Below are positions 1 to 64,000 of a stretch of 64,000 nt of DNA, in pieces. The notes beneath the pieces were generated by a model. The model saw nothing but the letters and a program-made list of their open reading frames with translations. It did not search any database and was not told the DNA's origin. Positions within the stretch are counted from its first letter, which is position 1. Each line of letters begins with the position of its first letter. Origin of the DNA: Myxococcota bacterium (lineage in GTDB: Bacteria > Myxococcota_A > SURF-8); contig OZ223209.1 in NCBI GenBank assembly GCA_965140415.1, forward strand, positions 2,176,001 through 2,240,000, written 5' to 3'. The translations under genes and the position numbers were made by a program.

Positions 1-1331
1 GGAAAAAATCCTTGCGTGTTTTTATGCGTGCGAAAGATGTTGATCCAACCCGTGAGGAAGTGTATAGGCAACTTGAGGAAATTTACAGGCAGCAGAAAAA
101 CGAGTCGGAAGAGAAGCAGGCTTTAGGCATGGTCTGGTCGCTTTCCGGCAAATCGATGGATCTTTCCGACGTTTCCGACCATGTGTTTTACAGCGAGTAC
201 AATCGGTTGATCTTGCCTCATCCGATCGTTCATCTCCAGGGCAAAAAGGTGCTGCCTTTGCAGCAGGTGTTGTTGCTGGACGGCATGCCTTCACCGGTAC
301 CCGCTACGGATTGGGAAAAGGCGATGAGTTATCTGCGTCCCTATCTTCCTCGCAAGAACCAGCAAATTTACGAGGAAGTCAAAAACGCGTTACGCCATCG
401 TTTCGAGGTGATCGAGGATGTGGCCATTCAACAGGAACTGTGGAATCGCCTAGAGGAAACGGATGGGGAAGTCGGCAGGGCGTTTACGCGGAGTCAGTTA
501 TTGGAGTTGGCCAGTCGAGCCAGAGTGGATGCCGTGTTTGCCGTCGTGTCGAATGAAATGGGAGAAGAGAGCACCGGGATCGTGAATATCAATACTTCCC
601 TGTATTCCTTTGATAGCGACGGAAATACGATATACGGAAGCCGAGTACATAAACAAACTCCTTATCTTGCCATATACCGTTTCAATTCGAACTTGTTGGC
701 ATCTCCGCTAATCGCGATGCTTTTCCTTTTGTTTTTATATTTGCGATTTACACGCATGACACGGCATTGGAGCAAGCCGTTGGAAAAGGCCCGTTTTCTG
801 GTAAAACAGGGAAATCTTCAGAAAGCGGCAATGCTATTGGAAAAGTATGGGTATTACGAAGATCACCTGGAGTTGCAGGGGCATTTGTACGCGCGCTACG
901 GCGAGTATCAGAAAGCGCTGGAAGCGTTTTATCGTGCCAAGGATTTTGAAAATGCCGTATTGGTATTGCGAAGCTGTCCCGACAACGAGGAAACCAGCAA
1001 CATGGCGGCGGAAGTGTTTTTTCAATTGAAGCAGTTCGGTCGTGCGGAAGCTTATTACAAGAAAACGAAAAACCTGCTCGGGTTGGCCAAAGTGTATCAG
1101 GCTACCGGACAGACCAATAGGGCCGGGCGTGTATTGGGGCAATACTATTTCGAGGCGAACAATCCCCAGGCTGCGATCGAAGAATACCGCAAAATCAGTG
1201 ACTTCGAACGTGCGGCGACCGTATTGTTTTATTACGGCAAATATCAACCGGCTGCCGGATTGTTCCGCAAGGCGGGCAACGATCAGATGGTGCGCAAATG
1301 TATGGCGCGCTTGAAGGGGCAGAAAAAATAA
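1..1331 (+). CDS. TPR-repeat membrane protein (5' partial; frame open to window edge)
   Basis: One TM segment (LIAMLFLLFLYL) followed by TPR-like helical repeats (GHLYARYGEYQKALEAF, AKVYQATGQ, GQYYFEANNPQAAIEEY). No in-frame stop upstream of position 12. Confidence 0.7.
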   Translation, partial: KKSLRVFMRAKDVDPTREEVYRQLEEIYRQQKNESEEKQALGMVWSLSGKSMDLSDVSDHVFYSEYNRLILPHPIVHLQGKKVLPLQQVLLLDGMPSPVPATDWEKAMSYLRPYLPRKNQQIYEEVKNALRHRFEVIEDVAIQQELWNRLEETDGEVGRAFTRSQLLELASRARVDAVFAVVSNEMGEESTGIVNINTSLYSFDSDGNTIYGSRVHKQTPYLAIYRFNSNLLASPLIAMLFLLFLYLRFTRMTRHWSKPLEKARFLVKQGNLQKAAMLLEKYGYYEDHLELQGHLYARYGEYQKALEAFYRAKDFENAVLVLRSCPDNEETSNMAAEVFFQLKQFGRAEAYYKKTKNLLGLAKVYQATGQTNRAGRVLGQYYFEANNPQAAIEEYRKISDFERAATVLFYYGKYQPAAGLFRKAGNDQMVRKCMARLKGQKK

Positions 1332-1339
1332 GGTTCGGC

Positions 1340-2140
1340 ATGAAAGTCGCTTGTGTTCAGTTTTCCCCGCGACATGGGCGGGTTCAGCAGAATCGCGAAC
1401 GAATGGCGGCGCTGTGGCCTGCCGATGCTCAACTGGTCGTTTTTCCTGAACTCGCTACCACCGGATACCTGCATACCTCCACACAAACATTATTGCCTCT
1501 GGCGGAGCAGCCGAACGGTCCAACCGCGCAATTTATTTGCGAGCAATGCAAGAAGACAGGCAGTCTGGCGGTATATGGCTTCGCCGAACGGGAAGGGGAG
1601 CGAATCTATAACAGCAGTGCGCTTGTCGGTCCGGACGGATTGATCGGCGTGTATCGCAAGGTGCACCTGTTTGCCAACGAAGCGAACTTGTTTTCTCCCG
1701 GAGAGCGGGAATGGCCGGTCTTCGAAGTGAACGGCGTTCGCCTGGGAATGATGATCTGCTTTGACTGGATCGTGCCGGAGGCGGCGCGGGTGCTGGCGTT
1801 AAAGGGAGCGGACATTCTGTGTCATCCAAGTAATCTGGTGTTGACGTACTGTCAGGATGCCATGCGCACCCGCTGCTTGGAAAACGCTGTGTTTGCCTTG
1901 ACTTGCAATCGGATCGGTTCCGAGTCCGTGGGACGGGACACGCTGACTTTCACCGGGCAAAGCCAGATCGTATCACCCTTGGGTGAGCGATTGGCCCAGG
2001 CTGCGCAAGCGGAAGAGGAAGTCATTTGTGTGGAGATCGATCCGGAACGTTCTCGGAATAAATTCATTACCGAAACCAATCACTTATTCGAGCAGCGACG
2101 ACCCGAGCTGTATCGAAAGCTCTATGAGACGAAGACATGA
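1340..2140 (+). CDS. Carbon-nitrogen hydrolase (nitrilase family)
   Basis: Catalytic triad motifs VFPEL, YRKVHL and ICFD. The N-terminus MKVACVQF is typical of the family. Confidence 0.92.
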   Translation: MKVACVQFSPRHGRVQQNRERMAALWPADAQLVVFPELATTGYLHTSTQTLLPLAEQPNGPTAQFICEQCKKTGSLAVYGFAEREGERIYNSSALVGPDGLIGVYRKVHLFANEANLFSPGEREWPVFEVNGVRLGMMICFDWIVPEAARVLALKGADILCHPSNLVLTYCQDAMRTRCLENAVFALTCNRIGSESVGRDTLTFTGQSQIVSPLGERLAQAAQAEEEVICVEIDPERSRNKFITETNHLFEQRRPELYRKLYETKT

Positions 2141-2604
2141 CGGACAAGCGGACCTACCGTCGCAATGTGGCGGCGTTTATCATCGACGGCAAAGGAAAGG
2201 TGCTGGCTTGTGAACGGCGGGACCGTCCCGGAGCCTGGCAACTGCCTCAAGGTGGTGTGGAAACCGGCGAGAGTGACGAAGTCGCCCTGTTTCGTGAAAT
2301 TCAGGAAGAAATCGGCTGCGGCGATCTGGAACTGATAGCGCTTTCACAAACATGCTATCGCTACGACTTTCCAGATTGGCTGAGCAATACACCCATTGCG
2401 CAGGCTTTTCGCGGGCAGGAACAACGATTTGGCGTGTTGCGTTTTCTGCCCGGTGGTTGCCCGGATATCACGCAGGCGGATCATGAGTTCCGAGACTTTG
2501 CCTGGATGGAACCGCAGTCGCTGATTGACCAGCTAGTCGAATTCAAGCGGAAGGCTTGTCAGGCGGCGTATGAAGAGTTGCGAATGGCTATCGAAGTGAC
2601 TTGA
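2137..2604 (+). CDS. rppH: RNA pyrophosphohydrolase (Nudix)
   Basis: YRRNV...WQLPQGGVETGESDEVALFREIQEEIG Nudix box, YRYDFP and FRGQEQ. ATGA overlap with the upstream gene. Confidence 0.85.
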   Translation: MTDKRTYRRNVAAFIIDGKGKVLACERRDRPGAWQLPQGGVETGESDEVALFREIQEEIGCGDLELIALSQTCYRYDFPDWLSNTPIAQAFRGQEQRFGVLRFLPGGCPDITQADHEFRDFAWMEPQSLIDQLVEFKRKACQAAYEELRMAIEVT

Positions 2605-2723
2605 AGTGCTGGTAGATCGACCTGCTTGGGCTTAAGCTGCCGCGTAGTGTTCATTGTGCCTATACGATGCATCATGCTGTGATGAATCGAACCATAACCC
2701 GGATGACTGCTAGGAGATTGATC

Positions 2724-3230
2724 ATGAGTTTGCCTCCATTGAACATCGATGAAATCCTGCAAATGGCGGAAAAGATCGAAACAAACGGGGCTGCGTTTTA
2801 TCGTCGCGCCGCAGAGCACATGCAGGAACCGGATGCCGTGCGATTGCTTACCGGATTGGCAGAAATGGAGGATGGACACGAGGCGCTGTTCAAGAAGATG
2901 CGCCAGCAAGTCGCAAAGGATTTTGCGGTGCAGGGTTACGATCCCGATAATGAGGCCATGCTGTATTTGCAAGCCCTGGCCGACGGTCACATCTTCAAGC
3001 GCGACGAAAAGCCAGAGGAAACCTTTTCCGGATTGGAAACGGTGGAAGAAGTTTTCGAGCAGGCGATCGAGCGCGAAAAAGATGCGATCGTTTTCTTTTT
3101 AGGTTTGAAGGATGTGACTCCGAGCGAGTGGGGCAAGCAGCAACTGGAAGCGATCATCCAGGAGGAAAAGGGGCATGTCAGCCTGCTGAGTCGGGCGCTG
3201 AGCAGTTATAAAGAAAACCTGCCGGAGTAG
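2724..3230 (+). CDS. Ferritin-like/rubrerythrin-family protein
   Basis: Di-iron helix motifs AEKIE..GAAFY, EMEDGH, AIEREKD and EEKGH. Confidence 0.85.
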   Translation: MSLPPLNIDEILQMAEKIETNGAAFYRRAAEHMQEPDAVRLLTGLAEMEDGHEALFKKMRQQVAKDFAVQGYDPDNEAMLYLQALADGHIFKRDEKPEETFSGLETVEEVFEQAIEREKDAIVFFLGLKDVTPSEWGKQQLEAIIQEEKGHVSLLSRALSSYKENLPE

Positions 3231-3267
3231 CTGAGGGGATACTTGTATTTGGAAATATGGAGAAAAG

Positions 3268-3777
3268 ATGAACGATCTCAACGAACTGAAAAATGCACTG
3301 CGCCAGGCGATTCAGGCGGAAAACGAAGGCCATTACTTTTACAAAATGGCGGCTGCCAGCACCAGCGACGAGCAGGGGAAAAAGGTCTTTGCTGAATTGG
3401 CGGAAGACGAACTGGGCCACGCCACATATCTGAAACTCAATTACGATTCAATCGAAAAGACCGGATCGCTGGACGCGGATGCGAGCCTGGGTAATGCTCC
3501 GGTTTTCGACAGCGTCAACCCGATCTTTTCGGAGAAACTATTGGCGCGCATCAAAGATGCTCACTACGAAATGACGGCGCTTTCGGTGGCGATTCAATTG
3601 GAGCAGTCTGCCCAGACTTTCTATCGTCAGCAGGCCGAAAAGACCGAAGATGCTGCGCTTAAGCGTTTCTTCAATGAACTGGCCGATTGGGAATCGAAGC
3701 ACTATCATGCTCTGTTAAAGCAGCAAACCGCCTTGAAAGAGCAGTACTGGCAGGCGAATCGTTTCTCTCCGATGTAA
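3268..3777 (+). CDS. Ferritin-like/rubrerythrin-family protein
   Basis: AIQAENEG..FY, EDELGH, AIQLEQ..FY and WESKH. GGAG RBS. Confidence 0.85.
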   Translation: MNDLNELKNALRQAIQAENEGHYFYKMAAASTSDEQGKKVFAELAEDELGHATYLKLNYDSIEKTGSLDADASLGNAPVFDSVNPIFSEKLLARIKDAHYEMTALSVAIQLEQSAQTFYRQQAEKTEDAALKRFFNELADWESKHYHALLKQQTALKEQYWQANRFSPM

Positions 3778-3863
3778 GATCCTTGTCGCAAAACAGTCGG
3801 TGTCATTTCTTGTGGGCGTAAACGGAATTAGACCTTGTATTATTTGAAATGTGCCACATTCAA

Positions 3864-3957
3864 GGGTGCCACGGTCTTTCGCCCATAAGGCGAATGGCCG
3901 TGCAATTTGGAGAATTCCAGGCCATCGATTCGTACCGAATCGAAGACCCGGCCACCC
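3864..3957. repeat. REP-like palindromic element (divergent family member)
   Basis: GGGTGCC...GGCCACCC termini with two internal hairpins (TTCGCC/GGCGAA and CGATTCG/CGAATCG). Lies between convergent genes. Confidence 0.55.
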
Positions 3958-3990
3958 ATTACCAATAGCGCAACTCAACTAATAGTGACT

Positions 3991-4449
3991 CTAATCTCTA
4001 TATTCGCGAACCAACGCGCTCATCACGTCATCCAGTTTTGAAAGAATGCGCGAGCGGTCCTTCTGTGCCATCGGGGCGGGCCCGCCCGTCATCACTCCCA
4101 GGTTGCGCAGGTGCTCGTTTACCTGGCGCGACGCCAACGCCGAACCGATGGACTCCTCCGTAAATTCGCGTCCTTTGCTGCCCAGTACGCGCGCTCCATT
4201 CTTCAAGCAACGACTGGCCAGCGGAATATCCGCCGTGACCACCAAATCTCCTGTTTCAGCACGCTCGGCGATCCAGTCGTCCGCTTCATCGAAATGTTGT
4301 CCCACCACCACTGCTTCGATAAGGGGGGAGGCCGGTACGTTCAAATATTTGTTTGCAACCACGAAGACCTTCAGTTGGTAACGCGCGGCGACCTTGTAAA
4401 CTTGTTCTTTCACCGGGCAGCCGTCGGCGTCGATATAGACTGTCAGCAT
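3991..4449 (-). CDS. YaiI/YqxD (UPF0178) family protein
   Basis: [19 protein letters not shown] and VVTADIPLA motifs. Confidence 0.92.
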
Positions 4450-4490
4450 ACGTTTGAACTCCTTGATGCTTCGTGAGGTTTCGTGTCGGA

Positions 4491-5276
4491 CTATTTCAGT
4501 CCGCGAGGCAGCGGGCGACGATGCGCGTCGGGGCGTTTTGTCGCTCCCTTGACCTTGACCAGAATCGGCAGAAAAATGTCCTTAACCGTGGCGTCCGTGG
4601 TGCGAACAATCAAGCGGCCACTCAAGTTTCCCTGGATGTTTGCAGGTACCGAAATCTTGAAAGAAAGCGTGGTTTCGGCGTTGGGCTGCAAGGTTTTCCG
4701 CTTGATATCGGCTACGATCTCCGGGCGCGAACTCTCCAAACTCGTGAGCGTGAATTTGCGCTTGCTGTTGTTTTTCAGCCGAACCGTTGCCTCCATGGTC
4801 TGTCCTGCCTTGGGGCATTCCAGCAGCAGCAGACGCGGTTCGAAATCCAGTTCCACGATCACGACGGATTTTAAAATCAAGGTGACTTTGGGGTTCTTCG
4901 GATCGTTGCTGCGCACGACAATCGGTTTTTCCAATTTGCCGCGTTTGTTCGTTGTATCGAAGCGCACCTTGACGGCGTCCTTGCCGCCGGGAGGAATGCG
5001 CGTTTGACCGACGGTGGCGGCGGTGCAGCCGCAGGATGACTCGATCTTCCAGATCTGCAAGTCGCTTGTTCCCTTGTTGTGAAAAACAAACGAAGCTTCC
5101 ACGGCTTGCCCCTGAACCAGTTTCCCGAAGTCGTGTTCGCTGCGCTCGAAGACAATCTTCGGGGCTTGCGCCGCTGTTTCCGTGGTCTCACTCTCCGTCG
5201 CTTGGGTGCTTGTCTGCCAGAAAACGGCAAGCAGTGCAGCCAGTGTAATGAGCACGGGTTGTATTATTCGCTTCAT
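4491..5276 (-). CDS. DUF1573-domain exported protein
   Basis: Signal peptide, then HDFG...[15 protein letters not shown]...IPPG and a second Ig-like domain. Confidence 0.85.
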
Positions 5277-5317
5277 ATCGCAGGTTTTCGTGTTTGAGCA
5301 GCGCTTCATCTTGCTCC

Positions 5318-7174
5318 TCATGGTTGAAGCCTTTGCAGATCCCATACCATCAATGTACCATCTCCGCCGCCACTGGCGAGATAACGACTGTCTGCGGAAA
5401 ATGCCAGGGTACGTACTGTACCGTTATGGCCGTGCAGAGCCGTAACTTGTGAACCATCCGCCACTGACCAGAGCGCGATACCGCCCTGGGTGCAGCTCGG
5501 CCCTTCCGATGCGTTGCAGCCCGCCGTGGCAATCCAGGCTCCATCGGGTGACACGGCGACATCGTTGATTTCCTCTGCGTGCGCGGTGAGGTTCAATGTG
5601 CGCTGACCTTGCGAGATCGTATAGACCCGCAGTGCGCCGCTATTGTCCAGTCGCGCCGCAAAGGCCAGGCGATCGGCGTCGTTTACGAAGGCCACGGATG
5701 GCACCAGTTCGTTGGTATCGGATACCACACCGGCAAAGGAGCCGCCTGCCTGCCACAGCTTGATTTCGCCTTCGTCGCAGTATCCCCAACGAGTGTGCTT
5801 GCAACCACCGCTGGCGAAGAACGCGCCTCCCGCAGCAACGGAAAGTCCACGCAGACCTTCAGAGTGGGCATCCAGCGATGCCACTTCGCTTGTTGTTTCC
5901 AGGTTGCGGATTTCGATGCGTCCTGCATCATCTCCGCTGACCAGCGCATTGCTTTCATTGACAACGGCCAGGGCTCGAACGGCTTCGCTATGATCGCCCA
6001 TACTGCCTGCGGGAGTCCAGTTGGACAGGTTCCACAGTTTGATCGGCAGATCCGTCCCCGTTCCCTTTTCACCAGCGCTGATCAGTTTGTCGCCTGCCGG
6101 GGTCAATGCGAGCGCATAAACCCGACCGGCATGACCTAGAATGTCATGCAAAAGCTGGCCATCGGAGAGTTGCCAGACTTTCACCTTGGCGTCATGCCCG
6201 GCGCTGTACAGGCGTTCTCCGTTTGGATCGAAGATGATATCGTTGATTTGATCGTCGTGGCCGACCATGCGTAAAAGTGCGCCGCCTATGTGGCAGCGAC
6301 TGTCGATGCAGACGTTCCAGGTGTCCGCGCTGCCATCCTCGCATTCTCCGAAATTTCCGGTATCGCAGGGAATCACGCATTCTCCCGACTGGCACGACCC
6401 GTTTCCGTTGCTGCATCGCGTGCCATCCGGCAGTACGGTCCATTGCTCTTGACTCAAGGTCGTGTAGCACAGACTGCACGCGTCTATCGGGTTCGGGTCC
6501 AGGTGGCTGTAGCACTGACCATCGATCAAGCAGCGATTTTCCACCACCGGGTGAATGCACTGATGCTCGGCATTGCAGACATCCTGTGTGCAGTCCAGTT
6601 CATCACGACCGATCAGGCAGGTGTCGCCTTCGTTCAACCAGACGCCATCCAGGCAGCAGGCTCCGGTATTGCATGCCCATTCGCTTTGTTCAGTCGTATC
6701 TGTTGCGTCGGATTCCATTTCCAGTTCGGATTCAAACGATTCCTGCTCTTCTTGTTCCATCTCAGGATCGATATCACCGTCGATTGTATCCGGATCCGCA
6801 TCTGCTTCCTGATCGCCATCGGGAGGTATGGAATCGTTGTCGCCATCAGGGGAGTGTTCATCTTCGATGTCTTCGGAAGTCTCGGTTTCAAGGTCCAGAT
6901 CGCCGTCTGAAGGCTCGATACAGGCTCCTTCCCGGCAGATCAGGCCTTCTTTGGAGCAATCCTGTTCACGCGCCCAAATACCGCTTTCGCAACGCATCAC
7001 CCAGTCATCCTGGCAATCCAGAGCATCTTGAATGCAGGCGTTTGGTACGTCGCTTGTTTCGTAATCGCCATCTGTATGAATGCTGCCGCTGCTCGATTCG
7101 CAACCGAAACACCCCAGCAAACCGGCGATAGTCAACCAAGCCAGGCATAAGGCGTTTGCCGTGTCGATTTTCAT
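5318..7174 (-). CDS. Lipoprotein with DGD acidic linker, Cys-rich region and C-terminal WD40 beta-propeller
   Basis: Lipobox-like LLGC/FGC, DGD-rich spacer and many Cys. About 7 WD40 repeats (GH...V..LAFS.D...LASG..DG...VWD). Confidence 0.85.
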   Translation of the reverse strand: MKIDTANALCLAWLTIAGLLGCFGCESSSGSIHTDGDYETSDVPNACIQDALDCQDDWVMRCESGIWAREQDCSKEGLICREGACIEPSDGDLDLETETSEDIEDEHSPDGDNDSIPPDGDQEADADPDTIDGDIDPEMEQEEQESFESELEMESDATDTTEQSEWACNTGACCLDGVWLNEGDTCLIGRDELDCTQDVCNAEHQCIHPVVENRCLIDGQCYSHLDPNPIDACSLCYTTLSQEQWTVLPDGTRCSNGNGSCQSGECVIPCDTGNFGECEDGSADTWNVCIDSRCHIGGALLRMVGHDDQINDIIFDPNGERLYSAGHDAKVKVWQLSDGQLLHDILGHAGRVYALALTPAGDKLISAGEKGTGTDLPIKLWNLSNWTPAGSMGDHSEAVRALAVVNESNALVSGDDAGRIEIRNLETTSEVASLDAHSEGLRGLSVAAGGAFFASGGCKHTRWGYCDEGEIKLWQAGGSFAGVVSDTNELVPSVAFVNDADRLAFAARLDNSGALRVYTISQGQRTLNLTAHAEEINDVAVSPDGAWIATAGCNASEGPSCTQGGIALWSVADGSQVTALHGHNGTVRTLAFSADSRYLASGGGDGTLMVWDLQRLQP

Positions 7175-7444
7175 AGCGGGTACATCTCCTTACAGCTTGA
7201 AATACGATGCGTATTCGTTCGTGAAATATACGGAATCGCTCGGACAATATGGAATCCTAGCATGACGGACTTCTTTCTGACAAGAGTCTTTCCTTCCTGA
7301 AATTAAAGGCGATTTTTTCCCACTTTCTTTTCTGTATTCATAGTATAGGAAAATATGTTGATTTTTCCGTCCCGCTAAAGTAGGTTAATCGGCCAATATG
7401 GTGAAACCCCTTACGAGTGGGCAATCGTCCGAAGGAGTGTTACG

Positions 7445-8992
7445 ATGAATATGCAGTGGATGCGGGAACGGTCCAGTTCGTTCTTGATCGCAATTTTGTT
7501 CGGTATCATTATCGTGGTTTTCGCATTGCAGTTCGGTCCCGGTTCCAAGGGCTGCACCAGCGATCTAGCCATCGCGGGTAAAGTCAATGGTCAAGTGGTG
7601 ACGAGCGGTGAGTGGAGTTTCTACTACAACCAGCTCTTCAGCAATTACCAGCGTTTCGATCCGAACTTCAACAACCAGAAGGCCGAAGAATACAACCTGA
7701 AGCAGAAAGCCTTCGACCAGGTGGTGGACAGCGTCCTGCTGGCTCAAACCGGTGAAGAACTGGGCTTGGCGGTCGGCGACAAGGAAGCTGGGCGCGATAT
7801 CGTTACATCGGGAGCCTTCAAAGACGAGAGCGGCGCGTTCGATCGCGATCTGTATCGTCGCATGGTCAACTACTATTACAAGATGAGCGTGAATCGCTAC
7901 GAAGACAAGCACAAGGAAGACATGGCCGGTGATCGTATTCGTTCGTTATTGCGTAACGGCCCCATGGTTTCGGAGAATTACGCCTTCGATCAGTGGAAAC
8001 TCGAAAACGAGAAAATCACGTTGGATTTCGTCAAGTTCAACAGCGCGGACTACAAAAGTGACGTCGCCCCGACCGAAGAGGAAATCAAAGCCTACGTCGA
8101 AAAAGAAGACGAGAAAATCAGCAACTATTTCAACAACAACAAATCCGAGTTCGAAAAACCGGAACAGGTCCATGCTCGTCATATCCTGATCAAAACCTCC
8201 GATGATATGAGCCAGCAGCAGCTTGCGCAGGCCAAAAAGAAAATCGATGAGATCGCCGAGAAAGCCAAAGCGGAGCCGGATGATTTTGCCAAACTGGCAG
8301 AGGAATACTCCGAAGGCCCCACCAAGACCAAGGGCGGTGATTTGGGAATGTTCAGCCGTGGGCGTATGGTCAAGGAATTTGAAGACGCCGCCTTTGCGTT
8401 GGAAGTCGGGCAGATTTCCGATCCGGTCAAGAGCAAGTTCGGTTGGCACGTGATCAAGGTTGAAGAGAAGACGACGGAAGAAAAGCGTACGCTGGATCAG
8501 GTGACGAACGAAATCGCCGCGAAATTGATCGAGCAGGAAAACACCAAGGAACAAACCAAAAAAGCCGCGCAGGATTTCTGGGCGCAGGCCAGCGGTGGTA
8601 AAAGCTTTGAAGACATCATCGCCGAGATGGGTGAAGACACGAAGTTGAAAGTGGAGCAGAGCGGTGAATTCGCGCGCACCAGCGGCACTTACATTCCATT
8701 GATCGGCTCCAGCGAAGAACTGTTCGAAGCGTCCTGGAAACTGACCGAGGAAAAACCGTTGCCCGGCCAGGTCTTCGAAGTCTTCGACAACTTTTTCGTC
8801 GTCAAACTTAAAGAACACAAAATTCCCACTCGGGAAGACTTCATCGCCGTGCGCGACCAGGAAATGGGCCGCATGCAGAGTGGCTTGGCCAATCAGGCTT
8901 TTTCCGGCTGGCTCAAGCAAACGCGCGAACAGGCGGACATCGTCACGTCATTGAACGCCAAGCTCTTCCAGGAACAGGACAACAACTTCTAG
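7445..8992 (+). CDS. PpiD/SurA-type peptidyl-prolyl cis-trans isomerase
   Basis: N-terminal TM anchor and SurA_N-like region. Parvulin motifs HARHILI, FAKLAEEYS, KGGDLG.F.RGRMVKEFE and FGWHVIKV. Confidence 0.9.
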   Translation: MNMQWMRERSSSFLIAILFGIIIVVFALQFGPGSKGCTSDLAIAGKVNGQVVTSGEWSFYYNQLFSNYQRFDPNFNNQKAEEYNLKQKAFDQVVDSVLLAQTGEELGLAVGDKEAGRDIVTSGAFKDESGAFDRDLYRRMVNYYYKMSVNRYEDKHKEDMAGDRIRSLLRNGPMVSENYAFDQWKLENEKITLDFVKFNSADYKSDVAPTEEEIKAYVEKEDEKISNYFNNNKSEFEKPEQVHARHILIKTSDDMSQQQLAQAKKKIDEIAEKAKAEPDDFAKLAEEYSEGPTKTKGGDLGMFSRGRMVKEFEDAAFALEVGQISDPVKSKFGWHVIKVEEKTTEEKRTLDQVTNEIAAKLIEQENTKEQTKKAAQDFWAQASGGKSFEDIIAEMGEDTKLKVEQSGEFARTSGTYIPLIGSSEELFEASWKLTEEKPLPGQVFEVFDNFFVVKLKEHKIPTREDFIAVRDQEMGRMQSGLANQAFSGWLKQTREQADIVTSLNAKLFQEQDNNF

Positions 8993-9020
8993 TTTCGGCA
9001 GATTACAGATCGATGCTTAT

Positions 9021-9054
9021 GCGACCCGCGAGGATGACTTCGCGGGTCGTTTTC
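9021..9054 (+). terminator. Intrinsic terminator after ppiD
   Basis: GCGACCCGCGAGG-ATGA-CTTCGCGGGTCGT followed by TTTT. Confidence 0.75.
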
Positions 9055-9074
9055 GTATATGCACGCTTGTTCAT

Positions 9075-9106
9075 AAAAAGAGGATGGGGAACCGGGCAGG
9101 TTCCCC
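9075..9106 (-). terminator. Probable terminator after the flagellin-like gene
   Basis: GGGGAACC-GGGCA-GGTTCCCC hairpin with a T-run shortly after it on the minus strand. Confidence 0.45.
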
Positions 9107-9158
9107 AAAATGAGGGAATGGAAATGTGACGTTCCAAGCCGGAACGTGTTACTCGCTG

Positions 9159-10298
9159 CTAGCGAAGCAGGAGTGGATAAACCGCCTGGGCCGACAGATG
9201 ATTCTGAGCGACCAGAGCGAGTGTCGGTGTTTCCAATAACCCGTTTTGCAGATCCGACACAAAGTCGGTTGCTTGGGCGCTGGATTCGATTGACGTTCCG
9301 AAAGAAGTGTCCAATGACGCCGGAGCGTTCATGTCGGCGGCGTAGCGATCCAGTAATTGCTGAATCGATTCACGAACCTGGCTGACCACGCCTTTGGCCT
9401 GTTCCAGGCTTTCTGTTACTGCCTGTGTATCTCCTTCAACAACGTTCTGTGCGAAATCGTTCCCCAAAAGAGCGGCAAAGGACAAATCCGGCAGAGCCAG
9501 AGCCACGCGTTCCCGTTCTCCATTTTCTGCCGGAACGGAAAAGACCGCCGCCGTATCCTGAATCGTGTAGATCCGGCTGGCGTCGTTTACCGAACCTGCT
9601 CTCAAGTTGTCCAGGGAAAAGCGCTCGTCAACCCGAATGCGCAAGCCCAGTTCGTCGAAATTCAAATCGGCCTGCTCGCCGCGTTCCAACGCGATGGCCT
9701 CTGAAACATCCAGGGTCTGTTGCTGTTTGCCGTTGGTTAGCGTAATTTGCGCCGGATTTTCGGATAATTCGCTGACGTACCAGATCGTGCCGGCCTGAGA
9801 GTTGGCGACATCGATTTCCAAAACGCCGTTTTGCGGAACGATATCCACGGGATAGTACGGCCCAAGACGATTGACGCCGAATTCGCCATCGATCAGGTTG
9901 CGATCGTTGAAGCGGGTGGTGGCGACGATATGGTTGATTTCCTGACCCAGTTGTTCGATTTCGAATTGAATGTTCGCTACATTTTCCGTATCGCCAGAAA
10001 CTCCAACCGATTGTGCAAGGTCAGTGAGGCGGTTCAGAATCAGATCGATGCGAGTGGAAGACATATCCGCCATTTGCAGGGCACTGACGTCCGAGATCGA
10101 GGAGCGACTTTCCAATTGAACGCGAGCGGCTTCTGCACGATTGCGAATCTGATTCGCTAACCGCAGAATATCTTGAGAAGGTTCAACCGCTTTGCTGCTG
10201 GAAGTTTTGTCGTTTTTCGCCGAGCGCGTTTGACCTAAATCAAGCGAGTAATTCCGAAGCTGAGATTCTGTGATGTTGGAATTGCTGGTAATGCTCAT
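9159..10298 (-). CDS. Divergent flagellin-family protein
   Basis: Flagellin N-domain (LQMAD...ILNRLTDLAQS...IQFEIEQLGQEINHIVATTRFNDRNLIDG) and flagellin-like C-terminus (ALVAQNHLSAQAVYPLL). Confidence 0.75.
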   Translation of the reverse strand: MSITSNSNITESQLRNYSLDLGQTRSAKNDKTSSSKAVEPSQDILRLANQIRNRAEAARVQLESRSSISDVSALQMADMSSTRIDLILNRLTDLAQSVGVSGDTENVANIQFEIEQLGQEINHIVATTRFNDRNLIDGEFGVNRLGPYYPVDIVPQNGVLEIDVANSQAGTIWYVSELSENPAQITLTNGKQQQTLDVSEAIALERGEQADLNFDELGLRIRVDERFSLDNLRAGSVNDASRIYTIQDTAAVFSVPAENGERERVALALPDLSFAALLGNDFAQNVVEGDTQAVTESLEQAKGVVSQVRESIQQLLDRYAADMNAPASLDTSFGTSIESSAQATDFVSDLQNGLLETPTLALVAQNHLSAQAVYPLLLR

Positions 10299-10349
10299 TG
10301 GTCCTTGCTCCAAAAGTCCGCGAAAAAAAATCTCGCTCTCTATATCTTG

Positions 10350-10376
10350 TATTCGGTTTCTATCGAGTGGAGTTTA
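10350..10376 (-). promoter_or_regulatory. Putative sigma28 (FliA) promoter
   Basis: Minus strand TAAA-N15-ACCGAATA versus consensus TAAA-N15-GCCGATAA, about 50 bp upstream of the flagellin-like start. Confidence 0.55.
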
Positions 10377-10405
10377 GAGGAAAAATTTTGTAACCACTTG
10401 AAATA

Positions 10406-10447
10406 ACTAGGAAAAATATTCTCACACTAGGAAAATAATTCCTAGTG
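10406..10447. promoter_or_regulatory. Repeated/palindromic putative regulator site
   Basis: ACTAGGAAAA at 10406 and 10426. Palindrome CACTAGGAA-AATAA-TTCCTAGTG (10425-10447). Further CTAGGAAAA at 10512. Confidence 0.45.
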
Positions 10448-10927
10448 CGGCTTCGATTTGGTTGAAACTCAGCCAAAAAGCGGATGAATCAACTCGTTTA
10501 AACAGAGTGGGCTAGGAAAAAAATGCCGGTTATAAAAATGCGAGAAGAGCATTTTTTTTGTAGTTTTCTGGGTGATTTTTATTAATGAGGCGTTTCTCTT
10601 GCTGGATGACTTCTCGATAAATGCAACACGCAGCATAAACTGCAAATCGGCTGTGCCGCAAAGATCCGAAGACGCACACTAGATCCACACAAAAAGACCG
10701 TAAACGACCAGTGAAAGTTGTCATAAACAGCGCCGAACTCCGAAAATTCGTTTACGCGCGGAGTAAAATTCGATTTTTAACCGATTTTCACCTATCGGTA
10801 GTGTCTGTTTACGTGTCAATAGCGGTCGGATTGTGGTCGTCTACGGTAAGGTAGTGGCAAAGGGAGCTTTTTGCGGCAAATTCGCTGTCCGGCAGATCGT
10901 GTAATTTCAGTCGAATTGTTTCACGCA

Positions 10928-11007
10928 AGTAAAAGGACTTTCACTTTTCAAATATAAAAGTAAAAGATCCTTTACTTTTCTGCTGAGGTAGTTAAGAATA
11001 CTTTACT
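10928..11007. promoter_or_regulatory. Three operator-like palindromes upstream of the Fic gene
   Basis: AGTAAA-N6-TTCACT (10928), AGTAAA-N6-TTTACT (10959) and AGTTAA-N6-TTTACT (10990). Exact 31-bp period. Confidence 0.6.
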
Positions 11008-11019
11008 AATGGAGGTCGC

Positions 11020-12189
11020 ATGAAACGGGTGACCGGAAAATATGAAGAAAGCAGCGTGGCGGGTGAGACGGTAAAGGCGTTCGTTCCCCATCCCTTGCCT
11101 CCGCAAGATCCGTCCTTTTCCCTGGATGAAAACCTGATCGAACTCCTGCACCAAGCCGAACATCATCTGGATCGCCTGGAGTTGGCCGGAGAGATGGTGC
11201 CGTCCATGGAATGGTTCATCTATGGTTTCGTCCGCAAGGAAGCGGTTATTTCTTCTCAGATCGAAGGGACGCAGGCCACGTTGATCGATCTTCTGACTTA
11301 CGAGGCCACGGATCGAACGGGTGAGACGCTCAAAGCCGATGTCGAGGAAATCTGCAACTATATCAACGCCTTGAAGTACGCTCGCGAGGAGCTGAGCCGA
11401 AAAAACGGATTGCCGTTGTCCATGCGTTTGCTCACGGAAGCTCACAAGCACCTGATGCAAGGAGCACGTGGCGGTGACAAACAACCCGGTGAAATTCGTC
11501 GCAGCCAGAACTGGATCGGCGGTACGCGCCCCGGAAACGCGGTGTATGTGCCGCCGCCCTCACAGTTGATTACCGAATTGCTCGGTGCTTTGGAAACGTA
11601 CATCCATATCGACGATCCCCTGCCGCCGCTCGTGCGTGCCGGTTTGATCCACGTGCAGTTCGAGACGATCCACCCTTTCTTGGACGGCAACGGCAGACTC
11701 GGACGATTATTGATCATCCTGCTCCTCGAGCATTGGGGACAACTTTCCCAACCCTTGCTTTACTTGAGCCTGTTTTTCAAACGACACCGCGCCGAATACT
11801 ATCGCCTGCTCAACCGTGTCCGAACCCATGGCGATTGGGAAGCCTGGATCGCCTTTTTCCTTGAAGGTGTGGCCGTGATTGCGAAAGAAGCGGCGGATGT
11901 AGCGAAGGATCTCTTCGATCTAGTTTCTCGCGACCGGGAAAAATTGCTGGCACTGCCGAATGCGACAGTCATGGGCTTGCGGCTGTTCGAGCAGTTGCCT
12001 ATGAGTCCGATTCTTACGGCGGCCAATGTGGTGGAGCGATTGAAAACGACCAAGCCAACCGCCATGAAAGCGATCAACCTGCTGGTCGAAGCGAATATTC
12101 TATCCGAAGTCACAGGGAAAAAGCGGGATCAGACCTTCGGCTACTCGGCCTATCTGGATCGCCTACGCATCGGCACGGACATCGAGTAA
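11020..12189 (+). CDS. Fic family protein (Fic_N-Fic-HTH, class II-like)
   Basis: HPFLDGNGRLGR catalytic motif, N-terminal SSQIEG inhibitory motif, C-terminal winged-HTH-like region and GGAGG RBS. Confidence 0.95.
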   Translation: MKRVTGKYEESSVAGETVKAFVPHPLPPQDPSFSLDENLIELLHQAEHHLDRLELAGEMVPSMEWFIYGFVRKEAVISSQIEGTQATLIDLLTYEATDRTGETLKADVEEICNYINALKYAREELSRKNGLPLSMRLLTEAHKHLMQGARGGDKQPGEIRRSQNWIGGTRPGNAVYVPPPSQLITELLGALETYIHIDDPLPPLVRAGLIHVQFETIHPFLDGNGRLGRLLIILLLEHWGQLSQPLLYLSLFFKRHRAEYYRLLNRVRTHGDWEAWIAFFLEGVAVIAKEAADVAKDLFDLVSRDREKLLALPNATVMGLRLFEQLPMSPILTAANVVERLKTTKPTAMKAINLLVEANILSEVTGKKRDQTFGYSAYLDRLRIGTDIE

Positions 12190-12317
12190 ATGAGAAATAG
12201 GCTAGGTTTGCGTTTCTAGATCCGGTAATGCCCGTTTATCAAGAGCCGTATGTTAGGTTTTCTTTTACTTCGTCTCGATCAATTCGCTTTTGAAAGGAAA
12301 CCCCAAAAACGGACCGA

Positions 12318-12836
12318 TCAGAGAAAGCGATTTACACGCTCGAATGGAATGTGATCGCCGATATCTCTGCCGTAATACATATCGCCGATATGGCCTGTCT
12401 CGTCGATCAGAAAATCTGCGGGGATGCGAGTAAGGGTGCCGTCTGGAATGCCGGGCAGAAAGCCCTTTGTGAGCGCCTTCGCCAGTCTCAAGAGTAAAGC
12501 CGGGCGCATCATCGCAGTAACGCTGTCATTCACGCCATAGAGATCGTAAACCGCTTCGGCGGGATCGGCCAGTAGTGGAAAAGGGGGATTCTGGCGACCG
12601 ACGTATTGGCCGATCTTTTCAACCGGGCTTTGAAACACGGCCACAATTCGAAGTCCTTTGGATTTCCACACATCGAAGTGGTCGATCATTTCTTGAATTC
12701 TCAAATTGCATAATGGACAGGCGGAGTATCGGAAAAAGGAAAGCCACAGTTTGCTGCCTCTACGGTCGGCAAGACGAAAGCTGGAACCGTTGTATGTATC
12801 AAGTGAAAAGTGCGGCGCTTCCTGACCGATTTTCAT
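12318..12836 (-). CDS. AhpC/TSA peroxiredoxin-like redoxin
   Basis: GQEAPHFSL, FFRYSACPLC, FPLLADP and PADFLID motifs. Confidence 0.85.
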   Translation of the reverse strand: MKIGQEAPHFSLDTYNGSSFRLADRRGSKLWLSFFRYSACPLCNLRIQEMIDHFDVWKSKGLRIVAVFQSPVEKIGQYVGRQNPPFPLLADPAEAVYDLYGVNDSVTAMMRPALLLRLAKALTKGFLPGIPDGTLTRIPADFLIDETGHIGDMYYGRDIGDHIPFERVNRFL

Positions 12837-13036
12837 GACAGTGCGTTTCCGGGCTCTCATTATTATTACCCCTTACCGTATTTTGAATAAGCCTCTACTC
12901 TGCAAAGAGACGAAGCCTAGAGAAAACATTCCGGAAAAGAGATTGGAGGTTGAAGGAAACGACAGGCTGGATATTCGTCATATTTAGCTACTAATCTGAA
13001 GGATTTGTGCCATAGTCTTACGCGATCGAAGATCGT

Positions 13037-13076
13037 GGAAGGCTGTGTGTTTTCTTGTGGTTACACACGGCCTCCC
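13037..13076. terminator. Stem-loop downstream of leuS-ispH
   Basis: AGGCTGTGTGT / ACACACGGCCT inverted repeat. No clear U-tract. Confidence 0.35.
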
Positions 13077-13174
13077 GGAATTTTCATTCCGTGAGACCAT
13101 GGCACACCCGGATTACTCGATGGATAGAAATGAGTAATATCTCCTTTAGGTTGTTGATGTTGCTTGGAGAACCG

Positions 13175-14020
13175 TTATTCGATTGCTTCGATTGCTTCAG
13201 CAACTTCTCGGATCAGCTCCGGCGGTGTCGATGCACTGCCCGTCAGGCCGATTTCCGAAAGATCCTCGAACCAACCGACATCGATTTCAGCAAGGCAGGA
13301 AACACGTTGCACCTGAGTGATTTGACTGGCCAGATCGACCAGAGAGTTGCAGTTGGAACTGGTTTCGTCGCCCACAACGAGGACCAGCGGCACCTGTTTT
13401 GCCAGTTCGATAAGCGCTTGCTGGCGCTTGCGAGATGAGTCGCAGATCGTGTTCCGAATAACGGCATCCGGTCGGATTTCAACAAGTTTTCTGGTGATTT
13501 CATCGAAATCGGAAAGCATCATCGTTGACTGAGAAAACAGGGAAATGGAAGCCGATTCCGTGATCCATGTTTTCAGAGCGTTGATATCGCTTGGATATTG
13601 TACGATTTCGATTTCGTCGCGGTTGTCTTTGAGTCCCTGGGCTTCGGGATGTTCCGCTTTGCCGAAAAGCAGAACGCGCCCTCCTTGAGAGAGCGCGTGA
13701 TCCATTTTCTGTTTGATGGTCTGAACCATGGGGCAGGTTGCGTCTATTATGTGTTCGCTGCGGGCAGAGAGTGCATCTTTCTCGGTGCTCGTCACACCAT
13801 GCGCACGCAGGATAACGCTGCCGGAAAGGGAGCCATCCGGCAAGTCGGAAAGGATGCCTTCCTCTTCTAACAGCTTGATTACACGCTGGTTATGGACTAG
13901 ATTGCCGTACAGATAAACGGGGCGTCCCATTGCGCGTTGCTGGCGCGCCAGTTCGATGGCGCGCAACACACCAAAGCAGAATCCTGCTTCTTCGGCGATA
14001 CGAACTCGGATGCGCCCCAT
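13175..14020 (-). CDS. ispH: 4-hydroxy-3-methylbut-2-enyl diphosphate reductase
   Basis: GFCFGV, LVHN, RAHG, DATCP, HPE, NTIC, SSN and ASTP motifs. Confidence 0.96.
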   Translation of the reverse strand: MGRIRVRIAEEAGFCFGVLRAIELARQQRAMGRPVYLYGNLVHNQRVIKLLEEEGILSDLPDGSLSGSVILRAHGVTSTEKDALSARSEHIIDATCPMVQTIKQKMDHALSQGGRVLLFGKAEHPEAQGLKDNRDEIEIVQYPSDINALKTWITESASISLFSQSTMMLSDFDEITRKLVEIRPDAVIRNTICDSSRKRQQALIELAKQVPLVLVVGDETSSNCNSLVDLASQITQVQRVSCLAEIDVGWFEDLSEIGLTGSASTPPELIREVAEAIEAIE

Positions 14021-14032
14021 CCGCAGCCTGCC

Positions 14033-16453
14033 TTACTTGGCCACGATATTGACCAGTTTGTTCGGAACGACGATCACCTTTCGCACCGTTGCGGTCAGGT
14101 ATTTCTTGACCTTTTCGTTTTCCAGGGCCAGCTTTTCCAACTCGTCCTTGGCTGTATCGCGAGCAACGGTCAATTCGCCGCGTAGTTTGCCGTTGACCTG
14201 CACGACGACCGTGATGGTATTGTCGATCAGCAAAGCGTCTTCGTAGCTTGGCCAAGGCTGGTTGTGTACGCTCTCCGAAGCGTCCGTATGACCCAGCGCC
14301 GCCCAAAGTTCCTCCGCCACGAACGGCAGGAAGGGGGCTGCCAAAACCACATAGGTTTCAAGCAGTTCACGGCTTCTGGCGTCGGCGGCGCGCATGTCGT
14401 TCAACAGCGTCATCAGTTGTGCGATGGCGGTATTGTAGGAAAGCGATTCGATATCCTCGCCGACCTTTTTGATGGTACGGTGCAACTGTCGCAGCACCGC
14501 GTCCGGGCAAACGTCGTTCGTTCCCTGATCGATGAAACCGAACAGCCGTTCGACGTAGCGACGGCAACCGGTAATGCCCTGGTCGTCGAAATCGCCGCCC
14601 AGCGTAAAGGGACCGATGAACATCAGGTACAGGCGGAAGGTATCCGCACCGTAACGTCCGATGAAGTCGTCCGGGTTGATGACGTTGCCCTTGCTCTTGC
14701 TCATCTTGCCGCCGTCTTTGGTGATGATGCCGTGTGCGCGGAAGGACTTGCAAGGTTCTTCGAAGTGCAGATAACCCAGATCATGCAACACCATGGTGAT
14801 AAAGCGGAAATAGAGCAGATGCCCGAAGCTGTGTTCTTTACCGCCGATGTACATATCCACCGGCAGCCACTTCTGGGTGATTTCCTTGTTCAAAAACTCC
14901 GTGTCGTGGCCGATGCTGGGATAGCGCAGGTAGTACCAGGCGCTGTCCAGGAAATTGTCGCTGACATCCGTTTCCCGGCGAGCGGGACTGCCGCATTTCG
15001 GGCAGGTCGTCTGAACCCAGTTGTCGTTGCGGGCCAAGGGGCTTTTTCCGCTGCCATCCGGGATATAGTCGTCCGATTCGGGGAGCAGGACCGGAAGCTG
15101 ATCTTCCGGAACCGGGACGTCGCCGCATTTTTCGCAGTTGACGATCGGAATGGGCGGTCCCCAGTAGCGCTGGCGGCTGATGCACCAGTCGCGCAGACGG
15201 TAATTGATGCTGCCCTTGCCGGTGCCTTTTTCTTCCAGCCAGGCGGTGACTTTTTCGATGGATTCCGAACCGGGGGTGCCGGTGAAATCGCCGGAGTTGA
15301 TCATCTGGCCGGGACCGCTATAGGCTTCGCCCAAATCACCCTGGGCCTTGCCGTCGGGAGCGATGACCTCGATTATCGGGATATTCATGACTTTGGCGAA
15401 TTCGTAGTCGCGCTGGTCGTGCGCGGGAACGGCCATAATCGCGCCGGTGCCATAGTCCATCAGAACGTAATCGGCGATGTAAATCGGCACCTGTTCGCCG
15501 TTCACGGGATTGATCGCATAGCCTCCGGTGAAGACGCCGGTTTTTTCCTTAACCAGTTCCGAACGTTCGAAATGGGATTTCTTCTTGGCTTTTTCCTGAT
15601 AGTCGTGCACCGCCTGTTTCTGCTCGTCGGTGGTGATTTTCTCGACCAATGGATGCTCGGGAGCGAAGACCATGTAGGTGACACCCCACAGGGTATCGGG
15701 GCGTGTCGTGAAGATCTGAAAGGCTTCGCTGCTTGTTTCCAGTGTAAACGTAACCGTTGCGCCCAGGCTCTTGCCGATTTTCGTGCGTTGCACGTTGGTG
15801 ACGATATCCGGCCAGTCGATGCTGTCCAGGTTGTTCAGCAGTCGCTCTGCGTAATCGGTGATTTTGAAGAACCACTGCGAGAGTTCCCGCTGCTCTACCT
15901 TCACATCGCCGTGACGTTCGCAGAAGCCGTCTTCCACCTGGCTGTCGGCGAGAACGGTTTTGCATTCCGGGCACCAGTTGACCGGGGCCGTTCGTTTTTC
16001 GGCCAGACCGTTTTTGTACAGTTGCAGAAAGATCCACTGGGTCCAGCGGTAATACTCGGGCGAGGTGGTATCCAGCGAGTGGGTCCAGTCGAACATGTTT
16101 CCCAGTTTTTTCAACTGGTTTTCGCGGAAATTCTCGACGTTCTCTTTGGTCAGTTGCGCCGGATGCTTGCCAACTTTCAGCGCGAAGTTTTCCGAGTGGA
16201 TGCCGAAAGCGTCGAAGCCCATCGGCTCGAAAACCGAATAGCCGTTAAGGCGCTTGTAGCGGCCATAAATGTCCGATCCGATAAAGGCAAAGCAATTTCC
16301 AACGTGCAGACCTTCCGCCGAAGGGTAGGGGAACATCATCAGATTGTAAAACGGGTTGGGGGCGTCGGTCAGGTCCAGATTGTAATCGCCACGTTCTTCC
16401 CAGATTTGTCGCCATTTCGCTTCGATTGCCGTTGGATCGTATGTCTTACTCAT
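14033..16453 (-). CDS. leuS: Leucine--tRNA ligase
   Basis: MFPYPS.EGLHVGN, FTTRPDT, GTGAIMAVPAHDQRD, DWCISRQRYWG, KMSKSKGN and VQVNGKLRG. Confidence 0.98.
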   Translation of the reverse strand: MSKTYDPTAIEAKWRQIWEERGDYNLDLTDAPNPFYNLMMFPYPSAEGLHVGNCFAFIGSDIYGRYKRLNGYSVFEPMGFDAFGIHSENFALKVGKHPAQLTKENVENFRENQLKKLGNMFDWTHSLDTTSPEYYRWTQWIFLQLYKNGLAEKRTAPVNWCPECKTVLADSQVEDGFCERHGDVKVEQRELSQWFFKITDYAERLLNNLDSIDWPDIVTNVQRTKIGKSLGATVTFTLETSSEAFQIFTTRPDTLWGVTYMVFAPEHPLVEKITTDEQKQAVHDYQEKAKKKSHFERSELVKEKTGVFTGGYAINPVNGEQVPIYIADYVLMDYGTGAIMAVPAHDQRDYEFAKVMNIPIIEVIAPDGKAQGDLGEAYSGPGQMINSGDFTGTPGSESIEKVTAWLEEKGTGKGSINYRLRDWCISRQRYWGPPIPIVNCEKCGDVPVPEDQLPVLLPESDDYIPDGSGKSPLARNDNWVQTTCPKCGSPARRETDVSDNFLDSAWYYLRYPSIGHDTEFLNKEITQKWLPVDMYIGGKEHSFGHLLYFRFITMVLHDLGYLHFEEPCKSFRAHGIITKDGGKMSKSKGNVINPDDFIGRYGADTFRLYLMFIGPFTLGGDFDDQGITGCRRYVERLFGFIDQGTNDVCPDAVLRQLHRTIKKVGEDIESLSYNTAIAQLMTLLNDMRAADARSRELLETYVVLAAPFLPFVAEELWAALGHTDASESVHNQPWPSYEDALLIDNTITVVVQVNGKLRGELTVARDTAKDELEKLALENEKVKKYLTATVRKVIVVPNKLVNIVAK

Positions 16454-16672
16454 CGTTTTTCTCGATTTCTAAAGGGTCAACTGTTCAAATACCTGGAATT
16501 TCCCAATAAGATTTGGCAGGATAATGCATGTCGAATGGACAGGCAAGGGAAAAGTAACCCCTGTAAACAGGCTGCATATTCCCTGCTGATAGCCTGTTAT
16601 GGATGTGGTTATGTAAGTGATACTCAATTGCTTTGGATGCCTTTGGGCATCCATTGAAAAACAAGGAATTTC

Positions 16673-17815
16673 ATGAGTTTTTCATACGAATACGAAACCG
16701 GGCCGATTCGTCCACCTTCCGAGGCGTCGAGTTTACTGGTGCGGGTCAGTCGAAATTGCACCTACAATCGGTGTCGCTTCTGTACCAGCTATCATGGGCA
16801 ACGTTTCGAAAAACGCGCCGTACAGGAGGTCAAAGACGATATCGATCGCATGGCGGCGATTGCCGAACTGTTGTTGCAGCAAGCACAACTGGATGGCGGA
16901 CGCATGACGCAACAGGTGCTGGAAGCCGTCGCCCGAAAAGGCGTTGGCACGCATTTAAGCTATCAGATTGCGCTTTTCCTGGTGGGGGGTGGGCAGAACG
17001 TCTTTTTGCAGGACGCCAACAGCTTGGCTTTGCCTGCGGAAGATCTTGTGGCGGTGTTAGAGCATCTCTATCTGCGTTTTCCAAACGTGAAACGTGTAAC
17101 CAGCTATGCCCGCTCGCGAACGCTGGCCCAGCGCGGTGCACAGGCGCTTACGGAAATTCGAAAGGCCGGGTTAACGCGTGTGCATGTTGGGCTGGAATCC
17201 GGCTCCGACGAGGTGTTAGCGTTTATCCGCAAAGGGGTGACAGCCGAAGGGCATATCGCCGGAGGGCAGGCGGCCAAGCAAGCCGGGCTGGAATTGTCGG
17301 AATATGTCATGCCCGGTGTGGGCGGGGGTGAGTTAAGCGAACGGCACGCCATCGAGACTGCCAGGGTGCTGACCGCCATCGATCCGCATTTCATTCGCCT
17401 GCGCAGCTTCTATCCGTTGCCGGGTAGCGAACTGGCCGACGAACTGAAGCAGGGAAGCTTTGTGCTGCTGGATGAAGAAGGGCTCGTTCATGAAATCCGG
17501 CGCATGACCGAAGCGCTGGGCGATATTCACAGTACGCTGGCAAGCGATCACGACCGGAATTTGCTGATGGAAGTCGAAGGCACTTTTCCCCGGGATCGCG
17601 ACTACATGCTGGGTGTCATCGACCGCTATTTGCAGATGCCGGAAGAGGAGCGCCTGCTTTTTCGTATTGGCAGACGGCTGGGGCATTTCCGCTTATTGGA
17701 CGACTTGCAGGATCAGCGGGCACATCAGGCCGCTGAGGAGGCCGTGGACGAACTGACTCGCCGCTTTGGAGATGCCGAAGCCGGACTCTATCGCATCATT
17801 CAGGTGCAGATGTAG
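16673..17815 (+). CDS. Radical SAM protein (IRPPSE family)
   Basis: IRPPSEASS, CTYNRCRFC (CxxxCxxC), FLQDAN, GLESGSD and SDH motifs. Confidence 0.92.
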   Translation: MSFSYEYETGPIRPPSEASSLLVRVSRNCTYNRCRFCTSYHGQRFEKRAVQEVKDDIDRMAAIAELLLQQAQLDGGRMTQQVLEAVARKGVGTHLSYQIALFLVGGGQNVFLQDANSLALPAEDLVAVLEHLYLRFPNVKRVTSYARSRTLAQRGAQALTEIRKAGLTRVHVGLESGSDEVLAFIRKGVTAEGHIAGGQAAKQAGLELSEYVMPGVGGGELSERHAIETARVLTAIDPHFIRLRSFYPLPGSELADELKQGSFVLLDEEGLVHEIRRMTEALGDIHSTLASDHDRNLLMEVEGTFPRDRDYMLGVIDRYLQMPEEERLLFRIGRRLGHFRLLDDLQDQRAHQAAEEAVDELTRRFGDAEAGLYRIIQVQM

Positions 17816-17872
17816 CAGATGTAATAGTGGTCACTGCTAGTTGAGTTGTGTTATTGGAAGTGGGTGCCCGGT

Positions 17873-17961
17873 GGGTGGCATGGGCGAACCGCAGGTTGCC
17901 CATGAGCCAAAACAAGAACACGGGCAAGCTCCATTCCATTCCGCTTTGCCACGTGGCACCC
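17873..17961 (+). repeat. REP-like palindromic element
   Basis: GGGTGGCATGGGCGAACC-GCA-GGTTGCCCATG...CACGGGCAAGC...GCTTTGCCACGTGGCACCC. Homologous to the copies at 26711 and 45142. Confidence 0.8.
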
Positions 17962-18010
17962 TTGGTTATGACGTATTTCAAAGAATACTTATTTCTAACA
18001 GCCAGGCAGA

Positions 18011-18580
18011 CTATGCGCGGGTGTCCACGGAATTGGCTTTGCGAATAAACATCAGGTTGATCAGGTTGATCAGGACGTGAGCGACAATCGGTGCGGCCAG
18101 GGTTCCGGTTTGCTCGAAATACCAACCCAACAAGCCGCCCAGCGCCAGTGCGGAGATCGTCCAGGGAATGTACTGTTTGGATGGTCCGATATGCAATAAA
18201 CCGAAAAGCAGCGTGGTGGCGACCCAGCCGATGGCGGGTTGCATCGCGCCCCGGAAAAACGCCTCTTCGGCGATGCCGGAAAAGAAGGCAATGACTAAAA
18301 TATCCACGATGGTGATGCGTCCCAATAGACGCCCGAAATCCCGTTCCAGATTACGCGACCATTGAAAGTAAGCCACACTAAGCCGCGAAAGCACCACAAC
18401 GGCAATCGCCGTTGCCAGCCCCAGAGCCACTCCTCGAATAATATCCGTTTCCGAAATACGCCCGAGCCATTCGGGATGAACGAAGACCATCGAATCGCCG
18501 CGAAGCCACGCCCAGCCCATGGCCGCCGCCATCAGCGCGCCATAGAAGAAGACGACCAGTCCGAGGTTGATTCGTTGCAT
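18011..18580 (-). CDS. CPBP (CAAX/Abi) family intramembrane metalloprotease
   Basis: EEAFFRG, FGLLH and AHVLIN motifs; multiple TM helices. Confidence 0.92.
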   Translation of the reverse strand: MQRINLGLVVFFYGALMAAAMGWAWLRGDSMVFVHPEWLGRISETDIIRGVALGLATAIAVVVLSRLSVAYFQWSRNLERDFGRLLGRITIVDILVIAFFSGIAEEAFFRGAMQPAIGWVATTLLFGLLHIGPSKQYIPWTISALALGGLLGWYFEQTGTLAAPIVAHVLINLINLMFIRKANSVDTRA

Positions 18581-18588
18581 GATTTAGC

Positions 18589-20334
18589 CTAGAAGCGCAG
18601 TTCTCCCTGCGTCCGGAAACCGTCCGGGATTTGTAGTGATTGAATCTTTAGATCCTTGATAAAGGCGATTTTCCCTGCGGCCTGGGTTTTCCAAACCTGA
18701 TACTGCTGGTGTAATTGTGTGTTGGGGGAATCCGCAGGCGGCTTCAAGTTTTCCATCGTCTGACCCAGGCGTTGGAAGTCAAGAGCCATATCTCCGGCAA
18801 CTTTGCCGTTGCTTGCCAGGTTCAATTTGCCGGCAGGGTCCAGCACATGATTGATCGCGTCCGTACCGACGGCAACCATGAAGGCTTTACCGATGATACC
18901 CAACTGAACGGGAACGCCGTCGAGGTTCAGGTTCAGGAAATTGTCTCCTGTCGCGGTAGTGATTTCTCCTGCCACTTTGCCCTGTTTCGTCAACATGTCT
19001 TTAAGGGTTTGCAGCAGGTGTTTCGTGCGCGGCACATCTTTGATTCCCGCCATCAAAACCAATTTCGCCAAACCTACCATGTCATTGTCTGTCACGGTGG
19101 AAGCCTGGGTAATGGCAGGCGGCATGGGATTCAAGCCATAGAAAAGCACCGCCATTTCGCCATTGGCGTTCTGAATGAAATCCTTTTCCAGATCCAGCTT
19201 GGTCTGGGTCATCACGTCCTGTTTCCAGGTGGCGAATTGCTTTTTAAAGCGCGGACTGATGGTAAACAGGTGCTTTTTGATGGCATTGAAGTTCACGGTG
19301 CCGTACAGCGTTCCGATCGGATCGGATTTGAGTTTCAGCGCGCTCATGACCGTCGGACCCGAGCGCTGGAAAAAGCCTTTGAATTTGGCGATCTTTTTCT
19401 TATTGCCGATCAGTTCATGTACGAAGGAAACGCCCTGCGGCTTGATGGATACGGCAAAGATCTGACCGCCGAAGCCTTCTGCCATGCCAACGATATCTTC
19501 CAGCATATCCACGTAGGGAGTATTGGCGGAATCGCCCAACTGCTGGCGCAGTTCGGATTGGGCGCGGCGCGCATTCTGTTTGAGATCCTTCACGTAACGC
19601 TTGTAGTTGTTGTAACTGACCAGCGAGGTTTGATTGTCCAGGCGTCCCAGCATTTTGATGAACATGCGGTCGGAGGCCAGACTTTTTGCCTTTTTCAGTT
19701 TCACAACGGAATTCAGGTGCTTGTCGAACTGAGCCGAGTCCTTCGGCTGCCCCATCAGGTAAATCAGTTGATCCTGGATAACGTAGGCCAGATCCACTGC
19801 GCCGGTGCAAAGGCCGTCCTGGCTGAAACCATGGACCGTCAGTTCTCCTACTTTGCGATCCGGGCAGGCTTTGGACTGGGCCATCTGTTCCACCAGATTT
19901 TTCAAGGTGGCCTGCGTTTTTTCGACGTTGGCCGCCCGAGCGACGATCATCGGGACGGAGTCCTGGGAGAGGGAAAAGGCCACACCACCAAAGTCCAGAT
20001 CGAAACCGGCATCGGAGAGTTCTTTTGCGGAAAGCGGGTTGAAGCCCAGACCGCCGCGCAAGGAAAAGATAAATTGTTCGTATCGAAATTCGGGATCGAC
20101 GCTTTTGTATTTTTGCAGAATGGCATCCACCGAAGTGATGGTTTGCCGCAGATCAGCCATGATAACCGAGAAAGAAGCCGCTGCGGGAACATGTCCTGCC
20201 AACTTGGTGTAGGCGGCTTTTTCCTGTTTGGAAATACTTCCGGCACTAGCTGGAGAAACCGAACAGGTCAGCAAAATGAGTAGGAACCATACTGAGAAGC
20301 GGTGAATTTTACGTGTTGAAAATCCGGCGTACAT
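18589..20334 (-). CDS. Exported hypothetical protein (DUF3352-like)
   Basis: GGAGGA RBS, signal peptide ending ASA and coding-like composition. The family call is tentative. Confidence 0.65.
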   Translation of the reverse strand: MYAGFSTRKIHRFSVWFLLILLTCSVSPASAGSISKQEKAAYTKLAGHVPAAASFSVIMADLRQTITSVDAILQKYKSVDPEFRYEQFIFSLRGGLGFNPLSAKELSDAGFDLDFGGVAFSLSQDSVPMIVARAANVEKTQATLKNLVEQMAQSKACPDRKVGELTVHGFSQDGLCTGAVDLAYVIQDQLIYLMGQPKDSAQFDKHLNSVVKLKKAKSLASDRMFIKMLGRLDNQTSLVSYNNYKRYVKDLKQNARRAQSELRQQLGDSANTPYVDMLEDIVGMAEGFGGQIFAVSIKPQGVSFVHELIGNKKKIAKFKGFFQRSGPTVMSALKLKSDPIGTLYGTVNFNAIKKHLFTISPRFKKQFATWKQDVMTQTKLDLEKDFIQNANGEMAVLFYGLNPMPPAITQASTVTDNDMVGLAKLVLMAGIKDVPRTKHLLQTLKDMLTKQGKVAGEITTATGDNFLNLNLDGVPVQLGIIGKAFMVAVGTDAINHVLDPAGKLNLASNGKVAGDMALDFQRLGQTMENLKPPADSPNTQLHQQYQVWKTQAAGKIAFIKDLKIQSLQIPDGFRTQGELRF

Positions 20335-20354
20335 ACAATCCTCCGAAAGTCGTT

Positions 20355-21839
20355 CTAATACTCCGTACAGCCTCGGCACAGAGAGGTGAATTCGTCTAGC
20401 GCCCGGCGTTTTTCTTCGCCATCCAGAAATCGTATAATTGATCCGTTATCGGACGACCCGTCCATCCGAACCGGTTTGAAGTCGTAACCGGCGATCCCCA
20501 TTTTGGTTAAGGAGACCGAAAAGATCAAGCTTTCTTTTCCTTTCTCCGAGGATGTGGAATTCAAATTTCCGGCGGAGAACAGGATCAATTTGTTCTTCTG
20601 TTCTACAATTGGTTGAATTTCTTCAGGATGTTGACCCAGAACCAGGGACGCATTGGCTTGCAGCGCAAGATCCGCAGCGCGTCGCTGAATGAATGTGGGG
20701 CAAGCTTCTTCGGATTGTGGCCAGTGCAGCATAACGATGACGTAGTCCGTAACTGCTTGAAGTTGCTTGATATCTTTCTGGATGCGCTTTTCGTAGTTTA
20801 AAAACGAAATCGTGGTCACATCGTTGGTCGCCATGCCAACGGCTTCTTTTACTGCGGTCGTCCAGGATCGGCTTTGCTCCTCGACCAGGGAATAGCCGAT
20901 GAATCCCAGTCGAATGCCCTTTGTTTCAATGGCAACCGCCGCCGCTTTCGCTGCATTAGCTATAGTAGGCCGAAGGTAACGAATCTTGTGCGCCGACAAT
21001 TCCCGGCGAAAGGCGTCGATCGTGCTGCGGCTGCTTTCCCAGAATTCGGGGGAGAGCAGAACCAGCAGGTCATATCCCATAAACTCCAGTAATTTCGCAC
21101 TTCCAGCAGCGGCCACTTCCCCGCCGGACTGTCGCCCGGAAATCGCACCGATTAATAAATCCGTGCCGGCCAGCTTCGTTTTCAGGTTCTGTTTTCTAGA
21201 ATCGCTTTTATAGCGGTCGACAATTATGGCACCAGTATAGGAGAGCACGAGATTCTGCGCCGATGTGCCCTTCAGTTGGTTATCCGACATCAAGAGCCGG
21301 GGTTGATCGCCTCCCGCGTTCGGTTGCGCCCGATAGGTGATGAAAAGAGACTGAATCACCTGTTTTTTTCCGATTGTGTTCTCGGTGTAACGCAAATTCA
21401 CACGGCTGTGTTCGGAGGTCCAGACCATGTCGGAATAGGAACGCTGGGAAAAGGGCGACTCGATGGGACGTTCGCCGTTTTCCAGTTGCCCGGCTGCGCC
21501 GAATTGCTGGTTCAATGCGGAGAATACTCGCGAAAACAGTTCTTTATCCGGGCGCTTGAAGTCGATTTCGACTTCGTAAAGATGATTGGATTTGAAACTG
21601 TAATAAACACGTGCAGGCGCTTGGAGAACGGGTTGATCCTTGCAGAAGCGGGCGATACGGGTACGCTGGAAGGCGTCCAATCCACTGTAGCTGCGCACCA
21701 GTCCGCGTTCGGTGCTCGACAGCACCCGGTAAGAGACTCCCCAGGGGTAGGGATCTTTAAACGACCAGCCCCACGCAACATTCGTTGCGCATAGCAGAAG
21801 AAGCAGTAAAATCCATTGAAAATAGCGCTTGCTCATCAT
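20355..21839 (-). CDS. Exported protein with degenerate CapA/PgsA-like metallophosphoesterase domain
   Basis: Signal peptide. C-terminal GIRLGFIGY, DYVIVMLHW, LVLGQHP and FSAGN resemble CapA. Confidence 0.7.
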   Translation of the reverse strand: MMSKRYFQWILLLLLLCATNVAWGWSFKDPYPWGVSYRVLSSTERGLVRSYSGLDAFQRTRIARFCKDQPVLQAPARVYYSFKSNHLYEVEIDFKRPDKELFSRVFSALNQQFGAAGQLENGERPIESPFSQRSYSDMVWTSEHSRVNLRYTENTIGKKQVIQSLFITYRAQPNAGGDQPRLLMSDNQLKGTSAQNLVLSYTGAIIVDRYKSDSRKQNLKTKLAGTDLLIGAISGRQSGGEVAAAGSAKLLEFMGYDLLVLLSPEFWESSRSTIDAFRRELSAHKIRYLRPTIANAAKAAAVAIETKGIRLGFIGYSLVEEQSRSWTTAVKEAVGMATNDVTTISFLNYEKRIQKDIKQLQAVTDYVIVMLHWPQSEEACPTFIQRRAADLALQANASLVLGQHPEEIQPIVEQKNKLILFSAGNLNSTSSEKGKESLIFSVSLTKMGIAGYDFKPVRMDGSSDNGSIIRFLDGEEKRRALDEFTSLCRGCTEY

Positions 21840-21931
21840 CCACGCTTTTGATATGACAAAACCTGTGATTCATCCCACCATTGGGTGTCGGTGATAGCCA
21901 AATTGTATACCACATTCCCGATCGATATGAA

Positions 21932-23602
21932 ATGAGAACCCGTACTTTTTTCCTTTGCGTTGCAATTATCCTGTGTTTGTCCGGCGCTTTCGCTTATGCG
22001 AATGAGCGCACGGTTGTCAACGAAGATGTGGCGCAAGAACAGATTCGCCTGCTTTATTCCAGCCGCTTGAGCTTCGACGACAAGGGCGTACCTCTAGTTG
22101 GTGTGGGTTTGATGGATGGGCTGGACAAGCTTGAAATCACGGCGGAAGCGGACCTGCAAGCCACCGTATACAATCACAAAACGCGAAAGGTTTCCATCGG
22201 GGCGAGCGGTATATTGACGCTGCGTTTACGGGAATCGGCACCGGGGCGCACCGTTGATCACGTGGTGGTGGATTCGATCGCCCAGCGGGACCGGGAGGAG
22301 CTGACGGATCTCGTTCAGATCTGGAAGAACCAGGGCGTGCCGACTACGATTCTGCGTATCGGCTCGATTCTTTCCCTGCAAGGGGAGATCGTCAACAACG
22401 TGCGTTTTCTGCTGGTCGCCGGGACGTACTACGATGAGAAAAGCGCGACTGCGCACCGCGACCGCCTGAACGGACGATTCGACACCAAAGCGTATCTTTT
22501 CCGACAAATCGAGACCATGCCATCCGGCGTGATCGAGGTGCTGGATGCCGAAGGGCGGCTGTTGGTCGAAAGTCGCAATCTGCTGCGATTAACCAGAACC
22601 GGGCAGGGGCCGATCTTCGTACCCAATTGTACTCACAACCAGGGTTTTCATAATGAAGGCGTTTCCAATCGCTCTTTTTCCGGCAGTTTGTACGTGACTC
22701 TGGATCGAAACGGAAAACTGGCGCTGGGAAACGCGATTACGATTGAAGAAGTCTTAAAGGGCACCGTGCCCAGCGAAATCTTTCCTTCCGCGCCGATGGA
22801 TGCCTTGAAGGCCCAGGCGGTTGCGGCGCGCGGGCAATTGCTGGCGAAACTGGGAGTAAGGCATCTGGCCGATCCTTTCCACATCTGCGCGAGTCAGCAT
22901 TGTCAGGTGTACCATGGCGCCAACGGCCACACTGCCAGGACGGACCAGGCTGTCGAGCAGACGCGCGGGCAGTTCTTGTTCGGTGGGGAAGGGTTGGTGG
23001 ATACCGTTTACAGCGCCAGTTCCGGCGGGTATACGGAGAATAACGAGTCGGTCTGGCCGCAGATCGCCAATCCGAACCTGCGCGGCAAGCTGGACGGTCC
23101 CGAGGATCGCCGATTCTCCAAGGGGATTACGGAAAGCAATTTGGATGCTTTCCTGGATTCTCCGCCGGTCGTGTACTCCAGCGGCTCGGGATACAACCAG
23201 GAAGCGTTTCGCTGGACGCGCTCCTATAGCGCCGCGCAGATTTCTTCTCTTGTCAACCGAAGCTACAATCTGGGTCGCATTCTGGAATTGAAACCATTAC
23301 GTCGTGGCGTTTCGGGGCGCGTGAACGAGTTGGAAATCATCGGCAGCGAGAAGTCTCAGGTGGTTCATGGCGAGTTGCGCATCCGGCGCTTGCTCGGCGA
23401 TCTGCGCTCCTCGCTGATCCGCATCCGCATTCACTACGGCGAAAACGGCGAGCCGCGCCGGTTCATCATCGACGGTGCAGGCTTTGGGCATGGCGTGGGA
23501 TTGTGCCAGACCGGCGCGATAGGCCGGGCGCTGGTCGGTCAGAGCTACGAAACAATTCTGAAACACTATTACGGCAACAGCCGGTTGAAAACGCTGTACT
23601 AA
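21932..23602 (+). CDS. SpoIID/LytB-domain peptidoglycan lytic transglycosylase
   Basis: EEVLKGTVPSE, ALKAQAVAAR, CQVY, GFGHGVGLCQ.GA and ILKHYY. Confidence 0.92.
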   Translation: MRTRTFFLCVAIILCLSGAFAYANERTVVNEDVAQEQIRLLYSSRLSFDDKGVPLVGVGLMDGLDKLEITAEADLQATVYNHKTRKVSIGASGILTLRLRESAPGRTVDHVVVDSIAQRDREELTDLVQIWKNQGVPTTILRIGSILSLQGEIVNNVRFLLVAGTYYDEKSATAHRDRLNGRFDTKAYLFRQIETMPSGVIEVLDAEGRLLVESRNLLRLTRTGQGPIFVPNCTHNQGFHNEGVSNRSFSGSLYVTLDRNGKLALGNAITIEEVLKGTVPSEIFPSAPMDALKAQAVAARGQLLAKLGVRHLADPFHICASQHCQVYHGANGHTARTDQAVEQTRGQFLFGGEGLVDTVYSASSGGYTENNESVWPQIANPNLRGKLDGPEDRRFSKGITESNLDAFLDSPPVVYSSGSGYNQEAFRWTRSYSAAQISSLVNRSYNLGRILELKPLRRGVSGRVNELEIIGSEKSQVVHGELRIRRLLGDLRSSLIRIRIHYGENGEPRRFIIDGAGFGHGVGLCQTGAIGRALVGQSYETILKHYYGNSRLKTLY

Positions 23603-23613
23603 GGGATAAAGTC

Positions 23614-24477
23614 ATGGACATTGCATTGGATTGCCTGCCCTGTTTTTTAAAGCAGACCATTTCATTGACCAAACGCTTACAACTTTCCCCGGAAAACGCC
23701 AAGGTCACGCTGCGGCGCGTGCTTGGTGAACTGGAGCAGTTCGAGTCGCACGCGGTGACGACAACCATGGCTCGCAGGTTGAATCTCATTATCCGGGAGC
23801 AGTCGGGTTTACCCGATCCGTATGCGGAAGAAAAGCAGCGCGTCAATGCCTGGATGATGCAGATCGTGCAAGATCTGAAAGCCAAGGACGACGGCTGGCG
23901 GGATTTTCATCGGGCGGCGCGCTTGGCGGTAGCCGGAAACGTCATCGATCTGGGCGCGTTTCCCGATCTGAACCGGGAACGTATTCTGCAAACCTTGCAG
24001 GATGTTTCCGGCGCGGTGTTCGTGCGCGACGACAGCGCGTTGTTGCAGGAGAAAGTTCAACAGGCAAAGCGGATTCTGTACATCGGCGACAATGCCGGGG
24101 AAATCGTCTTCGACAAGCTGTTTATCTCGCTCTTTCCAGAAGGTAAAACCACCTTTGCCGTCCGTGGTGGTCCCGTGCTGAACGACGCCACCCGCAAGGA
24201 TGCTGCGCAGGTGCAGATGGAGGACGTTGCCACGATAATCGATACCGGCGCGGAGCTGCCCGGAGTCGTATTGGAGGAATCCTCGCAGGAATTCCAAACC
24301 GCCTTCAACGAGGCCGATTTGATTATTTCGAAAGGGCAGGGGAACTACGAATCGCTTCATGATGTTTCGAATCGCCCCATTGTGTACATGCTGATGGCCA
24401 AGTGCGCGCGGGTCGCCGGGGAATTCGACTGTCCCATTGCAAGTTATCTGATTACCGCCACACGCGCCGAAGGATGA
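23614..24477 (+). CDS. DUF89/ARMT1-like damage-control phosphatase
   Basis: DCLPC, DPY..EK, GNVID, DNAGEIVFD, NDAT and KGQGNYESL. Confidence 0.92.
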   Translation: MDIALDCLPCFLKQTISLTKRLQLSPENAKVTLRRVLGELEQFESHAVTTTMARRLNLIIREQSGLPDPYAEEKQRVNAWMMQIVQDLKAKDDGWRDFHRAARLAVAGNVIDLGAFPDLNRERILQTLQDVSGAVFVRDDSALLQEKVQQAKRILYIGDNAGEIVFDKLFISLFPEGKTTFAVRGGPVLNDATRKDAAQVQMEDVATIIDTGAELPGVVLEESSQEFQTAFNEADLIISKGQGNYESLHDVSNRPIVYMLMAKCARVAGEFDCPIASYLITATRAEG

Positions 24478-24491
24478 TGCTATAGGTGGGT

Positions 24492-25271
24492 TCAGGGTTT
24501 CAACGCTCGGGTGGCGAAAAAGCTGGGGCAGTGGTTATCCATGGGTTCCTCGGAATTGCGCGCACCCCAGTAGTCCTCGTAAAAGCCGATCAGGTGAAAT
24601 CCGGCGGCCAGTTGCCCGCCGAGTTGGGTTTCCAGCGTATGACTGAATTCCACCGGTGAATCCTTGCCGAACCAGCGAATGCGGTCCTCTTCCGAAATGC
24701 TGGTAAGATCCGAATAGGGTTGCTGATGCCGTAATTGCAGCACGCCTTTTCTGCGCTGGTCTTCATCGAACAGGAAGGTGATCGGGTAGGCCATTCCCGC
24801 AATCAAGCTGCCGCCATGGCGCAGCACGCGGAAGGCTTCTTTCCAGACCGGCAGGACATCCGCCGCAAAACAGTTGCTCACCGGATGAACGATGAAGTCG
24901 AAACTCTCATCTTTAAAGGCCGACAAATCCGCCATGTCGCCCTGTACGCAGCGAATGTCCAGCCTGTCCCGTTTAGACACCATGCGATCCCGATCCAGTT
25001 GGCTGGGGCAATTGTCGAAGACCGTCACTCGCGCTCCGGCGGCTGCCAGTATCGGTCCCTGCTGACCGCCGCCCGAAGCCAGGCAGAGCACGTTGCTGCC
25101 TTTCAATTCGGGGTACCAGTCCTTCGGGACTTTTTTCACAGGAGTCAACACCAGCGACCAGTCGCCGTTTCTGGCGGCGGCGATCTGTTCCGAAGTCACG
25201 GGAATGGTCCAGGGATTGCCTTGCTCGACTTCCAGGTTCCAGGCGTTGCGATTGTGTTCGAGAATGTCCAT
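24492..25271 (-). CDS. Class I SAM-dependent methyltransferase
   Basis: VLCLASGGGQQ, GDM.DL..F.DESFD and RVLR.GG motifs. Confidence 0.92.
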   Translation of the reverse strand: MDILEHNRNAWNLEVEQGNPWTIPVTSEQIAAARNGDWSLVLTPVKKVPKDWYPELKGSNVLCLASGGGQQGPILAAAGARVTVFDNCPSQLDRDRMVSKRDRLDIRCVQGDMADLSAFKDESFDFIVHPVSNCFAADVLPVWKEAFRVLRHGGSLIAGMAYPITFLFDEDQRRKGVLQLRHQQPYSDLTSISEEDRIRWFGKDSPVEFSHTLETQLGGQLAAGFHLIGFYEDYWGARNSEEPMDNHCPSFFATRALKP

Positions 25272-25815
25272 TATATTCTGCCTTTATGCTTCGAGGCTCA
25301 TTATTCTGCAAGAGGGCGCTTGAAGCGCTTGTAAATTTCTCCGGCCATCATGCTGGAGCGTTCGATCATTTCATCAGGAAAGATTGTCTTGTTTATCCTA
25401 TCCGAAAGGCGTGATGAGCCAAGCTTTTTTTAGACGTGTAGCGAAAGGTGAAAGGAAGGCAGGTCAACCGACCGAGTCTGCCTATTATCGAGTACGAAGT
25501 GGATGCCTTGAATCGTCGTAGTGGCAGGTTCGAGGATGGGGTTGCCCGCTCCGATGGAGCGTGGCCCCCGCCATGTTCTGCATGTTTTGGTCGGGTCTCC
25601 TGACCCGACACCTATCCTTCTACTGGAGAATGAACCTCGTCTTGTTACACATGTTTCCCGCATTCAGCATTCAGTTTCAACTAGACTTCTCCATCCCTGT
25701 CTGATAGAATTTCACAAAATTACAAACAATGTCAGGTAAAGCGTTGCGGTGCATGCAAGTGGGGTTGTATAGCATGCTGGTTATACTTCCATCCAAAATG
25801 AAGGAGAAGGATGAC

Positions 25816-26634
25816 ATGCGATTTCAAGCGATGATTTTAAGCGCAGGGATTCTGGTTTTGCTGATCTTGTCCGCCTGTTCCAGTGACTCCGATGCAGGAA
25901 ATATCGCGAAGGAATTGGCGGATCGGTTGACTGACGCTCTGGATTTCGATGGTGGCGATGTCGTTGATGAACTGCCTCCCGATGAACATGCCGGGGATAA
26001 TGCCTATCCGCAGATGCAGGCTGTTTCTGGTCCAAACTCCCTTGCGGAAGGTGCCTCTTTTGTTTTAACGCTCACTGGCGCGTCTGACGCAACGGAAATG
26101 ATTTCCGGTGCCGCACTTTACGTTGAACCGGCGGACAAGCATATCCGAGTCGAGAAAAGCGCCGGTGCAGACGGAGTGCTGGAACTGACGGCGACGTTTA
26201 CCGGAGGCTCCGAATTGCAGGGAGAAGAGTTCAGTATTAAGTGTGCCTTGCTGGATGCGGATGGCTTGGCGGGAAACTACCTGGTATGGGAAACCAGCGT
26301 GCCCAAGGAAAACAATGAAGAGAGTTACAACTGCGAAGAAAACGGATTCGATTGTACGGATGAACGCGCCGATCAAGTGAACGCAGAGTTTGAAAATGCC
26401 TTCAATGTCTGTGAACCGGGATGTGCGGATCAGCCAGATGCCTGTGTCTGCGCGTGCTATACGGATTATTTCGATGCGGTGACGCAAGTGGAACACGAAG
26501 AGTGTTTTGGTTGCTTGCGCTATGCAGAAGGTATTTCGGATACGCCGGAAACTGCACGTCAGGAAGCTGCCGAGGGCTGGGTAGGGCTCCAAGACGTTGT
26601 GGATGTTGTTTGTCAGGAGGAAGCCGCCCGCTGA
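25816..26634 (+). CDS. Hypothetical lipoprotein with Cys-rich C-terminus
   Basis: AAGGAG/AGGA RBS, lipobox LSAC, acidic sequence and about 9 Cys in the C-terminal part. Confidence 0.75.
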   Translation: MRFQAMILSAGILVLLILSACSSDSDAGNIAKELADRLTDALDFDGGDVVDELPPDEHAGDNAYPQMQAVSGPNSLAEGASFVLTLTGASDATEMISGAALYVEPADKHIRVEKSAGADGVLELTATFTGGSELQGEEFSIKCALLDADGLAGNYLVWETSVPKENNEESYNCEENGFDCTDERADQVNAEFENAFNVCEPGCADQPDACVCACYTDYFDAVTQVEHEECFGCLRYAEGISDTPETARQEAAEGWVGLQDVVDVVCQEEAAR

Positions 26635-26710
26635 TAGTGTAACCCTGATTTGGGTTTATGGGGGGGACGACGGGTGGCCTTGACAAGCCGTGACCGTTGA
26701 AAACACGAAT

Positions 26711-26799
26711 GTGTGGCATGGGCTAAGCGCAGCTTGCCCATGGGCTTTAATATGAACACGGACAAGCTCCATTTCACTCCGCTTTGACACGTACCACCC
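26711..26799 (+). repeat. REP-like palindromic element
   Basis: GTGTGGCATGGGCTAAGC-GCA-GCTTGCCCATG...CACGGACAAGCTCC...CCACCC; co-linear with the 17873 copy. Confidence 0.8.
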
Positions 26800-26857
26800 A
26801 TTTTTTCAGGTCGCCCTTCACCTAACCTAAAATCAGGTACCCCGGCTTTCTCAGATT

Positions 26858-26902
26858 CACAAGTGGTCACAACCGGCCACAAGTAACCACAACTAGCCAC
26901 AA
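26858..26902. repeat. Five CACAA motifs at exact 10-bp period
   Basis: CACAA starts at 26858, 26868, 26878, 26888 and 26898. Confidence 0.7.
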
Positions 26903-27159
26903 CCAACCGGTGACACACAGTAAAAAACCGGAATTGACATGGCAAACGCGCAGATGGGCCTGTCGGCCAGCTTTGAACCGTTTATTTACGAATGATGCTG
27001 AAATCCAAGTGGTCATCTACGGTCATTTAGTGTGGTTTTCGTACGTGTGGTGCCACTTCGTGTAACAGCCGGGCTGCTCGGGTGATTTTTCCCGACAATT
27101 CACATTAGACGGCGGACGCGCTGCATCCGACCTGTGGGTGGCTTAACCTTACGAAAAGA

Positions 27160-27768
27160 TTAGAAATAGTAGTGGATGGCCATGCCGCCTAGCAGGTTGT
27201 CTCCGCTGATACCGACAGCAAAACCCTGTTGGAACCGCACGGTAATGCCCAAATCCGCACTGATGGCGAAGTTGTCCATCAAAAAGATTTCGGGAGACAG
27301 ACCCAGCCCAACGGCGATTCCGAAGTTGGAGTTGTACGGTCCTTCCGGATGGTCCAGCGTGGCGCTTTGCTTTTGGATATGCAAAGTCAGAAATAGGCCG
27401 AAGTTGGCGTTTTCGGTTTTGGCGAAGTTGTAAATGCCTTTCAGATCCAGCGCGAAAGCCCAGAAACCGGAAGTGTCTTCGACGTCGGAATCGATGGTAG
27501 CTTCGGCATTGGCATACATGAAACCGATCACACCGGCGATGGCCCAGTCGTTATTGATCCAGTATTTCAGCGAAATACCCAGCTGCGGCGATTTCTTGCT
27601 GTTCGGAGTTGAGTCCACGCTTCCGATTCCGAGCGTTTCAGCACTAAGGGTATTATCAAGACCCAATCCGAAACGACCGGCGACATCCTTTGCCTGAGCG
27701 GCGGAAGTCCAAAGCAGGCTGAGTCCCAAAACAAGCAGGACAATAGATACACGATGGCTTCTGTACAT
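27160..27768 (-). CDS. Small outer-membrane beta-barrel protein
   Basis: Signal peptide (AQA), alternating amphipathic beta-strands and C-terminal HYYF. Confidence 0.8.
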   Translation of the reverse strand: MYRSHRVSIVLLVLGLSLLWTSAAQAKDVAGRFGLGLDNTLSAETLGIGSVDSTPNSKKSPQLGISLKYWINNDWAIAGVIGFMYANAEATIDSDVEDTSGFWAFALDLKGIYNFAKTENANFGLFLTLHIQKQSATLDHPEGPYNSNFGIAVGLGLSPEIFLMDNFAISADLGITVRFQQGFAVGISGDNLLGGMAIHYYF

Positions 27769-28091
27769 GCGGTTCCTCGCTACGCAAATGTCCGAATTCC
27801 ACAAGATCCGGGGGACTATAGCCCACTGCCGGGACCGAAGTAAAGAATTTTCCTGTAGGTCTTTTTCATAACAAGAAAGAATGGGAAACATTCATTGATT
27901 TTCTTGATCCGAACCCGTATAGTCTTCAACCAATCGGATACGGGACGAATCGGGAGGCTCTTTGCCCGGTTCGAGTGACAGTTCATGTGGGCATCTGCGA
28001 TCTCAAGGTGGTGTGCCCCGCATCGCAGCTTGGCGTCGGATTCCGGCGCGGGGTACGAGCGAAGGTTCTCGTACAAAATGGAGGAAGAAGC

Positions 28092-28733
28092 ATGTCGAAT
28101 TCGAATGGTACAGACCGTGGAAAAGCGTGTACGATCTGGTTTACCGGATTAAGCGGCGCAGGTAAAACGACGTCCAGCTCGATTGTGGTGGACTATATCC
28201 GCTCGTTGGGATTGAAGATCGAACACTTAGACGGTGATGTGATTCGAACGAATCTGAGTAAAGGATTGGGATTTTCGAAGGAAGACCGGGACACCAACAT
28301 TCTGCGCATCGGCTGGGTCTGCGAAGTGCTTACGCGCAACGGCGTTTTCGCCTGTGCCTCGGCCATTTCGCCATATAAATCTATCCGCCAGCAAATTCGC
28401 AGTAAAATCGGTGACTTCGTGATGGTGCACTGCGATGCGCCCTTGGATGTTTTGGAAGCTCGCGATGTAAAGGGCTTATATAAGAAGGCGCGTGCCGGAG
28501 AAATCAAAAACTTCACCGGGGTCAACGATCCTTATGAAAAGCCGGAAACACCGGAAGTGCTGGTGTGTTCGGATGGCTCGGAAACTCCCGAGCAGAGCGC
28601 CGCCAAGGTGATTCGTACTCTGGAACTATTGGGATACATTCCCGCCGTGCGTGGAAAAGATCCGGTAAACGAAAAAATGGAACGCGAAATCCGCGACCGG
28701 CTGGAACAGCTTGGAAAGAAAACGGTATTATAG
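28092..28733 (+). CDS. cysC: Adenylyl-sulfate kinase
   Basis: WFTGLSGAGKTT, LDGD.IR, LGFSKEDRD.N, RDVKGLY.KA and FTG..DPYE.P. Confidence 0.95.
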   Translation: MSNSNGTDRGKACTIWFTGLSGAGKTTSSSIVVDYIRSLGLKIEHLDGDVIRTNLSKGLGFSKEDRDTNILRIGWVCEVLTRNGVFACASAISPYKSIRQQIRSKIGDFVMVHCDAPLDVLEARDVKGLYKKARAGEIKNFTGVNDPYEKPETPEVLVCSDGSETPEQSAAKVIRTLELLGYIPAVRGKDPVNEKMEREIRDRLEQLGKKTVL

Positions 28734-28734
28734 C

Positions 28735-29595
28735 ATGATCGATCTGCATGCACATACAACCGCCTCCGACGGTACCTGTACGCCAACCGAACTGGTGCAG
28801 GTCGCCCATCAGGCCGGACTTAAAGCCGTCGCCGTGACCGATCATGATACCGTAGACGGCGTAGCTGAAGCGATGGCCGAAGGCAAGCGGCTGGGCGTGG
28901 AAGTCGTTCCGGCGGTCGAGATCAGCATCGATTATAAAGGCCCGAAGGTCAACGGGCGTTCCGGCTGGATGCACTTACTGGTGTACGATCTGCAACTCGA
29001 TGGCCCGCTGGCTAGGGAATTGCGGGAATTGCAACTATGGCGCGCGCAGCGCAACGATCGTATCATCGCCAAGTTGAACGAACTCGGACTGGCCATCACG
29101 CTGGAGGATGTGCGGGCGGTTTCTGGCGGCGGGCAGATCGGGCGGCCTCACTTCGCCACGGCGATGCTGGAGAAGGGCTATATCAAAGAACGCCAGGAAG
29201 CGTTTGACAAGTACCTTGCCAAGGGTGCGCCCGCCTATGAAGACAAGCGCCGTTTGAGCATTGAAGATTCGCTCAAGAAAGCGCGTGCTGAAGGTGCGAC
29301 TCCGGTGCTTGCCCATCCTTTTTCGTTGGGGCTGGATGAAGCCGGACTAAAACAGCAGCTTTCACAATGGAAAGCCCTCGGCCTGCAAGGAGTGGAAGTC
29401 ATTTATCCCGAGCAGGATGCGGCGTTTCGCTCCGAACTGTCCCGGGTGGCCGTCGAACTGGAACTGATTCAAACCGGTGGTTCCGATTTCCATGGGGACA
29501 ACAAGCCCACAATTCAATTGGGGAGCGGTATCGACGGCAACGTTCAGGTGCCCGACGGTGTGCTGGATTCGTTGAGAATCTGTAAAGGTTTATAG
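28735..29595 (+). CDS. PHP-domain phosphoesterase (TrpH/YciV-like)
   Basis: DLHAHTTASDG, TDHDT, GRPH, LAHP and GGSDFHG. Confidence 0.92.
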   Translation: MIDLHAHTTASDGTCTPTELVQVAHQAGLKAVAVTDHDTVDGVAEAMAEGKRLGVEVVPAVEISIDYKGPKVNGRSGWMHLLVYDLQLDGPLARELRELQLWRAQRNDRIIAKLNELGLAITLEDVRAVSGGGQIGRPHFATAMLEKGYIKERQEAFDKYLAKGAPAYEDKRRLSIEDSLKKARAEGATPVLAHPFSLGLDEAGLKQQLSQWKALGLQGVEVIYPEQDAAFRSELSRVAVELELIQTGGSDFHGDNKPTIQLGSGIDGNVQVPDGVLDSLRICKGL

Positions 29596-29616
29596 CGCAC
29601 CACGAAGCTACGAAAA

Positions 29617-29659
29617 ACAAACAGCGCGATTCCTGACTGTTCGGGAACGCGCCGTTTGT
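29617..29659. terminator. Possible bidirectional terminator between convergent genes
   Basis: ACAAACAGCGCG-ATTCCTGA...TCGGGAA-CGCGCCGTTTGT imperfect hairpin. Confidence 0.4.
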
Positions 29660-29678
29660 AACTTTATGGGTTTTGCTC

Positions 29679-30602
29679 TTACCAGTTGGTGTCTTCTTCG
29701 TAGTTGAATTCGATCAGGAAATCGCCGATCAGTTCCTTGTACAGATCTTTCAGTTCCTCATCGAACTGATTTTTCCAGTCTCCAGCAATGCCTTTGCGGA
29801 AGAAGCTCTTGTCGTTTTCCTGACCCTGCTTGCGTCCGCCGCTGATGCGTTTGAAGCTGTTCTTTTCGATGATATCGTTGATGGTTTGCACCGAGCTGTC
29901 CAACTCGAAATGCTGCGCCACTTCGGTCATCACGCCCGAACCGTCGGAAAGCATCTGTTCGTATGAAATTTCCAGGCATAAATCCGGGTCTTGGTTTTCT
30001 CGCCAGGATCGCACCCAGGCGACGAAGCCCAGCAGTGTGCGCTCGGCGAATTTCTTTAGTCCTTCTTTCAGATCCAGTTTGCTGTACAGCAGGTATTCGG
30101 GATGCCAGGGGGTCTGGCGCACGTAGAAATAATGGCTGATGGCTACATCGCGCAAATCGCGGAAAAGCACCACGTGCCGGATGTTGTTGGCTTTTAGAAC
30201 GTTGACGTTCTGCATGGAGCCGTGAATGTGCATGCGGGTGCAAATCAGCGCCTTGTTGAAATGCCGGAACAGATCGTCGGGCAGGTCGTAGTCGTGGCTG
30301 CCGCCCAGCGCCAGGGCGTGAATCGACTCGCCCGGAAAAAGCACTTCCTTGAAACCCGGATAGCAAAGCAGCATTTTCTTAAGCCAGGTCGTGCCGCTTT
30401 TCGGTAATCCGGCGACGAACAGGATGTTTTGCGGATAGCGGCCCCCGTACTTTTTGTAGCCTTGTCGTGCGTCATGAAGTTGCATGAGGTAGCGCGGATA
30501 GATCGACACCTGCTTGGCCAATCGCGCTTGGGTGGGATTGAGATGTTTGCGAGTCAGTTCTTCAAGCTGCTTCGTGCCGAATTCGAACGAGGCGATGCGC
30601 AT
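29679..30602 (-). CDS. PAPS-dependent sulfotransferase
   Basis: 5'-PSB GLPKSGTTW, 3'-PB RDLRDVAIS and FFRKG..GDWKN. Confidence 0.9.
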   Translation of the reverse strand: MRIASFEFGTKQLEELTRKHLNPTQARLAKQVSIYPRYLMQLHDARQGYKKYGGRYPQNILFVAGLPKSGTTWLKKMLLCYPGFKEVLFPGESIHALALGGSHDYDLPDDLFRHFNKALICTRMHIHGSMQNVNVLKANNIRHVVLFRDLRDVAISHYFYVRQTPWHPEYLLYSKLDLKEGLKKFAERTLLGFVAWVRSWRENQDPDLCLEISYEQMLSDGSGVMTEVAQHFELDSSVQTINDIIEKNSFKRISGGRKQGQENDKSFFRKGIAGDWKNQFDEELKDLYKELIGDFLIEFNYEEDTNW

Positions 30603-30840
30603 GGGGTCACCCTCTTTCACCTAAATGTTAGTTCGAGCTTTGTGTTGACGATCCTTTTTGCGAATCGATGTTGCCCCTTTAAAAAGATAAAGCTCGGAAA
30701 ACAGGCCATTCCTACACGATACCGTGACATAGGTCAACTGAAATATCCGTATTGCAGCAAGTCGGAACGGATTAAAAACGTTGCATGAATTCGAGTTATG
30801 ACAAGCTGAAAATGTTCGGTGGGGTTGTTGGACTGTAGAT

Positions 30841-31731
30841 TTACAAAAACAGCAAAGCCACGCCGCCGACTGCCACAAAGGAGCCGATTACCGCCCGCAG
30901 GCTGACGTTCTCCTTAAAAATCAGAATGGCGGGTGGAATCATCAAGATCGGTACGATGGACATGATGGTCGCGGCGATTCCGGCTTCGGTATATTTGACG
31001 GCGGTCAAAGACATCGACACTCCCAGGAAGGGACCGAAAAAGGCACCGGCTCCCGTGCGTGTCATGGCGGGACGATCTTTCAATGCCGCCCAGACTCGCG
31101 GCCACCAGCCGATCACGGTGAACAGAACGGTGAATCCAATGATTCCGGCGATAATGCGGATTTGCGTCGCGGCGAAGGGATTGTTCTGGCCCATGCCGAC
31201 TTTACTGAAAACCAGTCCGATGGCCTGCCCTGTCGCACCGGCAAACGCCAGCAATAGACCAAGTGTCAGCGTTTTTCGGTCCATCGTTTGTCCTGCCGGT
31301 TTTCGCTCGAATACCACCCAGGCCACGCCGGAAATCGTGATGGCCATGCCGAGCAGGTCTTTGCCGGTCAGTTGCTCATCGAGCAAGATCCAGCCTGCGA
31401 TGGCGGAAATGGGTGGAACCAGACACATGACCAGCATGGAGAGCCGGGAGCCGATCAGGATGAAGGCTCTAAACAGGCTCAAGTCGCCGATTAAAAACCC
31501 GGCAACACCTGAGAGCGCCAGCCAGCCCCAGGCATGAGCGTCCAGATTCAGCGGCAGGGCATGTCCGCAGAAGAAAGTGCAGAACAGGGTCAATAATGCA
31601 AAGCCGATCCACAAGCGGATCAGGTTGACGGTTAATGAACCGATGCGCTTGCCGGCGGATTCGAAGGACATGGCGCTACCGACCCATAGAAAAGCCGTTG
31701 CCAGTGCTGCCAGTTCTCCCAGGTTCTCCAT
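30841..31731 (-). CDS. EamA/DMT family transporter
   Basis: About 10 TM helices in two EamA repeats. Confidence 0.9.
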   Translation of the reverse strand: MENLGELAALATAFLWVGSAMSFESAGKRIGSLTVNLIRLWIGFALLTLFCTFFCGHALPLNLDAHAWGWLALSGVAGFLIGDLSLFRAFILIGSRLSMLVMCLVPPISAIAGWILLDEQLTGKDLLGMAITISGVAWVVFERKPAGQTMDRKTLTLGLLLAFAGATGQAIGLVFSKVGMGQNNPFAATQIRIIAGIIGFTVLFTVIGWWPRVWAALKDRPAMTRTGAGAFFGPFLGVSMSLTAVKYTEAGIAATIMSIVPILMIPPAILIFKENVSLRAVIGSFVAVGGVALLFL

Positions 31732-31972
31732 AATTGTTTGCTCCACTATGAATAGACGTCTTACACGGCCGGCTTTGAGCCTTCACCGGTTATCGAAGGG
31801 AGAGTGTACGCCGGTTTTTTAGAAAGGCAAACGCTTCTATTTCGTTTTTAGGATTTCCAAGGCGGAAAATTCGGATTGATGCCTGGTTCGCGTGTTTGGA
31901 GTTATCTATGAAACTGTGCTATGCTTATATTCGGATGGATTGGATTTGTTTGTAGATGAAAAGGAGAGACGC

Positions 31973-33040
31973 GTGAGCGCAAGAGAACGCCAGGATATCC
32001 CGGTCTTGACGCCTAGCGATATCTACGATCGCCTCGACCGTTTCGTAATCGGTCAAAGGCAGGCCAAGCGGGTCGTGGCGCTGGCGGCGTATAACCATAT
32101 GAAGCGGGTGGGGCAGACGCAGCAGTTGGGACGACCCAAGCTGAGAAAGTCCAACGTGCTGTTAATCGGACCGACCGGCGTTGGAAAGACCCATATCGCT
32201 CGCAATCTGGCGAACATCTTGAATCTCCCATTTACCATCTGCGACGCAACGGAATTTACCGAAGCCGGTTACTATGGAAAAGATGTCGAAGTGATGGTTT
32301 CCGAGCTGCTGTTCGCGGCGGATATGAACGTCGAAGCCTGTCAGCGCGGCATCATTTTCGTGGATGAAATCGATAAAATCGCCCGGCGTTCCGGCGGCAT
32401 GCGAACCGGGGCGGGAAATCGCGATATCGGCGGGGAAGGCGTTCAGCAGGGGTTGCTCAAGTTGTTGGAAGGACGCAGGATTTTCGTTCCTTACAACCTG
32501 ACGCAGCATTGGAACAAGCACGATTTCGTTGAAATCGATACAACCAATATCCTGTTTATCTGTGCAGGCACCTTTACCGATATTCGCAATTACCAGGAAT
32601 CCGGCAACCTTGGATTTTCTGAATCCAAAGCGGGTCGATCGCGCATTCAAAAGCGGATCTCTCAGAAAAAGTTGCTGGAATATGGCATGCTTACGGAATT
32701 ATTGGGCCGTATTCCGGTTGTGGTGCAACTGGCGGATTTGTCGGTCGAGGAACTCAAGCGCATTCTCGTGGAACCGCAGGACTCGTTTCTTAAGGAATTC
32801 CAGGAGCTTCTGACCACGGATGATGTCACTTTGAACTTAACCGATGGCGCTTTGACGAGGATTGCGGAATTTGCCTATGAACGGCAGATCGGCGCACGCG
32901 GTTTGCGCAGTATCCTGGAAGAACTGCTGCATGACATTCTGTTCGATGCTCCCAATTTGCGCGGCCAGACGATTCGATTGGATGCACGAGTCGTTTCAAA
33001 ACGACTCGCCGCCTTCGACAGTTCCCTGCTTGATGAGTAG
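31973..33040 (+). CDS. ClpX-like AAA+ ATPase lacking the N-terminal zinc-binding domain
   Basis: AAGGAG RBS and GTG start. VIGQ..AK, KSNVLLIGPTGVGKT, FVDEIDK, GEGVQQ.LLK, LGF loop and GARGLRSI. Confidence 0.88.
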   Translation: MSARERQDIPVLTPSDIYDRLDRFVIGQRQAKRVVALAAYNHMKRVGQTQQLGRPKLRKSNVLLIGPTGVGKTHIARNLANILNLPFTICDATEFTEAGYYGKDVEVMVSELLFAADMNVEACQRGIIFVDEIDKIARRSGGMRTGAGNRDIGGEGVQQGLLKLLEGRRIFVPYNLTQHWNKHDFVEIDTTNILFICAGTFTDIRNYQESGNLGFSESKAGRSRIQKRISQKKLLEYGMLTELLGRIPVVVQLADLSVEELKRILVEPQDSFLKEFQELLTTDDVTLNLTDGALTRIAEFAYERQIGARGLRSILEELLHDILFDAPNLRGQTIRLDARVVSKRLAAFDSSLLDE

Positions 33041-33268
33041 GTAGCCAAAGAGCCTGCTTGGAATTGCCTCCACCGGTGAATCTCCAGTAAAACAGCCTTC
33101 CTTCAGGTAAATCGGCAAAGAGGCCGGAACAAAAAAACTACATGGATTTAACGCGAATCCCTGTTGACCCCCTCATTCCTTTCTGCTAGGTTGACCGACG
33201 GTACGGGGAACGAATCTCTTGCTCCCTTTGTGTGCTTCTTTAATGTGTCTTCGTCACGTGTAAATTCC

Positions 33269-33883
33269 ATGGAAACGAATGCAATGCGACTTGCTCTCTT
33301 TCGTTGTTTCTTTGCCGTGTTTTCCATCCTGCTGTTGACAAGTGTATCCGATTTACACGCTCAGCAAGCTACGGATTCCGATCTCGATTCGCTTTCCGAC
33401 CTACAACGGCGTGTACTCGTTATGCTTTCCGGCTATGAAACCTTTCCCAATGCCGAACAATGGCAGGCTCTGGAGCCGGAAGCAGCGGATGAGTTGATGA
33501 CGATTGCAACGGATGTGAAACAGTGGCCGCTCCGGCGGGCTCGTGCCGTGCTGGCTCTGGCCTATTTCCCAACGAAACCCGTTCTGCAATTCTTAAGCGA
33601 CCTGTTCACGCGGGAAGATCCGATCGCTCCCATGTTGCGGCGTAAAGCGATTCAGGCGCTGGCGACGGGATTCCCGAAAGAAGCGGTGAGTGTAATTAAA
33701 CCGAATTTGCAAAGCACCGACTTTTATCTGCGTGAAGTCACGATTGATGCCTTACTTCAAATTCGCAGTCCGCAAGCCATGGGGGTGCTCAAGCAGCATA
33801 GGCAAGTGGAAAGCAATGAACTGATCCTGGAGAAAATCAACCGGGCGTTTGCTCGAGAAGTTACGATTGATCCAAAACCATAA
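33269..33883 (+). CDS. Exported HEAT-repeat protein
   Basis: Signal peptide (LHA-QQ), then HEAT-like helices (LRRARAVLALA, LRRKAIQALA, LREVTIDAL). Confidence 0.7.
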   Translation: METNAMRLALFRCFFAVFSILLLTSVSDLHAQQATDSDLDSLSDLQRRVLVMLSGYETFPNAEQWQALEPEAADELMTIATDVKQWPLRRARAVLALAYFPTKPVLQFLSDLFTREDPIAPMLRRKAIQALATGFPKEAVSVIKPNLQSTDFYLREVTIDALLQIRSPQAMGVLKQHRQVESNELILEKINRAFAREVTIDPKP

Positions 33884-33924
33884 CAACACGTTTTAACTAC
33901 CTGATTGAGTGAAGGAGACCGAAA

Positions 33925-36900
33925 ATGAATGGTCCAAAATCAAATTGGCGGATTTTTGTCGTGATAATGGCAATCATGATGCTGTTTGTCGCGATGGGAT
34001 GCGGTGCAACCGGTGATACCGATACCGATCCGGATGGCGACGACGAAAGCTCCAATGAATCCGCAGGGGACGATGATACTCCATACGTTCCTCCTGCAAG
34101 CGGTTTGACCGTCAAGGATCTTCAAAATGAAGAAAGTGTGAACCATCCGTTCCCGGGAACCACGGTCACTCTTAATAATGTAGTTGCCACCAGCTTGAAG
34201 GTGGTCATCAGCAGCAATTCCAACCTTCGCGGTTTCTTTATTGCCGATCAAGGTGGTGGGGAGTACAGCGGTATCATAGCTGTCATGAAGAGCGATATCG
34301 ATTTCGACCCGGAAGTCGGCGACCTGCTGACCATTACCGGTACCTACGTCGAATATTGCGGTGATCCGGCGAACCCGGAAGACGTCTGCTCGTCTCAGAT
34401 CGAATTGACGGCGGTTCCTGTGGTAACCGGCGCGGGTGCCGCTCCTGCCGCGCAGGTGATCGCGAATCCGGCGGATGTGGCGACTGCCGGTTCGTTGCGG
34501 GCGCGCTGGGAACATGCATTGGTAAAAGTCGAGAATGTAACCGTTACCGATTCGGATATCGGTTACGGCGAATTCATGGTCACCGGCGATTTGCAGGTCG
34601 GCGATTTGTTCCTCCAGCAGGATGATCTTTCCTTTAGCGTGGTGCAGGACCAGGAGTTGGATTCGATTTCCGGCTTCCTGTATCTGTCTTATGGCGCCAG
34701 CAAGCTCGAACCGCGCAACCTGGAAGATGTAGTCGCAAAGTCTGCTCCGACCGATTTGACGATTGCGGACATTCAGAATCCGGCTTCCGTGAATCATCCC
34801 AGCCCCGGACCGGTTGAAGTGAAGGGCATTGTGGTTGCTTCGGAACCCTTCGAAGTGTCCAGCAGCGGCTTGATGGGCATTTTCGTGTCCGATCAGGGTG
34901 GCGGCGCCTGGAGCGGTTGCATGTTGACCTGGAAGCCGACCAGCGCGGATGAAACCTACGGCTACGATCCGCCTGCGATGGCTCCCGGCATGGTGATCGA
35001 TGTGGCAGGTAACTACACGGAGTTCTGTGGTGTCTCGGATCCGCTCTACACGCATTGCTCCACCCAGATCGAGTTGACCCCGTATCAGGCGGACAAAGGC
35101 ACGGTGACCGACACCGGCAACACTGCCGATGTTCCCGCGGCTGCCGTCGTTTCTCCGGCGGATATCGCCACGGACGGTTCGCTGTCCGAACAGTATCAGC
35201 ATTCGCTGGTGCGCGTGCTCAACGTTACGGTTGTTGACAATGCTTTGGGATATGGCATGTTCTCCGTTGATGGCGGCCTGGAGGTGGACGATCAGTTCTA
35301 CCGCTACACCGTGCCGCAAATCGGAGTGCAGTACGGAAGCCTGACCGGTTTCCTGTATACGAGCTACGACTCGTTCAAGCTTTGTCCGCGTAACGCCGAT
35401 GACATGGACGAAGGCCCGGTGGATGGTGACGTGGATGGCGACGTGGTCGATGGTGACTGGGATTACGTCGATGGCGACGGTCCGCACGAGTTGCAGATTC
35501 GCGACATCCAGAATATGAACAGCCCCTATCATCCCTCGTTGGGACCGGTGGCGGTAAACAATGTCGTGGTGACTTCCGATCCGTTTGAGGTCTCCAGCAG
35601 TGGCTTGATGGGCATTTTCGTGGCCGATCAGGGCGGTGGTGCATACACCGGTTGTATGCTGACCTGGAAGCCGACTTCCGTTGATGCGACTTACGGTTAC
35701 GATCCGCCCGTGATGAGCCCGGGCATGATTATCAATGTGACCGGGGCTTATACCGAATTCTGCGGTACGGGTACCCCTTACACCTATTGTTCCACCCAGA
35801 TTGAATTGACGCCCTATCAAATGGATAAAGGCACGGTGACCGATACCGGTGAGACCACGGACGTTCCGGAAGCTCGTCTGGTAGAGCCGGGAGATGTGAA
35901 GACCGGCGGTTCCGACAGTGACAAATGGCAGCACAGCCTGGTTTACGTACAGAATGTAACCGTTCTGGATGCCTCTCTTGGCTACGGCATGTTCTCCGTC
36001 GATGATGGTCTTGAGGTGGATGATCAGTTGTATCGCTACACCTTGCCCGCCGTTGGCGTTGAATATGGTATCTTGAGGGGATTCTTGTACACGAGCTACG
36101 ACACGTTCAAACTCTGCCCGCGCAGCGTCGATGACATGCAGGTTGGATTCATCGATGGCGATATCGATGGCGACGTGGATGGTGATGTGGTTGACGGCGA
36201 TGTCGTTGATGGTGACGTGATCGACGGTGACGTGGTTGACGGCGATGTGGTTGATGGCGATGTGGCCGATGGCGATGTGGACCCGAACCTGACTACCTTG
36301 GCCGCGATTCAGAATCCGAATCATCCCAATCACCCGGCTCTGGGTCCGGTGGCGGTAAACAATATCGTGGTGACTTCCGATCCGTTTGAGGTCTCCAGCA
36401 GCGGTCTGATGGGAATTATTATCAGTGAAGGCGAGGGCGGTCCCTGGCAGAATTGTATGCTGACCTGGAAGCCGACTTCCGTTGATGCGACCTACGGTTA
36501 CGATCCGCCCGCAATGAGTCCGGGCATGGTGATCGATGTCACCGGTTCGTATGCCGAGTTCTGCGGTACGGGTACGCCTTACACCTATTGCTCTACCCAG
36601 ATCGAGTTGACCCCGTATCAGGCGGATAAAGGCACAGTGACCGATACCGGCAGCACCGCCTCCGTTCCGGCTGCCATTTCCGTATCGACCGGTGATGTCA
36701 AAACCGGTGGAACGCTTGCCGAACAGTGGCAGCATGCTTTGATCACGGTTTCCGATGTCTTCGTAACGGACAACAGCGTGGGTTACGGTCAGTTTCTCGT
36801 CACGGACAATCTGGTCAGTGATGCGCTGATGGTGGATGACCAGCTCTACTATTACACGCTGCCGGAAGTGGAAGACTATTACGATTCACTGACGGGCTTT

Positions 36901-39900
36901 TTGTATACCAGCTACAACGATTTCAAACTGATTCCCCGCAATGCCGCAGATATGGTCGAATTCACGCCCGATGGTGATGGTGTGGATGGCGATGTCGTAG
37001 ATGGCGATGTGGTAGACGGCGACGTGGTGGACGGCGACGTGGTGGACGGCGATGTGGTGGACGGCGATGTCGTAACCTATCCGGCTCCGGGAGTGGGCGA
37101 GGTCATCTTTACTGAATTCATGGCGAATCCGGCAGTGTTGGCCGACAGCAACGCCGAATGGATTGAACTCGTTAACTTGACCTCCAATACCTTTGGCCTG
37201 GGCGGGATGTATCTGTGTGACAGCTACGATCCCAACTGCGATGTTTTGCCGGATTCCCTGGTCATCGAACCGAATGGCCGCCTGCTGTTTGTCAAGAGCG
37301 ACAACTCGGCGTTCAACGGCGGTTTGCAGTCTGATTTCAACTTCGGTTTCGATCTCAATAACACGGGTGATGTATTGCGCTTGTATGTGGGCGATTCCGT
37401 GACCGGCACCCTGATCGACAGTGTCGATTTCACCGGTTGGACGGTTTCAAGCGGTGTGGCGAATCAACTCGATCCGTCTGCTTTCAATGCGACAGACAAT
37501 GACGATCAAGGCAATTGGTGCGCGGCGACGAGCCAATATGAAGGCACCGGTCCCAACCTGGGTACGCCCAACGGAGACAACCTCGATTGTGATGCGGTTG
37601 ATGGTGATGTAATCGATGGTGATGTAATCGATGGTGATGTAATCGATGGTGACATGATCGACGGTGACATGATCGACGGTGACATGATCGATGGTGACAT
37701 GGTGGATGGCGATGTGGCGGACTGTTACGGCTATGGCGACTGTAACTCGGCTTGCATCGGTGCAGGTTACGATTCCGGTATGTGCGTGGATGCCATCCAG
37801 GGTTGCGCCTGCAACTACGATAGCTGCTCCGGCTACGTCTGTGGCGACTACTACGACAACTGTTCCTGTGCGGCAGCGGATCCCTGCTCCTGGCAGGGGG
37901 ATGACTACTGCGACGATTACTGTGCTGTTGTGTACCCGGACGATCACTTCGACGACAGCGCCGATTGCTCGGTGGATGGCGATATTGACGGTGATGTCGA
38001 TGGCGACGTGGTGGACTGCTACGGCTATGGTGATTGCAACTCGGCTTGCATCGGCGCTGGTTACGATTCCGGTATGTGCGTGGACGCCATCCAGGGTTGC
38101 GCCTGCAACTACGATAGCTGCTCCGGCTACGTCTGTGGCGACTACTACGACAACTGTTCCTGTGCGGCAGCGGATCCCTGCTCCTGGCAGGGGGATGACT
38201 ACTGCGACGATTACTGTGCTGTTGTGTACCCGGACGATCATTTCGACGATACCGCCGATTGTTCGGTGGATGGCGATGTCGACGGTGATACGGTGGATGG
38301 CGACACGACGACCTATCCTCTGCCTGGTGTCGGCGATGTGATCTTTACCGAATTCCATCCCAATCCGAATACCTTGTCCGATAACAATGCGGAATTCGTG
38401 GAAGTGCTCAACCTGTCCGGCGATTGGCTTTCTCTGGGAGGTTTGAACCTGTGTGATAGCTATGACGGCAACTGTGCTCCGCTGCCTTCCGATCTGAACA
38501 TCGGTCCCAATGCACGCCTGCTCTTTGCTCGCAGTAGTGATACGGGATTGAATGGTGGTTTGACCGTCGATGCCGTTTTTGACTTCGGCATGAACAATGA
38601 TGGCGACCAGCTTCGCCTGATCGACGGCGATCCCACGACCGGCACCGTGATCGACAGTGTGGATTTCGATGCATGGTGGATTACCGCCGGAGCGGCCTGG
38701 CAGCTGGATCCGTCCGCTTACGATGCAACGATGAACGACGACGAAGCCAACTGGTGTCTGGCCACCAACGAATACGAAGCGACCGGACCTAATTATGGTA
38801 CGCCGGGCGTGGAAAACGACGATTGCCCGGTCATCGATGGTGATGTGGTTGACGGCGACATCGTTCCGACTTTGGTGACGATATACGAAATCCAGAATCC
38901 CGATGACGCCGGTCATCCCAGTGAAGGACCGGTCGCCGTAAATGGTCTGGTTATTACTTCCGATTCCTTTGTGATTTCCTCCAGCAGTGGGCTGACAGGC
39001 GTTTTCGCCAGCGAAACTGCCGGTGGTCCCTGGTCCGGCATCCTGCTGGTCTGGACACCGACTGCCAGTGACGCCAACGGCTACGATCCGCCAGCCATGG
39101 GTAAAGGCGATTCTGTCAATGTCGTTGGTGACTACGTGGAATATTGCGGTGGTTCCGGTACGTATACCTCCTGCTCGACGCAGATCGAATTGACGGCGCT
39201 GGTCAATACCGGTATGTCTTCGCCCGTTCCCGTTGCGACAACAGTGGATGCCGCCGATATCGCGACGGGTGGCTCCATGGCCGAGCAGTATCAGTTCATG
39301 CTGGTACAGGTTGAAAATGTGGAAGTTACCGATAACGGTCTGGGTTATGGGGAATTTACCGTAACCGGCGGTTTGCGCGTAGACGATTCTCTCTATAGTT
39401 ATACACTGCCTGCCAATGGCGTGAATTATGATACGTTGGCCGGTTATCTGTACACCAGCTACAACGATTTCAAACTGCTGCCGCGTGACGCCAATGATAT
39501 GGTAGAAACGCTGGTGGATGGTGATACGGTCGACGGCGACATGGTCGATGGTGATGCGGTGGATGGCGATATTGAGCCTTCCGAAGTGGTGATTAACGAA
39601 CTGTATTACGATTCGGATGAAACCTCGGATAACGCCAATGTGTTTATCGAACTGTATGGCATCGGCGATCTGTCACTTTCCGGTTATTCCATCGTGGCGA
39701 TCAACGGCTCCAACGGCGATGAATATTCCACCACGGATCTAACCGGGCAGAGCATCCCGGCGGATGGTTTCTTCGTGCTGGCGGATTCGGATAGCGGTGT
39801 GACCAATGTCGCCAATGCCGATATGGTTAGCGACAGCGTGGATTACCAGAACGGAGCCGACACCGTGCAGTTGCGTTACAACGGCACCACGGTCGATGCG

Positions 39901-40083
39901 CTCGCTTATGGCACCGGAGTCAGTTATAACGCCGGTGAAGGCACTGAAGCTCAGGATGTGGGGCCGGGCATGAGCCTTGCGCGTAATCCGGATGGCTCGG
40001 ACACGAATGACAATGCCACCGACTTCGCGGCTTGTTCCACCCCGACGCCGGGTGCCAGCAACGCCAGTTGTTTCTCTCGCTAG
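33925..40083 (+). CDS. Giant modular surface lipoprotein (5 OB-like modules, 3 lamin-tail domains, DGD linkers, duplicated Cys-rich unit)
   Basis: AAGGAG RBS and lipobox AMGC. Five TI.DIQN...PR...D modules. LTD motifs VIFTEF.ANP...AEW/FIEL...GTPG and VVINEL...FIEL...PTPG. Confidence 0.9.
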   Translation: MNGPKSNWRIFVVIMAIMMLFVAMGCGATGDTDTDPDGDDESSNESAGDDDTPYVPPASGLTVKDLQNEESVNHPFPGTTVTLNNVVATSLKVVISSNSNLRGFFIADQGGGEYSGIIAVMKSDIDFDPEVGDLLTITGTYVEYCGDPANPEDVCSSQIELTAVPVVTGAGAAPAAQVIANPADVATAGSLRARWEHALVKVENVTVTDSDIGYGEFMVTGDLQVGDLFLQQDDLSFSVVQDQELDSISGFLYLSYGASKLEPRNLEDVVAKSAPTDLTIADIQNPASVNHPSPGPVEVKGIVVASEPFEVSSSGLMGIFVSDQGGGAWSGCMLTWKPTSADETYGYDPPAMAPGMVIDVAGNYTEFCGVSDPLYTHCSTQIELTPYQADKGTVTDTGNTADVPAAAVVSPADIATDGSLSEQYQHSLVRVLNVTVVDNALGYGMFSVDGGLEVDDQFYRYTVPQIGVQYGSLTGFLYTSYDSFKLCPRNADDMDEGPVDGDVDGDVVDGDWDYVDGDGPHELQIRDIQNMNSPYHPSLGPVAVNNVVVTSDPFEVSSSGLMGIFVADQGGGAYTGCMLTWKPTSVDATYGYDPPVMSPGMIINVTGAYTEFCGTGTPYTYCSTQIELTPYQMDKGTVTDTGETTDVPEARLVEPGDVKTGGSDSDKWQHSLVYVQNVTVLDASLGYGMFSVDDGLEVDDQLYRYTLPAVGVEYGILRGFLYTSYDTFKLCPRSVDDMQVGFIDGDIDGDVDGDVVDGDVVDGDVIDGDVVDGDVVDGDVADGDVDPNLTTLAAIQNPNHPNHPALGPVAVNNIVVTSDPFEVSSSGLMGIIISEGEGGPWQNCMLTWKPTSVDATYGYDPPAMSPGMVIDVTGSYAEFCGTGTPYTYCSTQIELTPYQADKGTVTDTGSTASVPAAISVSTGDVKTGGTLAEQWQHALITVSDVFVTDNSVGYGQFLVTDNLVSDALMVDDQLYYYTLPEVEDYYDSLTGFLYTSYNDFKLIPRNAADMVEFTPDGDGVDGDVVDGDVVDGDVVDGDVVDGDVVDGDVVTYPAPGVGEVIFTEFMANPAVLADSNAEWIELVNLTSNTFGLGGMYLCDSYDPNCDVLPDSLVIEPNGRLLFVKSDNSAFNGGLQSDFNFGFDLNNTGDVLRLYVGDSVTGTLIDSVDFTGWTVSSGVANQLDPSAFNATDNDDQGNWCAATSQYEGTGPNLGTPNGDNLDCDAVDGDVIDGDVIDGDVIDGDMIDGDMIDGDMIDGDMVDGDVADCYGYGDCNSACIGAGYDSGMCVDAIQGCACNYDSCSGYVCGDYYDNCSCAAADPCSWQGDDYCDDYCAVVYPDDHFDDSADCSVDGDIDGDVDGDVVDCYGYGDCNSACIGAGYDSGMCVDAIQGCACNYDSCSGYVCGDYYDNCSCAAADPCSWQGDDYCDDYCAVVYPDDHFDDTADCSVDGDVDGDTVDGDTTTYPLPGVGDVIFTEFHPNPNTLSDNNAEFVEVLNLSGDWLSLGGLNLCDSYDGNCAPLPSDLNIGPNARLLFARSSDTGLNGGLTVDAVFDFGMNNDGDQLRLIDGDPTTGTVIDSVDFDAWWITAGAAWQLDPSAYDATMNDDEANWCLATNEYEATGPNYGTPGVENDDCPVIDGDVVDGDIVPTLVTIYEIQNPDDAGHPSEGPVAVNGLVITSDSFVISSSSGLTGVFASETAGGPWSGILLVWTPTASDANGYDPPAMGKGDSVNVVGDYVEYCGGSGTYTSCSTQIELTALVNTGMSSPVPVATTVDAADIATGGSMAEQYQFMLVQVENVEVTDNGLGYGEFTVTGGLRVDDSLYSYTLPANGVNYDTLAGYLYTSYNDFKLLPRDANDMVETLVDGDTVDGDMVDGDAVDGDIEPSEVVINELYYDSDETSDNANVFIELYGIGDLSLSGYSIVAINGSNGDEYSTTDLTGQSIPADGFFVLADSDSGVTNVANADMVSDSVDYQNGADTVQLRYNGTTVDALAYGTGVSYNAGEGTEAQDVGPGMSLARNPDGSDTNDNATDFAACSTPTPGASNASCFSR
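36154..36282 (+). repeat. Intragenic 15-bp tandem repeat encoding DGD(V/I)(V/I/A)
   Basis: GAY-GGY-GAY-GTN-RYN units. Similar tracts at about 36970-37070, 37600-37713 and 39517-39570. Confidence 0.85.
37720..38277 (+). repeat. Near-identical 294-bp tandem duplication of a 14-Cys unit
   Basis: Units start at 37720 and 38014 and have long identical DNA stretches. Confidence 0.9.
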
Positions 40084-40111
40084 TCATAAATAGCCTGAAC
40101 GGTACAGATAC

Positions 40112-42022
40112 ATGCTTCTAACCAAACTTTCCCGATTCGCTGTTGTCCTATGGGCCTTGGGGCTCATATGGGCGGCGGCGGGATGTACGGTGGATGGAAA
40201 CGATGTGCGCTATCCAAAACAGGATTTGCGTATGACCTTCGTTCACACCACCGATTCGCATTCCAAGGTGCTGCCGTTTAAATACATTCCGGTTATGACA
40301 GATGAGAACCTGGGCATCCTGCGTTGCCCCGGCGAGGAACAACTTGCCAACTGCCGGACCTGCTTGCAGTATGAAATCGCGGATCTGGAGGATTCCTCCA
40401 TGAGTCCAACGGTCAGCGAATGCAGCGATTGCATGCAGTTCGTCAAGGACGAAGATGTCTGCCCGGATTGTCTGGCCGGTTCCTATGACAACGAAGCCTG
40501 TTTCGCCTGCATCGATGACGTGCGGATCTCGCAACGTTGCGTGGATTATACCTACGGCGGCGCGGCTCGGGTTGCCTGGGCGATCAACCAGGAACGGGCG
40601 AAAGCCGGGCGCTTCGCTCACGTCGATACCGGGGATTTCTACCAGGGGGCTCCGGTTTTCAACCTGTTTCGAGGAGAAGCGGAAGTCCGTGCCTTGTCGT
40701 TGATGGGTGTGGAAGCTTCGGTCATCGGAAATCATGAGTTCGATGCCGGTGCAGACCGGTTGTCGGAAGTGTTGTACAAATATGCCACTTTCCCGGTTTT
40801 AAACGCGAACTTCATGTGGCAGGCGGCTGATGAACCCGGATCGACCCAGCTTGGGGATCTCGTACAACCCTTCATGATTCGCGATTACAATGGGATTCGC
40901 ATCGGCTATATCGGGCTAGGGAACCTGCGTTCCTTAAATAGCCTTGGCGATGCGGGAAACAGTATGGGCGTTCGCGCCCTGGACACCTTCCAGGTGTTAA
41001 ACGAATACGTTCCGATGATTCGCTCCCAGGTCGATCTGGTCGTGCTTCTTTCTCATCTTGGCGTGAGCGGAGATATGGAGGTCGCAAGCAATATCCCCGG
41101 CATCGATCTGATTTTCGGCGGGCACGACCACGTCGTCATCAATCCTCCGGCGCAGGTGAAAAACCCGGATGGGCGCACGACACTGATCGTTCACTCCGGT
41201 GTCAATTACAAATGTATCGCACGTTTGGATATCACCGTGCGCTACGATGGGGACGGTATCGGCGCTCACATTCTTTCCCACGATTACACCGTGATTCCCA
41301 TTTCGAGTGAAACCGATTCTCTGGGTGAGCCGCTAGTCGGCGAAGATCCCATGGTTTCGAATATGTTGTACGACTACAAATTCGAACTGGATCGCGCTCA
41401 GAATCTGGAATATGAAATCGGCACGGCCACTGCGGATTTCCCTCGCTATGCGCCGGGAGATTCGCCGCTTGGAAACCTGGTCGCTACGGCGATGAGGCAA
41501 CGCCAGCGCATCGAAACCGATTTCTCCGTGACCAATTCCCTGGGTATCCGCGCCGATCTGTACAAGGGACCGATTACGGTTGGAAAGATGTATGAAATCT
41601 TCCCCTTTGAAAACACCGTGACGACCATGTATTTGTCGGCCCCGGAGTTGTATCGATTGTTCGATTACATCGCGGGGCGTACGGCGGCTTACGGTTGCAA
41701 AACCCAGGTGCAGATTTCCGGTGCAAAAACCGTGCTGAACTGTTCGTTGGGACGGGTGAAGGAACTGAGCATCAACAACATCAAGATCGTCGATTGCTAC
41801 AAGCTGGTGGAGAAGTCTGCGGTCTTCAGTATGGCGACCAATGACTATATCGCCAACGGCGGTTCCGGTTTCGACATTCTGGAGCAGAATACCACCAAAA
41901 TGGACACCATGTTGTCCCTGCGTGACGTGGTGCTGGATTACATCGAGCAAGAACAGGAAATTTCGCCCATCGAGGATGGACGAATTACTCTGATCAAAGA
42001 GGAGACGGAAACGTGCGACTAA
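40112..42022 (+). CDS. Bifunctional metallophosphatase/5'-nucleotidase lipoprotein (UshA-like)
   Basis: Lipobox AAGC. TDSHS, DTGD, GNHEFD, LSHLG and GGHDH. C-domain GIRADL, FPFEN and GGSGF. Confidence 0.93.
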   Translation: MLLTKLSRFAVVLWALGLIWAAAGCTVDGNDVRYPKQDLRMTFVHTTDSHSKVLPFKYIPVMTDENLGILRCPGEEQLANCRTCLQYEIADLEDSSMSPTVSECSDCMQFVKDEDVCPDCLAGSYDNEACFACIDDVRISQRCVDYTYGGAARVAWAINQERAKAGRFAHVDTGDFYQGAPVFNLFRGEAEVRALSLMGVEASVIGNHEFDAGADRLSEVLYKYATFPVLNANFMWQAADEPGSTQLGDLVQPFMIRDYNGIRIGYIGLGNLRSLNSLGDAGNSMGVRALDTFQVLNEYVPMIRSQVDLVVLLSHLGVSGDMEVASNIPGIDLIFGGHDHVVINPPAQVKNPDGRTTLIVHSGVNYKCIARLDITVRYDGDGIGAHILSHDYTVIPISSETDSLGEPLVGEDPMVSNMLYDYKFELDRAQNLEYEIGTATADFPRYAPGDSPLGNLVATAMRQRQRIETDFSVTNSLGIRADLYKGPITVGKMYEIFPFENTVTTMYLSAPELYRLFDYIAGRTAAYGCKTQVQISGAKTVLNCSLGRVKELSINNIKIVDCYKLVEKSAVFSMATNDYIANGGSGFDILEQNTTKMDTMLSLRDVVLDYIEQEQEISPIEDGRITLIKEETETCD

Positions 42023-43137
42023 GCGCGCTACTATTAAGTGCTCTTCTGCTTATGGCCTTATTCGGCTGTGAGAAGGGAGAGCAACTGCAAATCGAGAGCG
42101 GCGTGACCAGCCTACGGGTGACGCTGTTAAGTGATTCCGGTTCCAGCGAGCAGCCTTTGGATGCCACCGATGGCTTGACGTTGAACGTAAAAGTAGAAGC
42201 CCTGGACAATACCGGAGCGGTTGTCCCGAGTTACGATGGGGTTTTGAGATTCGACGCAAAACCGGGATTTATCGGACGCAACGGCTGGGAAGAACTGGAA
42301 GTCACTTCGGGAGATACCGTCTCCCTGGCGTTTAAGCGGGGCTTTGGGGCCGCACGCATTCAGGCTGTGGATGCAGAGCGCCAGTTGGTGGGGGTTTCGG
42401 AAACCTTTTATCTTCCAGAGCCGACGATTTCCACCATTCAGAGCACCGTTGGCGATATCGACGGCTCCCCTTGGGGCGGCTCGTTTCTGCGCATCGAAAG
42501 CGGGCGTATCGTCGTAACCCACAAAACCATCGGTGGGTTTTACGCAACGGATGTCTCCGATGACTCTTACAACCATATCTATGTATACACGCACGGGATA
42601 CCTTCGCTGGAGCGAGGGGACGTCTTAAGCTGGGTCAGCGGAACGGTCAGCGAATTCTACGGCTTGACTGAATTGGCGTTTCCCGAATACGAAATCGAAT
42701 GCAGTTATTATCCCGTGCCTGAACCGATTGCAATTACCGCGGATATGATGTCCGGTACCAGCTTCGACCGAAATAAAATGGAAGATCTGGAAGCCGGTTT
42801 GGTCGTTCTGGAAAACGCGCGCGTGCGTAACGTCGATGCGGTGGACTTTTTCACCTATGGGCAGTGGGTGGCGCATACCGCAGATGGTGTGGCCATCACG
42901 GTGCTGTCTCGCGAGGCGTTGCCGTCTTTCGATCCCTCGCTTTGCCTAGAAGGCACCTCGTTTACGCGCATCGTGGGAAATCTTCGCCAGCACTGGGCAG
43001 CGGATACGGACTGGATCGTCGTGCCGCGCGATCCCTGCGACGTGCAGACCGAATCGACGAAGGAAGCCTGTGTGCTGACACCGCCGGATTATTGCACGGT
43101 CCCGACACCGGAAACGACCTGTACTTTCGAAGATTGA
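42013..43137 (+). CDS. Lipoprotein with OB-fold-like module
   Basis: Lipobox LFGC. TISTIQ, GFYATD, GDVLSWVSGTVSEFYGLTEL, E.LEAGLV.LEN and PRDPCD, i.e. the same module type as in the giant protein. Overlaps the upstream stop. Confidence 0.78.
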   Translation: MRLSALLLSALLLMALFGCEKGEQLQIESGVTSLRVTLLSDSGSSEQPLDATDGLTLNVKVEALDNTGAVVPSYDGVLRFDAKPGFIGRNGWEELEVTSGDTVSLAFKRGFGAARIQAVDAERQLVGVSETFYLPEPTISTIQSTVGDIDGSPWGGSFLRIESGRIVVTHKTIGGFYATDVSDDSYNHIYVYTHGIPSLERGDVLSWVSGTVSEFYGLTELAFPEYEIECSYYPVPEPIAITADMMSGTSFDRNKMEDLEAGLVVLENARVRNVDAVDFFTYGQWVAHTADGVAITVLSREALPSFDPSLCLEGTSFTRIVGNLRQHWAADTDWIVVPRDPCDVQTESTKEACVLTPPDYCTVPTPETTCTFED

Positions 43138-43187
43138 TGAAAGCTTGAGACTATTGAAAACGATCAACTGGAATCGCTAACCTAAAA

Positions 43188-45056
43188 ATGGAAAAGATTA
43201 TGATGACTTGGTTCAAACCCTTTTTGGTAACGATGCTTCTTTTACTTGCTTTCCCGCTTATGTCGTATGCACAGAGCGATCAGGAAGCAGTGCAAGGCAG
43301 CGTGGGGCAGCCTGATGCCGCAACGAGTAGCGCGCCCTCTGATACGACGGCAACCGAGCCTGCGGTTGAAAATGAGGCTCCTGCGGCTACGACGACGGAA
43401 ACGGAAAAGGCAGAAGTCGAACCGGCAGCCGCTGAACCGGCAGAGGTCGAACAGGCAAATGCTGTTACCGAGCAACCGGATGAAGCCGAGAAAGCTTTAG
43501 CCGATACGCTGGCAGATGCCGAAGAGGCGAAAACGAACTCGGAAACTCCCAAGGCTCCCGGTTTCGACTGGCGGGAATTCATCGATACCAAGCTGAGCAT
43601 CTCCTACGCGGATGACAACATGTTGGAAAACAACGAGTTCTCGCCATCGTTCGGTATCGGGCAGCAAAACACCAGCGATTTTACCGGCAACACCGGTGAA
43701 TTGCAGCCCAACGAGATCAACCATACCCATCTGGTTGTCCATCACAAAGGCGAAGGTTATCTGCCGGGGATCATGACCGAAGCGGCGATGGTGCTGAAAC
43801 TGAGCGTCACCACCGATCCTACCACCGGTAGTGCGGATACGGGTATTTCCGATGACGGCAGCTTTTTGCGTTTCGGTTATATTTTCAAACAGGGCACCGA
43901 TGAAGAAATGATGCTCGACGTCACCGGTTTTCCCTTCGATGCCGAACGCTTTTTGCTGGGATTCCATTACGACTTGAGCTGGGGTGGTGAGGCGTCCTTC
44001 CCGCAGAATTCCGATTCCGTGCCGGGAGTTCGCCTGGGATTCACCCATCCCCGTTTTTACTTCTTCGCCGGGATGAAAACGCACCTGCAACCCAAGAAAG
44101 ACAAGCTCAACACCGAACGTGTTCCCACCGAGCGGGTCTATGCCGGTTTGTTCGGTGCGGGCGTCACGTTGTACGACGGATTGATGCTGGAAGCCAATGG
44201 CGGCGTTTTCGAAAAGGGCGACAACCCCAACATGCCGGAAGTCACCGGCGAAGGCGGTCGCGACGACATCCTGTCGGGCGGCATTTCCACGCGCCTGTCC
44301 TATTCGTATGGAATTCCGATCGGGGATCGCATGGATCTGCGCCTGTATCAGAACGATCCGCGCAAGATGCTGGATCTGGTGCGCAACGACGAATACGAAC
44401 CGGGTCGCTTTTCCGCCATGGTTTCGGCGGAGTACGCTTTCCTGACACAGAACCTGCAAGATCCCGACAAGCCCGATGGCACCAAGGCGTTTAATGCCAT
44501 GGCCGCGCATGTCGGATTGAAACTGAAATACGATTATCTGCGTATCCATTTGGAAGGCGCTTATCGAAGCCTGGAATTTTTGCTGTTCAACACTCCCGGC
44601 TATGTTCCTTTCCAGGCCTTTCCCGACTCGGCTAAAACACGCCCGGAACTGTACGGTGTGATTTCATTGGATTATTACATCAAGCAAGCTTACCTGACCT
44701 TGGGATTGACGGCGGGCTACAAGATCCCGGCGACCTATCAAGGGGATGACGGTGTGCCGATTTCGGTCGTAAAACGTCCGACTGCAACGACGGCCTACAT
44801 TTCGCCCTTTAACCGCGCGATCGAAATCCTTCCCGACGGCAAAGATGCCTTTGATATCATCGAAGCCAAATTCGACGCCGAATTCGATTTGTCCGATTTC
44901 ATGACCTTCCTGCTGGAAGTCAGTTACACCCTGGATAACAACCGCGTCAAGCTGGCGACCTCGCCCAATAACAGCGAAACACTGTATAAGAAATTCGAGG
45001 ACGACAACGTTACCAATCGCCTGGGGCTGGCGATTGTCGTGCAGGCGGCGTTCTAG
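43188..45056 (+). CDS. Putative outer-membrane beta-barrel protein with acidic Ala/Glu/Thr/Pro N-terminal linker
   Basis: Signal peptide (SYA-Q), many amphipathic strands and C-terminal LAIVVQAAF. Confidence 0.75.
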   Translation: MEKIMMTWFKPFLVTMLLLLAFPLMSYAQSDQEAVQGSVGQPDAATSSAPSDTTATEPAVENEAPAATTTETEKAEVEPAAAEPAEVEQANAVTEQPDEAEKALADTLADAEEAKTNSETPKAPGFDWREFIDTKLSISYADDNMLENNEFSPSFGIGQQNTSDFTGNTGELQPNEINHTHLVVHHKGEGYLPGIMTEAAMVLKLSVTTDPTTGSADTGISDDGSFLRFGYIFKQGTDEEMMLDVTGFPFDAERFLLGFHYDLSWGGEASFPQNSDSVPGVRLGFTHPRFYFFAGMKTHLQPKKDKLNTERVPTERVYAGLFGAGVTLYDGLMLEANGGVFEKGDNPNMPEVTGEGGRDDILSGGISTRLSYSYGIPIGDRMDLRLYQNDPRKMLDLVRNDEYEPGRFSAMVSAEYAFLTQNLQDPDKPDGTKAFNAMAAHVGLKLKYDYLRIHLEGAYRSLEFLLFNTPGYVPFQAFPDSAKTRPELYGVISLDYYIKQAYLTLGLTAGYKIPATYQGDDGVPISVVKRPTATTAYISPFNRAIEILPDGKDAFDIIEAKFDAEFDLSDFMTFLLEVSYTLDNNRVKLATSPNNSETLYKKFEDDNVTNRLGLAIVVQAAF

Positions 45057-45082
45057 GTTGTTCCTTGTTGTTTCGTTTTCAT

Positions 45083-45110
45083 GCGCCGGTTCATTCCGGC
45101 GTTTTTTCTT
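45083..45110 (+). terminator. Intrinsic terminator closing the 33.9-45 kb block
   Basis: GCGCCGG-TTCATT-CCGGCGT followed by TTTTTCTT. Confidence 0.75.
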
Positions 45111-45141
45111 TGTGTGTTGATGTGGCATAGGATGATTCGAC

Positions 45142-45228
45142 GGGTGGCATTGGACAAGAGAAGAGAAACGGAGCTTGCCCATGGGGCTCTTGAACACGGG
45201 CAAGCCTGCGGCTTAGCCCGCGCCACCC
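45142..45228 (-). repeat. REP-like palindromic element (inverted orientation)
   Basis: Reverse complement GGGTGGCGCGGGCTAAGCC-GCA-GGCTTGCCCGTG...CATGGGCAAGCTCC...GCCACCC matches the 26711 copy. Confidence 0.75.
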
Positions 45229-45352
45229 TGAAATCGGACAAGTTTGCAACTGCTTGTGATGCATCCATGGCATAGGATGATTATTAGCTCTGCTTGTGGC
45301 TTTTGTAACCTCATGATACTATTAATCACGATTTAGGGTTTTCCAGAATGGG

Positions 45353-46561
45353 GTGATCGGCATGGTGGTGGTGCGCCATAATATCAATTTCGGTTTGCAG
45401 GAAATTAGGGCGATTGCACATGATCTGCTGCGCTCGGATGTCTGCTTCGGGGAACACGTTGTTGCTTTTGAGGAGGAGTTCGCGGCCTATCACGGTGTGG
45501 CATATGCCCGCAGTTTCGGATCCTGCCGCTCGGCCTTGTACACAGTGCTTCAATCGCTGGATTTAGCTGCCGGTGCGGAAGTCGTGGTGCCTGCCTACAG
45601 TTTTTACATCGTTCCGGATATCGTTCGCGCCGCCGGATATGTGCCGGTTTTTGCGGAGAATCATCCTCGAACCTATGCGATGGACCCCGAGAAACTAGAG
45701 GATGTCATTACCGAGAAAACCGCCGCGATAATCGTGGAGCATCCTTTCGGGCAACCCGCTCCCATGCGTGAATTGGCCGAGATCGCTGCGCGTCACGATC
45801 TGCGCCTGATCGAGGATTTCTCCCAGTCGATCGGGGCGGAACTGGCGGGGAAGAAAGTCGGTTCGTTTGCCGACGCCGCCGTGGCCAGTATGGTGCATGG
45901 AAAAAACCTGACGACTTTGGGTGGCGGCATGGCCATCACGGATCGTGCAGAACTTGCTGACAACTGGGAGAAAAGCTATGCGGCTAATACTTCCCCCTCG
46001 CAATCGACTGAAGTGCGTAAGAACGCGCTTTCCGGGCTTTTAAACACCTTTCTTAGTACTCGCCTCGGCTTCACTCTCGGTCCGATGGCTCCGTTCTATC
46101 TGTTGAATCTTGTCGACAGGGGAAAACTGGAGGCGATCTTTACCGAACAACCACAGCCATTCAATCCTGAGCATATCGGGAGACTGTCGAACTTGCAGGC
46201 GCATCTGGGTCGCATTCAGTTGCAGCGGCTAGATAGTCTCAATGAAATTCGTCGTGGACATGCTCTGCGGATCATGCATGGACTGGAAAATGTGGCTGGA
46301 ATCGAACTGCCGGAAGTCGTTTCGGATGGCGTGGGAACCTTCAACGCACTGCCGTTGCGCGTTTTCGATGCGCTGGCTTTTCAACGAAAGCTGCTGATTC
46401 ACGGTGTGGATACGCGCGCCGATTACATGACATTGTATGCCTACGAAAAGGCTTGGAATTGGCACGGTGAGGTGCTGTATCTGCCTTGTCATCCGGGTAT
46501 GACGGACAATGATGTGGACCGTGTGATTCGCATGGTTCGCGCTGTGGCTGTACATTCATGA
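45353..46561 (+). CDS. DegT/DnrJ/EryC1/StrS PLP-dependent aminotransferase
   Basis: FEEEFA, EVVVPAY, H.FGQPA, IEDFSQS.GA, KNLTTLGGG (PLP lysine) and LPCHP. Confidence 0.88.
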   Translation: MIGMVVVRHNINFGLQEIRAIAHDLLRSDVCFGEHVVAFEEEFAAYHGVAYARSFGSCRSALYTVLQSLDLAAGAEVVVPAYSFYIVPDIVRAAGYVPVFAENHPRTYAMDPEKLEDVITEKTAAIIVEHPFGQPAPMRELAEIAARHDLRLIEDFSQSIGAELAGKKVGSFADAAVASMVHGKNLTTLGGGMAITDRAELADNWEKSYAANTSPSQSTEVRKNALSGLLNTFLSTRLGFTLGPMAPFYLLNLVDRGKLEAIFTEQPQPFNPEHIGRLSNLQAHLGRIQLQRLDSLNEIRRGHALRIMHGLENVAGIELPEVVSDGVGTFNALPLRVFDALAFQRKLLIHGVDTRADYMTLYAYEKAWNWHGEVLYLPCHPGMTDNDVDRVIRMVRAVAVHS

Positions 46562-47579
46562 GCGAGCGGACTTCCTCAAAAAGCTCTATGGTGCTTCGTG
46601 TTGCATTCGCAATCCTGCTTGCCGTGTCGCTGGGATGGATTTCCTTACGAAATGTGAAACTCGATTCGTTTCTTCACGCGCTGAGTGACGTGCATGGCGG
46701 CGTGCTGCTGTGTGGCGTGTTGTTCTATGGAGCCGCACTGTACGTTCGTGGCGTTCGCATGCGCATTCTAAGTGGCGGACTGGCAGTGATTTCCTGCTGG
46801 CAGTGGTTTCGTTACACGATGATCGGCATGATGCTGGACAACCTGCTGCCCGCCCATCTCGGGGAAGTGTATCGCGGCTATCTTGCGTGTTCACGGGGGA
46901 AAGTCGCGATCGGTTCCGTGTTGTCGCTTCTGTTTGTAGAGCGCGTCTTCGACGGACTAGTATTGCTCGCATTCTTGTCGGCAGGGTTGATGCTCATTCC
47001 GGCGGAAAATCCCTGGGTGTTGCATCTGCACACCGTATCGCTTGTAGTATTTGGATGTTGCTTGGCTGTGATGATGGTTTTAACGGCCTGGCCGGAGTTG
47101 TGGCGGCGTTTATTGGCATTGCTGGCGCAGCGGCTACCCGCTTCGGTTTCTGAAATCACATGGTATCAGGGCGCTGATGCCTTACAGGCGCTTGGCCAGT
47201 TGCGTTCCATGCGCGTCCTGCTTGGGTCGGCACTGACCAGCTTGTTGCATTGGGCGTTGGAAGCCTGCTTTTACTGGATGCTCTTTCGGGCGTTCGGCAT
47301 CCAGGCGCAATTTCATTGGGGAGTATTGGCGGTTGCTGTAGTGTCACTGGCGACGGCCTTGCCTACGCTTCCCGCCAGTGTGGGCGTATACCACTTTGCC
47401 CTGGTGACGAGTTTGATGCTTTGCGGTGTGGAGACGAGTACCGCATTGGCGGTGGCCGTACTCGGTCATTTATTGGAGCAGGGAATCGAAAACGGGTTGG
47501 GGCTGGCGTTCTGGTTGCAGTCGCGCCGTTCCTTTCCACGCTGGGGAGAAATTAAGGAAGTTTTAAAGAATTCTCAGTA

Positions 47580-47598
<19 letters not shown>
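46558..47598 (+). CDS. Lysylphosphatidylglycerol-synthase TM (UPF0104 flippase-like) membrane protein
   Basis: NLLPAHLGEVYR, VERVFD and LP.LPASVGVYH motifs. Confidence 0.88.
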
Positions 47599-48924
<1,326 letters not shown>

Positions 48925-48953
<29 letters not shown>

Positions 48954-50634
48954 GTTTCAATCCGTTGATTGGTAGACTGACGATAAAATCGGACCCTTTT
49001 CCCGGAGAGGAATTCACGATGATGTCGCCGTGATGCGCTTTGATCAATCCGTGAACGACCGATAAGCCCAGGCCCGTTCCCTGGTCGATGTCCTTGGTCG
49101 TGAAAAAGGGGAGAAAAATCTGTTTCTTGACGTCTTCACTCATCCCTTCGCCCGTATCGGCAACGCTCAGAATCAGGTTGTTTTCCTGCTTGAACGTTCG
49201 AATGGTCAGTGTGCCGCCCTGCGGCATGGCGTGCGATGCATTGACGATCAGGTTGATCAGAATTTGCCGCAGTTGAGATTCGTCCGCCTGAATGATCGGC
49301 AAACCCTGTTGCAACTCCGTCAGCAGGGTGATGTTTTCCTTTTGGAAACGGGGACGAAAGAAGCTGATCACCTCCCCGATAATTCGGTTGATGTGAATGT
49401 CGTGCCGATCCGGTGGAATCTGCTTGGCGAAGAAGAGCAGTTTCCGAACGATATCGCGGGCGTGCAGGGCCGAGCCTTCGATGCGATTCAAATCGCCAAT
49501 AACCTGAGTTGGCAGATTCGGATTTTCTTTGGCCAATTGAGAGAACCCCAGTACGGCGGTTAGCGGTTCGTTCAGTTCGTGAGCGACTCCGGCGGCAAGT
49601 TGGCCGATGGTCGCCAGGCGATCTGCATGTCGAAGCTGTTCCTGCAATTGGGTTTGCAGTTTTCGTGCATGACGCCGTTCGATGATCAGGGAGATTTCGT
49701 GGACCACCGAATCCAGCAGTTTGCGCTCTTCAAGCAGAAACGGACCTTCATCCAGTTCCGGTCTTTCTTCCAATAGGCAGACTTCCACATGACCGCGAAC
49801 CTGGGAACCGACTCGGATTTCCGCTGTCTGCATGAACTCGTTTTGCTGAAAACCTTCCGTCTGGAAGATCATTTCATCGAAGGTGATTCTGGCGGCAGTG
49901 ATGTCCGGATACAAATAGGCTTGAGGCAATAACTCTACCAGGTGTTTCAGCAGATCTTTAATCGGCATGTCCGGTTGGGAAGTCAGAGATGCGATATTGT
50001 ACATGCAGGTCAGCTCTTTGACTCGCTCGCGCAGATCGAATTGCGAGAGATTGTGCAACAGAGCCGTTTCCAGCGTCATGACCAGATATTCAAACAGGTC
50101 GACGGTCGCCGAATCGAGCACATCCGCTTTCTCATCGCTCAATATCAGTAAACCGCATGGTTGGCTGTTGATAATGATTGGAAAAACTGCCAGAAACAAG
50201 GGGCGCTTTTTCGTTTTCTTCTCTGATGACTCTATAAGACTGTCGTGATTTCGATAGCTGCCGAAATCGCTGAAGGCGTTGTCTTCCGGTGAGAAACTTT
50301 GTTCCAGCACTTTTTTCAGGATAGTCGCTTCGATGTCGGTTTCGACCAGGTCAATCAATGCCGTTACGATATCTCCCTGCAAGCGAGAGGCCGTAGCGAC
50401 TGGCACTTTGGGAGTATCCGAATTGTGCAGACAGTGAAAGATCTTGTTTTGTTCTAAAAAGACGGTTTCCACTTGATGGCAGCGGGTGAAAGAAATAAGC
50501 AGGTCATTGATTTCACGGAGGAAGTCGAGCGTTAAGGTGCCGTTGTCCGATAGGCGAAGAATTCGACCGGCAAGCAGCCGCAGCGTTTCGCGATTGTAGG
50601 GTGGAATCGAATTGGTTGTCGATGTTTTGGGCAT
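48925..50634 (-). CDS. Cytoplasmic sensor histidine kinase (GAF-like input)
   Basis: AGVAHELNEPL, NLIVNA, DTGEGM and FFTTK..GTGLGL. LRERVKEL motif. No TM segment. Start position uncertain. Confidence 0.9.
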
Positions 50635-50753
50635 GTCCTCGTTTTCCATTCGTATCCGTTTTACAATCGACCATTCAAACCGGATCGGCATGGTAACGCA
50701 TTCTACCATGAATGCAAGCTTCTTCAAACGCTTGGATCAAGATGTAGAAACGC

Positions 50754-50783
50754 GGAAGGGCCGCACGCGGGTGCGGCCCTCCT
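50754..50783 (-). terminator. Hairpin after gdh
   Basis: AGGGCCGCAC-GCGG-GTGCGGCCCT perfect 10-bp stem. Confidence 0.6.
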
Positions 50784-50816
50784 TCAAGGAACCATGTCGG
50801 CTCTATCACACACCGT

Positions 50817-52100
50817 TTAGGCGCGTCCACGCATCCTGGCAGCATGGGCGACCCTTTCGATGGCGATCATGTAAGCTGCATCTCGCATGTACACGTTGCG
50901 CTTGTCCACCAGATCAGCCATGGCGTTGAAGGCATTGGTGATTTTCGTGTCCAGCTTTTGCAGCACTTCCTCTTTCTCCCAGAAATAATTCATGTTGTCC
51001 TGCACCTGTTCGAAGTAGGAGCAGGTGACACCGCCGGAATTGCAGAGGAAGTCGGGAATGACGTAGATGCCGCGTTCGTGCATTACCTCGTCCGCCTCGG
51101 GAGTGGAGGGGCCATTTGCACCTTCTGCGACGATCTTGACTTTGGACTGGATGTGCTGCACGGATTCGGCGTTGATCTGGTTTTCCAGCGCACATGGAAC
51201 CAGAATATCCACATCCTGCTTGATCCAGTCTTCGCCGGGAAGGATTTCGTAACCGGCAGCCTGTGCCTGCTCTTTGTCGATGGCGCCGAAGCGGTCGGTG
51301 ATGCTCATCAAAAAGTCAGGGTCCACACCGCTTTCTTTGCGATAGGTATAGGAGACGTTGTCTTTGCCATCCCAACAGGAAACGCAGATAACGGTGCCAC
51401 CGTATTCGATGAACAGCTTGGCGGCATATTGCGCGACATTGCCGAAGCCCTGGAAAGCGGCGGTCATCTGCTTGATATCCAACCCTTTGCGCTTAAGCGC
51501 CTCGCGTACGCAGTACATGACGCCGTATCCGGTGGCTTCCGTGCGTCCGAGCGAGCCGCCCAGGCCGACCGGCTTTCCAGTAATGAAGCCGGGATAGTAT
51601 CCGCCTGCCAGCGCATTGTATTCGTCCATCATCCAAAGCATATGCTGAGCATTGGTCATGACGTCCGGAGCGGGAACGTCCTGCACCGGGCCGACCTGCT
51701 TGAAGACCTGGCGCACCCAGCCGCGGCAGATCTGTTCCTGTTCGCGCATGGACAGTTCGCGCGGATCGCAGATGACGCCGCCTTTGCCGCCGCCGAGAGG
51801 GATATCGACCACGGCGCACTTCCAGGTCATCCAGGTCGCCAGTGCGCGCACCGTATCGGCGGTTTCCTGCGGATGGAAGCGGATGCCTCCTTTGCAGGGG
51901 CCGCGCATGTCGTTGTGCTGCACGCGGAAACCGCGAAACACACGCACCGAACCGTTATCCATGCGGACCGGAATGGTGAAATGAAATTCACGCATGGGCC
52001 AGCGGAGAAACTCTTTTACTCCGTCTTCCAACCCGAGTTTGTTGGCGACTTGGTCAAATTGAGCCTGTGCCATTTGGAACGCATTGAAATCCTTGGACAT
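50817..52100 (-). CDS. gdhA: Glutamate dehydrogenase (Glu/Leu/Phe/Val dehydrogenase family)
   Basis: RGPCKGGIRFHP, MTWKC, GGGKGG, DVPAPD, GRTEATG, QGFGNV, EGANGP and NSGGV..SYFE. Confidence 0.93.
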   Translation of the reverse strand: MSKDFNAFQMAQAQFDQVANKLGLEDGVKEFLRWPMREFHFTIPVRMDNGSVRVFRGFRVQHNDMRGPCKGGIRFHPQETADTVRALATWMTWKCAVVDIPLGGGKGGVICDPRELSMREQEQICRGWVRQVFKQVGPVQDVPAPDVMTNAQHMLWMMDEYNALAGGYYPGFITGKPVGLGGSLGRTEATGYGVMYCVREALKRKGLDIKQMTAAFQGFGNVAQYAAKLFIEYGGTVICVSCWDGKDNVSYTYRKESGVDPDFLMSITDRFGAIDKEQAQAAGYEILPGEDWIKQDVDILVPCALENQINAESVQHIQSKVKIVAEGANGPSTPEADEVMHERGIYVIPDFLCNSGGVTCSYFEQVQDNMNYFWEKEEVLQKLDTKITNAFNAMADLVDKRNVYMRDAAYMIAIERVAHAARMRGRA

Positions 52101-52174
52101 ATTCATCTCCTGCTACAAATCTCTCGTTGAAGATCGCATGTACGGCCTCAAATCCGAGGCCAGGGGGGTCTGTG

Positions 52175-52510
52175 TCAGCAGTATTCCTCACAGTACCAGA
52201 CGCCTGCGGGCGGTTTGGGAAGGGCGCATTGACTACGCATTTCGCAATTCAAGCACAAACCCAAGACGTGTACGTCTTGCTTCTGTGTGTTGTTCTCGGC
52301 AGTAGTGATTGGGCTGGTTTCCGTTTCTTTGCAGGTCGAACATTCGTAGAGTTCGCACTCCCAAACGGGAGCATCGCTCTCTGCGCAGATACAGCAGTTT
52401 TCTTGCTGGTTGCAGTTGGAACAGAGTCCCATCGTTGCTTGGCGCAGTGTGGAATCGCCGTGTCGAGTTGGGATGCTGCTTGGTAGTGTTTGTTGAACTT
52501 GTGTGGACAT
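52175..52510 (-). CDS. Small Cys-rich protein with two GLCxNC...C...VWxCExY repeats
   Basis: AAGGAG RBS, internal duplication of the Cys motif, first ORF after the sigma54 promoter. Confidence 0.75.
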   Translation of the reverse strand: MSTQVQQTLPSSIPTRHGDSTLRQATMGLCSNCNQQENCCICAESDAPVWECELYECSTCKETETSPITTAENNTQKQDVHVLGLCLNCEMRSQCALPKPPAGVWYCEEYC

Positions 52511-52606
52511 CTCTTTCTCCTTTGTGCGTCATGCACCTTTGGCGCTTTCCGTTCTCATCCCGCGAATTCCTGCTTCGATGAATTCGCGCCAGACGGTTTG
52601 TACTTG

Positions 52607-52622
52607 AGCAAGGGCCGTGCCA
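52607..52622 (-). promoter_or_regulatory. Sigma54 (-24/-12) promoter
   Basis: Minus strand TGGCAC-GGCCC-TTGCT, a perfect match to TGGCAC-N5-TTGCW. Confidence 0.85.
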
Positions 52623-52767
52623 GGATGAAATCCGGCAATGGCATGAACTAGAAAGATTTCAAAAAAGTCTGTTAACCTTATGATAATAAACAAGAAATAG
52701 TCATGTTTTCTTTCTGCGGTAGATTGTCATTCCAGATTTGTGAGAAAGAGAAGGATGGGCTGAAAGT

Positions 52768-52815
52768 GGGGAGAAACTCCCCGGTGATGTGAAACTCCCC
52801 GGATATTCTACCCGG
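52768..52815. promoter_or_regulatory. Putative upstream activator (bEBP) sites
   Basis: Palindrome GGGGAG-AAA-CTCCCC (52768-52782) and direct repeat GAAACTCCCCGG at 52773 and 52791, about 150-190 bp upstream of the -24 element. AT-rich IHF-like tract near 52670-52690. Confidence 0.55.
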
Positions 52816-52987
52816 CTTGGCCATCGTGAGGTGGTTGCCGCTTCTGGATTGCAGGTTTGGAAGGTCGTGCAATCAGGGTATAATTACATTTCTGATATGA
52901 GATTGAATGTGGTTGGTGTGGATTGGCAGAGACTTTGCTTTACTGTAGAAATGGGGAAGTGTTGTTTCGTATCGCCGTGGAGGAAAA

Positions 52988-55936
52988 ATGCTGGATCAGG
53001 ATATTCTGAATTATCGCTTTAACAGCTACCGCAATCTGATGTCGCACCGCATTCGCAATATCCTATTGGTAAGCAGCGTCTATGATGCTTACATTCTGGA
53101 AGAAGACGGCAGCTTGGAGGAATTGATCTGGCAGCAGTATATGGAGCGTGGACTGTCGGAAGCTCCAAGCATTACCAAAGTCACCGATCCGGAACGCGCC
53201 CTGGAAATATTAAGGACGGAGCCGGTCGATCTATTGTTTACCATGACTCAAATGGACGACGAGCAGGCGGTGATGCTGGCGGAGCAGGCCAAAGCGATCA
53301 GACCCGATCTGCCGGTCATTCTACTGGCCGGAGATACGGTTTCCTTATCCAGTATACCTCCCGATATTCGAAACCGGGGAGTCGATCGAGTGTTTCTCTG
53401 GCAGAACGATCCCTCCCTGCTGCTGGCGATCATCAAATATGTCGAGGATAAAGAAAATGCGGATCGGGATACGCAGGAGGCCGGTGTACGTGTGATTTTA
53501 CTGGTGGAAGATTCCATCGAGCATTACTCCTCCTTTTTACCTGCCATGTACACCGTTATCATGAAGTTGACCCGTCAATTGATCGATGAGGGGTTGAATC
53601 ACCTGCACAGGCAATTGCGGATGCGTTCGCGTGTGAAAATTTTGTTGGCGGAAAGCTATGAGGATGCCGTTCAGATCAGTCGCAGATACAGTAAATATCT
53701 GTTGGGTGTCATTACCGATGTGCGTTTCTGGCAGGATGGGAAAATCAATCGGGAGGCGGGTTTCGATCTGGTGCGTTTGTTGCGAAATGAATTGCCAGAG
53801 CTTCCCATTTGTATTCAATCGGCGGAACCGGAAAAGGTCCGGGCGGTAGCAGATGAGTTGCAGACCTTTTTCATCGATAAGAATTCGGTGTCTCCTATTG
53901 GAGATCTGAAGAAATTCCTAACCGAGTTTATGGGGTTTGGTGATTTCGTATTCAGAAATGAAGATGGAAGTGAACTGGCGCGGGTGGGAACGGTGAGGGA
54001 AATGCTGGATGTCCTACCATCCATCCCGATTGAGTCCATCGCCTATCATGGGTGTCATCAGGATTTTTCGCATTGGATGATGGCGCGTACGGAAGTGACG
54101 ATTGCTGAGAAACTACAGCCGCATCATCCGGAGGATTTTGAAGAACCGGAAGAGATGCGAAATTTCCTGATGCAGGTGATCAAACGGGTGCTGCATGAAA
54201 AACAGTGCGATATCATCGCGCGTTTTACACGCGATAAAGATCCACATGCGATTGAGTTCATGCGACTGGGCGAAGGTTCACTTGGAGGCAAAGCGCGCGG
54301 GATCGGCTTTTTGCGGTTTTTATTGGCGCGTATCGCAGTTCGGAAGAACTTTCCGGACATCGACATCCGGGTACCTTCGACGCTTGTGATTTGTTCGGGC
54401 GAATTCGAGAGCTTTATTGAACAAAACAACCTGTTGCAAGTTGCCTTGAATAAGGACATTTCCTTTCCGGAAATTACGCAACGCTTTTTGGATGCACCCA
54501 TTCAGGAAAGTCTGAAAGATAATCTGCGAGTATATCTGGAACGAATGACGGCTCCACTAGCGGTACGATCTTCCAGCATTCTGGAAGACTCTCTTCATAT
54601 GCCGCTTGCGGGTTTATATTCGACCTACATGCTGCCCAACCGCCAGGAAAACCTGGACGAGCGTCTGGATAGTTTGTTGATGGCCATCAAGCTGGTATGG
54701 GTTTCAACATACAACAACGATCCCAAGTCCTATTTCATGCAGACAGGGCAACGTTTGAAGGATGAGCGGATGGCAGTCGTCATTCAACAGCTCGGTGGAG
54801 AAACCCACGGAAATTATTTCTACCCGACATTTTCCGGCGTGGCTCAGTCGCATAACTTCTATCCGGTTTCATACATGGAGCCGGAAGATGGTGTTGTCCA
54901 GATCGCGTTGGGATTCGGAAAGCTGGTAGTGGAAGGCGGTTCTGTCGTTCGCTTCTGTCCGCGATATCCACAGTTACTACCGCAGTTTTCTCTGTCACGG
55001 GATTGGCTGTACAGCTCGCAAAAGGATTTCTACGCGTTGGATATGAGTGTTGCCACTCACTACGATTCTCACAGCGATGACAGTAATTTGTCGTTTCTGC
55101 CGTTGTCTGTTGCGGAAGAGCACGGAGTATTGCAGCAGGTGGCTTCCGTGTACCAGGCGGATAGCGATTTGATGGTGGACAGCTTCTTTTACGATGGTCC
55201 TCGGGTCGTGACGTTCAATAAGGTTTTACGAGATGGCAAGTTGCAACTTGGAGACCTGTTGTATGAGTTGCTATCCGCCTGCGATCAGGCCATGGGGACG
55301 CCGGTGGAAGTGGAGTTCGCCGTTGATCTTAGGGGAGGGCAGCAAAAACCGATTCTATACTTACTCCAGCTTCGTCCCATGGTTGCGAAAAGCCATTGGG
55401 AGAAGATAACCATTTCTGAGGATGATCGAAAGAACGCGATCTGTTACACCAATCGAACTCATGGCAACGGCAGCTATGAAGGGATTCAGGATGTCGTATA
55501 TGTCAAACCCTCCGCGTTTCTGAAATCGAAGACCAGGGATATTGCAGCGGAAGTGGGAGAAATCAATAAAGGTTTGGTTGAGCGGAACCGACCCTATTTC
55601 CTGATCGGCTTTGGGCGATGGGGATCTTCCGATCCATGGATGGGAATCGGGGTTCGATGGTCCCAGATTTCAGGTGTGCGCGTGTTGGCCGAGGCAGGGC
55701 TGAAAGAGTTCAACGTAGATCCATCGCAGGGGTCGCATTTCTTCCAGAACGTCACCTCGTTGAATATCGGCTATCTCTCTCTTCCGTATGGGGATGAGGG
55801 GGCTTTTATCGATTGGGACTGGCTAGAGGCTCAGCCTGCTGAGACCGAAACGACCTACCTGCGGCACGTCAGGTTGGCTTCTCCATTGCGGTTGCTGATC
55901 GACGGACGCAGCGGCGAGGCGCTTGTTGCAACTTAA
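52988..55936 (+). CDS. Receiver-domain / PEP-pyruvate-binding (PPDK_N, PEP-synthase-like) protein
   Basis: Two N-terminal REC-like domains. GGKARG, PLAVRSSS.LED, AGLY.T, MAVVIQ, SGVA.S, G.GKLVV.G, VEVEFA and LQLRP. Confidence 0.88.
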   Translation: MLDQDILNYRFNSYRNLMSHRIRNILLVSSVYDAYILEEDGSLEELIWQQYMERGLSEAPSITKVTDPERALEILRTEPVDLLFTMTQMDDEQAVMLAEQAKAIRPDLPVILLAGDTVSLSSIPPDIRNRGVDRVFLWQNDPSLLLAIIKYVEDKENADRDTQEAGVRVILLVEDSIEHYSSFLPAMYTVIMKLTRQLIDEGLNHLHRQLRMRSRVKILLAESYEDAVQISRRYSKYLLGVITDVRFWQDGKINREAGFDLVRLLRNELPELPICIQSAEPEKVRAVADELQTFFIDKNSVSPIGDLKKFLTEFMGFGDFVFRNEDGSELARVGTVREMLDVLPSIPIESIAYHGCHQDFSHWMMARTEVTIAEKLQPHHPEDFEEPEEMRNFLMQVIKRVLHEKQCDIIARFTRDKDPHAIEFMRLGEGSLGGKARGIGFLRFLLARIAVRKNFPDIDIRVPSTLVICSGEFESFIEQNNLLQVALNKDISFPEITQRFLDAPIQESLKDNLRVYLERMTAPLAVRSSSILEDSLHMPLAGLYSTYMLPNRQENLDERLDSLLMAIKLVWVSTYNNDPKSYFMQTGQRLKDERMAVVIQQLGGETHGNYFYPTFSGVAQSHNFYPVSYMEPEDGVVQIALGFGKLVVEGGSVVRFCPRYPQLLPQFSLSRDWLYSSQKDFYALDMSVATHYDSHSDDSNLSFLPLSVAEEHGVLQQVASVYQADSDLMVDSFFYDGPRVVTFNKVLRDGKLQLGDLLYELLSACDQAMGTPVEVEFAVDLRGGQQKPILYLLQLRPMVAKSHWEKITISEDDRKNAICYTNRTHGNGSYEGIQDVVYVKPSAFLKSKTRDIAAEVGEINKGLVERNRPYFLIGFGRWGSSDPWMGIGVRWSQISGVRVLAEAGLKEFNVDPSQGSHFFQNVTSLNIGYLSLPYGDEGAFIDWDWLEAQPAETETTYLRHVRLASPLRLLIDGRSGEALVAT

Positions 55937-55979
55937 GACAGTGCTACTTCTAAATAAGAAGCGTTGACTCCAGCTATCT

Positions 55980-58127
55980 TCAATTATTGCTGGTTGGCCA
56001 TTGCGGCGGGGTGTCTAAAATTTCATCGATTTTGGAAAGCAATTTGGACGGTCCGAAAGGCTTCTGTAGAAAACCGGCCAAATACTGGCTTTCAAGTGTG
56101 TTGGATGCGTTGGTAATATCATACCCACTGATCATCAGTACTTTCGCGGATGGATTCATTTCGCGGATTCTGCTAAACACTTCGGCTCCGTCCATATCCG
56201 GCATCGCCAGATCAAGCACGACCAACTGGATTTTGCCGTCCAGTTTTCGGTAGATTTCCAACGCATCATGTCCGTTGCCTGCCGTAATCGAAGTATATCC
56301 GGACATTCTTAAAGCACGTTCGGTCATGCGCAGAATCACCGGCTCATCATCGACAACAAGAATCGTGGGTTGCAAATCATGTGACGGTTCCTGTGAGGGA
56401 GGAACTGTGGCTTCTGTTGACTCCGATTGCTTTCGACTACTGTCTTTAACGGGTAGCCAGACCTGAATCGTTGTTCCCAGTTGCGGCTTGCTGTGGATTT
56501 TTAGAAACCCGTTATGACCACGAACGATGCCTAGTACTGCGGACATTCCTAGTCCGCGCCCTGTGAACTTGGTTGTGAAAAACGGATCGAACAGTTTCGC
56601 CTGGACCTCGCCGGACATCCCGACGCCATCGTCTTGTATTTGCAGGTAAACGTAATCGCCAGCCGGTGGATCCGGAATTCCATAGGTTTTTTCTTCCGGA
56701 ATGCTTGTTAACTGTTCGAATCCGGTTTTTAGCCGGATTTTACCCTGCTTCCCTTCGAAGGCTTCCGCCGCATTGGAAACGAGAGCTTGCACCATCTGCT
56801 GAATCTGTTCCTGCGCTCCATGGATTGAAGGAAGAGATGCTTCAAGGTCGACAATCAACTTAATGTTATCAGGGATTAGACTTTGGATTTCACCGATGTT
56901 TGCATGGATATATTCGGAAAGACGGATCGGTTCGAGCAGAATGTGGATTTTACCTGAATATGCCAGCATTTTCTGAGAGAGTAGAGCCGCTTTTCGGGCC
57001 GCACCTTCGATTTCGGTGAGATATTTTTGAATGTTCGAGTTAGCAGGAAGATCATCCATGGCCATATTGACATTTCCGATAACCCCGGTCAGCAGGTTGT
57101 TGAAGTCGTGGGCGACTCCTCCGGCCAACTGGGAAAGACTCTCCAGCCTTTTGGCTTCTTCCAGGCGAGTCTCCACTTGCTTGCGTTCTTTTTCTATTGC
57201 AATGTGTTGTGAAATGTCGTGCAGTTCGCAGTGCGTACGTTTGAAATTTCCATTCGAGTCGGTTTCGATGACGCCATTTAGAATGATATCCGCCAGGACG
57301 CCATCTTTACGGAAAAACTGATATTGGACATTCGAGATCTGGCAGCCGGATTTGATGTTTTCAAATCCTTGTTTGAACATGATTTTATGATCGTCCGGAA
57401 GAAAATCACCGAACCATTTTCCAATGACTTCCTCACGCCTATAGCCGAATTGAGTGAGCCATTTCTGATTTACTTCGAGGTAACGGCCTTCTTCATCCAG
57501 GGATTGATACCCGACCGGCAGCAACTCGTAAATCGTTCGAAAGCGTTTTTCGTTGGCTTTCAGTTTGTCCTGTACTTGTTGATGTTGATCGATTTTCCGC
57601 TTCAGCTTCAGATTCGTTTTGCCGATGGTCAAAATGGATTGCGTTATAAGGTGAAAGGTATTGCGTAGCTGTTCGATCTGCGAGCGCGGAACAACCGGTA
57701 CGGATTGTAATGTTGACAGATAGTCGCTTTCGTCAAAGTCGAATCGTTTAGCCCAAGCTTTGAAGCGGTCGAACGAGCGGTCTTCTTCTTCAATCAAGAA
57801 TGGACCGACGAAAAACATCGCAATCGGGTGGTCTTCCAACAGCAGTGGAAAAACAATATGCCAGAAATTGTTGCCGCATTTGCATAGTTCGTGGTCGTTG
57901 CCGATGGATTCGAAACGGTTATTACCATCGAAAAGCATACATTTCTTTTTGGTTTCCGGGTGTTTGTGGTGAAACTGGTCACAGAGACGGTTATATGAAG
58001 ATTCCCCTAACAGGTTATTGTCTGGGTCAACAACCAAAATCGGCACACCGCAGGAGTGTTCAAACTTATTCAGCAAATCCGAAAGCAGGGAGAGATCGAA
58101 CATATCTTGAAATGCTAAAGTCCGCAT
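55980..58127 (-). CDS. Hybrid histidine kinase (PocR-PAS-HisKA-HATPase-REC)
   Basis: PocR-like C..FH..HP....C...CKC region, PAS, GGVAHDFNNLL, FFTTKFTGRGLG and C-terminal REC (VVLDLAMP). Confidence 0.92.
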   Translation of the reverse strand: MRTLAFQDMFDLSLLSDLLNKFEHSCGVPILVVDPDNNLLGESSYNRLCDQFHHKHPETKKKCMLFDGNNRFESIGNDHELCKCGNNFWHIVFPLLLEDHPIAMFFVGPFLIEEEDRSFDRFKAWAKRFDFDESDYLSTLQSVPVVPRSQIEQLRNTFHLITQSILTIGKTNLKLKRKIDQHQQVQDKLKANEKRFRTIYELLPVGYQSLDEEGRYLEVNQKWLTQFGYRREEVIGKWFGDFLPDDHKIMFKQGFENIKSGCQISNVQYQFFRKDGVLADIILNGVIETDSNGNFKRTHCELHDISQHIAIEKERKQVETRLEEAKRLESLSQLAGGVAHDFNNLLTGVIGNVNMAMDDLPANSNIQKYLTEIEGAARKAALLSQKMLAYSGKIHILLEPIRLSEYIHANIGEIQSLIPDNIKLIVDLEASLPSIHGAQEQIQQMVQALVSNAAEAFEGKQGKIRLKTGFEQLTSIPEEKTYGIPDPPAGDYVYLQIQDDGVGMSGEVQAKLFDPFFTTKFTGRGLGMSAVLGIVRGHNGFLKIHSKPQLGTTIQVWLPVKDSSRKQSESTEATVPPSQEPSHDLQPTILVVDDEPVILRMTERALRMSGYTSITAGNGHDALEIYRKLDGKIQLVVLDLAMPDMDGAEVFSRIREMNPSAKVLMISGYDITNASNTLESQYLAGFLQKPFGPSKLLSKIDEILDTPPQWPTSNN

Positions 58128-58372
58128 GTACTGTCACCACTTTTAACTAGGTTGAGAAACGGGATCGGATCTTCGATGTGTTTTCTTTAGACTGGTTCAA
58201 TTCCTCCTGTATCTAGTATTCGTTCAATGAAAGTGAACGATTTCTATTGTTTGCACAAAATTTCCAATGATTATACACAATATATGGAATTTACTCTACT
58301 GTAAAAGGACAAGCGTTGTCCGAATGTGAGCGGTGGACTCAATTGCAAGTAAGGCGTCAAGCCATAGCTGTT

Positions 58373-59923
58373 TTAGCCATTTTCTACACGAAATCGTGTT
58401 TTAGTGGCGATGCTTGCCGCGACCATGCCGGAAATCAGGCAGGGAGCGACTCCCGCTCCAAAGACACCGCTTCCCGCTAGATAGAGCCCCTTGATTGGAG
58501 TTGTCGGCATAAAGCGGAAAGGTGGCATTTGATCGGGCGTTTGGGCAGGACCGTAGGTGCCACCTTGAACGGCGCGAACGTAATATGTATTGGTGATCGG
58601 CGTACTGAATTCTTTTACTTCAAAATCTCCCAATACACCCGGCCAGCGCTTGTCTACGGTTTCCAATAGCTGTTCGCCGATCTTCTGCTTGAATTCCTTG
58701 TAGTCTTCTCCACGCTTGTTGGCGGGTAAATGCTCCCATTTTCTAAAGGGAGCATAGGGAACGAAGGTGGAAAGTTCCACCGTGGAACCACCTTCCGGTG
58801 CCATGCTGCCGGAATCGTCCTTTAAAGAATTGGGAGACAGGAAAAAGCTCATGTCCCGAGGAATCAGTCCATTTTGTACTTCCCGGTAGTCTGCTTCGAT
58901 ATCATAGCTGGCATAGTCCCAGATATTGCAGGCGCTTAAGCCATGCTCCCGCAAATCCCGCTTCATTCCAAGATAGGCGGTGAACATACCTAGTGACGGT
59001 TTCAGGCGCTTGATTTTACGCTGTAGCCGTCCCGGTAAGCGATGATCCCGCAGCAAGTGCCCGAAAGTATGGGAGGGTTCGATGGCGGAGACGACAACGT
59101 CCGCTTCGAATCGCTCGCCATTTTCCAATTCCACACCGGTCACTTTGCCATTGGTGACCAGGACTTTTTCAACGGAAGTTTTCGTTTGGAAAACGGCACC
59201 GGCAGAGGTGGCTTTTTCCATAATCGTATCGCGCAGACGTCCGCTGCCACCACGGGGGAAGAAAGCGCCATCGCCGTAGTGCATCATCATACCAATGCCG
59301 ATCAATGCTGCCGCTTGTGACGGCGGCAGGCCGTAATCGCCGCAGGTGCCGGATAGGATCGCTCGCAAGGCCGGATCGGGTATCAGGTTATTCAATAAAT
59401 GGCCGTAGGTTTTTCGTAAGTATCGGATCACCGGCACGATGCTTTTAATACTCTTCAGGTCTTTCAGGCGTGGGCCGCGCATCGAAATTGCCGTGATGCG
59501 GCTGGAACCTTCTTTGATATCGTTGACCAGGTTGAAATATCGTTGCAAGGGACGAGCTTGAGCGGGGAACAAGTCCGTAAGTCGTTGCTGGTAGCGATCC
59601 AGACCGCGACACATTTTTGCGGAGTGGTTGGGAAAGCGGTACAAGTCAAAGCCGTCCGGGTCCAATTCACAGAAAATCTGTTGCATGTCCAGGCCCAGGG
59701 GAGCCAGCGCAGAGTGGATTGTTTGACCGGGGTTGACTTCGCCGACGTAATGAACGCCGGGATCGAAATGGTAGCCCTTGCGCACGAAGGGATTCAGGTA
59801 GCCTCCGACGTGCATTGCTTGTTCCAATGCGAGCGTCTCATAGCCGGCTTTCGATAAATAGGCAGCGGCAGTAAGACCGCCTGCGCCTGTGCCGATAACG
59901 ATTGCTTTCTTTTCACGTGCCAT
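58373..59923 (-). CDS. Phytoene desaturase / retinol-saturase-like FAD oxidoreductase
   Basis: IGTGAGGL Rossmann motif, FDPGVHY, PRGG, STP.T and GLYLAG...GAGV. Confidence 0.88.
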   Translation of the reverse strand: MAREKKAIVIGTGAGGLTAAAYLSKAGYETLALEQAMHVGGYLNPFVRKGYHFDPGVHYVGEVNPGQTIHSALAPLGLDMQQIFCELDPDGFDLYRFPNHSAKMCRGLDRYQQRLTDLFPAQARPLQRYFNLVNDIKEGSSRITAISMRGPRLKDLKSIKSIVPVIRYLRKTYGHLLNNLIPDPALRAILSGTCGDYGLPPSQAAALIGIGMMMHYGDGAFFPRGGSGRLRDTIMEKATSAGAVFQTKTSVEKVLVTNGKVTGVELENGERFEADVVVSAIEPSHTFGHLLRDHRLPGRLQRKIKRLKPSLGMFTAYLGMKRDLREHGLSACNIWDYASYDIEADYREVQNGLIPRDMSFFLSPNSLKDDSGSMAPEGGSTVELSTFVPYAPFRKWEHLPANKRGEDYKEFKQKIGEQLLETVDKRWPGVLGDFEVKEFSTPITNTYYVRAVQGGTYGPAQTPDQMPPFRFMPTTPIKGLYLAGSGVFGAGVAPCLISGMVAASIATKTRFRVENG

Positions 59924-60187
59924 GCGAGCCCCGCTTTCTTTACCAAAAGCCTAAGCGATGTCTGGATTCATGCGTCCAGTTTACACAAAACGAAAATTAT
60001 TGCTATCCATTGATGGATTGAACCGGAAGGATCGCCAGTTGTGTGTGCTTCTGGGGCCGTGTTCGTCGTTTCAGGTATTCTCTTGCCTGCGATGGATTTC
60101 TTTCATTTTCCGTCGTATTTATGCTAACAGAGATGTCGTTTGGTAAAACTTACTTCCGTTATATGGCTTGAAACAAGGAGTATTTCC

Positions 60188-61402
60188 GTGATTCCCGTTG
60201 CTCATCATTCACAATACTTTGTTCCAGAGTCCGATATCCACGCTCGTATCGACGGTGTTCAAAAAATTCTGCAAAATCAAGATGTTGCGGTTGCATGGGT
60301 CGAGCATAACGCCGATTTGCATTATTTCACAGGATCGGTGCAAAGCGGGTTACTGGTGATCCCGGTACAAGGCGATCCCTTGTATTTCGTTCGAAAAAGT
60401 ATAAAGCGCGCCAAGGTGGAATCCCCTCTGGATGTGCAGGCCTATCCCGGTACGAAAGCGATATTGCAGGCGGTCCGTGATCTTGTGAAAGGGCGCTCGG
60501 AAAAGCTGGCATTGTCCTTCGATGTGACACCTTCCTCCCGTTATGTCATGTTGCAGAAGCAACTGGCCGGTTTTGAATTGCTGGATCTGAGCCGGACGAT
60601 TCGCCTGTTGCGGGCGGTCAAATCCGATTGGGAAATTCAACAGATACAAGCGGCAGCAAGGCAGGCTGAAGCGATTTTCGAACAACTGCCGGAGTTTGCG
60701 CATGTGGGTCAGACCGAACTTGAACTGCAAATCGAGATCGAACGGCGCTTGCGATTGAGCGGTCATGCCGGGACGCTTCGTTTGCGTCGCCCCGGTCAGG
60801 AATTAGCGATACTGATGGCTGCCAGTGGCGAGAGCGCCTGCTATCCAACGAACTTCGACGGTCCCGTGGGAGGACATGCTCAATACCCTTCCGTTCCGGC
60901 CAGCGCTGGAACTCGTCACATTCGGGAGGGAGAGACCCTGATTGTGGATATTGTCAGTTCCTTCAACGGATATCTGTCAGACAATGCCCGAAGCTTCTAT
61001 TTTGGCTCGAATCCGCCGGATGCGGTTCTGCAAGCTCATGAGTTTTGCATGGAGTGCTTATCTCGCATCGAAACCCAGCTTCGCCCCGGTACGAATTGCC
61101 AGCAACTGTATCAGCAGATCGATGCATGGGCCAAAGAACAGGGCGAACCGGAAGGTTTTATGGGGTATGAGGAGAACCGGGTGTCGTTCTTTGCCCACGG
61201 AATCGGACAGGAATTGGACGAATGGCCCGTAATCGCCAATCGGTTTGACATGACCCTACAGTCCGGGATGGTGCTTGCCGTTGAACCGAAGGCATTTCTT
61301 TCTTCAGTCGGTGCGGTCGGTTTGGAGAACACCTATCTGGTCTCAGCGGATGGAGGACGCAGTTTCTGTTCCAGCAATCGGAAACTTCGCTGTCTTGATT
61401 AG
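60188..61402 (+). CDS. Xaa-Pro peptidase family (M24) protein
   Basis: Creatinase-like N-domain, LRAVKS..EI, metal ligands D, D(NAR), HGIG, EPK and LENT. AAGGAG RBS. Confidence 0.9.
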   Translation: MIPVAHHSQYFVPESDIHARIDGVQKILQNQDVAVAWVEHNADLHYFTGSVQSGLLVIPVQGDPLYFVRKSIKRAKVESPLDVQAYPGTKAILQAVRDLVKGRSEKLALSFDVTPSSRYVMLQKQLAGFELLDLSRTIRLLRAVKSDWEIQQIQAAARQAEAIFEQLPEFAHVGQTELELQIEIERRLRLSGHAGTLRLRRPGQELAILMAASGESACYPTNFDGPVGGHAQYPSVPASAGTRHIREGETLIVDIVSSFNGYLSDNARSFYFGSNPPDAVLQAHEFCMECLSRIETQLRPGTNCQQLYQQIDAWAKEQGEPEGFMGYEENRVSFFAHGIGQELDEWPVIANRFDMTLQSGMVLAVEPKAFLSSVGAVGLENTYLVSADGGRSFCSSNRKLRCLD

Positions 61403-61587
61403 ACTTTTCAGCAATGAAGGAATGTGATGATAAGAGCTATAAATCACATAAGTATTTCTTATTTCTCCTTGTTCTTGCCTTCCTGCTATAACTTCTTGTC
61501 ATATAGGGTGAATCTCTGGGCTCTATTCAAGTGCTGAATGAGGACTGTTGGTGAAGCTAGATGGATTCAGTGAAAACGGAGGTCATC

Positions 61588-62127
61588 ATGCAAGTGAAGC
61601 GTGTTAAGGATTTGATGATCCCCCTTGAGCGATATCCATATGTTCAGGATAACGCTACAATCAAAGAAGCAATTGAAGTTGCCATGAAAGCCGGTGCAAT
61701 CGTAGAGGGCACCCGCCATTCCGCGCGATACATACTGGTATTCGACAAGTTGAACGTATTGGTTGGTTATTTAAGACGTAGAGATATTCTACGCGGATTG
61801 GAACCACCAAGTTTCGACAATCACCCGCTTGAATATCGCAAGAAGTTATTCGATGTCGAGTTCGATCCCAACCTGACGTTACTCAATTACGACAAATTGA
61901 TTGAAACCGTAAAAGCCCAAGCCAGCAGGCGAGTCATTGAGGTTATTCGACCGATCAAGATGTGGATCAAAGCGAACGATAATTTCTTGACAGCGATCTA
62001 TGAAATGGTTGAAAACGATATTAGTCTACTGCCCGTGGTTTCCGAAGATCAAGTGACAGGTGTGATTCTTTCTGAAAATGTTTTCGAAGAAATGGCTCAT
62101 ACTCTGTTGGAAGAATCGGAAGCCTGA
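61588..62127 (+). CDS. CBS-domain protein
   Basis: VKDLMIP..YP.V, LVG.L..RDIL and LPVV....V.GVI. Confidence 0.85.
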   Translation: MQVKRVKDLMIPLERYPYVQDNATIKEAIEVAMKAGAIVEGTRHSARYILVFDKLNVLVGYLRRRDILRGLEPPSFDNHPLEYRKKLFDVEFDPNLTLLNYDKLIETVKAQASRRVIEVIRPIKMWIKANDNFLTAIYEMVENDISLLPVVSEDQVTGVILSENVFEEMAHTLLEESEA

Positions 62128-62183
62128 TGAATGTTGATTTGATGGTGAATCTCCCGTGAAATTTAAAAGGACAGTACCAAACC

Positions 62184-63710
62184 ATGAGTGAATCCAGCAG
62201 CCGCACTGAAGTGAAATCGGAAGGTCGAAAGACGGCCAAGCTTCCCAAGGGCGACTCGAAGAAAAATATCGACTGGAAACGGATCAGTTTCACGCTTGTC
62301 GGGTTAGGTCTATTTTGTCTTGTCTATTTTTCTCCACCTTGGCCGGATGCGATCGACCCGCAAGGCAAAGCGTTTGTTTTGGATCATCACGCCAAAGCAG
62401 CATTGGCTTTGTTCTTGTTAGCGGCAACCTGGTGGGTGTTCGAGGTCATCCCTATTGGTGTAACCGGTATCGCCATTGGTGTGATTCAGGGCTTATTTTT
62501 GATTCGAGAGCCGCGAGTGGCTTTTACGGACTTCTTCGATCCCTCGGTATGGTTCATCGTAGGTTCATTGGTAATCGGCATGGTCTTTACCAAAACCGGG
62601 TTGACCAAGCGCATGGCATATAAAATGCTGTCTATCGTCGGTGAAAAGACAAGCATGATTTACCTTGGTTGCTTTGTCATGACTTCCGCACTGACATTGA
62701 TTATGGCGCATACAGCAGTAGCAGCAACGATTTTCCCGTTGTTGATGGCGATTTATTCGCTTTACGATGAAGACCAGAAGCCGACCAAATTCGGCAAGGG
62801 TTTGTTTCTTGGTATGGCCTTCGTTGCCGGAGCAGGTTCGATCATTACCTTGTTAGGTGCAGCACGCGGTGCGGTAGCTCTTGGTTTCTTCAAAGAAATC
62901 GTAGGCAGAGACATTTCCTTTTTCGGTTTGACCTACTATATGGCACCTGTTGGCATCGTGATGACCTTTTTACTGTGGGGCATGTTCATGATCATGTACA
63001 AACCGGAGCGTAAAACGATTCCCGGTTTGAAAGAACGCTCCGTTGAACTGTACAAGCGTCTTGGACCGATGAAGGGTACGGAGATTCTTACCTTGATCAT
63101 TGTATTTTCCGTCATTGCACTATTGGGGTTGCGGTCCTTTATGCCGGAATTGCAATTCCTGAACAAGAGCGCCGTAATTCTGGTGACGACCGTATTGTTC
63201 TTCATGTTCCGGATTTTGTCGATCAAAGACCTGGAAGAGATTCCATGGAACATCGTGCTGCTTTTCGGTGGTGCAATGAGTATCGGTTTCTGCCTCTGGC
63301 AGACTGGAGCTGCTAACTGGCTGGCGATTCAATGGTTGGTTCTGTTCCAGAATGCACATTGGTTCGTGTTTGTTATGGGAATCGCGTTCTTCGTGTTGGT
63401 CATGACCAACTTGATTATGAACGTAGCGGCGATTGCGATCTCGATGCCGGTGGCTTTGGTGTTGGCTCCTTATCTTGGTGTCGCCCCGGAGGTGATCGTT
63501 TTTGCTTCGCTGGTGACAGCGGGTATGCCGTTTCTCTTCTTGGTTGGTGCGGCTCCCAACGCCATCGCGTATGAATCCAGGCAGTTTTCTTCCGGTGAAT
63601 TCTTCATGGCGGGTATTCCTGCAAGCATTCTACTGATGGTGGTGCTGGCCTTTTTCGTGTTCCTTATCTGGCCGATGATGGGAATGCCGGTTACCATTGC
63701 TGCCGGTTAA
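62184..63710 (+). CDS. SLC13/DASS family anion permease
   Basis: WVFEVIP, KTGLTKR, GSIIT.LG.AR, IPWNIVLLFGG and APNAIAY. Many TM helices. Confidence 0.92.
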   Translation: MSESSSRTEVKSEGRKTAKLPKGDSKKNIDWKRISFTLVGLGLFCLVYFSPPWPDAIDPQGKAFVLDHHAKAALALFLLAATWWVFEVIPIGVTGIAIGVIQGLFLIREPRVAFTDFFDPSVWFIVGSLVIGMVFTKTGLTKRMAYKMLSIVGEKTSMIYLGCFVMTSALTLIMAHTAVAATIFPLLMAIYSLYDEDQKPTKFGKGLFLGMAFVAGAGSIITLLGAARGAVALGFFKEIVGRDISFFGLTYYMAPVGIVMTFLLWGMFMIMYKPERKTIPGLKERSVELYKRLGPMKGTEILTLIIVFSVIALLGLRSFMPELQFLNKSAVILVTTVLFFMFRILSIKDLEEIPWNIVLLFGGAMSIGFCLWQTGAANWLAIQWLVLFQNAHWFVFVMGIAFFVLVMTNLIMNVAAIAISMPVALVLAPYLGVAPEVIVFASLVTAGMPFLFLVGAAPNAIAYESRQFSSGEFFMAGIPASILLMVVLAFFVFLIWPMMGMPVTIAAG

Positions 63711-63732
63711 GCTTTCTACTAAGGTCGCTTTC

Positions 63733-63765
63733 AGGGCTCTTCCTACTTCTGGGAGAGCCTTTTTT
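63733..63765 (+). terminator. Intrinsic terminator after the SLC13 gene
   Basis: GGCTCTTCC-TACTTCT-GGGAGAGCC followed by TTTTTT. Confidence 0.75.
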
Positions 63766-63835
63766 CATCTGAAAGCCTTTTCAGATGCGGGTGGGATCTG
63801 TTTTCGCTCTGCCAGGAACTAGTGGAATTGGATTT

Positions 63836-64000
63836 CTAAGAGTTGGAGGAGGTCTGCGTGGAAGATGCTTTTGGGGGGTGTAGATTCATCCTGATCATGA
63901 AGTAGCTACCCAATCCGATATCGATTACGAATTCGGTTAAATGTGCTACAACGGCTGCCGCCAACGCGATGTCTGCTCCGATTCCAAGCAGTCCCAGCGC
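63836..64000 (-). CDS. C-terminal fragment of a membrane protein, probably UPF0104/flippase-like (partial)
   Basis: Own translation ALGLLGIGADIALAAAVVAHLTEFVIDIGLGSYFMIRM...* resembles the C-terminus of 46558-47598. Confidence 0.55.
   Translation of the reverse strand, partial: ALGLLGIGADIALAAAVVAHLTEFVIDIGLGSYFMIRMNLHPPKASSTQTSSNS

What the first reader, a model, noticed from the sequence alone, without database searches (positions are those of the whole stretch)
33925..45110. Candidate extracellular nucleic-acid capture and nucleotide-salvage system
Seen: four tightly packed co-oriented envelope genes (gaps of 28 bp, a 10-bp overlap and 50 bp) closed by one terminator. They encode a 2052-aa lipoprotein, a 5'-nucleotidase lipoprotein with intact metal motifs, a second lipoprotein with the same OB-like module, and a beta-barrel protein. 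Established: TI..IQ/OB-fold modules and lamin-tail domains are accessory domains of secreted nucleases of the YhcR/ExeM type, and UshA-type enzymes release nucleosides and phosphate. Inference: a Sus-like system with surface binder, nucleotidase and dedicated outer-membrane channel for harvesting DNA, RNA or nucleotides, possibly from prey or biofilm. I do not recognise a named system with this layout.
Basis: partly seen in the sequence, partly recalled or inferred. Interest (0 to 1): 0.82.

Follow-up and report, generated by a model that had tools for sequence, protein, structure and literature searches.

The report
Myxobacterial nucleotidase, OB-lipoprotein, barrel operon
Four packed envelope genes contain a three-gene core (a membrane-anchored 5'-nucleotidase, a lipoprotein with two DNA-binding-type OB folds, and an 18-strand outer-membrane pore) that always stays together across many myxobacteria and probably harvests nucleotides or nucleic-acid fragments, though no binding or uptake has been shown.

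Summary
Four co-oriented genes (33925-45056) lie 28 nt apart, 10 nt overlapping and 50 nt apart, and one strong terminator follows.

- **P0002** is a UshA/CD73-type 5'-nucleotidase lipoprotein with all metal motifs invariant.
- **P0003** folds as an Ig-like domain plus two OB folds. Its best match is a HIN-200/dsDNA complex.
- **P0001** (2052 aa) carries five copies of the same tandem-OB module (hhalign 97.7%) and three lamin-tail domains.
- **P0004** is an 18-strand LamB/OprD/AlgE-like barrel (Z 21.6).

The conserved unit is the trio nucleotidase, OB-lipoprotein and barrel. It was kept on one strand in 17/17 and 56/56 loci with enough flank. The barrel family was found in 141/401 genomes of the phylum. 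P0001 is a lineage-specific add-on.

The closest known system is the Bacteroidota ddb/Riemerella pair of a DUF5689 (HIN-like) lipoprotein and an outer-membrane transporter for DNA. Here the barrel is not TonB-dependent, and the enzyme is a nucleotidase, not a nuclease.

Nucleic-acid binding is not shown. The modules are acidic, and they also occur in a protease and in deaminase-like enzymes. The layout is not Sus-like in the strict sense.

Verdict: a real, undescribed conserved module that most likely scavenges nucleotides.

The parts
33911..33917 (+). Shine-Dalgarno (GAAGGAG) before the P0001 start codon
   Evidence: read directly from the sequence
33925..40083 (+). P0001: 2052-aa acidic lipoprotein (Cys26). 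It has five tandem-OB modules, three lamin-tail domains and two Cys-rich repeats, joined by (V/I/M)DGD linkers. It is a lineage-specific accessory gene.
   Evidence: Homologues in relatives vary from 694 to 1665 aa.
34087..34740 (+). P0001 tandem-OB module 1 (residues 55-272)
34747..35424 (+). P0001 tandem-OB module 2 (residues 275-500)
35482..36159 (+). P0001 tandem-OB module 3 (residues 520-745)
36292..36984 (+). P0001 tandem-OB module 4 (residues 790-1020)
37087..37431 (+). P0001 lamin-tail domain 1
   Evidence: 36.7 bits, cut-off 34.3
37702..38289 (+). Tandem 294-nt duplication (95% nt identity) that encodes two Cys-rich, Asp-rich repeats of unknown fold
   Evidence: 97.8% aa identity. Only a sub-threshold 'Defensin-like' Pfam hit.
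38329..38667 (+). P0001 lamin-tail domain 2
   Evidence: 39.0 bits
38857..39510 (+). P0001 tandem-OB module 5 (residues 1645-1862)
39577..39912 (+). P0001 lamin-tail domain 3
   Evidence: best stretch, residues 1885-1996
40112..42022 (+). P0002: UshA/CD73-type 5'-nucleotidase lipoprotein (Cys25). Core gene 1.
40319..40549 (+). Cys-rich insertion (about residues 70-146) between metal motifs I and II of P0002. It is present only in the close clade (5 of the 12 aligned sequences).
   Evidence: no Pfam family
42013..43137 (+). P0003: lipoprotein (Cys19) with an Ig-like domain (30-135), OB fold 1 (136-232) and OB fold 2 (235-350). Core gene 2.
43188..45056 (+). P0004: signal peptide, an acidic disordered N-terminal stretch (about residues 29-130), then an outer-membrane beta-barrel (131-622) that ends in an invariant Phe. 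Core gene 3.
45083..45112 (+). Intrinsic terminator (stem 45083-45102 plus T-run)

Best explanation
This is a conserved, so far unnamed envelope module of Myxococcota. Its core has three parts:
1. An outer-membrane-targeted lipoprotein 5'-nucleotidase of the UshA/CD73 family.
2. A lipoprotein made of an Ig-like domain and a HIN/ExeM/DUF5689-like pair of OB folds.
3. An 18-strand, LamB/OprD/AlgE-like outer-membrane barrel.

In this lineage a giant, very acidic lipoprotein precedes the core. It strings five more copies of the same double-OB module and three lamin-tail domains on Asp-rich linkers.

Proposed mechanism (inferred). The OB modules hold nucleic-acid-derived material, such as oligonucleotides or nucleotides released from prey, lysed cells or matrix DNA by nucleases encoded elsewhere. 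They hold it at the cell envelope. The nucleotidase removes the phosphate. The barrel provides the dedicated passage through the outer membrane, either for nucleotides moving in to a periplasm-facing enzyme or for nucleosides and phosphate after hydrolysis at the surface.

What is shown: the gene structure, the folds, the intact catalytic motifs, the homology between modules, and strict co-conservation of the three genes.

What is inferred: ligand identity, topology (surface or periplasmic face), physical contact between the three proteins, the direction of transport, and regulation.
For: Gene structure.

Nucleotidase:
- Pfam Metallophos and 5_nucleotid_C are both above cut-off.
- The best solved relatives are 5'-nucleotidases (2z1a E 1.3e-44, CD73 about 1e-31).
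- Invariant in 12/12 cluster-linked enzymes: D48, H50, D175, N207, H315, H338, H340, R480, F499 and the GGxG motif at 583-586.

OB lipoprotein:
- The model has pLDDT 87.9.
- Two OB folds, with Z 8.3-9.7 and rmsd 1.9-2.5 A over 78-90 residues to MCM, AsnRS/AspRS, RPA and HIN.
- The Foldseek top hits are p204 and IFI16 HIN domains, including a dsDNA complex.

Module homology: P0001 to P0003 and to the ExeM/NucH N-terminal region. Deletion of that double-OB region nearly abolishes ExeM activity (PMC6085458).

Barrel:
- Foldseek E 3.5e-9 to AlgE.
- VIA-align Z 21.6 to maltoporin (352 residues aligned). OccK/OprD, ScrY and AlgE score Z 18-20; all are 18-strand channels by my recollection.
- The C-terminal Phe is invariant in 25/25.

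Co-conservation:
- The barrel family is in 20/41 relatives and 141/401 genomes of the phylum (a floor).
- 373 genome contigs encode a relative.
- With profile searches, 17/17 and 56/56 loci having at least 4.5 kb upstream carry both the nucleotidase and the P0003-type lipoprotein on the barrel's strand. The nucleotidase lies upstream in 54/56 and downstream in 2. The two sets share six contigs.
- Flanking genes differ between lineages and are housekeeping: ptsI, rapZ, PNPase, Ser/Thr kinase.

Fusion: in G007 (L029) a double-OB module is inserted inside the nucleotidase ORF.

Experimental precedent: in Bacteroidota a DUF5689, HIN/p202-like lipoprotein is paired with an outer-membrane barrel. 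That pair is required for natural transformation (PMC8459023) and sits in the locus required for DNA depletion (bioRxiv 10.1101/2025.03.18.642099, section 9 read).

Supply of substrate: nucleases exist elsewhere in this genome, namely two SNase proteins, one Endonuclease_1 and one EEP protein.

Another module partner in this genome is an amidohydrolase whose best, far sub-threshold NCBIfam matches are TRZ/ATZ hydrolase and guanine/8-oxoguanine deaminases.
Against: - No nuclease and no inner-membrane transporter lies in or beside the cluster in any lineage examined.
- All OB modules are acidic: net -14 to -33 per about 215 residues, except one at -3, across the 14 P0003-family members. P0001 has net charge -303 and 275 Asp. 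Few basic residues are conserved. This is unusual for polyanion binders. The test is weak, however, because this organism's lipobox-bearing ORFs are acidic as a class (median -9.9 per 100 aa against -1.8 genome-wide).
- The module is not specific to nucleic-acid enzymes. In this genome it sits in a Peptidase_C10/Lcl_C protein. Of 21 longer database relatives, 13 carry LTD, 7 an amidohydrolase domain, 1 PF13091, and none an EEP nuclease or nucleotidase domain.
- Sequence membership in ExeM/NucH or DUF5689 is not reached.
- OB folds also bind sugars and proteins. Z values of 8-10 are only moderately above the background the tool states.
- UshA-family enzymes also cleave UDP-sugars, NAD and dinucleotides (established knowledge, recalled), so the substrate is open.
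- The barrel model is of middling confidence (mean pLDDT 68.5; the barrel blocks are mostly 70-93).
Confidence: 0.5

Rival explanations
1. Surface-display complex. The barrel is not a nutrient channel. It is the anchor or translocon that puts the two (or three) lipoproteins on the cell surface, where they work as an ecto-nucleotidase complex. This is the plug-and-barrel or porin-scaffold logic known from other outer-membrane lipoprotein/barrel pairs.
For: Barrel and lipoproteins are strictly co-conserved. The tethers after the lipid-modified Cys are short in P0002 and P0003. None of the three lipoproteins has the +2 Lys that marks inner-membrane retention in M. xanthus (abstract of PMC3222651; sequences). 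In Bacteroidota the DUF5689 partner is modelled as sitting on its barrel (bioRxiv 10.1101/2025.03.18.642099, section 9).
Against: The best fold matches are substrate-specific diffusion channels (LamB, ScrY, OccK/OprD) and an exporter (AlgE), not known lipoprotein translocons. A shared fold does not show function. No interface evidence was obtained here.
Confidence: 0.2
2. The ligand is not nucleic acid. The OB/LTD modules are general attachment modules for matrix, carbohydrate or Ca2+-bridged surfaces. The nucleotidase acts on small soluble compounds (ATP/ADP/AMP, NAD, UDP-sugars, cyclic or linear dinucleotides) for phosphate scavenging or for removing signals. P0001 is an adhesin-like polyanion.
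For: The modules and linkers are extremely acidic. Module relatives carry thrombospondin-type-3 repeat families, and one is named so by its source. The module also occurs in a cysteine protease and in amidohydrolases. Conserved module residues are mostly aromatic, polar or acidic. There is no nuclease in the locus.
Against: The nearest structural matches are nucleic-acid-binding OB families, including HIN-dsDNA. The module is related to the ExeM double-OB region that nuclease activity needs. The amidohydrolase partner looks most like purine deaminases (far under cut-off). The module is fused into a nucleotidase in G007.
Confidence: 0.2
3. Outer-membrane DNA import. The OB lipoprotein and barrel take DNA strands or long oligonucleotides across the outer membrane, as proposed for Riemerella RA0C_RS04920/04915, for transformation or for feeding.
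For: The logic is parallel: a HIN-like OB lipoprotein is encoded next to a barrel. Conservation of the pair is strict.
Against: An 18-strand porin-type barrel without a TonB-dependent plug domain has no known way to pull a polymer through. The constant third partner is a mononucleotidase, which does not fit import of intact DNA. No competence genes are linked.
Confidence: 0.07

Closest known systems
Bacteroidota ddbABCDEF DNA-utilisation locus, with its DdbC/DdbD pair, and the homologous Riemerella anatipestifer RA0C_RS04915/RS04920 transformation genes (bioRxiv 10.1101/2025.03.18.642099: abstract, passages and section 9 read; PMC8459023: passages read)
   Same: A lipoprotein whose fold resembles HIN/p202-type double-OB DNA binders is encoded next to an outer-membrane barrel, together with enzymes that process nucleic-acid material. 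P0003's top Foldseek hit is the p204 HINab-dsDNA complex. Its nearest named ESM-Atlas clusters carry DUF5689 in 13-22% of members.
   Different: The barrel here is an 18-strand porin-type channel, not a TonB-dependent transporter. The locus enzyme is a 5'-nucleotidase, not a nuclease. The phylum is different. DUF5689 is not reached by sequence. No experiment exists for the myxobacterial trio.
ExeM/Xds/NucH and YhcR-type secreted nucleases
   Same: They share the LTD and the double-OB (YhcR-like) accessory region (PMC6085458). By my recollection YhcR of B. subtilis also joins OB, nuclease and 5'-nucleotidase domains in one wall-anchored protein.
   Different: There is no EEP or SNase catalytic domain in any of the four proteins. 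Scores are 42.6 and 17.7 bits against a 300-bit cut-off.
UshA / CD73 / T. thermophilus 5'-nucleotidase
   Same: The two-domain architecture, the metal ligands and the C-terminal nucleotide-binding motifs are conserved.
   Different: P0002 is lipid-anchored and always encoded with an OB lipoprotein and a barrel. In this clade it carries an insertion of about 77 residues, rich in Cys, between motifs I and II.
18-strand substrate-specific channels and exporters: LamB, ScrY, OccK/OprD, AlgE
   Same: The fold matches: Z 18-21.6 with 300-358 residues aligned.
   Different: There is no sequence-family match (no Pfam or NCBIfam hit; identity 7-12%). P0004 has an acidic disordered N-terminal extension of about 100 residues. 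It is obligately linked to two lipoprotein genes.
'DNA-degradation loci' of Ca. Izemoplasmatales (PMC8289736, passages read)
   Same: These loci also cluster secreted nucleotidases with a large protein that bears nucleic-acid-binding and LTD domains.
   Different: Those loci belong to organisms without an outer membrane. They include nucleases and ABC importers and have no barrel.
Sus-like polysaccharide utilisation loci
   Same: The general idea is the same: surface lipoproteins plus an outer-membrane protein encoded together.
   Different: There is no SusC-type TonB-dependent transporter and no SusD fold.

Membership tests
5'-nucleotidase (UshA/CD73; Metallophos + 5_nucleotid_C) | Both Pfam domains score above their gathering cut-offs | tested here: met
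   5_nucleotid_C 89.1 bits (cut-off 23.6); Metallophos 33.5 bits (cut-off 21.5).
5'-nucleotidase (UshA/CD73; Metallophos + 5_nucleotid_C) | Dimetal-site motifs (DxH, GD, GNHE, H, GHxH) are present | tested here: met
   D48, H50, D175, N207, H315, H338 and H340 are invariant in 12/12. H208 is present in 11/12. The assignment of these residues to metal ligands is recalled from UshA/CD73.
5'-nucleotidase (UshA/CD73; Metallophos + 5_nucleotid_C) | Hydrolysis of 5'-mononucleotides | not testable with these tools
   An enzyme assay is needed. No NCBIfam equivalog cut-off is reached.
ExeM/NucH extracellular endonuclease (NF033681) | Score over the 300-bit cut-off, including the EEP catalytic domain | tested here: not met
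   P0001 scores 42.6 bits and P0003 17.7 bits, and only model positions 11-117 are matched. No EEP domain was found.
ExeM/NucH extracellular endonuclease (NF033681) | N-terminal double-OB (YhcR-like) region | tested here: met
   The sequence match is weak; the fold is a tandem OB.
DUF5689 (PF18942; DdbD / RA0C_RS04920 type) | Pfam match above the gathering score (28.6 bits) | tested here: not met
   P0003 has no hit at E<=5. One of 14 relatives hits at E 0.0093. One of 6 modules hits at E 0.15. In the own genome the only hit is 20.6 bits, in another protein.
DUF5689 (PF18942; DdbD / RA0C_RS04920 type) | HIN/p202-like double-OB fold | tested here: met
   (5z7d, E 6.5e-5, probability 0.98; IFI16 HIN). 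(5z7d_A, Z 8.7, rmsd 1.9 A, 80 residues). The likeness of DdbD to p202 is taken from the preprint's text.
ddb-type DNA-utilisation locus | TonB-dependent transporter (DdbC) as the outer-membrane component | tested here: not met
   residues 124-622 align end to end with 18-strand porin-type barrels. Searches give no TonB-receptor or plug family.
ddb-type DNA-utilisation locus | Secreted nucleases encoded in the locus | tested here: not met
   there is none in the four genes, in their neighbours, or in the recurrent neighbours of related loci.
Sus-like system | A SusC (TonB-dependent) and SusD pair | tested here: not met
   P0004 is porin-like, and P0003 is an Ig domain plus OB folds.
18-strand specific-channel fold (LamB/OprD/AlgE) | A barrel of matching size and topology | tested here: met
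   Z 21.6, rmsd 4.3 A, 352 of 421 residues of maltoporin aligned. Foldseek probability 1.00. The strand number is inferred from the matched chains (recalled), not counted on the model.
18-strand specific-channel fold (LamB/OprD/AlgE) | Sequence membership in one of these families | tested here: not met
   No Pfam or NCBIfam hit. The ESM-Atlas neighbours are unnamed Myxococcota clusters.
Lamin-tail domain (PF00932) | Pfam match above cut-off | tested here: met
   three copies. LTD1 scores 36.7 and LTD2 39.0 bits on their own (cut-off 34.3). The whole protein scores 101.6 bits over three stretches, the best being LTD3 at residues 1885-1996.
Bacterial lipoprotein | Signal peptide ending in a lipobox Cys | tested here: met
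   Read. The Cys is invariant in relatives. Lipidation itself is not testable here.

The most novel reading that the evidence does not exclude
The trio is a TonB-independent outer-membrane machine for taking up nucleic-acid fragments. A HIN-like double-OB lipoprotein caps or feeds an 18-strand barrel, and a tethered nucleotidase pulls the flux by dephosphorylating what arrives. It would be the myxobacterial counterpart of the Bacteroidota DdbCD / Riemerella transformation transporter, built from an unrelated barrel class. The 2052-aa protein, with five OB modules and three LTDs, would act as a long 'fishing line' for prey or matrix nucleic acids.
Probability: 0.15. Interest if true: 0.85.

Novelty: new variant of a known kind. 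Interest (0 to 1): 0.6.

Why it matters
Myxococcota are major soil and sediment predators with very large secreted proteomes. How they recover the nucleic-acid fraction of prey, a rich phosphorus and nitrogen source, is little known.

A three-gene module kept intact in every informative locus examined, and present in at least a third of sampled species of the phylum, is a strong candidate for that role. All three proteins are annotated only as hypothetical or generic.

It would also be a second, independently built example of the pairing of a double-OB lipoprotein with an outer-membrane barrel, a pairing recently tied to DNA uptake in Bacteroidota. This one would have a porin-type barrel in place of a TonB-dependent one.

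The barrel family has no Pfam model and no solved relative by sequence. If the ligand turns out not to be nucleic acid, the module still defines a new lipoprotein-barrel complex.

Tried and rejected
- **Complex prediction of P0003 (20-374) with the P0004 barrel (125-622), using my own alignments.** It gave no answer (score 0.00, mark 0.32). This is evidence neither for nor against binding.
- **Earlier findings of this scan.** Nothing was on record.
- **Rfam scan of the whole window at gathering thresholds.** There were no matches, so no riboswitch or leader was recognised.
- **Profile search of the module against PDB sequences.** There were no hits at E<=1.
- **Upstream ClpB-like AAA and HEAT-repeat genes (31892-33883, same strand, 41-nt gap).** I considered them as operon members and rejected them as core. 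They are adjacent to the cluster in only one of the other loci (L015).
- **Recurrent neighbours in 93 loci.** They are housekeeping genes only (ptsI, rapZ, PNPase, Ser/Thr kinase, zinc-ribbon protein). High-GC loci produced many spurious antisense ORF clusters, which I ignored.
- **Net charge as a test of nucleic-acid binding.** The modules are acidic, but so is the whole set of lipobox-bearing ORFs, so I judged the test weakly informative.
- **Tsx-type nucleoside channel and general 16-strand porins as the nearest fold.** The 16-strand porins appear lower in the list (Z about 17). Tsx does not appear among the rows shown, which does not exclude it.
- **AlgE-like polysaccharide export with a UDP-sugar hydrolase.** I considered it but gave it no rival slot, because there are no glycosyltransferase or OPX genes in the conserved unit.
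- **Literature searches for a description of this trio and for DUF5689.** No paper describing the myxobacterial cluster was found in the library searched.

Full report
**1. The observation**

The four ORFs are as described:
- 33925-40083, 2052 aa (P0001)
- 40112-42022, 636 aa (P0002)
- 42013-43137, 374 aa, GTG start (P0003)
- 43188-45056, 622 aa (P0004)

The spacings are 28 nt, a 10-nt overlap and 50 nt. A GAAGGAG ribosome-binding site precedes the first gene. The only strong + strand terminator in 33000-46000 is at 45083-45102, with 6 G-C pairs of 7 and a T-run. The overall number of terminator-like sites is not above the shuffles (15 against 12.9 +/- 4.3).

P0001, P0002 and P0003 have signal peptides that end in a lipobox Cys. 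P0004 has a signal peptide with an SYA/Q-type cleavage site.

**2. What the proteins are**

*P0002.* It matches Pfam 5_nucleotid_C (89.1 bits) and Metallophos (33.5 bits). Its best solved relatives are the T. thermophilus 5'-nucleotidase 2z1a (E 1.3e-44) and CD73. I aligned it with 11 cluster-linked homologues from across the phylum. Invariant residues include:
- the lipobox Cys25;
- the metal-motif residues D48, H50, D175, N207, H315, H338 and H340;
- the C-terminal R480, F499 and the GGxG motif at 583-586;
- a Cys pair, C529 and C544.

A Cys-rich insertion of about 77 residues between motifs I and II occurs only in the five closest sequences.

*P0003.* Modelled with 14 homologues, it gives pLDDT 87.9. 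It has three domains:
- An Ig-like sandwich (residues 30-135), with Z about 9 to GH2 C-terminal and intimin domains.
- OB fold 1 (136-232), with Z 9.7 to MCM8 and 9.0-9.4 to AsnRS/AspRS, RPA and an engineered OB domain.
- OB fold 2 (235-350), with Z 8.0-8.5 to RPA.

Foldseek ranks the p204 HINab-dsDNA complex first (E 6.5e-5), and IFI16 HIN domains follow.

*P0001.* It contains:
- five modules of about 220 aa, 38-71% identical to each other;
- three lamin-tail domains, each above cut-off;
- two 89-aa Cys/Asp-rich repeats, 97.8% identical, from a 294-nt tandem duplication;
- (V/I/M)DGD linkers with a 15-nt period.

A profile of the modules aligns to the P0003 family over 191 columns (hhalign 97.7%, E 2.3e-12). 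The 'same module' claim therefore holds, and each P0001 module is a tandem OB.

Both P0001 and P0003 weakly match positions 11-117 of the ExeM/NucH model, far below its cut-off. [quoted passage not shown]

*P0004.* Modelled with 25 sequences, it is disordered from about residue 22 to 131 and beta-rich from 132 to 621. Foldseek gives AlgE, porins, OprD and LamB at E down to 3.5e-9. VIA-align gives maltoporin Z 21.6 (352 residues aligned), OccK/OprD about 20, and ScrY and AlgE about 19. All of these are 18-strand barrels by my recollection. The C-terminal Phe is invariant in 25/25. It has no Pfam or NCBIfam family. Its ESM-Atlas neighbours are unnamed Myxococcota clusters.

**3. Conservation**

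The genome belongs to Myxococcota, judged from source names.

Distribution of the barrel family:
- 20 of 41 relatives.
- 141 of 401 genomes and 99 of 254 genera of the phylum. This is a floor, because a stricter first look was used.
- The distribution by family is all-or-none in places: 9/9, 17/19 and 10/12 in some families against 0/35, 0/29 and 0/25 in others.
- 373 genome contigs encode a relative. The 80 kept are labelled Polyangia, Labilithrix (including L. luteola DSM 27648), Nannocystis, Haliangium, Kofleriaceae, Anaeromyxobacteraceae or generic names.

Synteny by tblastn:
- All 19 loci fetched around barrel genes have the nucleotidase. 18 of 19 have a P0003 homologue between the nucleotidase and the barrel.
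- Among 61 of the 80 further loci with at least 3.5 kb upstream, 58 had the nucleotidase, 58 had P0003 and 55 had both.

Synteny by profile HMMs closed every gap:
- 17/17 and 56/56 loci with at least 4.5 kb upstream carry both genes on the barrel's strand.
- The nucleotidase lies upstream in 54/56 and downstream in two, L077 and L101.
- Six contigs are common to the two sets, so the sets are not independent. Related genomes are not independent samples either.

Extra genes bearing the P0001-type module occur in 10/17 and 12/56 loci. Their sizes range from 310 to 1665 aa, and some sit between P0003 and the barrel. In G007 a module is inserted inside the nucleotidase ORF (886 aa).

Flanking genes are not conserved across lineages. 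The upstream AAA and HEAT genes recur only in L015. The recurrent neighbours in Polyangia are ptsI, rapZ, PNPase and a Ser/Thr kinase.

So the conserved unit is the trio. P0001 is an accessory expansion.

**4. How it most likely works**

The constant partnership points to a single envelope function centred on nucleotides. The partners are a catalytically intact, lipid-anchored 5'-nucleotidase, a double-OB lipoprotein, and a channel-type barrel. The fusion in G007 supports the same view.

The best precedent is in Bacteroidota:
- RA0C_RS04920 (DUF5689) and the adjacent barrel RA0C_RS04915 are both essential for natural transformation in Riemerella (PMC8459023, passages).
- Their B. thetaiotaomicron homologues DdbD and DdbC sit in the six-gene locus required for DNA depletion.
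- DdbD is modelled on top of the TonB-dependent DdbC and resembles the dsDNA-binding HIN domain of p202 (bioRxiv 10.1101/2025.03.18.642099, section 9).

P0003 hits the same HIN class. Its nearest named Atlas clusters carry DUF5689 in 13-22% of members (a lead only).

I therefore favour capture of nucleic-acid-derived material by the OB modules, dephosphorylation by P0002, and passage through P0004. Polymer cleavage would be supplied by nucleases encoded elsewhere: two SNase proteins, one Endonuclease_1 and one EEP protein.

None of the three lipoproteins has the +2 Lys that marks inner-membrane lipoproteins in M. xanthus (abstract of PMC3222651). Outer-membrane targeting is thus plausible, but the face of the membrane is unknown.

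**5. What speaks against it**

- No nuclease or inner-membrane transporter is linked to the cluster.
- The modules are acidic. P0001 modules are net -19 to -23. The OB regions of all 14 P0003-family members are net -3 to -33. P0001 overall is -303 with 275 Asp. Conserved positions are mostly aromatic, polar or acidic.
- The charge argument is tempered by the acidity of this organism's lipobox-bearing ORFs as a class (median -9.9 per 100 aa against -1.8 for all long ORFs).
- The module is not confined to nucleic-acid enzymes. In this genome it also occurs in three other proteins:
  - a 394-aa repeat protein;
  - a 1026-aa Peptidase_C10/Lcl_C protein;
  - a 1324-aa amidohydrolase/LTD protein.
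- Of 21 longer database relatives, 13 carry LTD, 7 an amidohydrolase domain, 6 PF02412 and 1 PF13091. None carries an EEP or nucleotidase domain. The family names for those accessions are partly recalled.
- One point cuts the other way. The amidohydrolase's best NCBIfam matches are TRZ/ATZ hydrolase and guanine/8-oxoguanine deaminases, although far under cut-off (62-66 bits against 375-540). If real, that would again be a nucleobase enzyme.
- Sequence membership in ExeM/NucH and DUF5689 fails.

**6. Comparison and novelty**

The trio works like the ddb/Riemerella pairing and like ExeM/YhcR-type enzymes, but it is not a member of either. It has no TonB-dependent transporter, no nuclease and no family-level sequence match. 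It is not Sus-like in the strict sense.

Searches of the paper library found no description of the myxobacterial cluster. Supplements could not be read.

I rate it a new variant of a known kind: envelope loci for extracellular nucleic-acid or nucleotide use. It has an unrelated barrel class and a nucleotidase as the fixed enzyme.

**7. Verdict**

The gene-level anatomy and the co-conservation are secure. Ligand, topology and transport are inferred. My confidence is about 0.5 for nucleotide or nucleic-acid scavenging, 0.2 for a surface-display role of the barrel, 0.2 for a non-nucleic-acid ligand, and under 0.1 for DNA import. Interest is 0.6.

Noticed in passing
window 31892-33883: A 382-aa ClpB-like AAA protein (AAA_2 + ClpB_D2-small) and a 239-aa HEAT-repeat protein lie on the same strand directly upstream (41-nt gap to P0001), with no terminator-like site between the HEAT gene and P0001 (the scan began at 33000). 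The same pair sits upstream of the cluster in one relative (L015) only. Co-transcription cannot be excluded.
   Followed up: partly
window 37702-38289: A tandem 294-nt duplication (95% nt identity) encodes two Cys-rich repeats (16 Cys each) that are also Asp-rich and have no Lys or Arg. They have no family; only a sub-threshold 'Defensin-like' Pfam hit. The duplication looks recent.
   Followed up: partly
window 40319-40549: A Cys-rich insertion of about 77 residues sits between the first two metal motifs of the nucleotidase. It is found only in the closest clade (5 of 12 aligned). Other lineages carry long Cys-rich C-terminal extensions instead (L022, L023, L030).
   Followed up: partly
own genome C1:2982232-2985312, 3398657-3402631, 3764541-3765725 (loci L113, L114, L112): The same double-OB module occurs in three other proteins: a Peptidase_C10/Lcl_C protein, a 1324-aa amidohydrolase/LTD protein whose best (sub-threshold) matches are TRZ/ATZ hydrolase and guanine/8-oxoguanine deaminases, and a 394-aa repeat protein. 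An SNase gene (3774348) lies about 9 kb from the last one.
   Followed up: partly
L029 9423-12083 (G007): An 886-aa ORF carries a double-OB module inserted between the N- and C-terminal domains of the cluster's nucleotidase. This is a natural fusion of two of the three core functions.
   Followed up: partly
whole genome: ORFs with a lipobox-like N-terminus are strongly acidic as a class (median net charge -9.9 per 100 aa against -1.8 for all long ORFs). This suggests an acidic exoproteome, as in saline habitats.
   Followed up: no
The genome search family f31 (e.g. G240:C93:12570-15592, G120:C548:9812-12879): Some genomes carry two barrel genes of this family in tandem.
   Followed up: no
window 29679-31746 and 45353-50727: The neighbours are a sulfotransferase and an EamA transporter (opposite strand) upstream. 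Downstream lie a DegT-type aminotransferase and an LPG_synthase_TM protein, then a sigma-54 response regulator and a histidine kinase on the opposite strand. None of them recurs beside the trio in the loci compared, apart from single histidine-kinase or response-regulator matches in L014, L039 and L097.
   Followed up: partly
L042-L111 (Polyangia loci): In many Polyangia the trio lies between ptsI/rapZ on one side and a Ser/Thr kinase, a zinc-ribbon protein and PNPase on the other. This is a conserved chromosomal position, not a functional link.
   Followed up: partly
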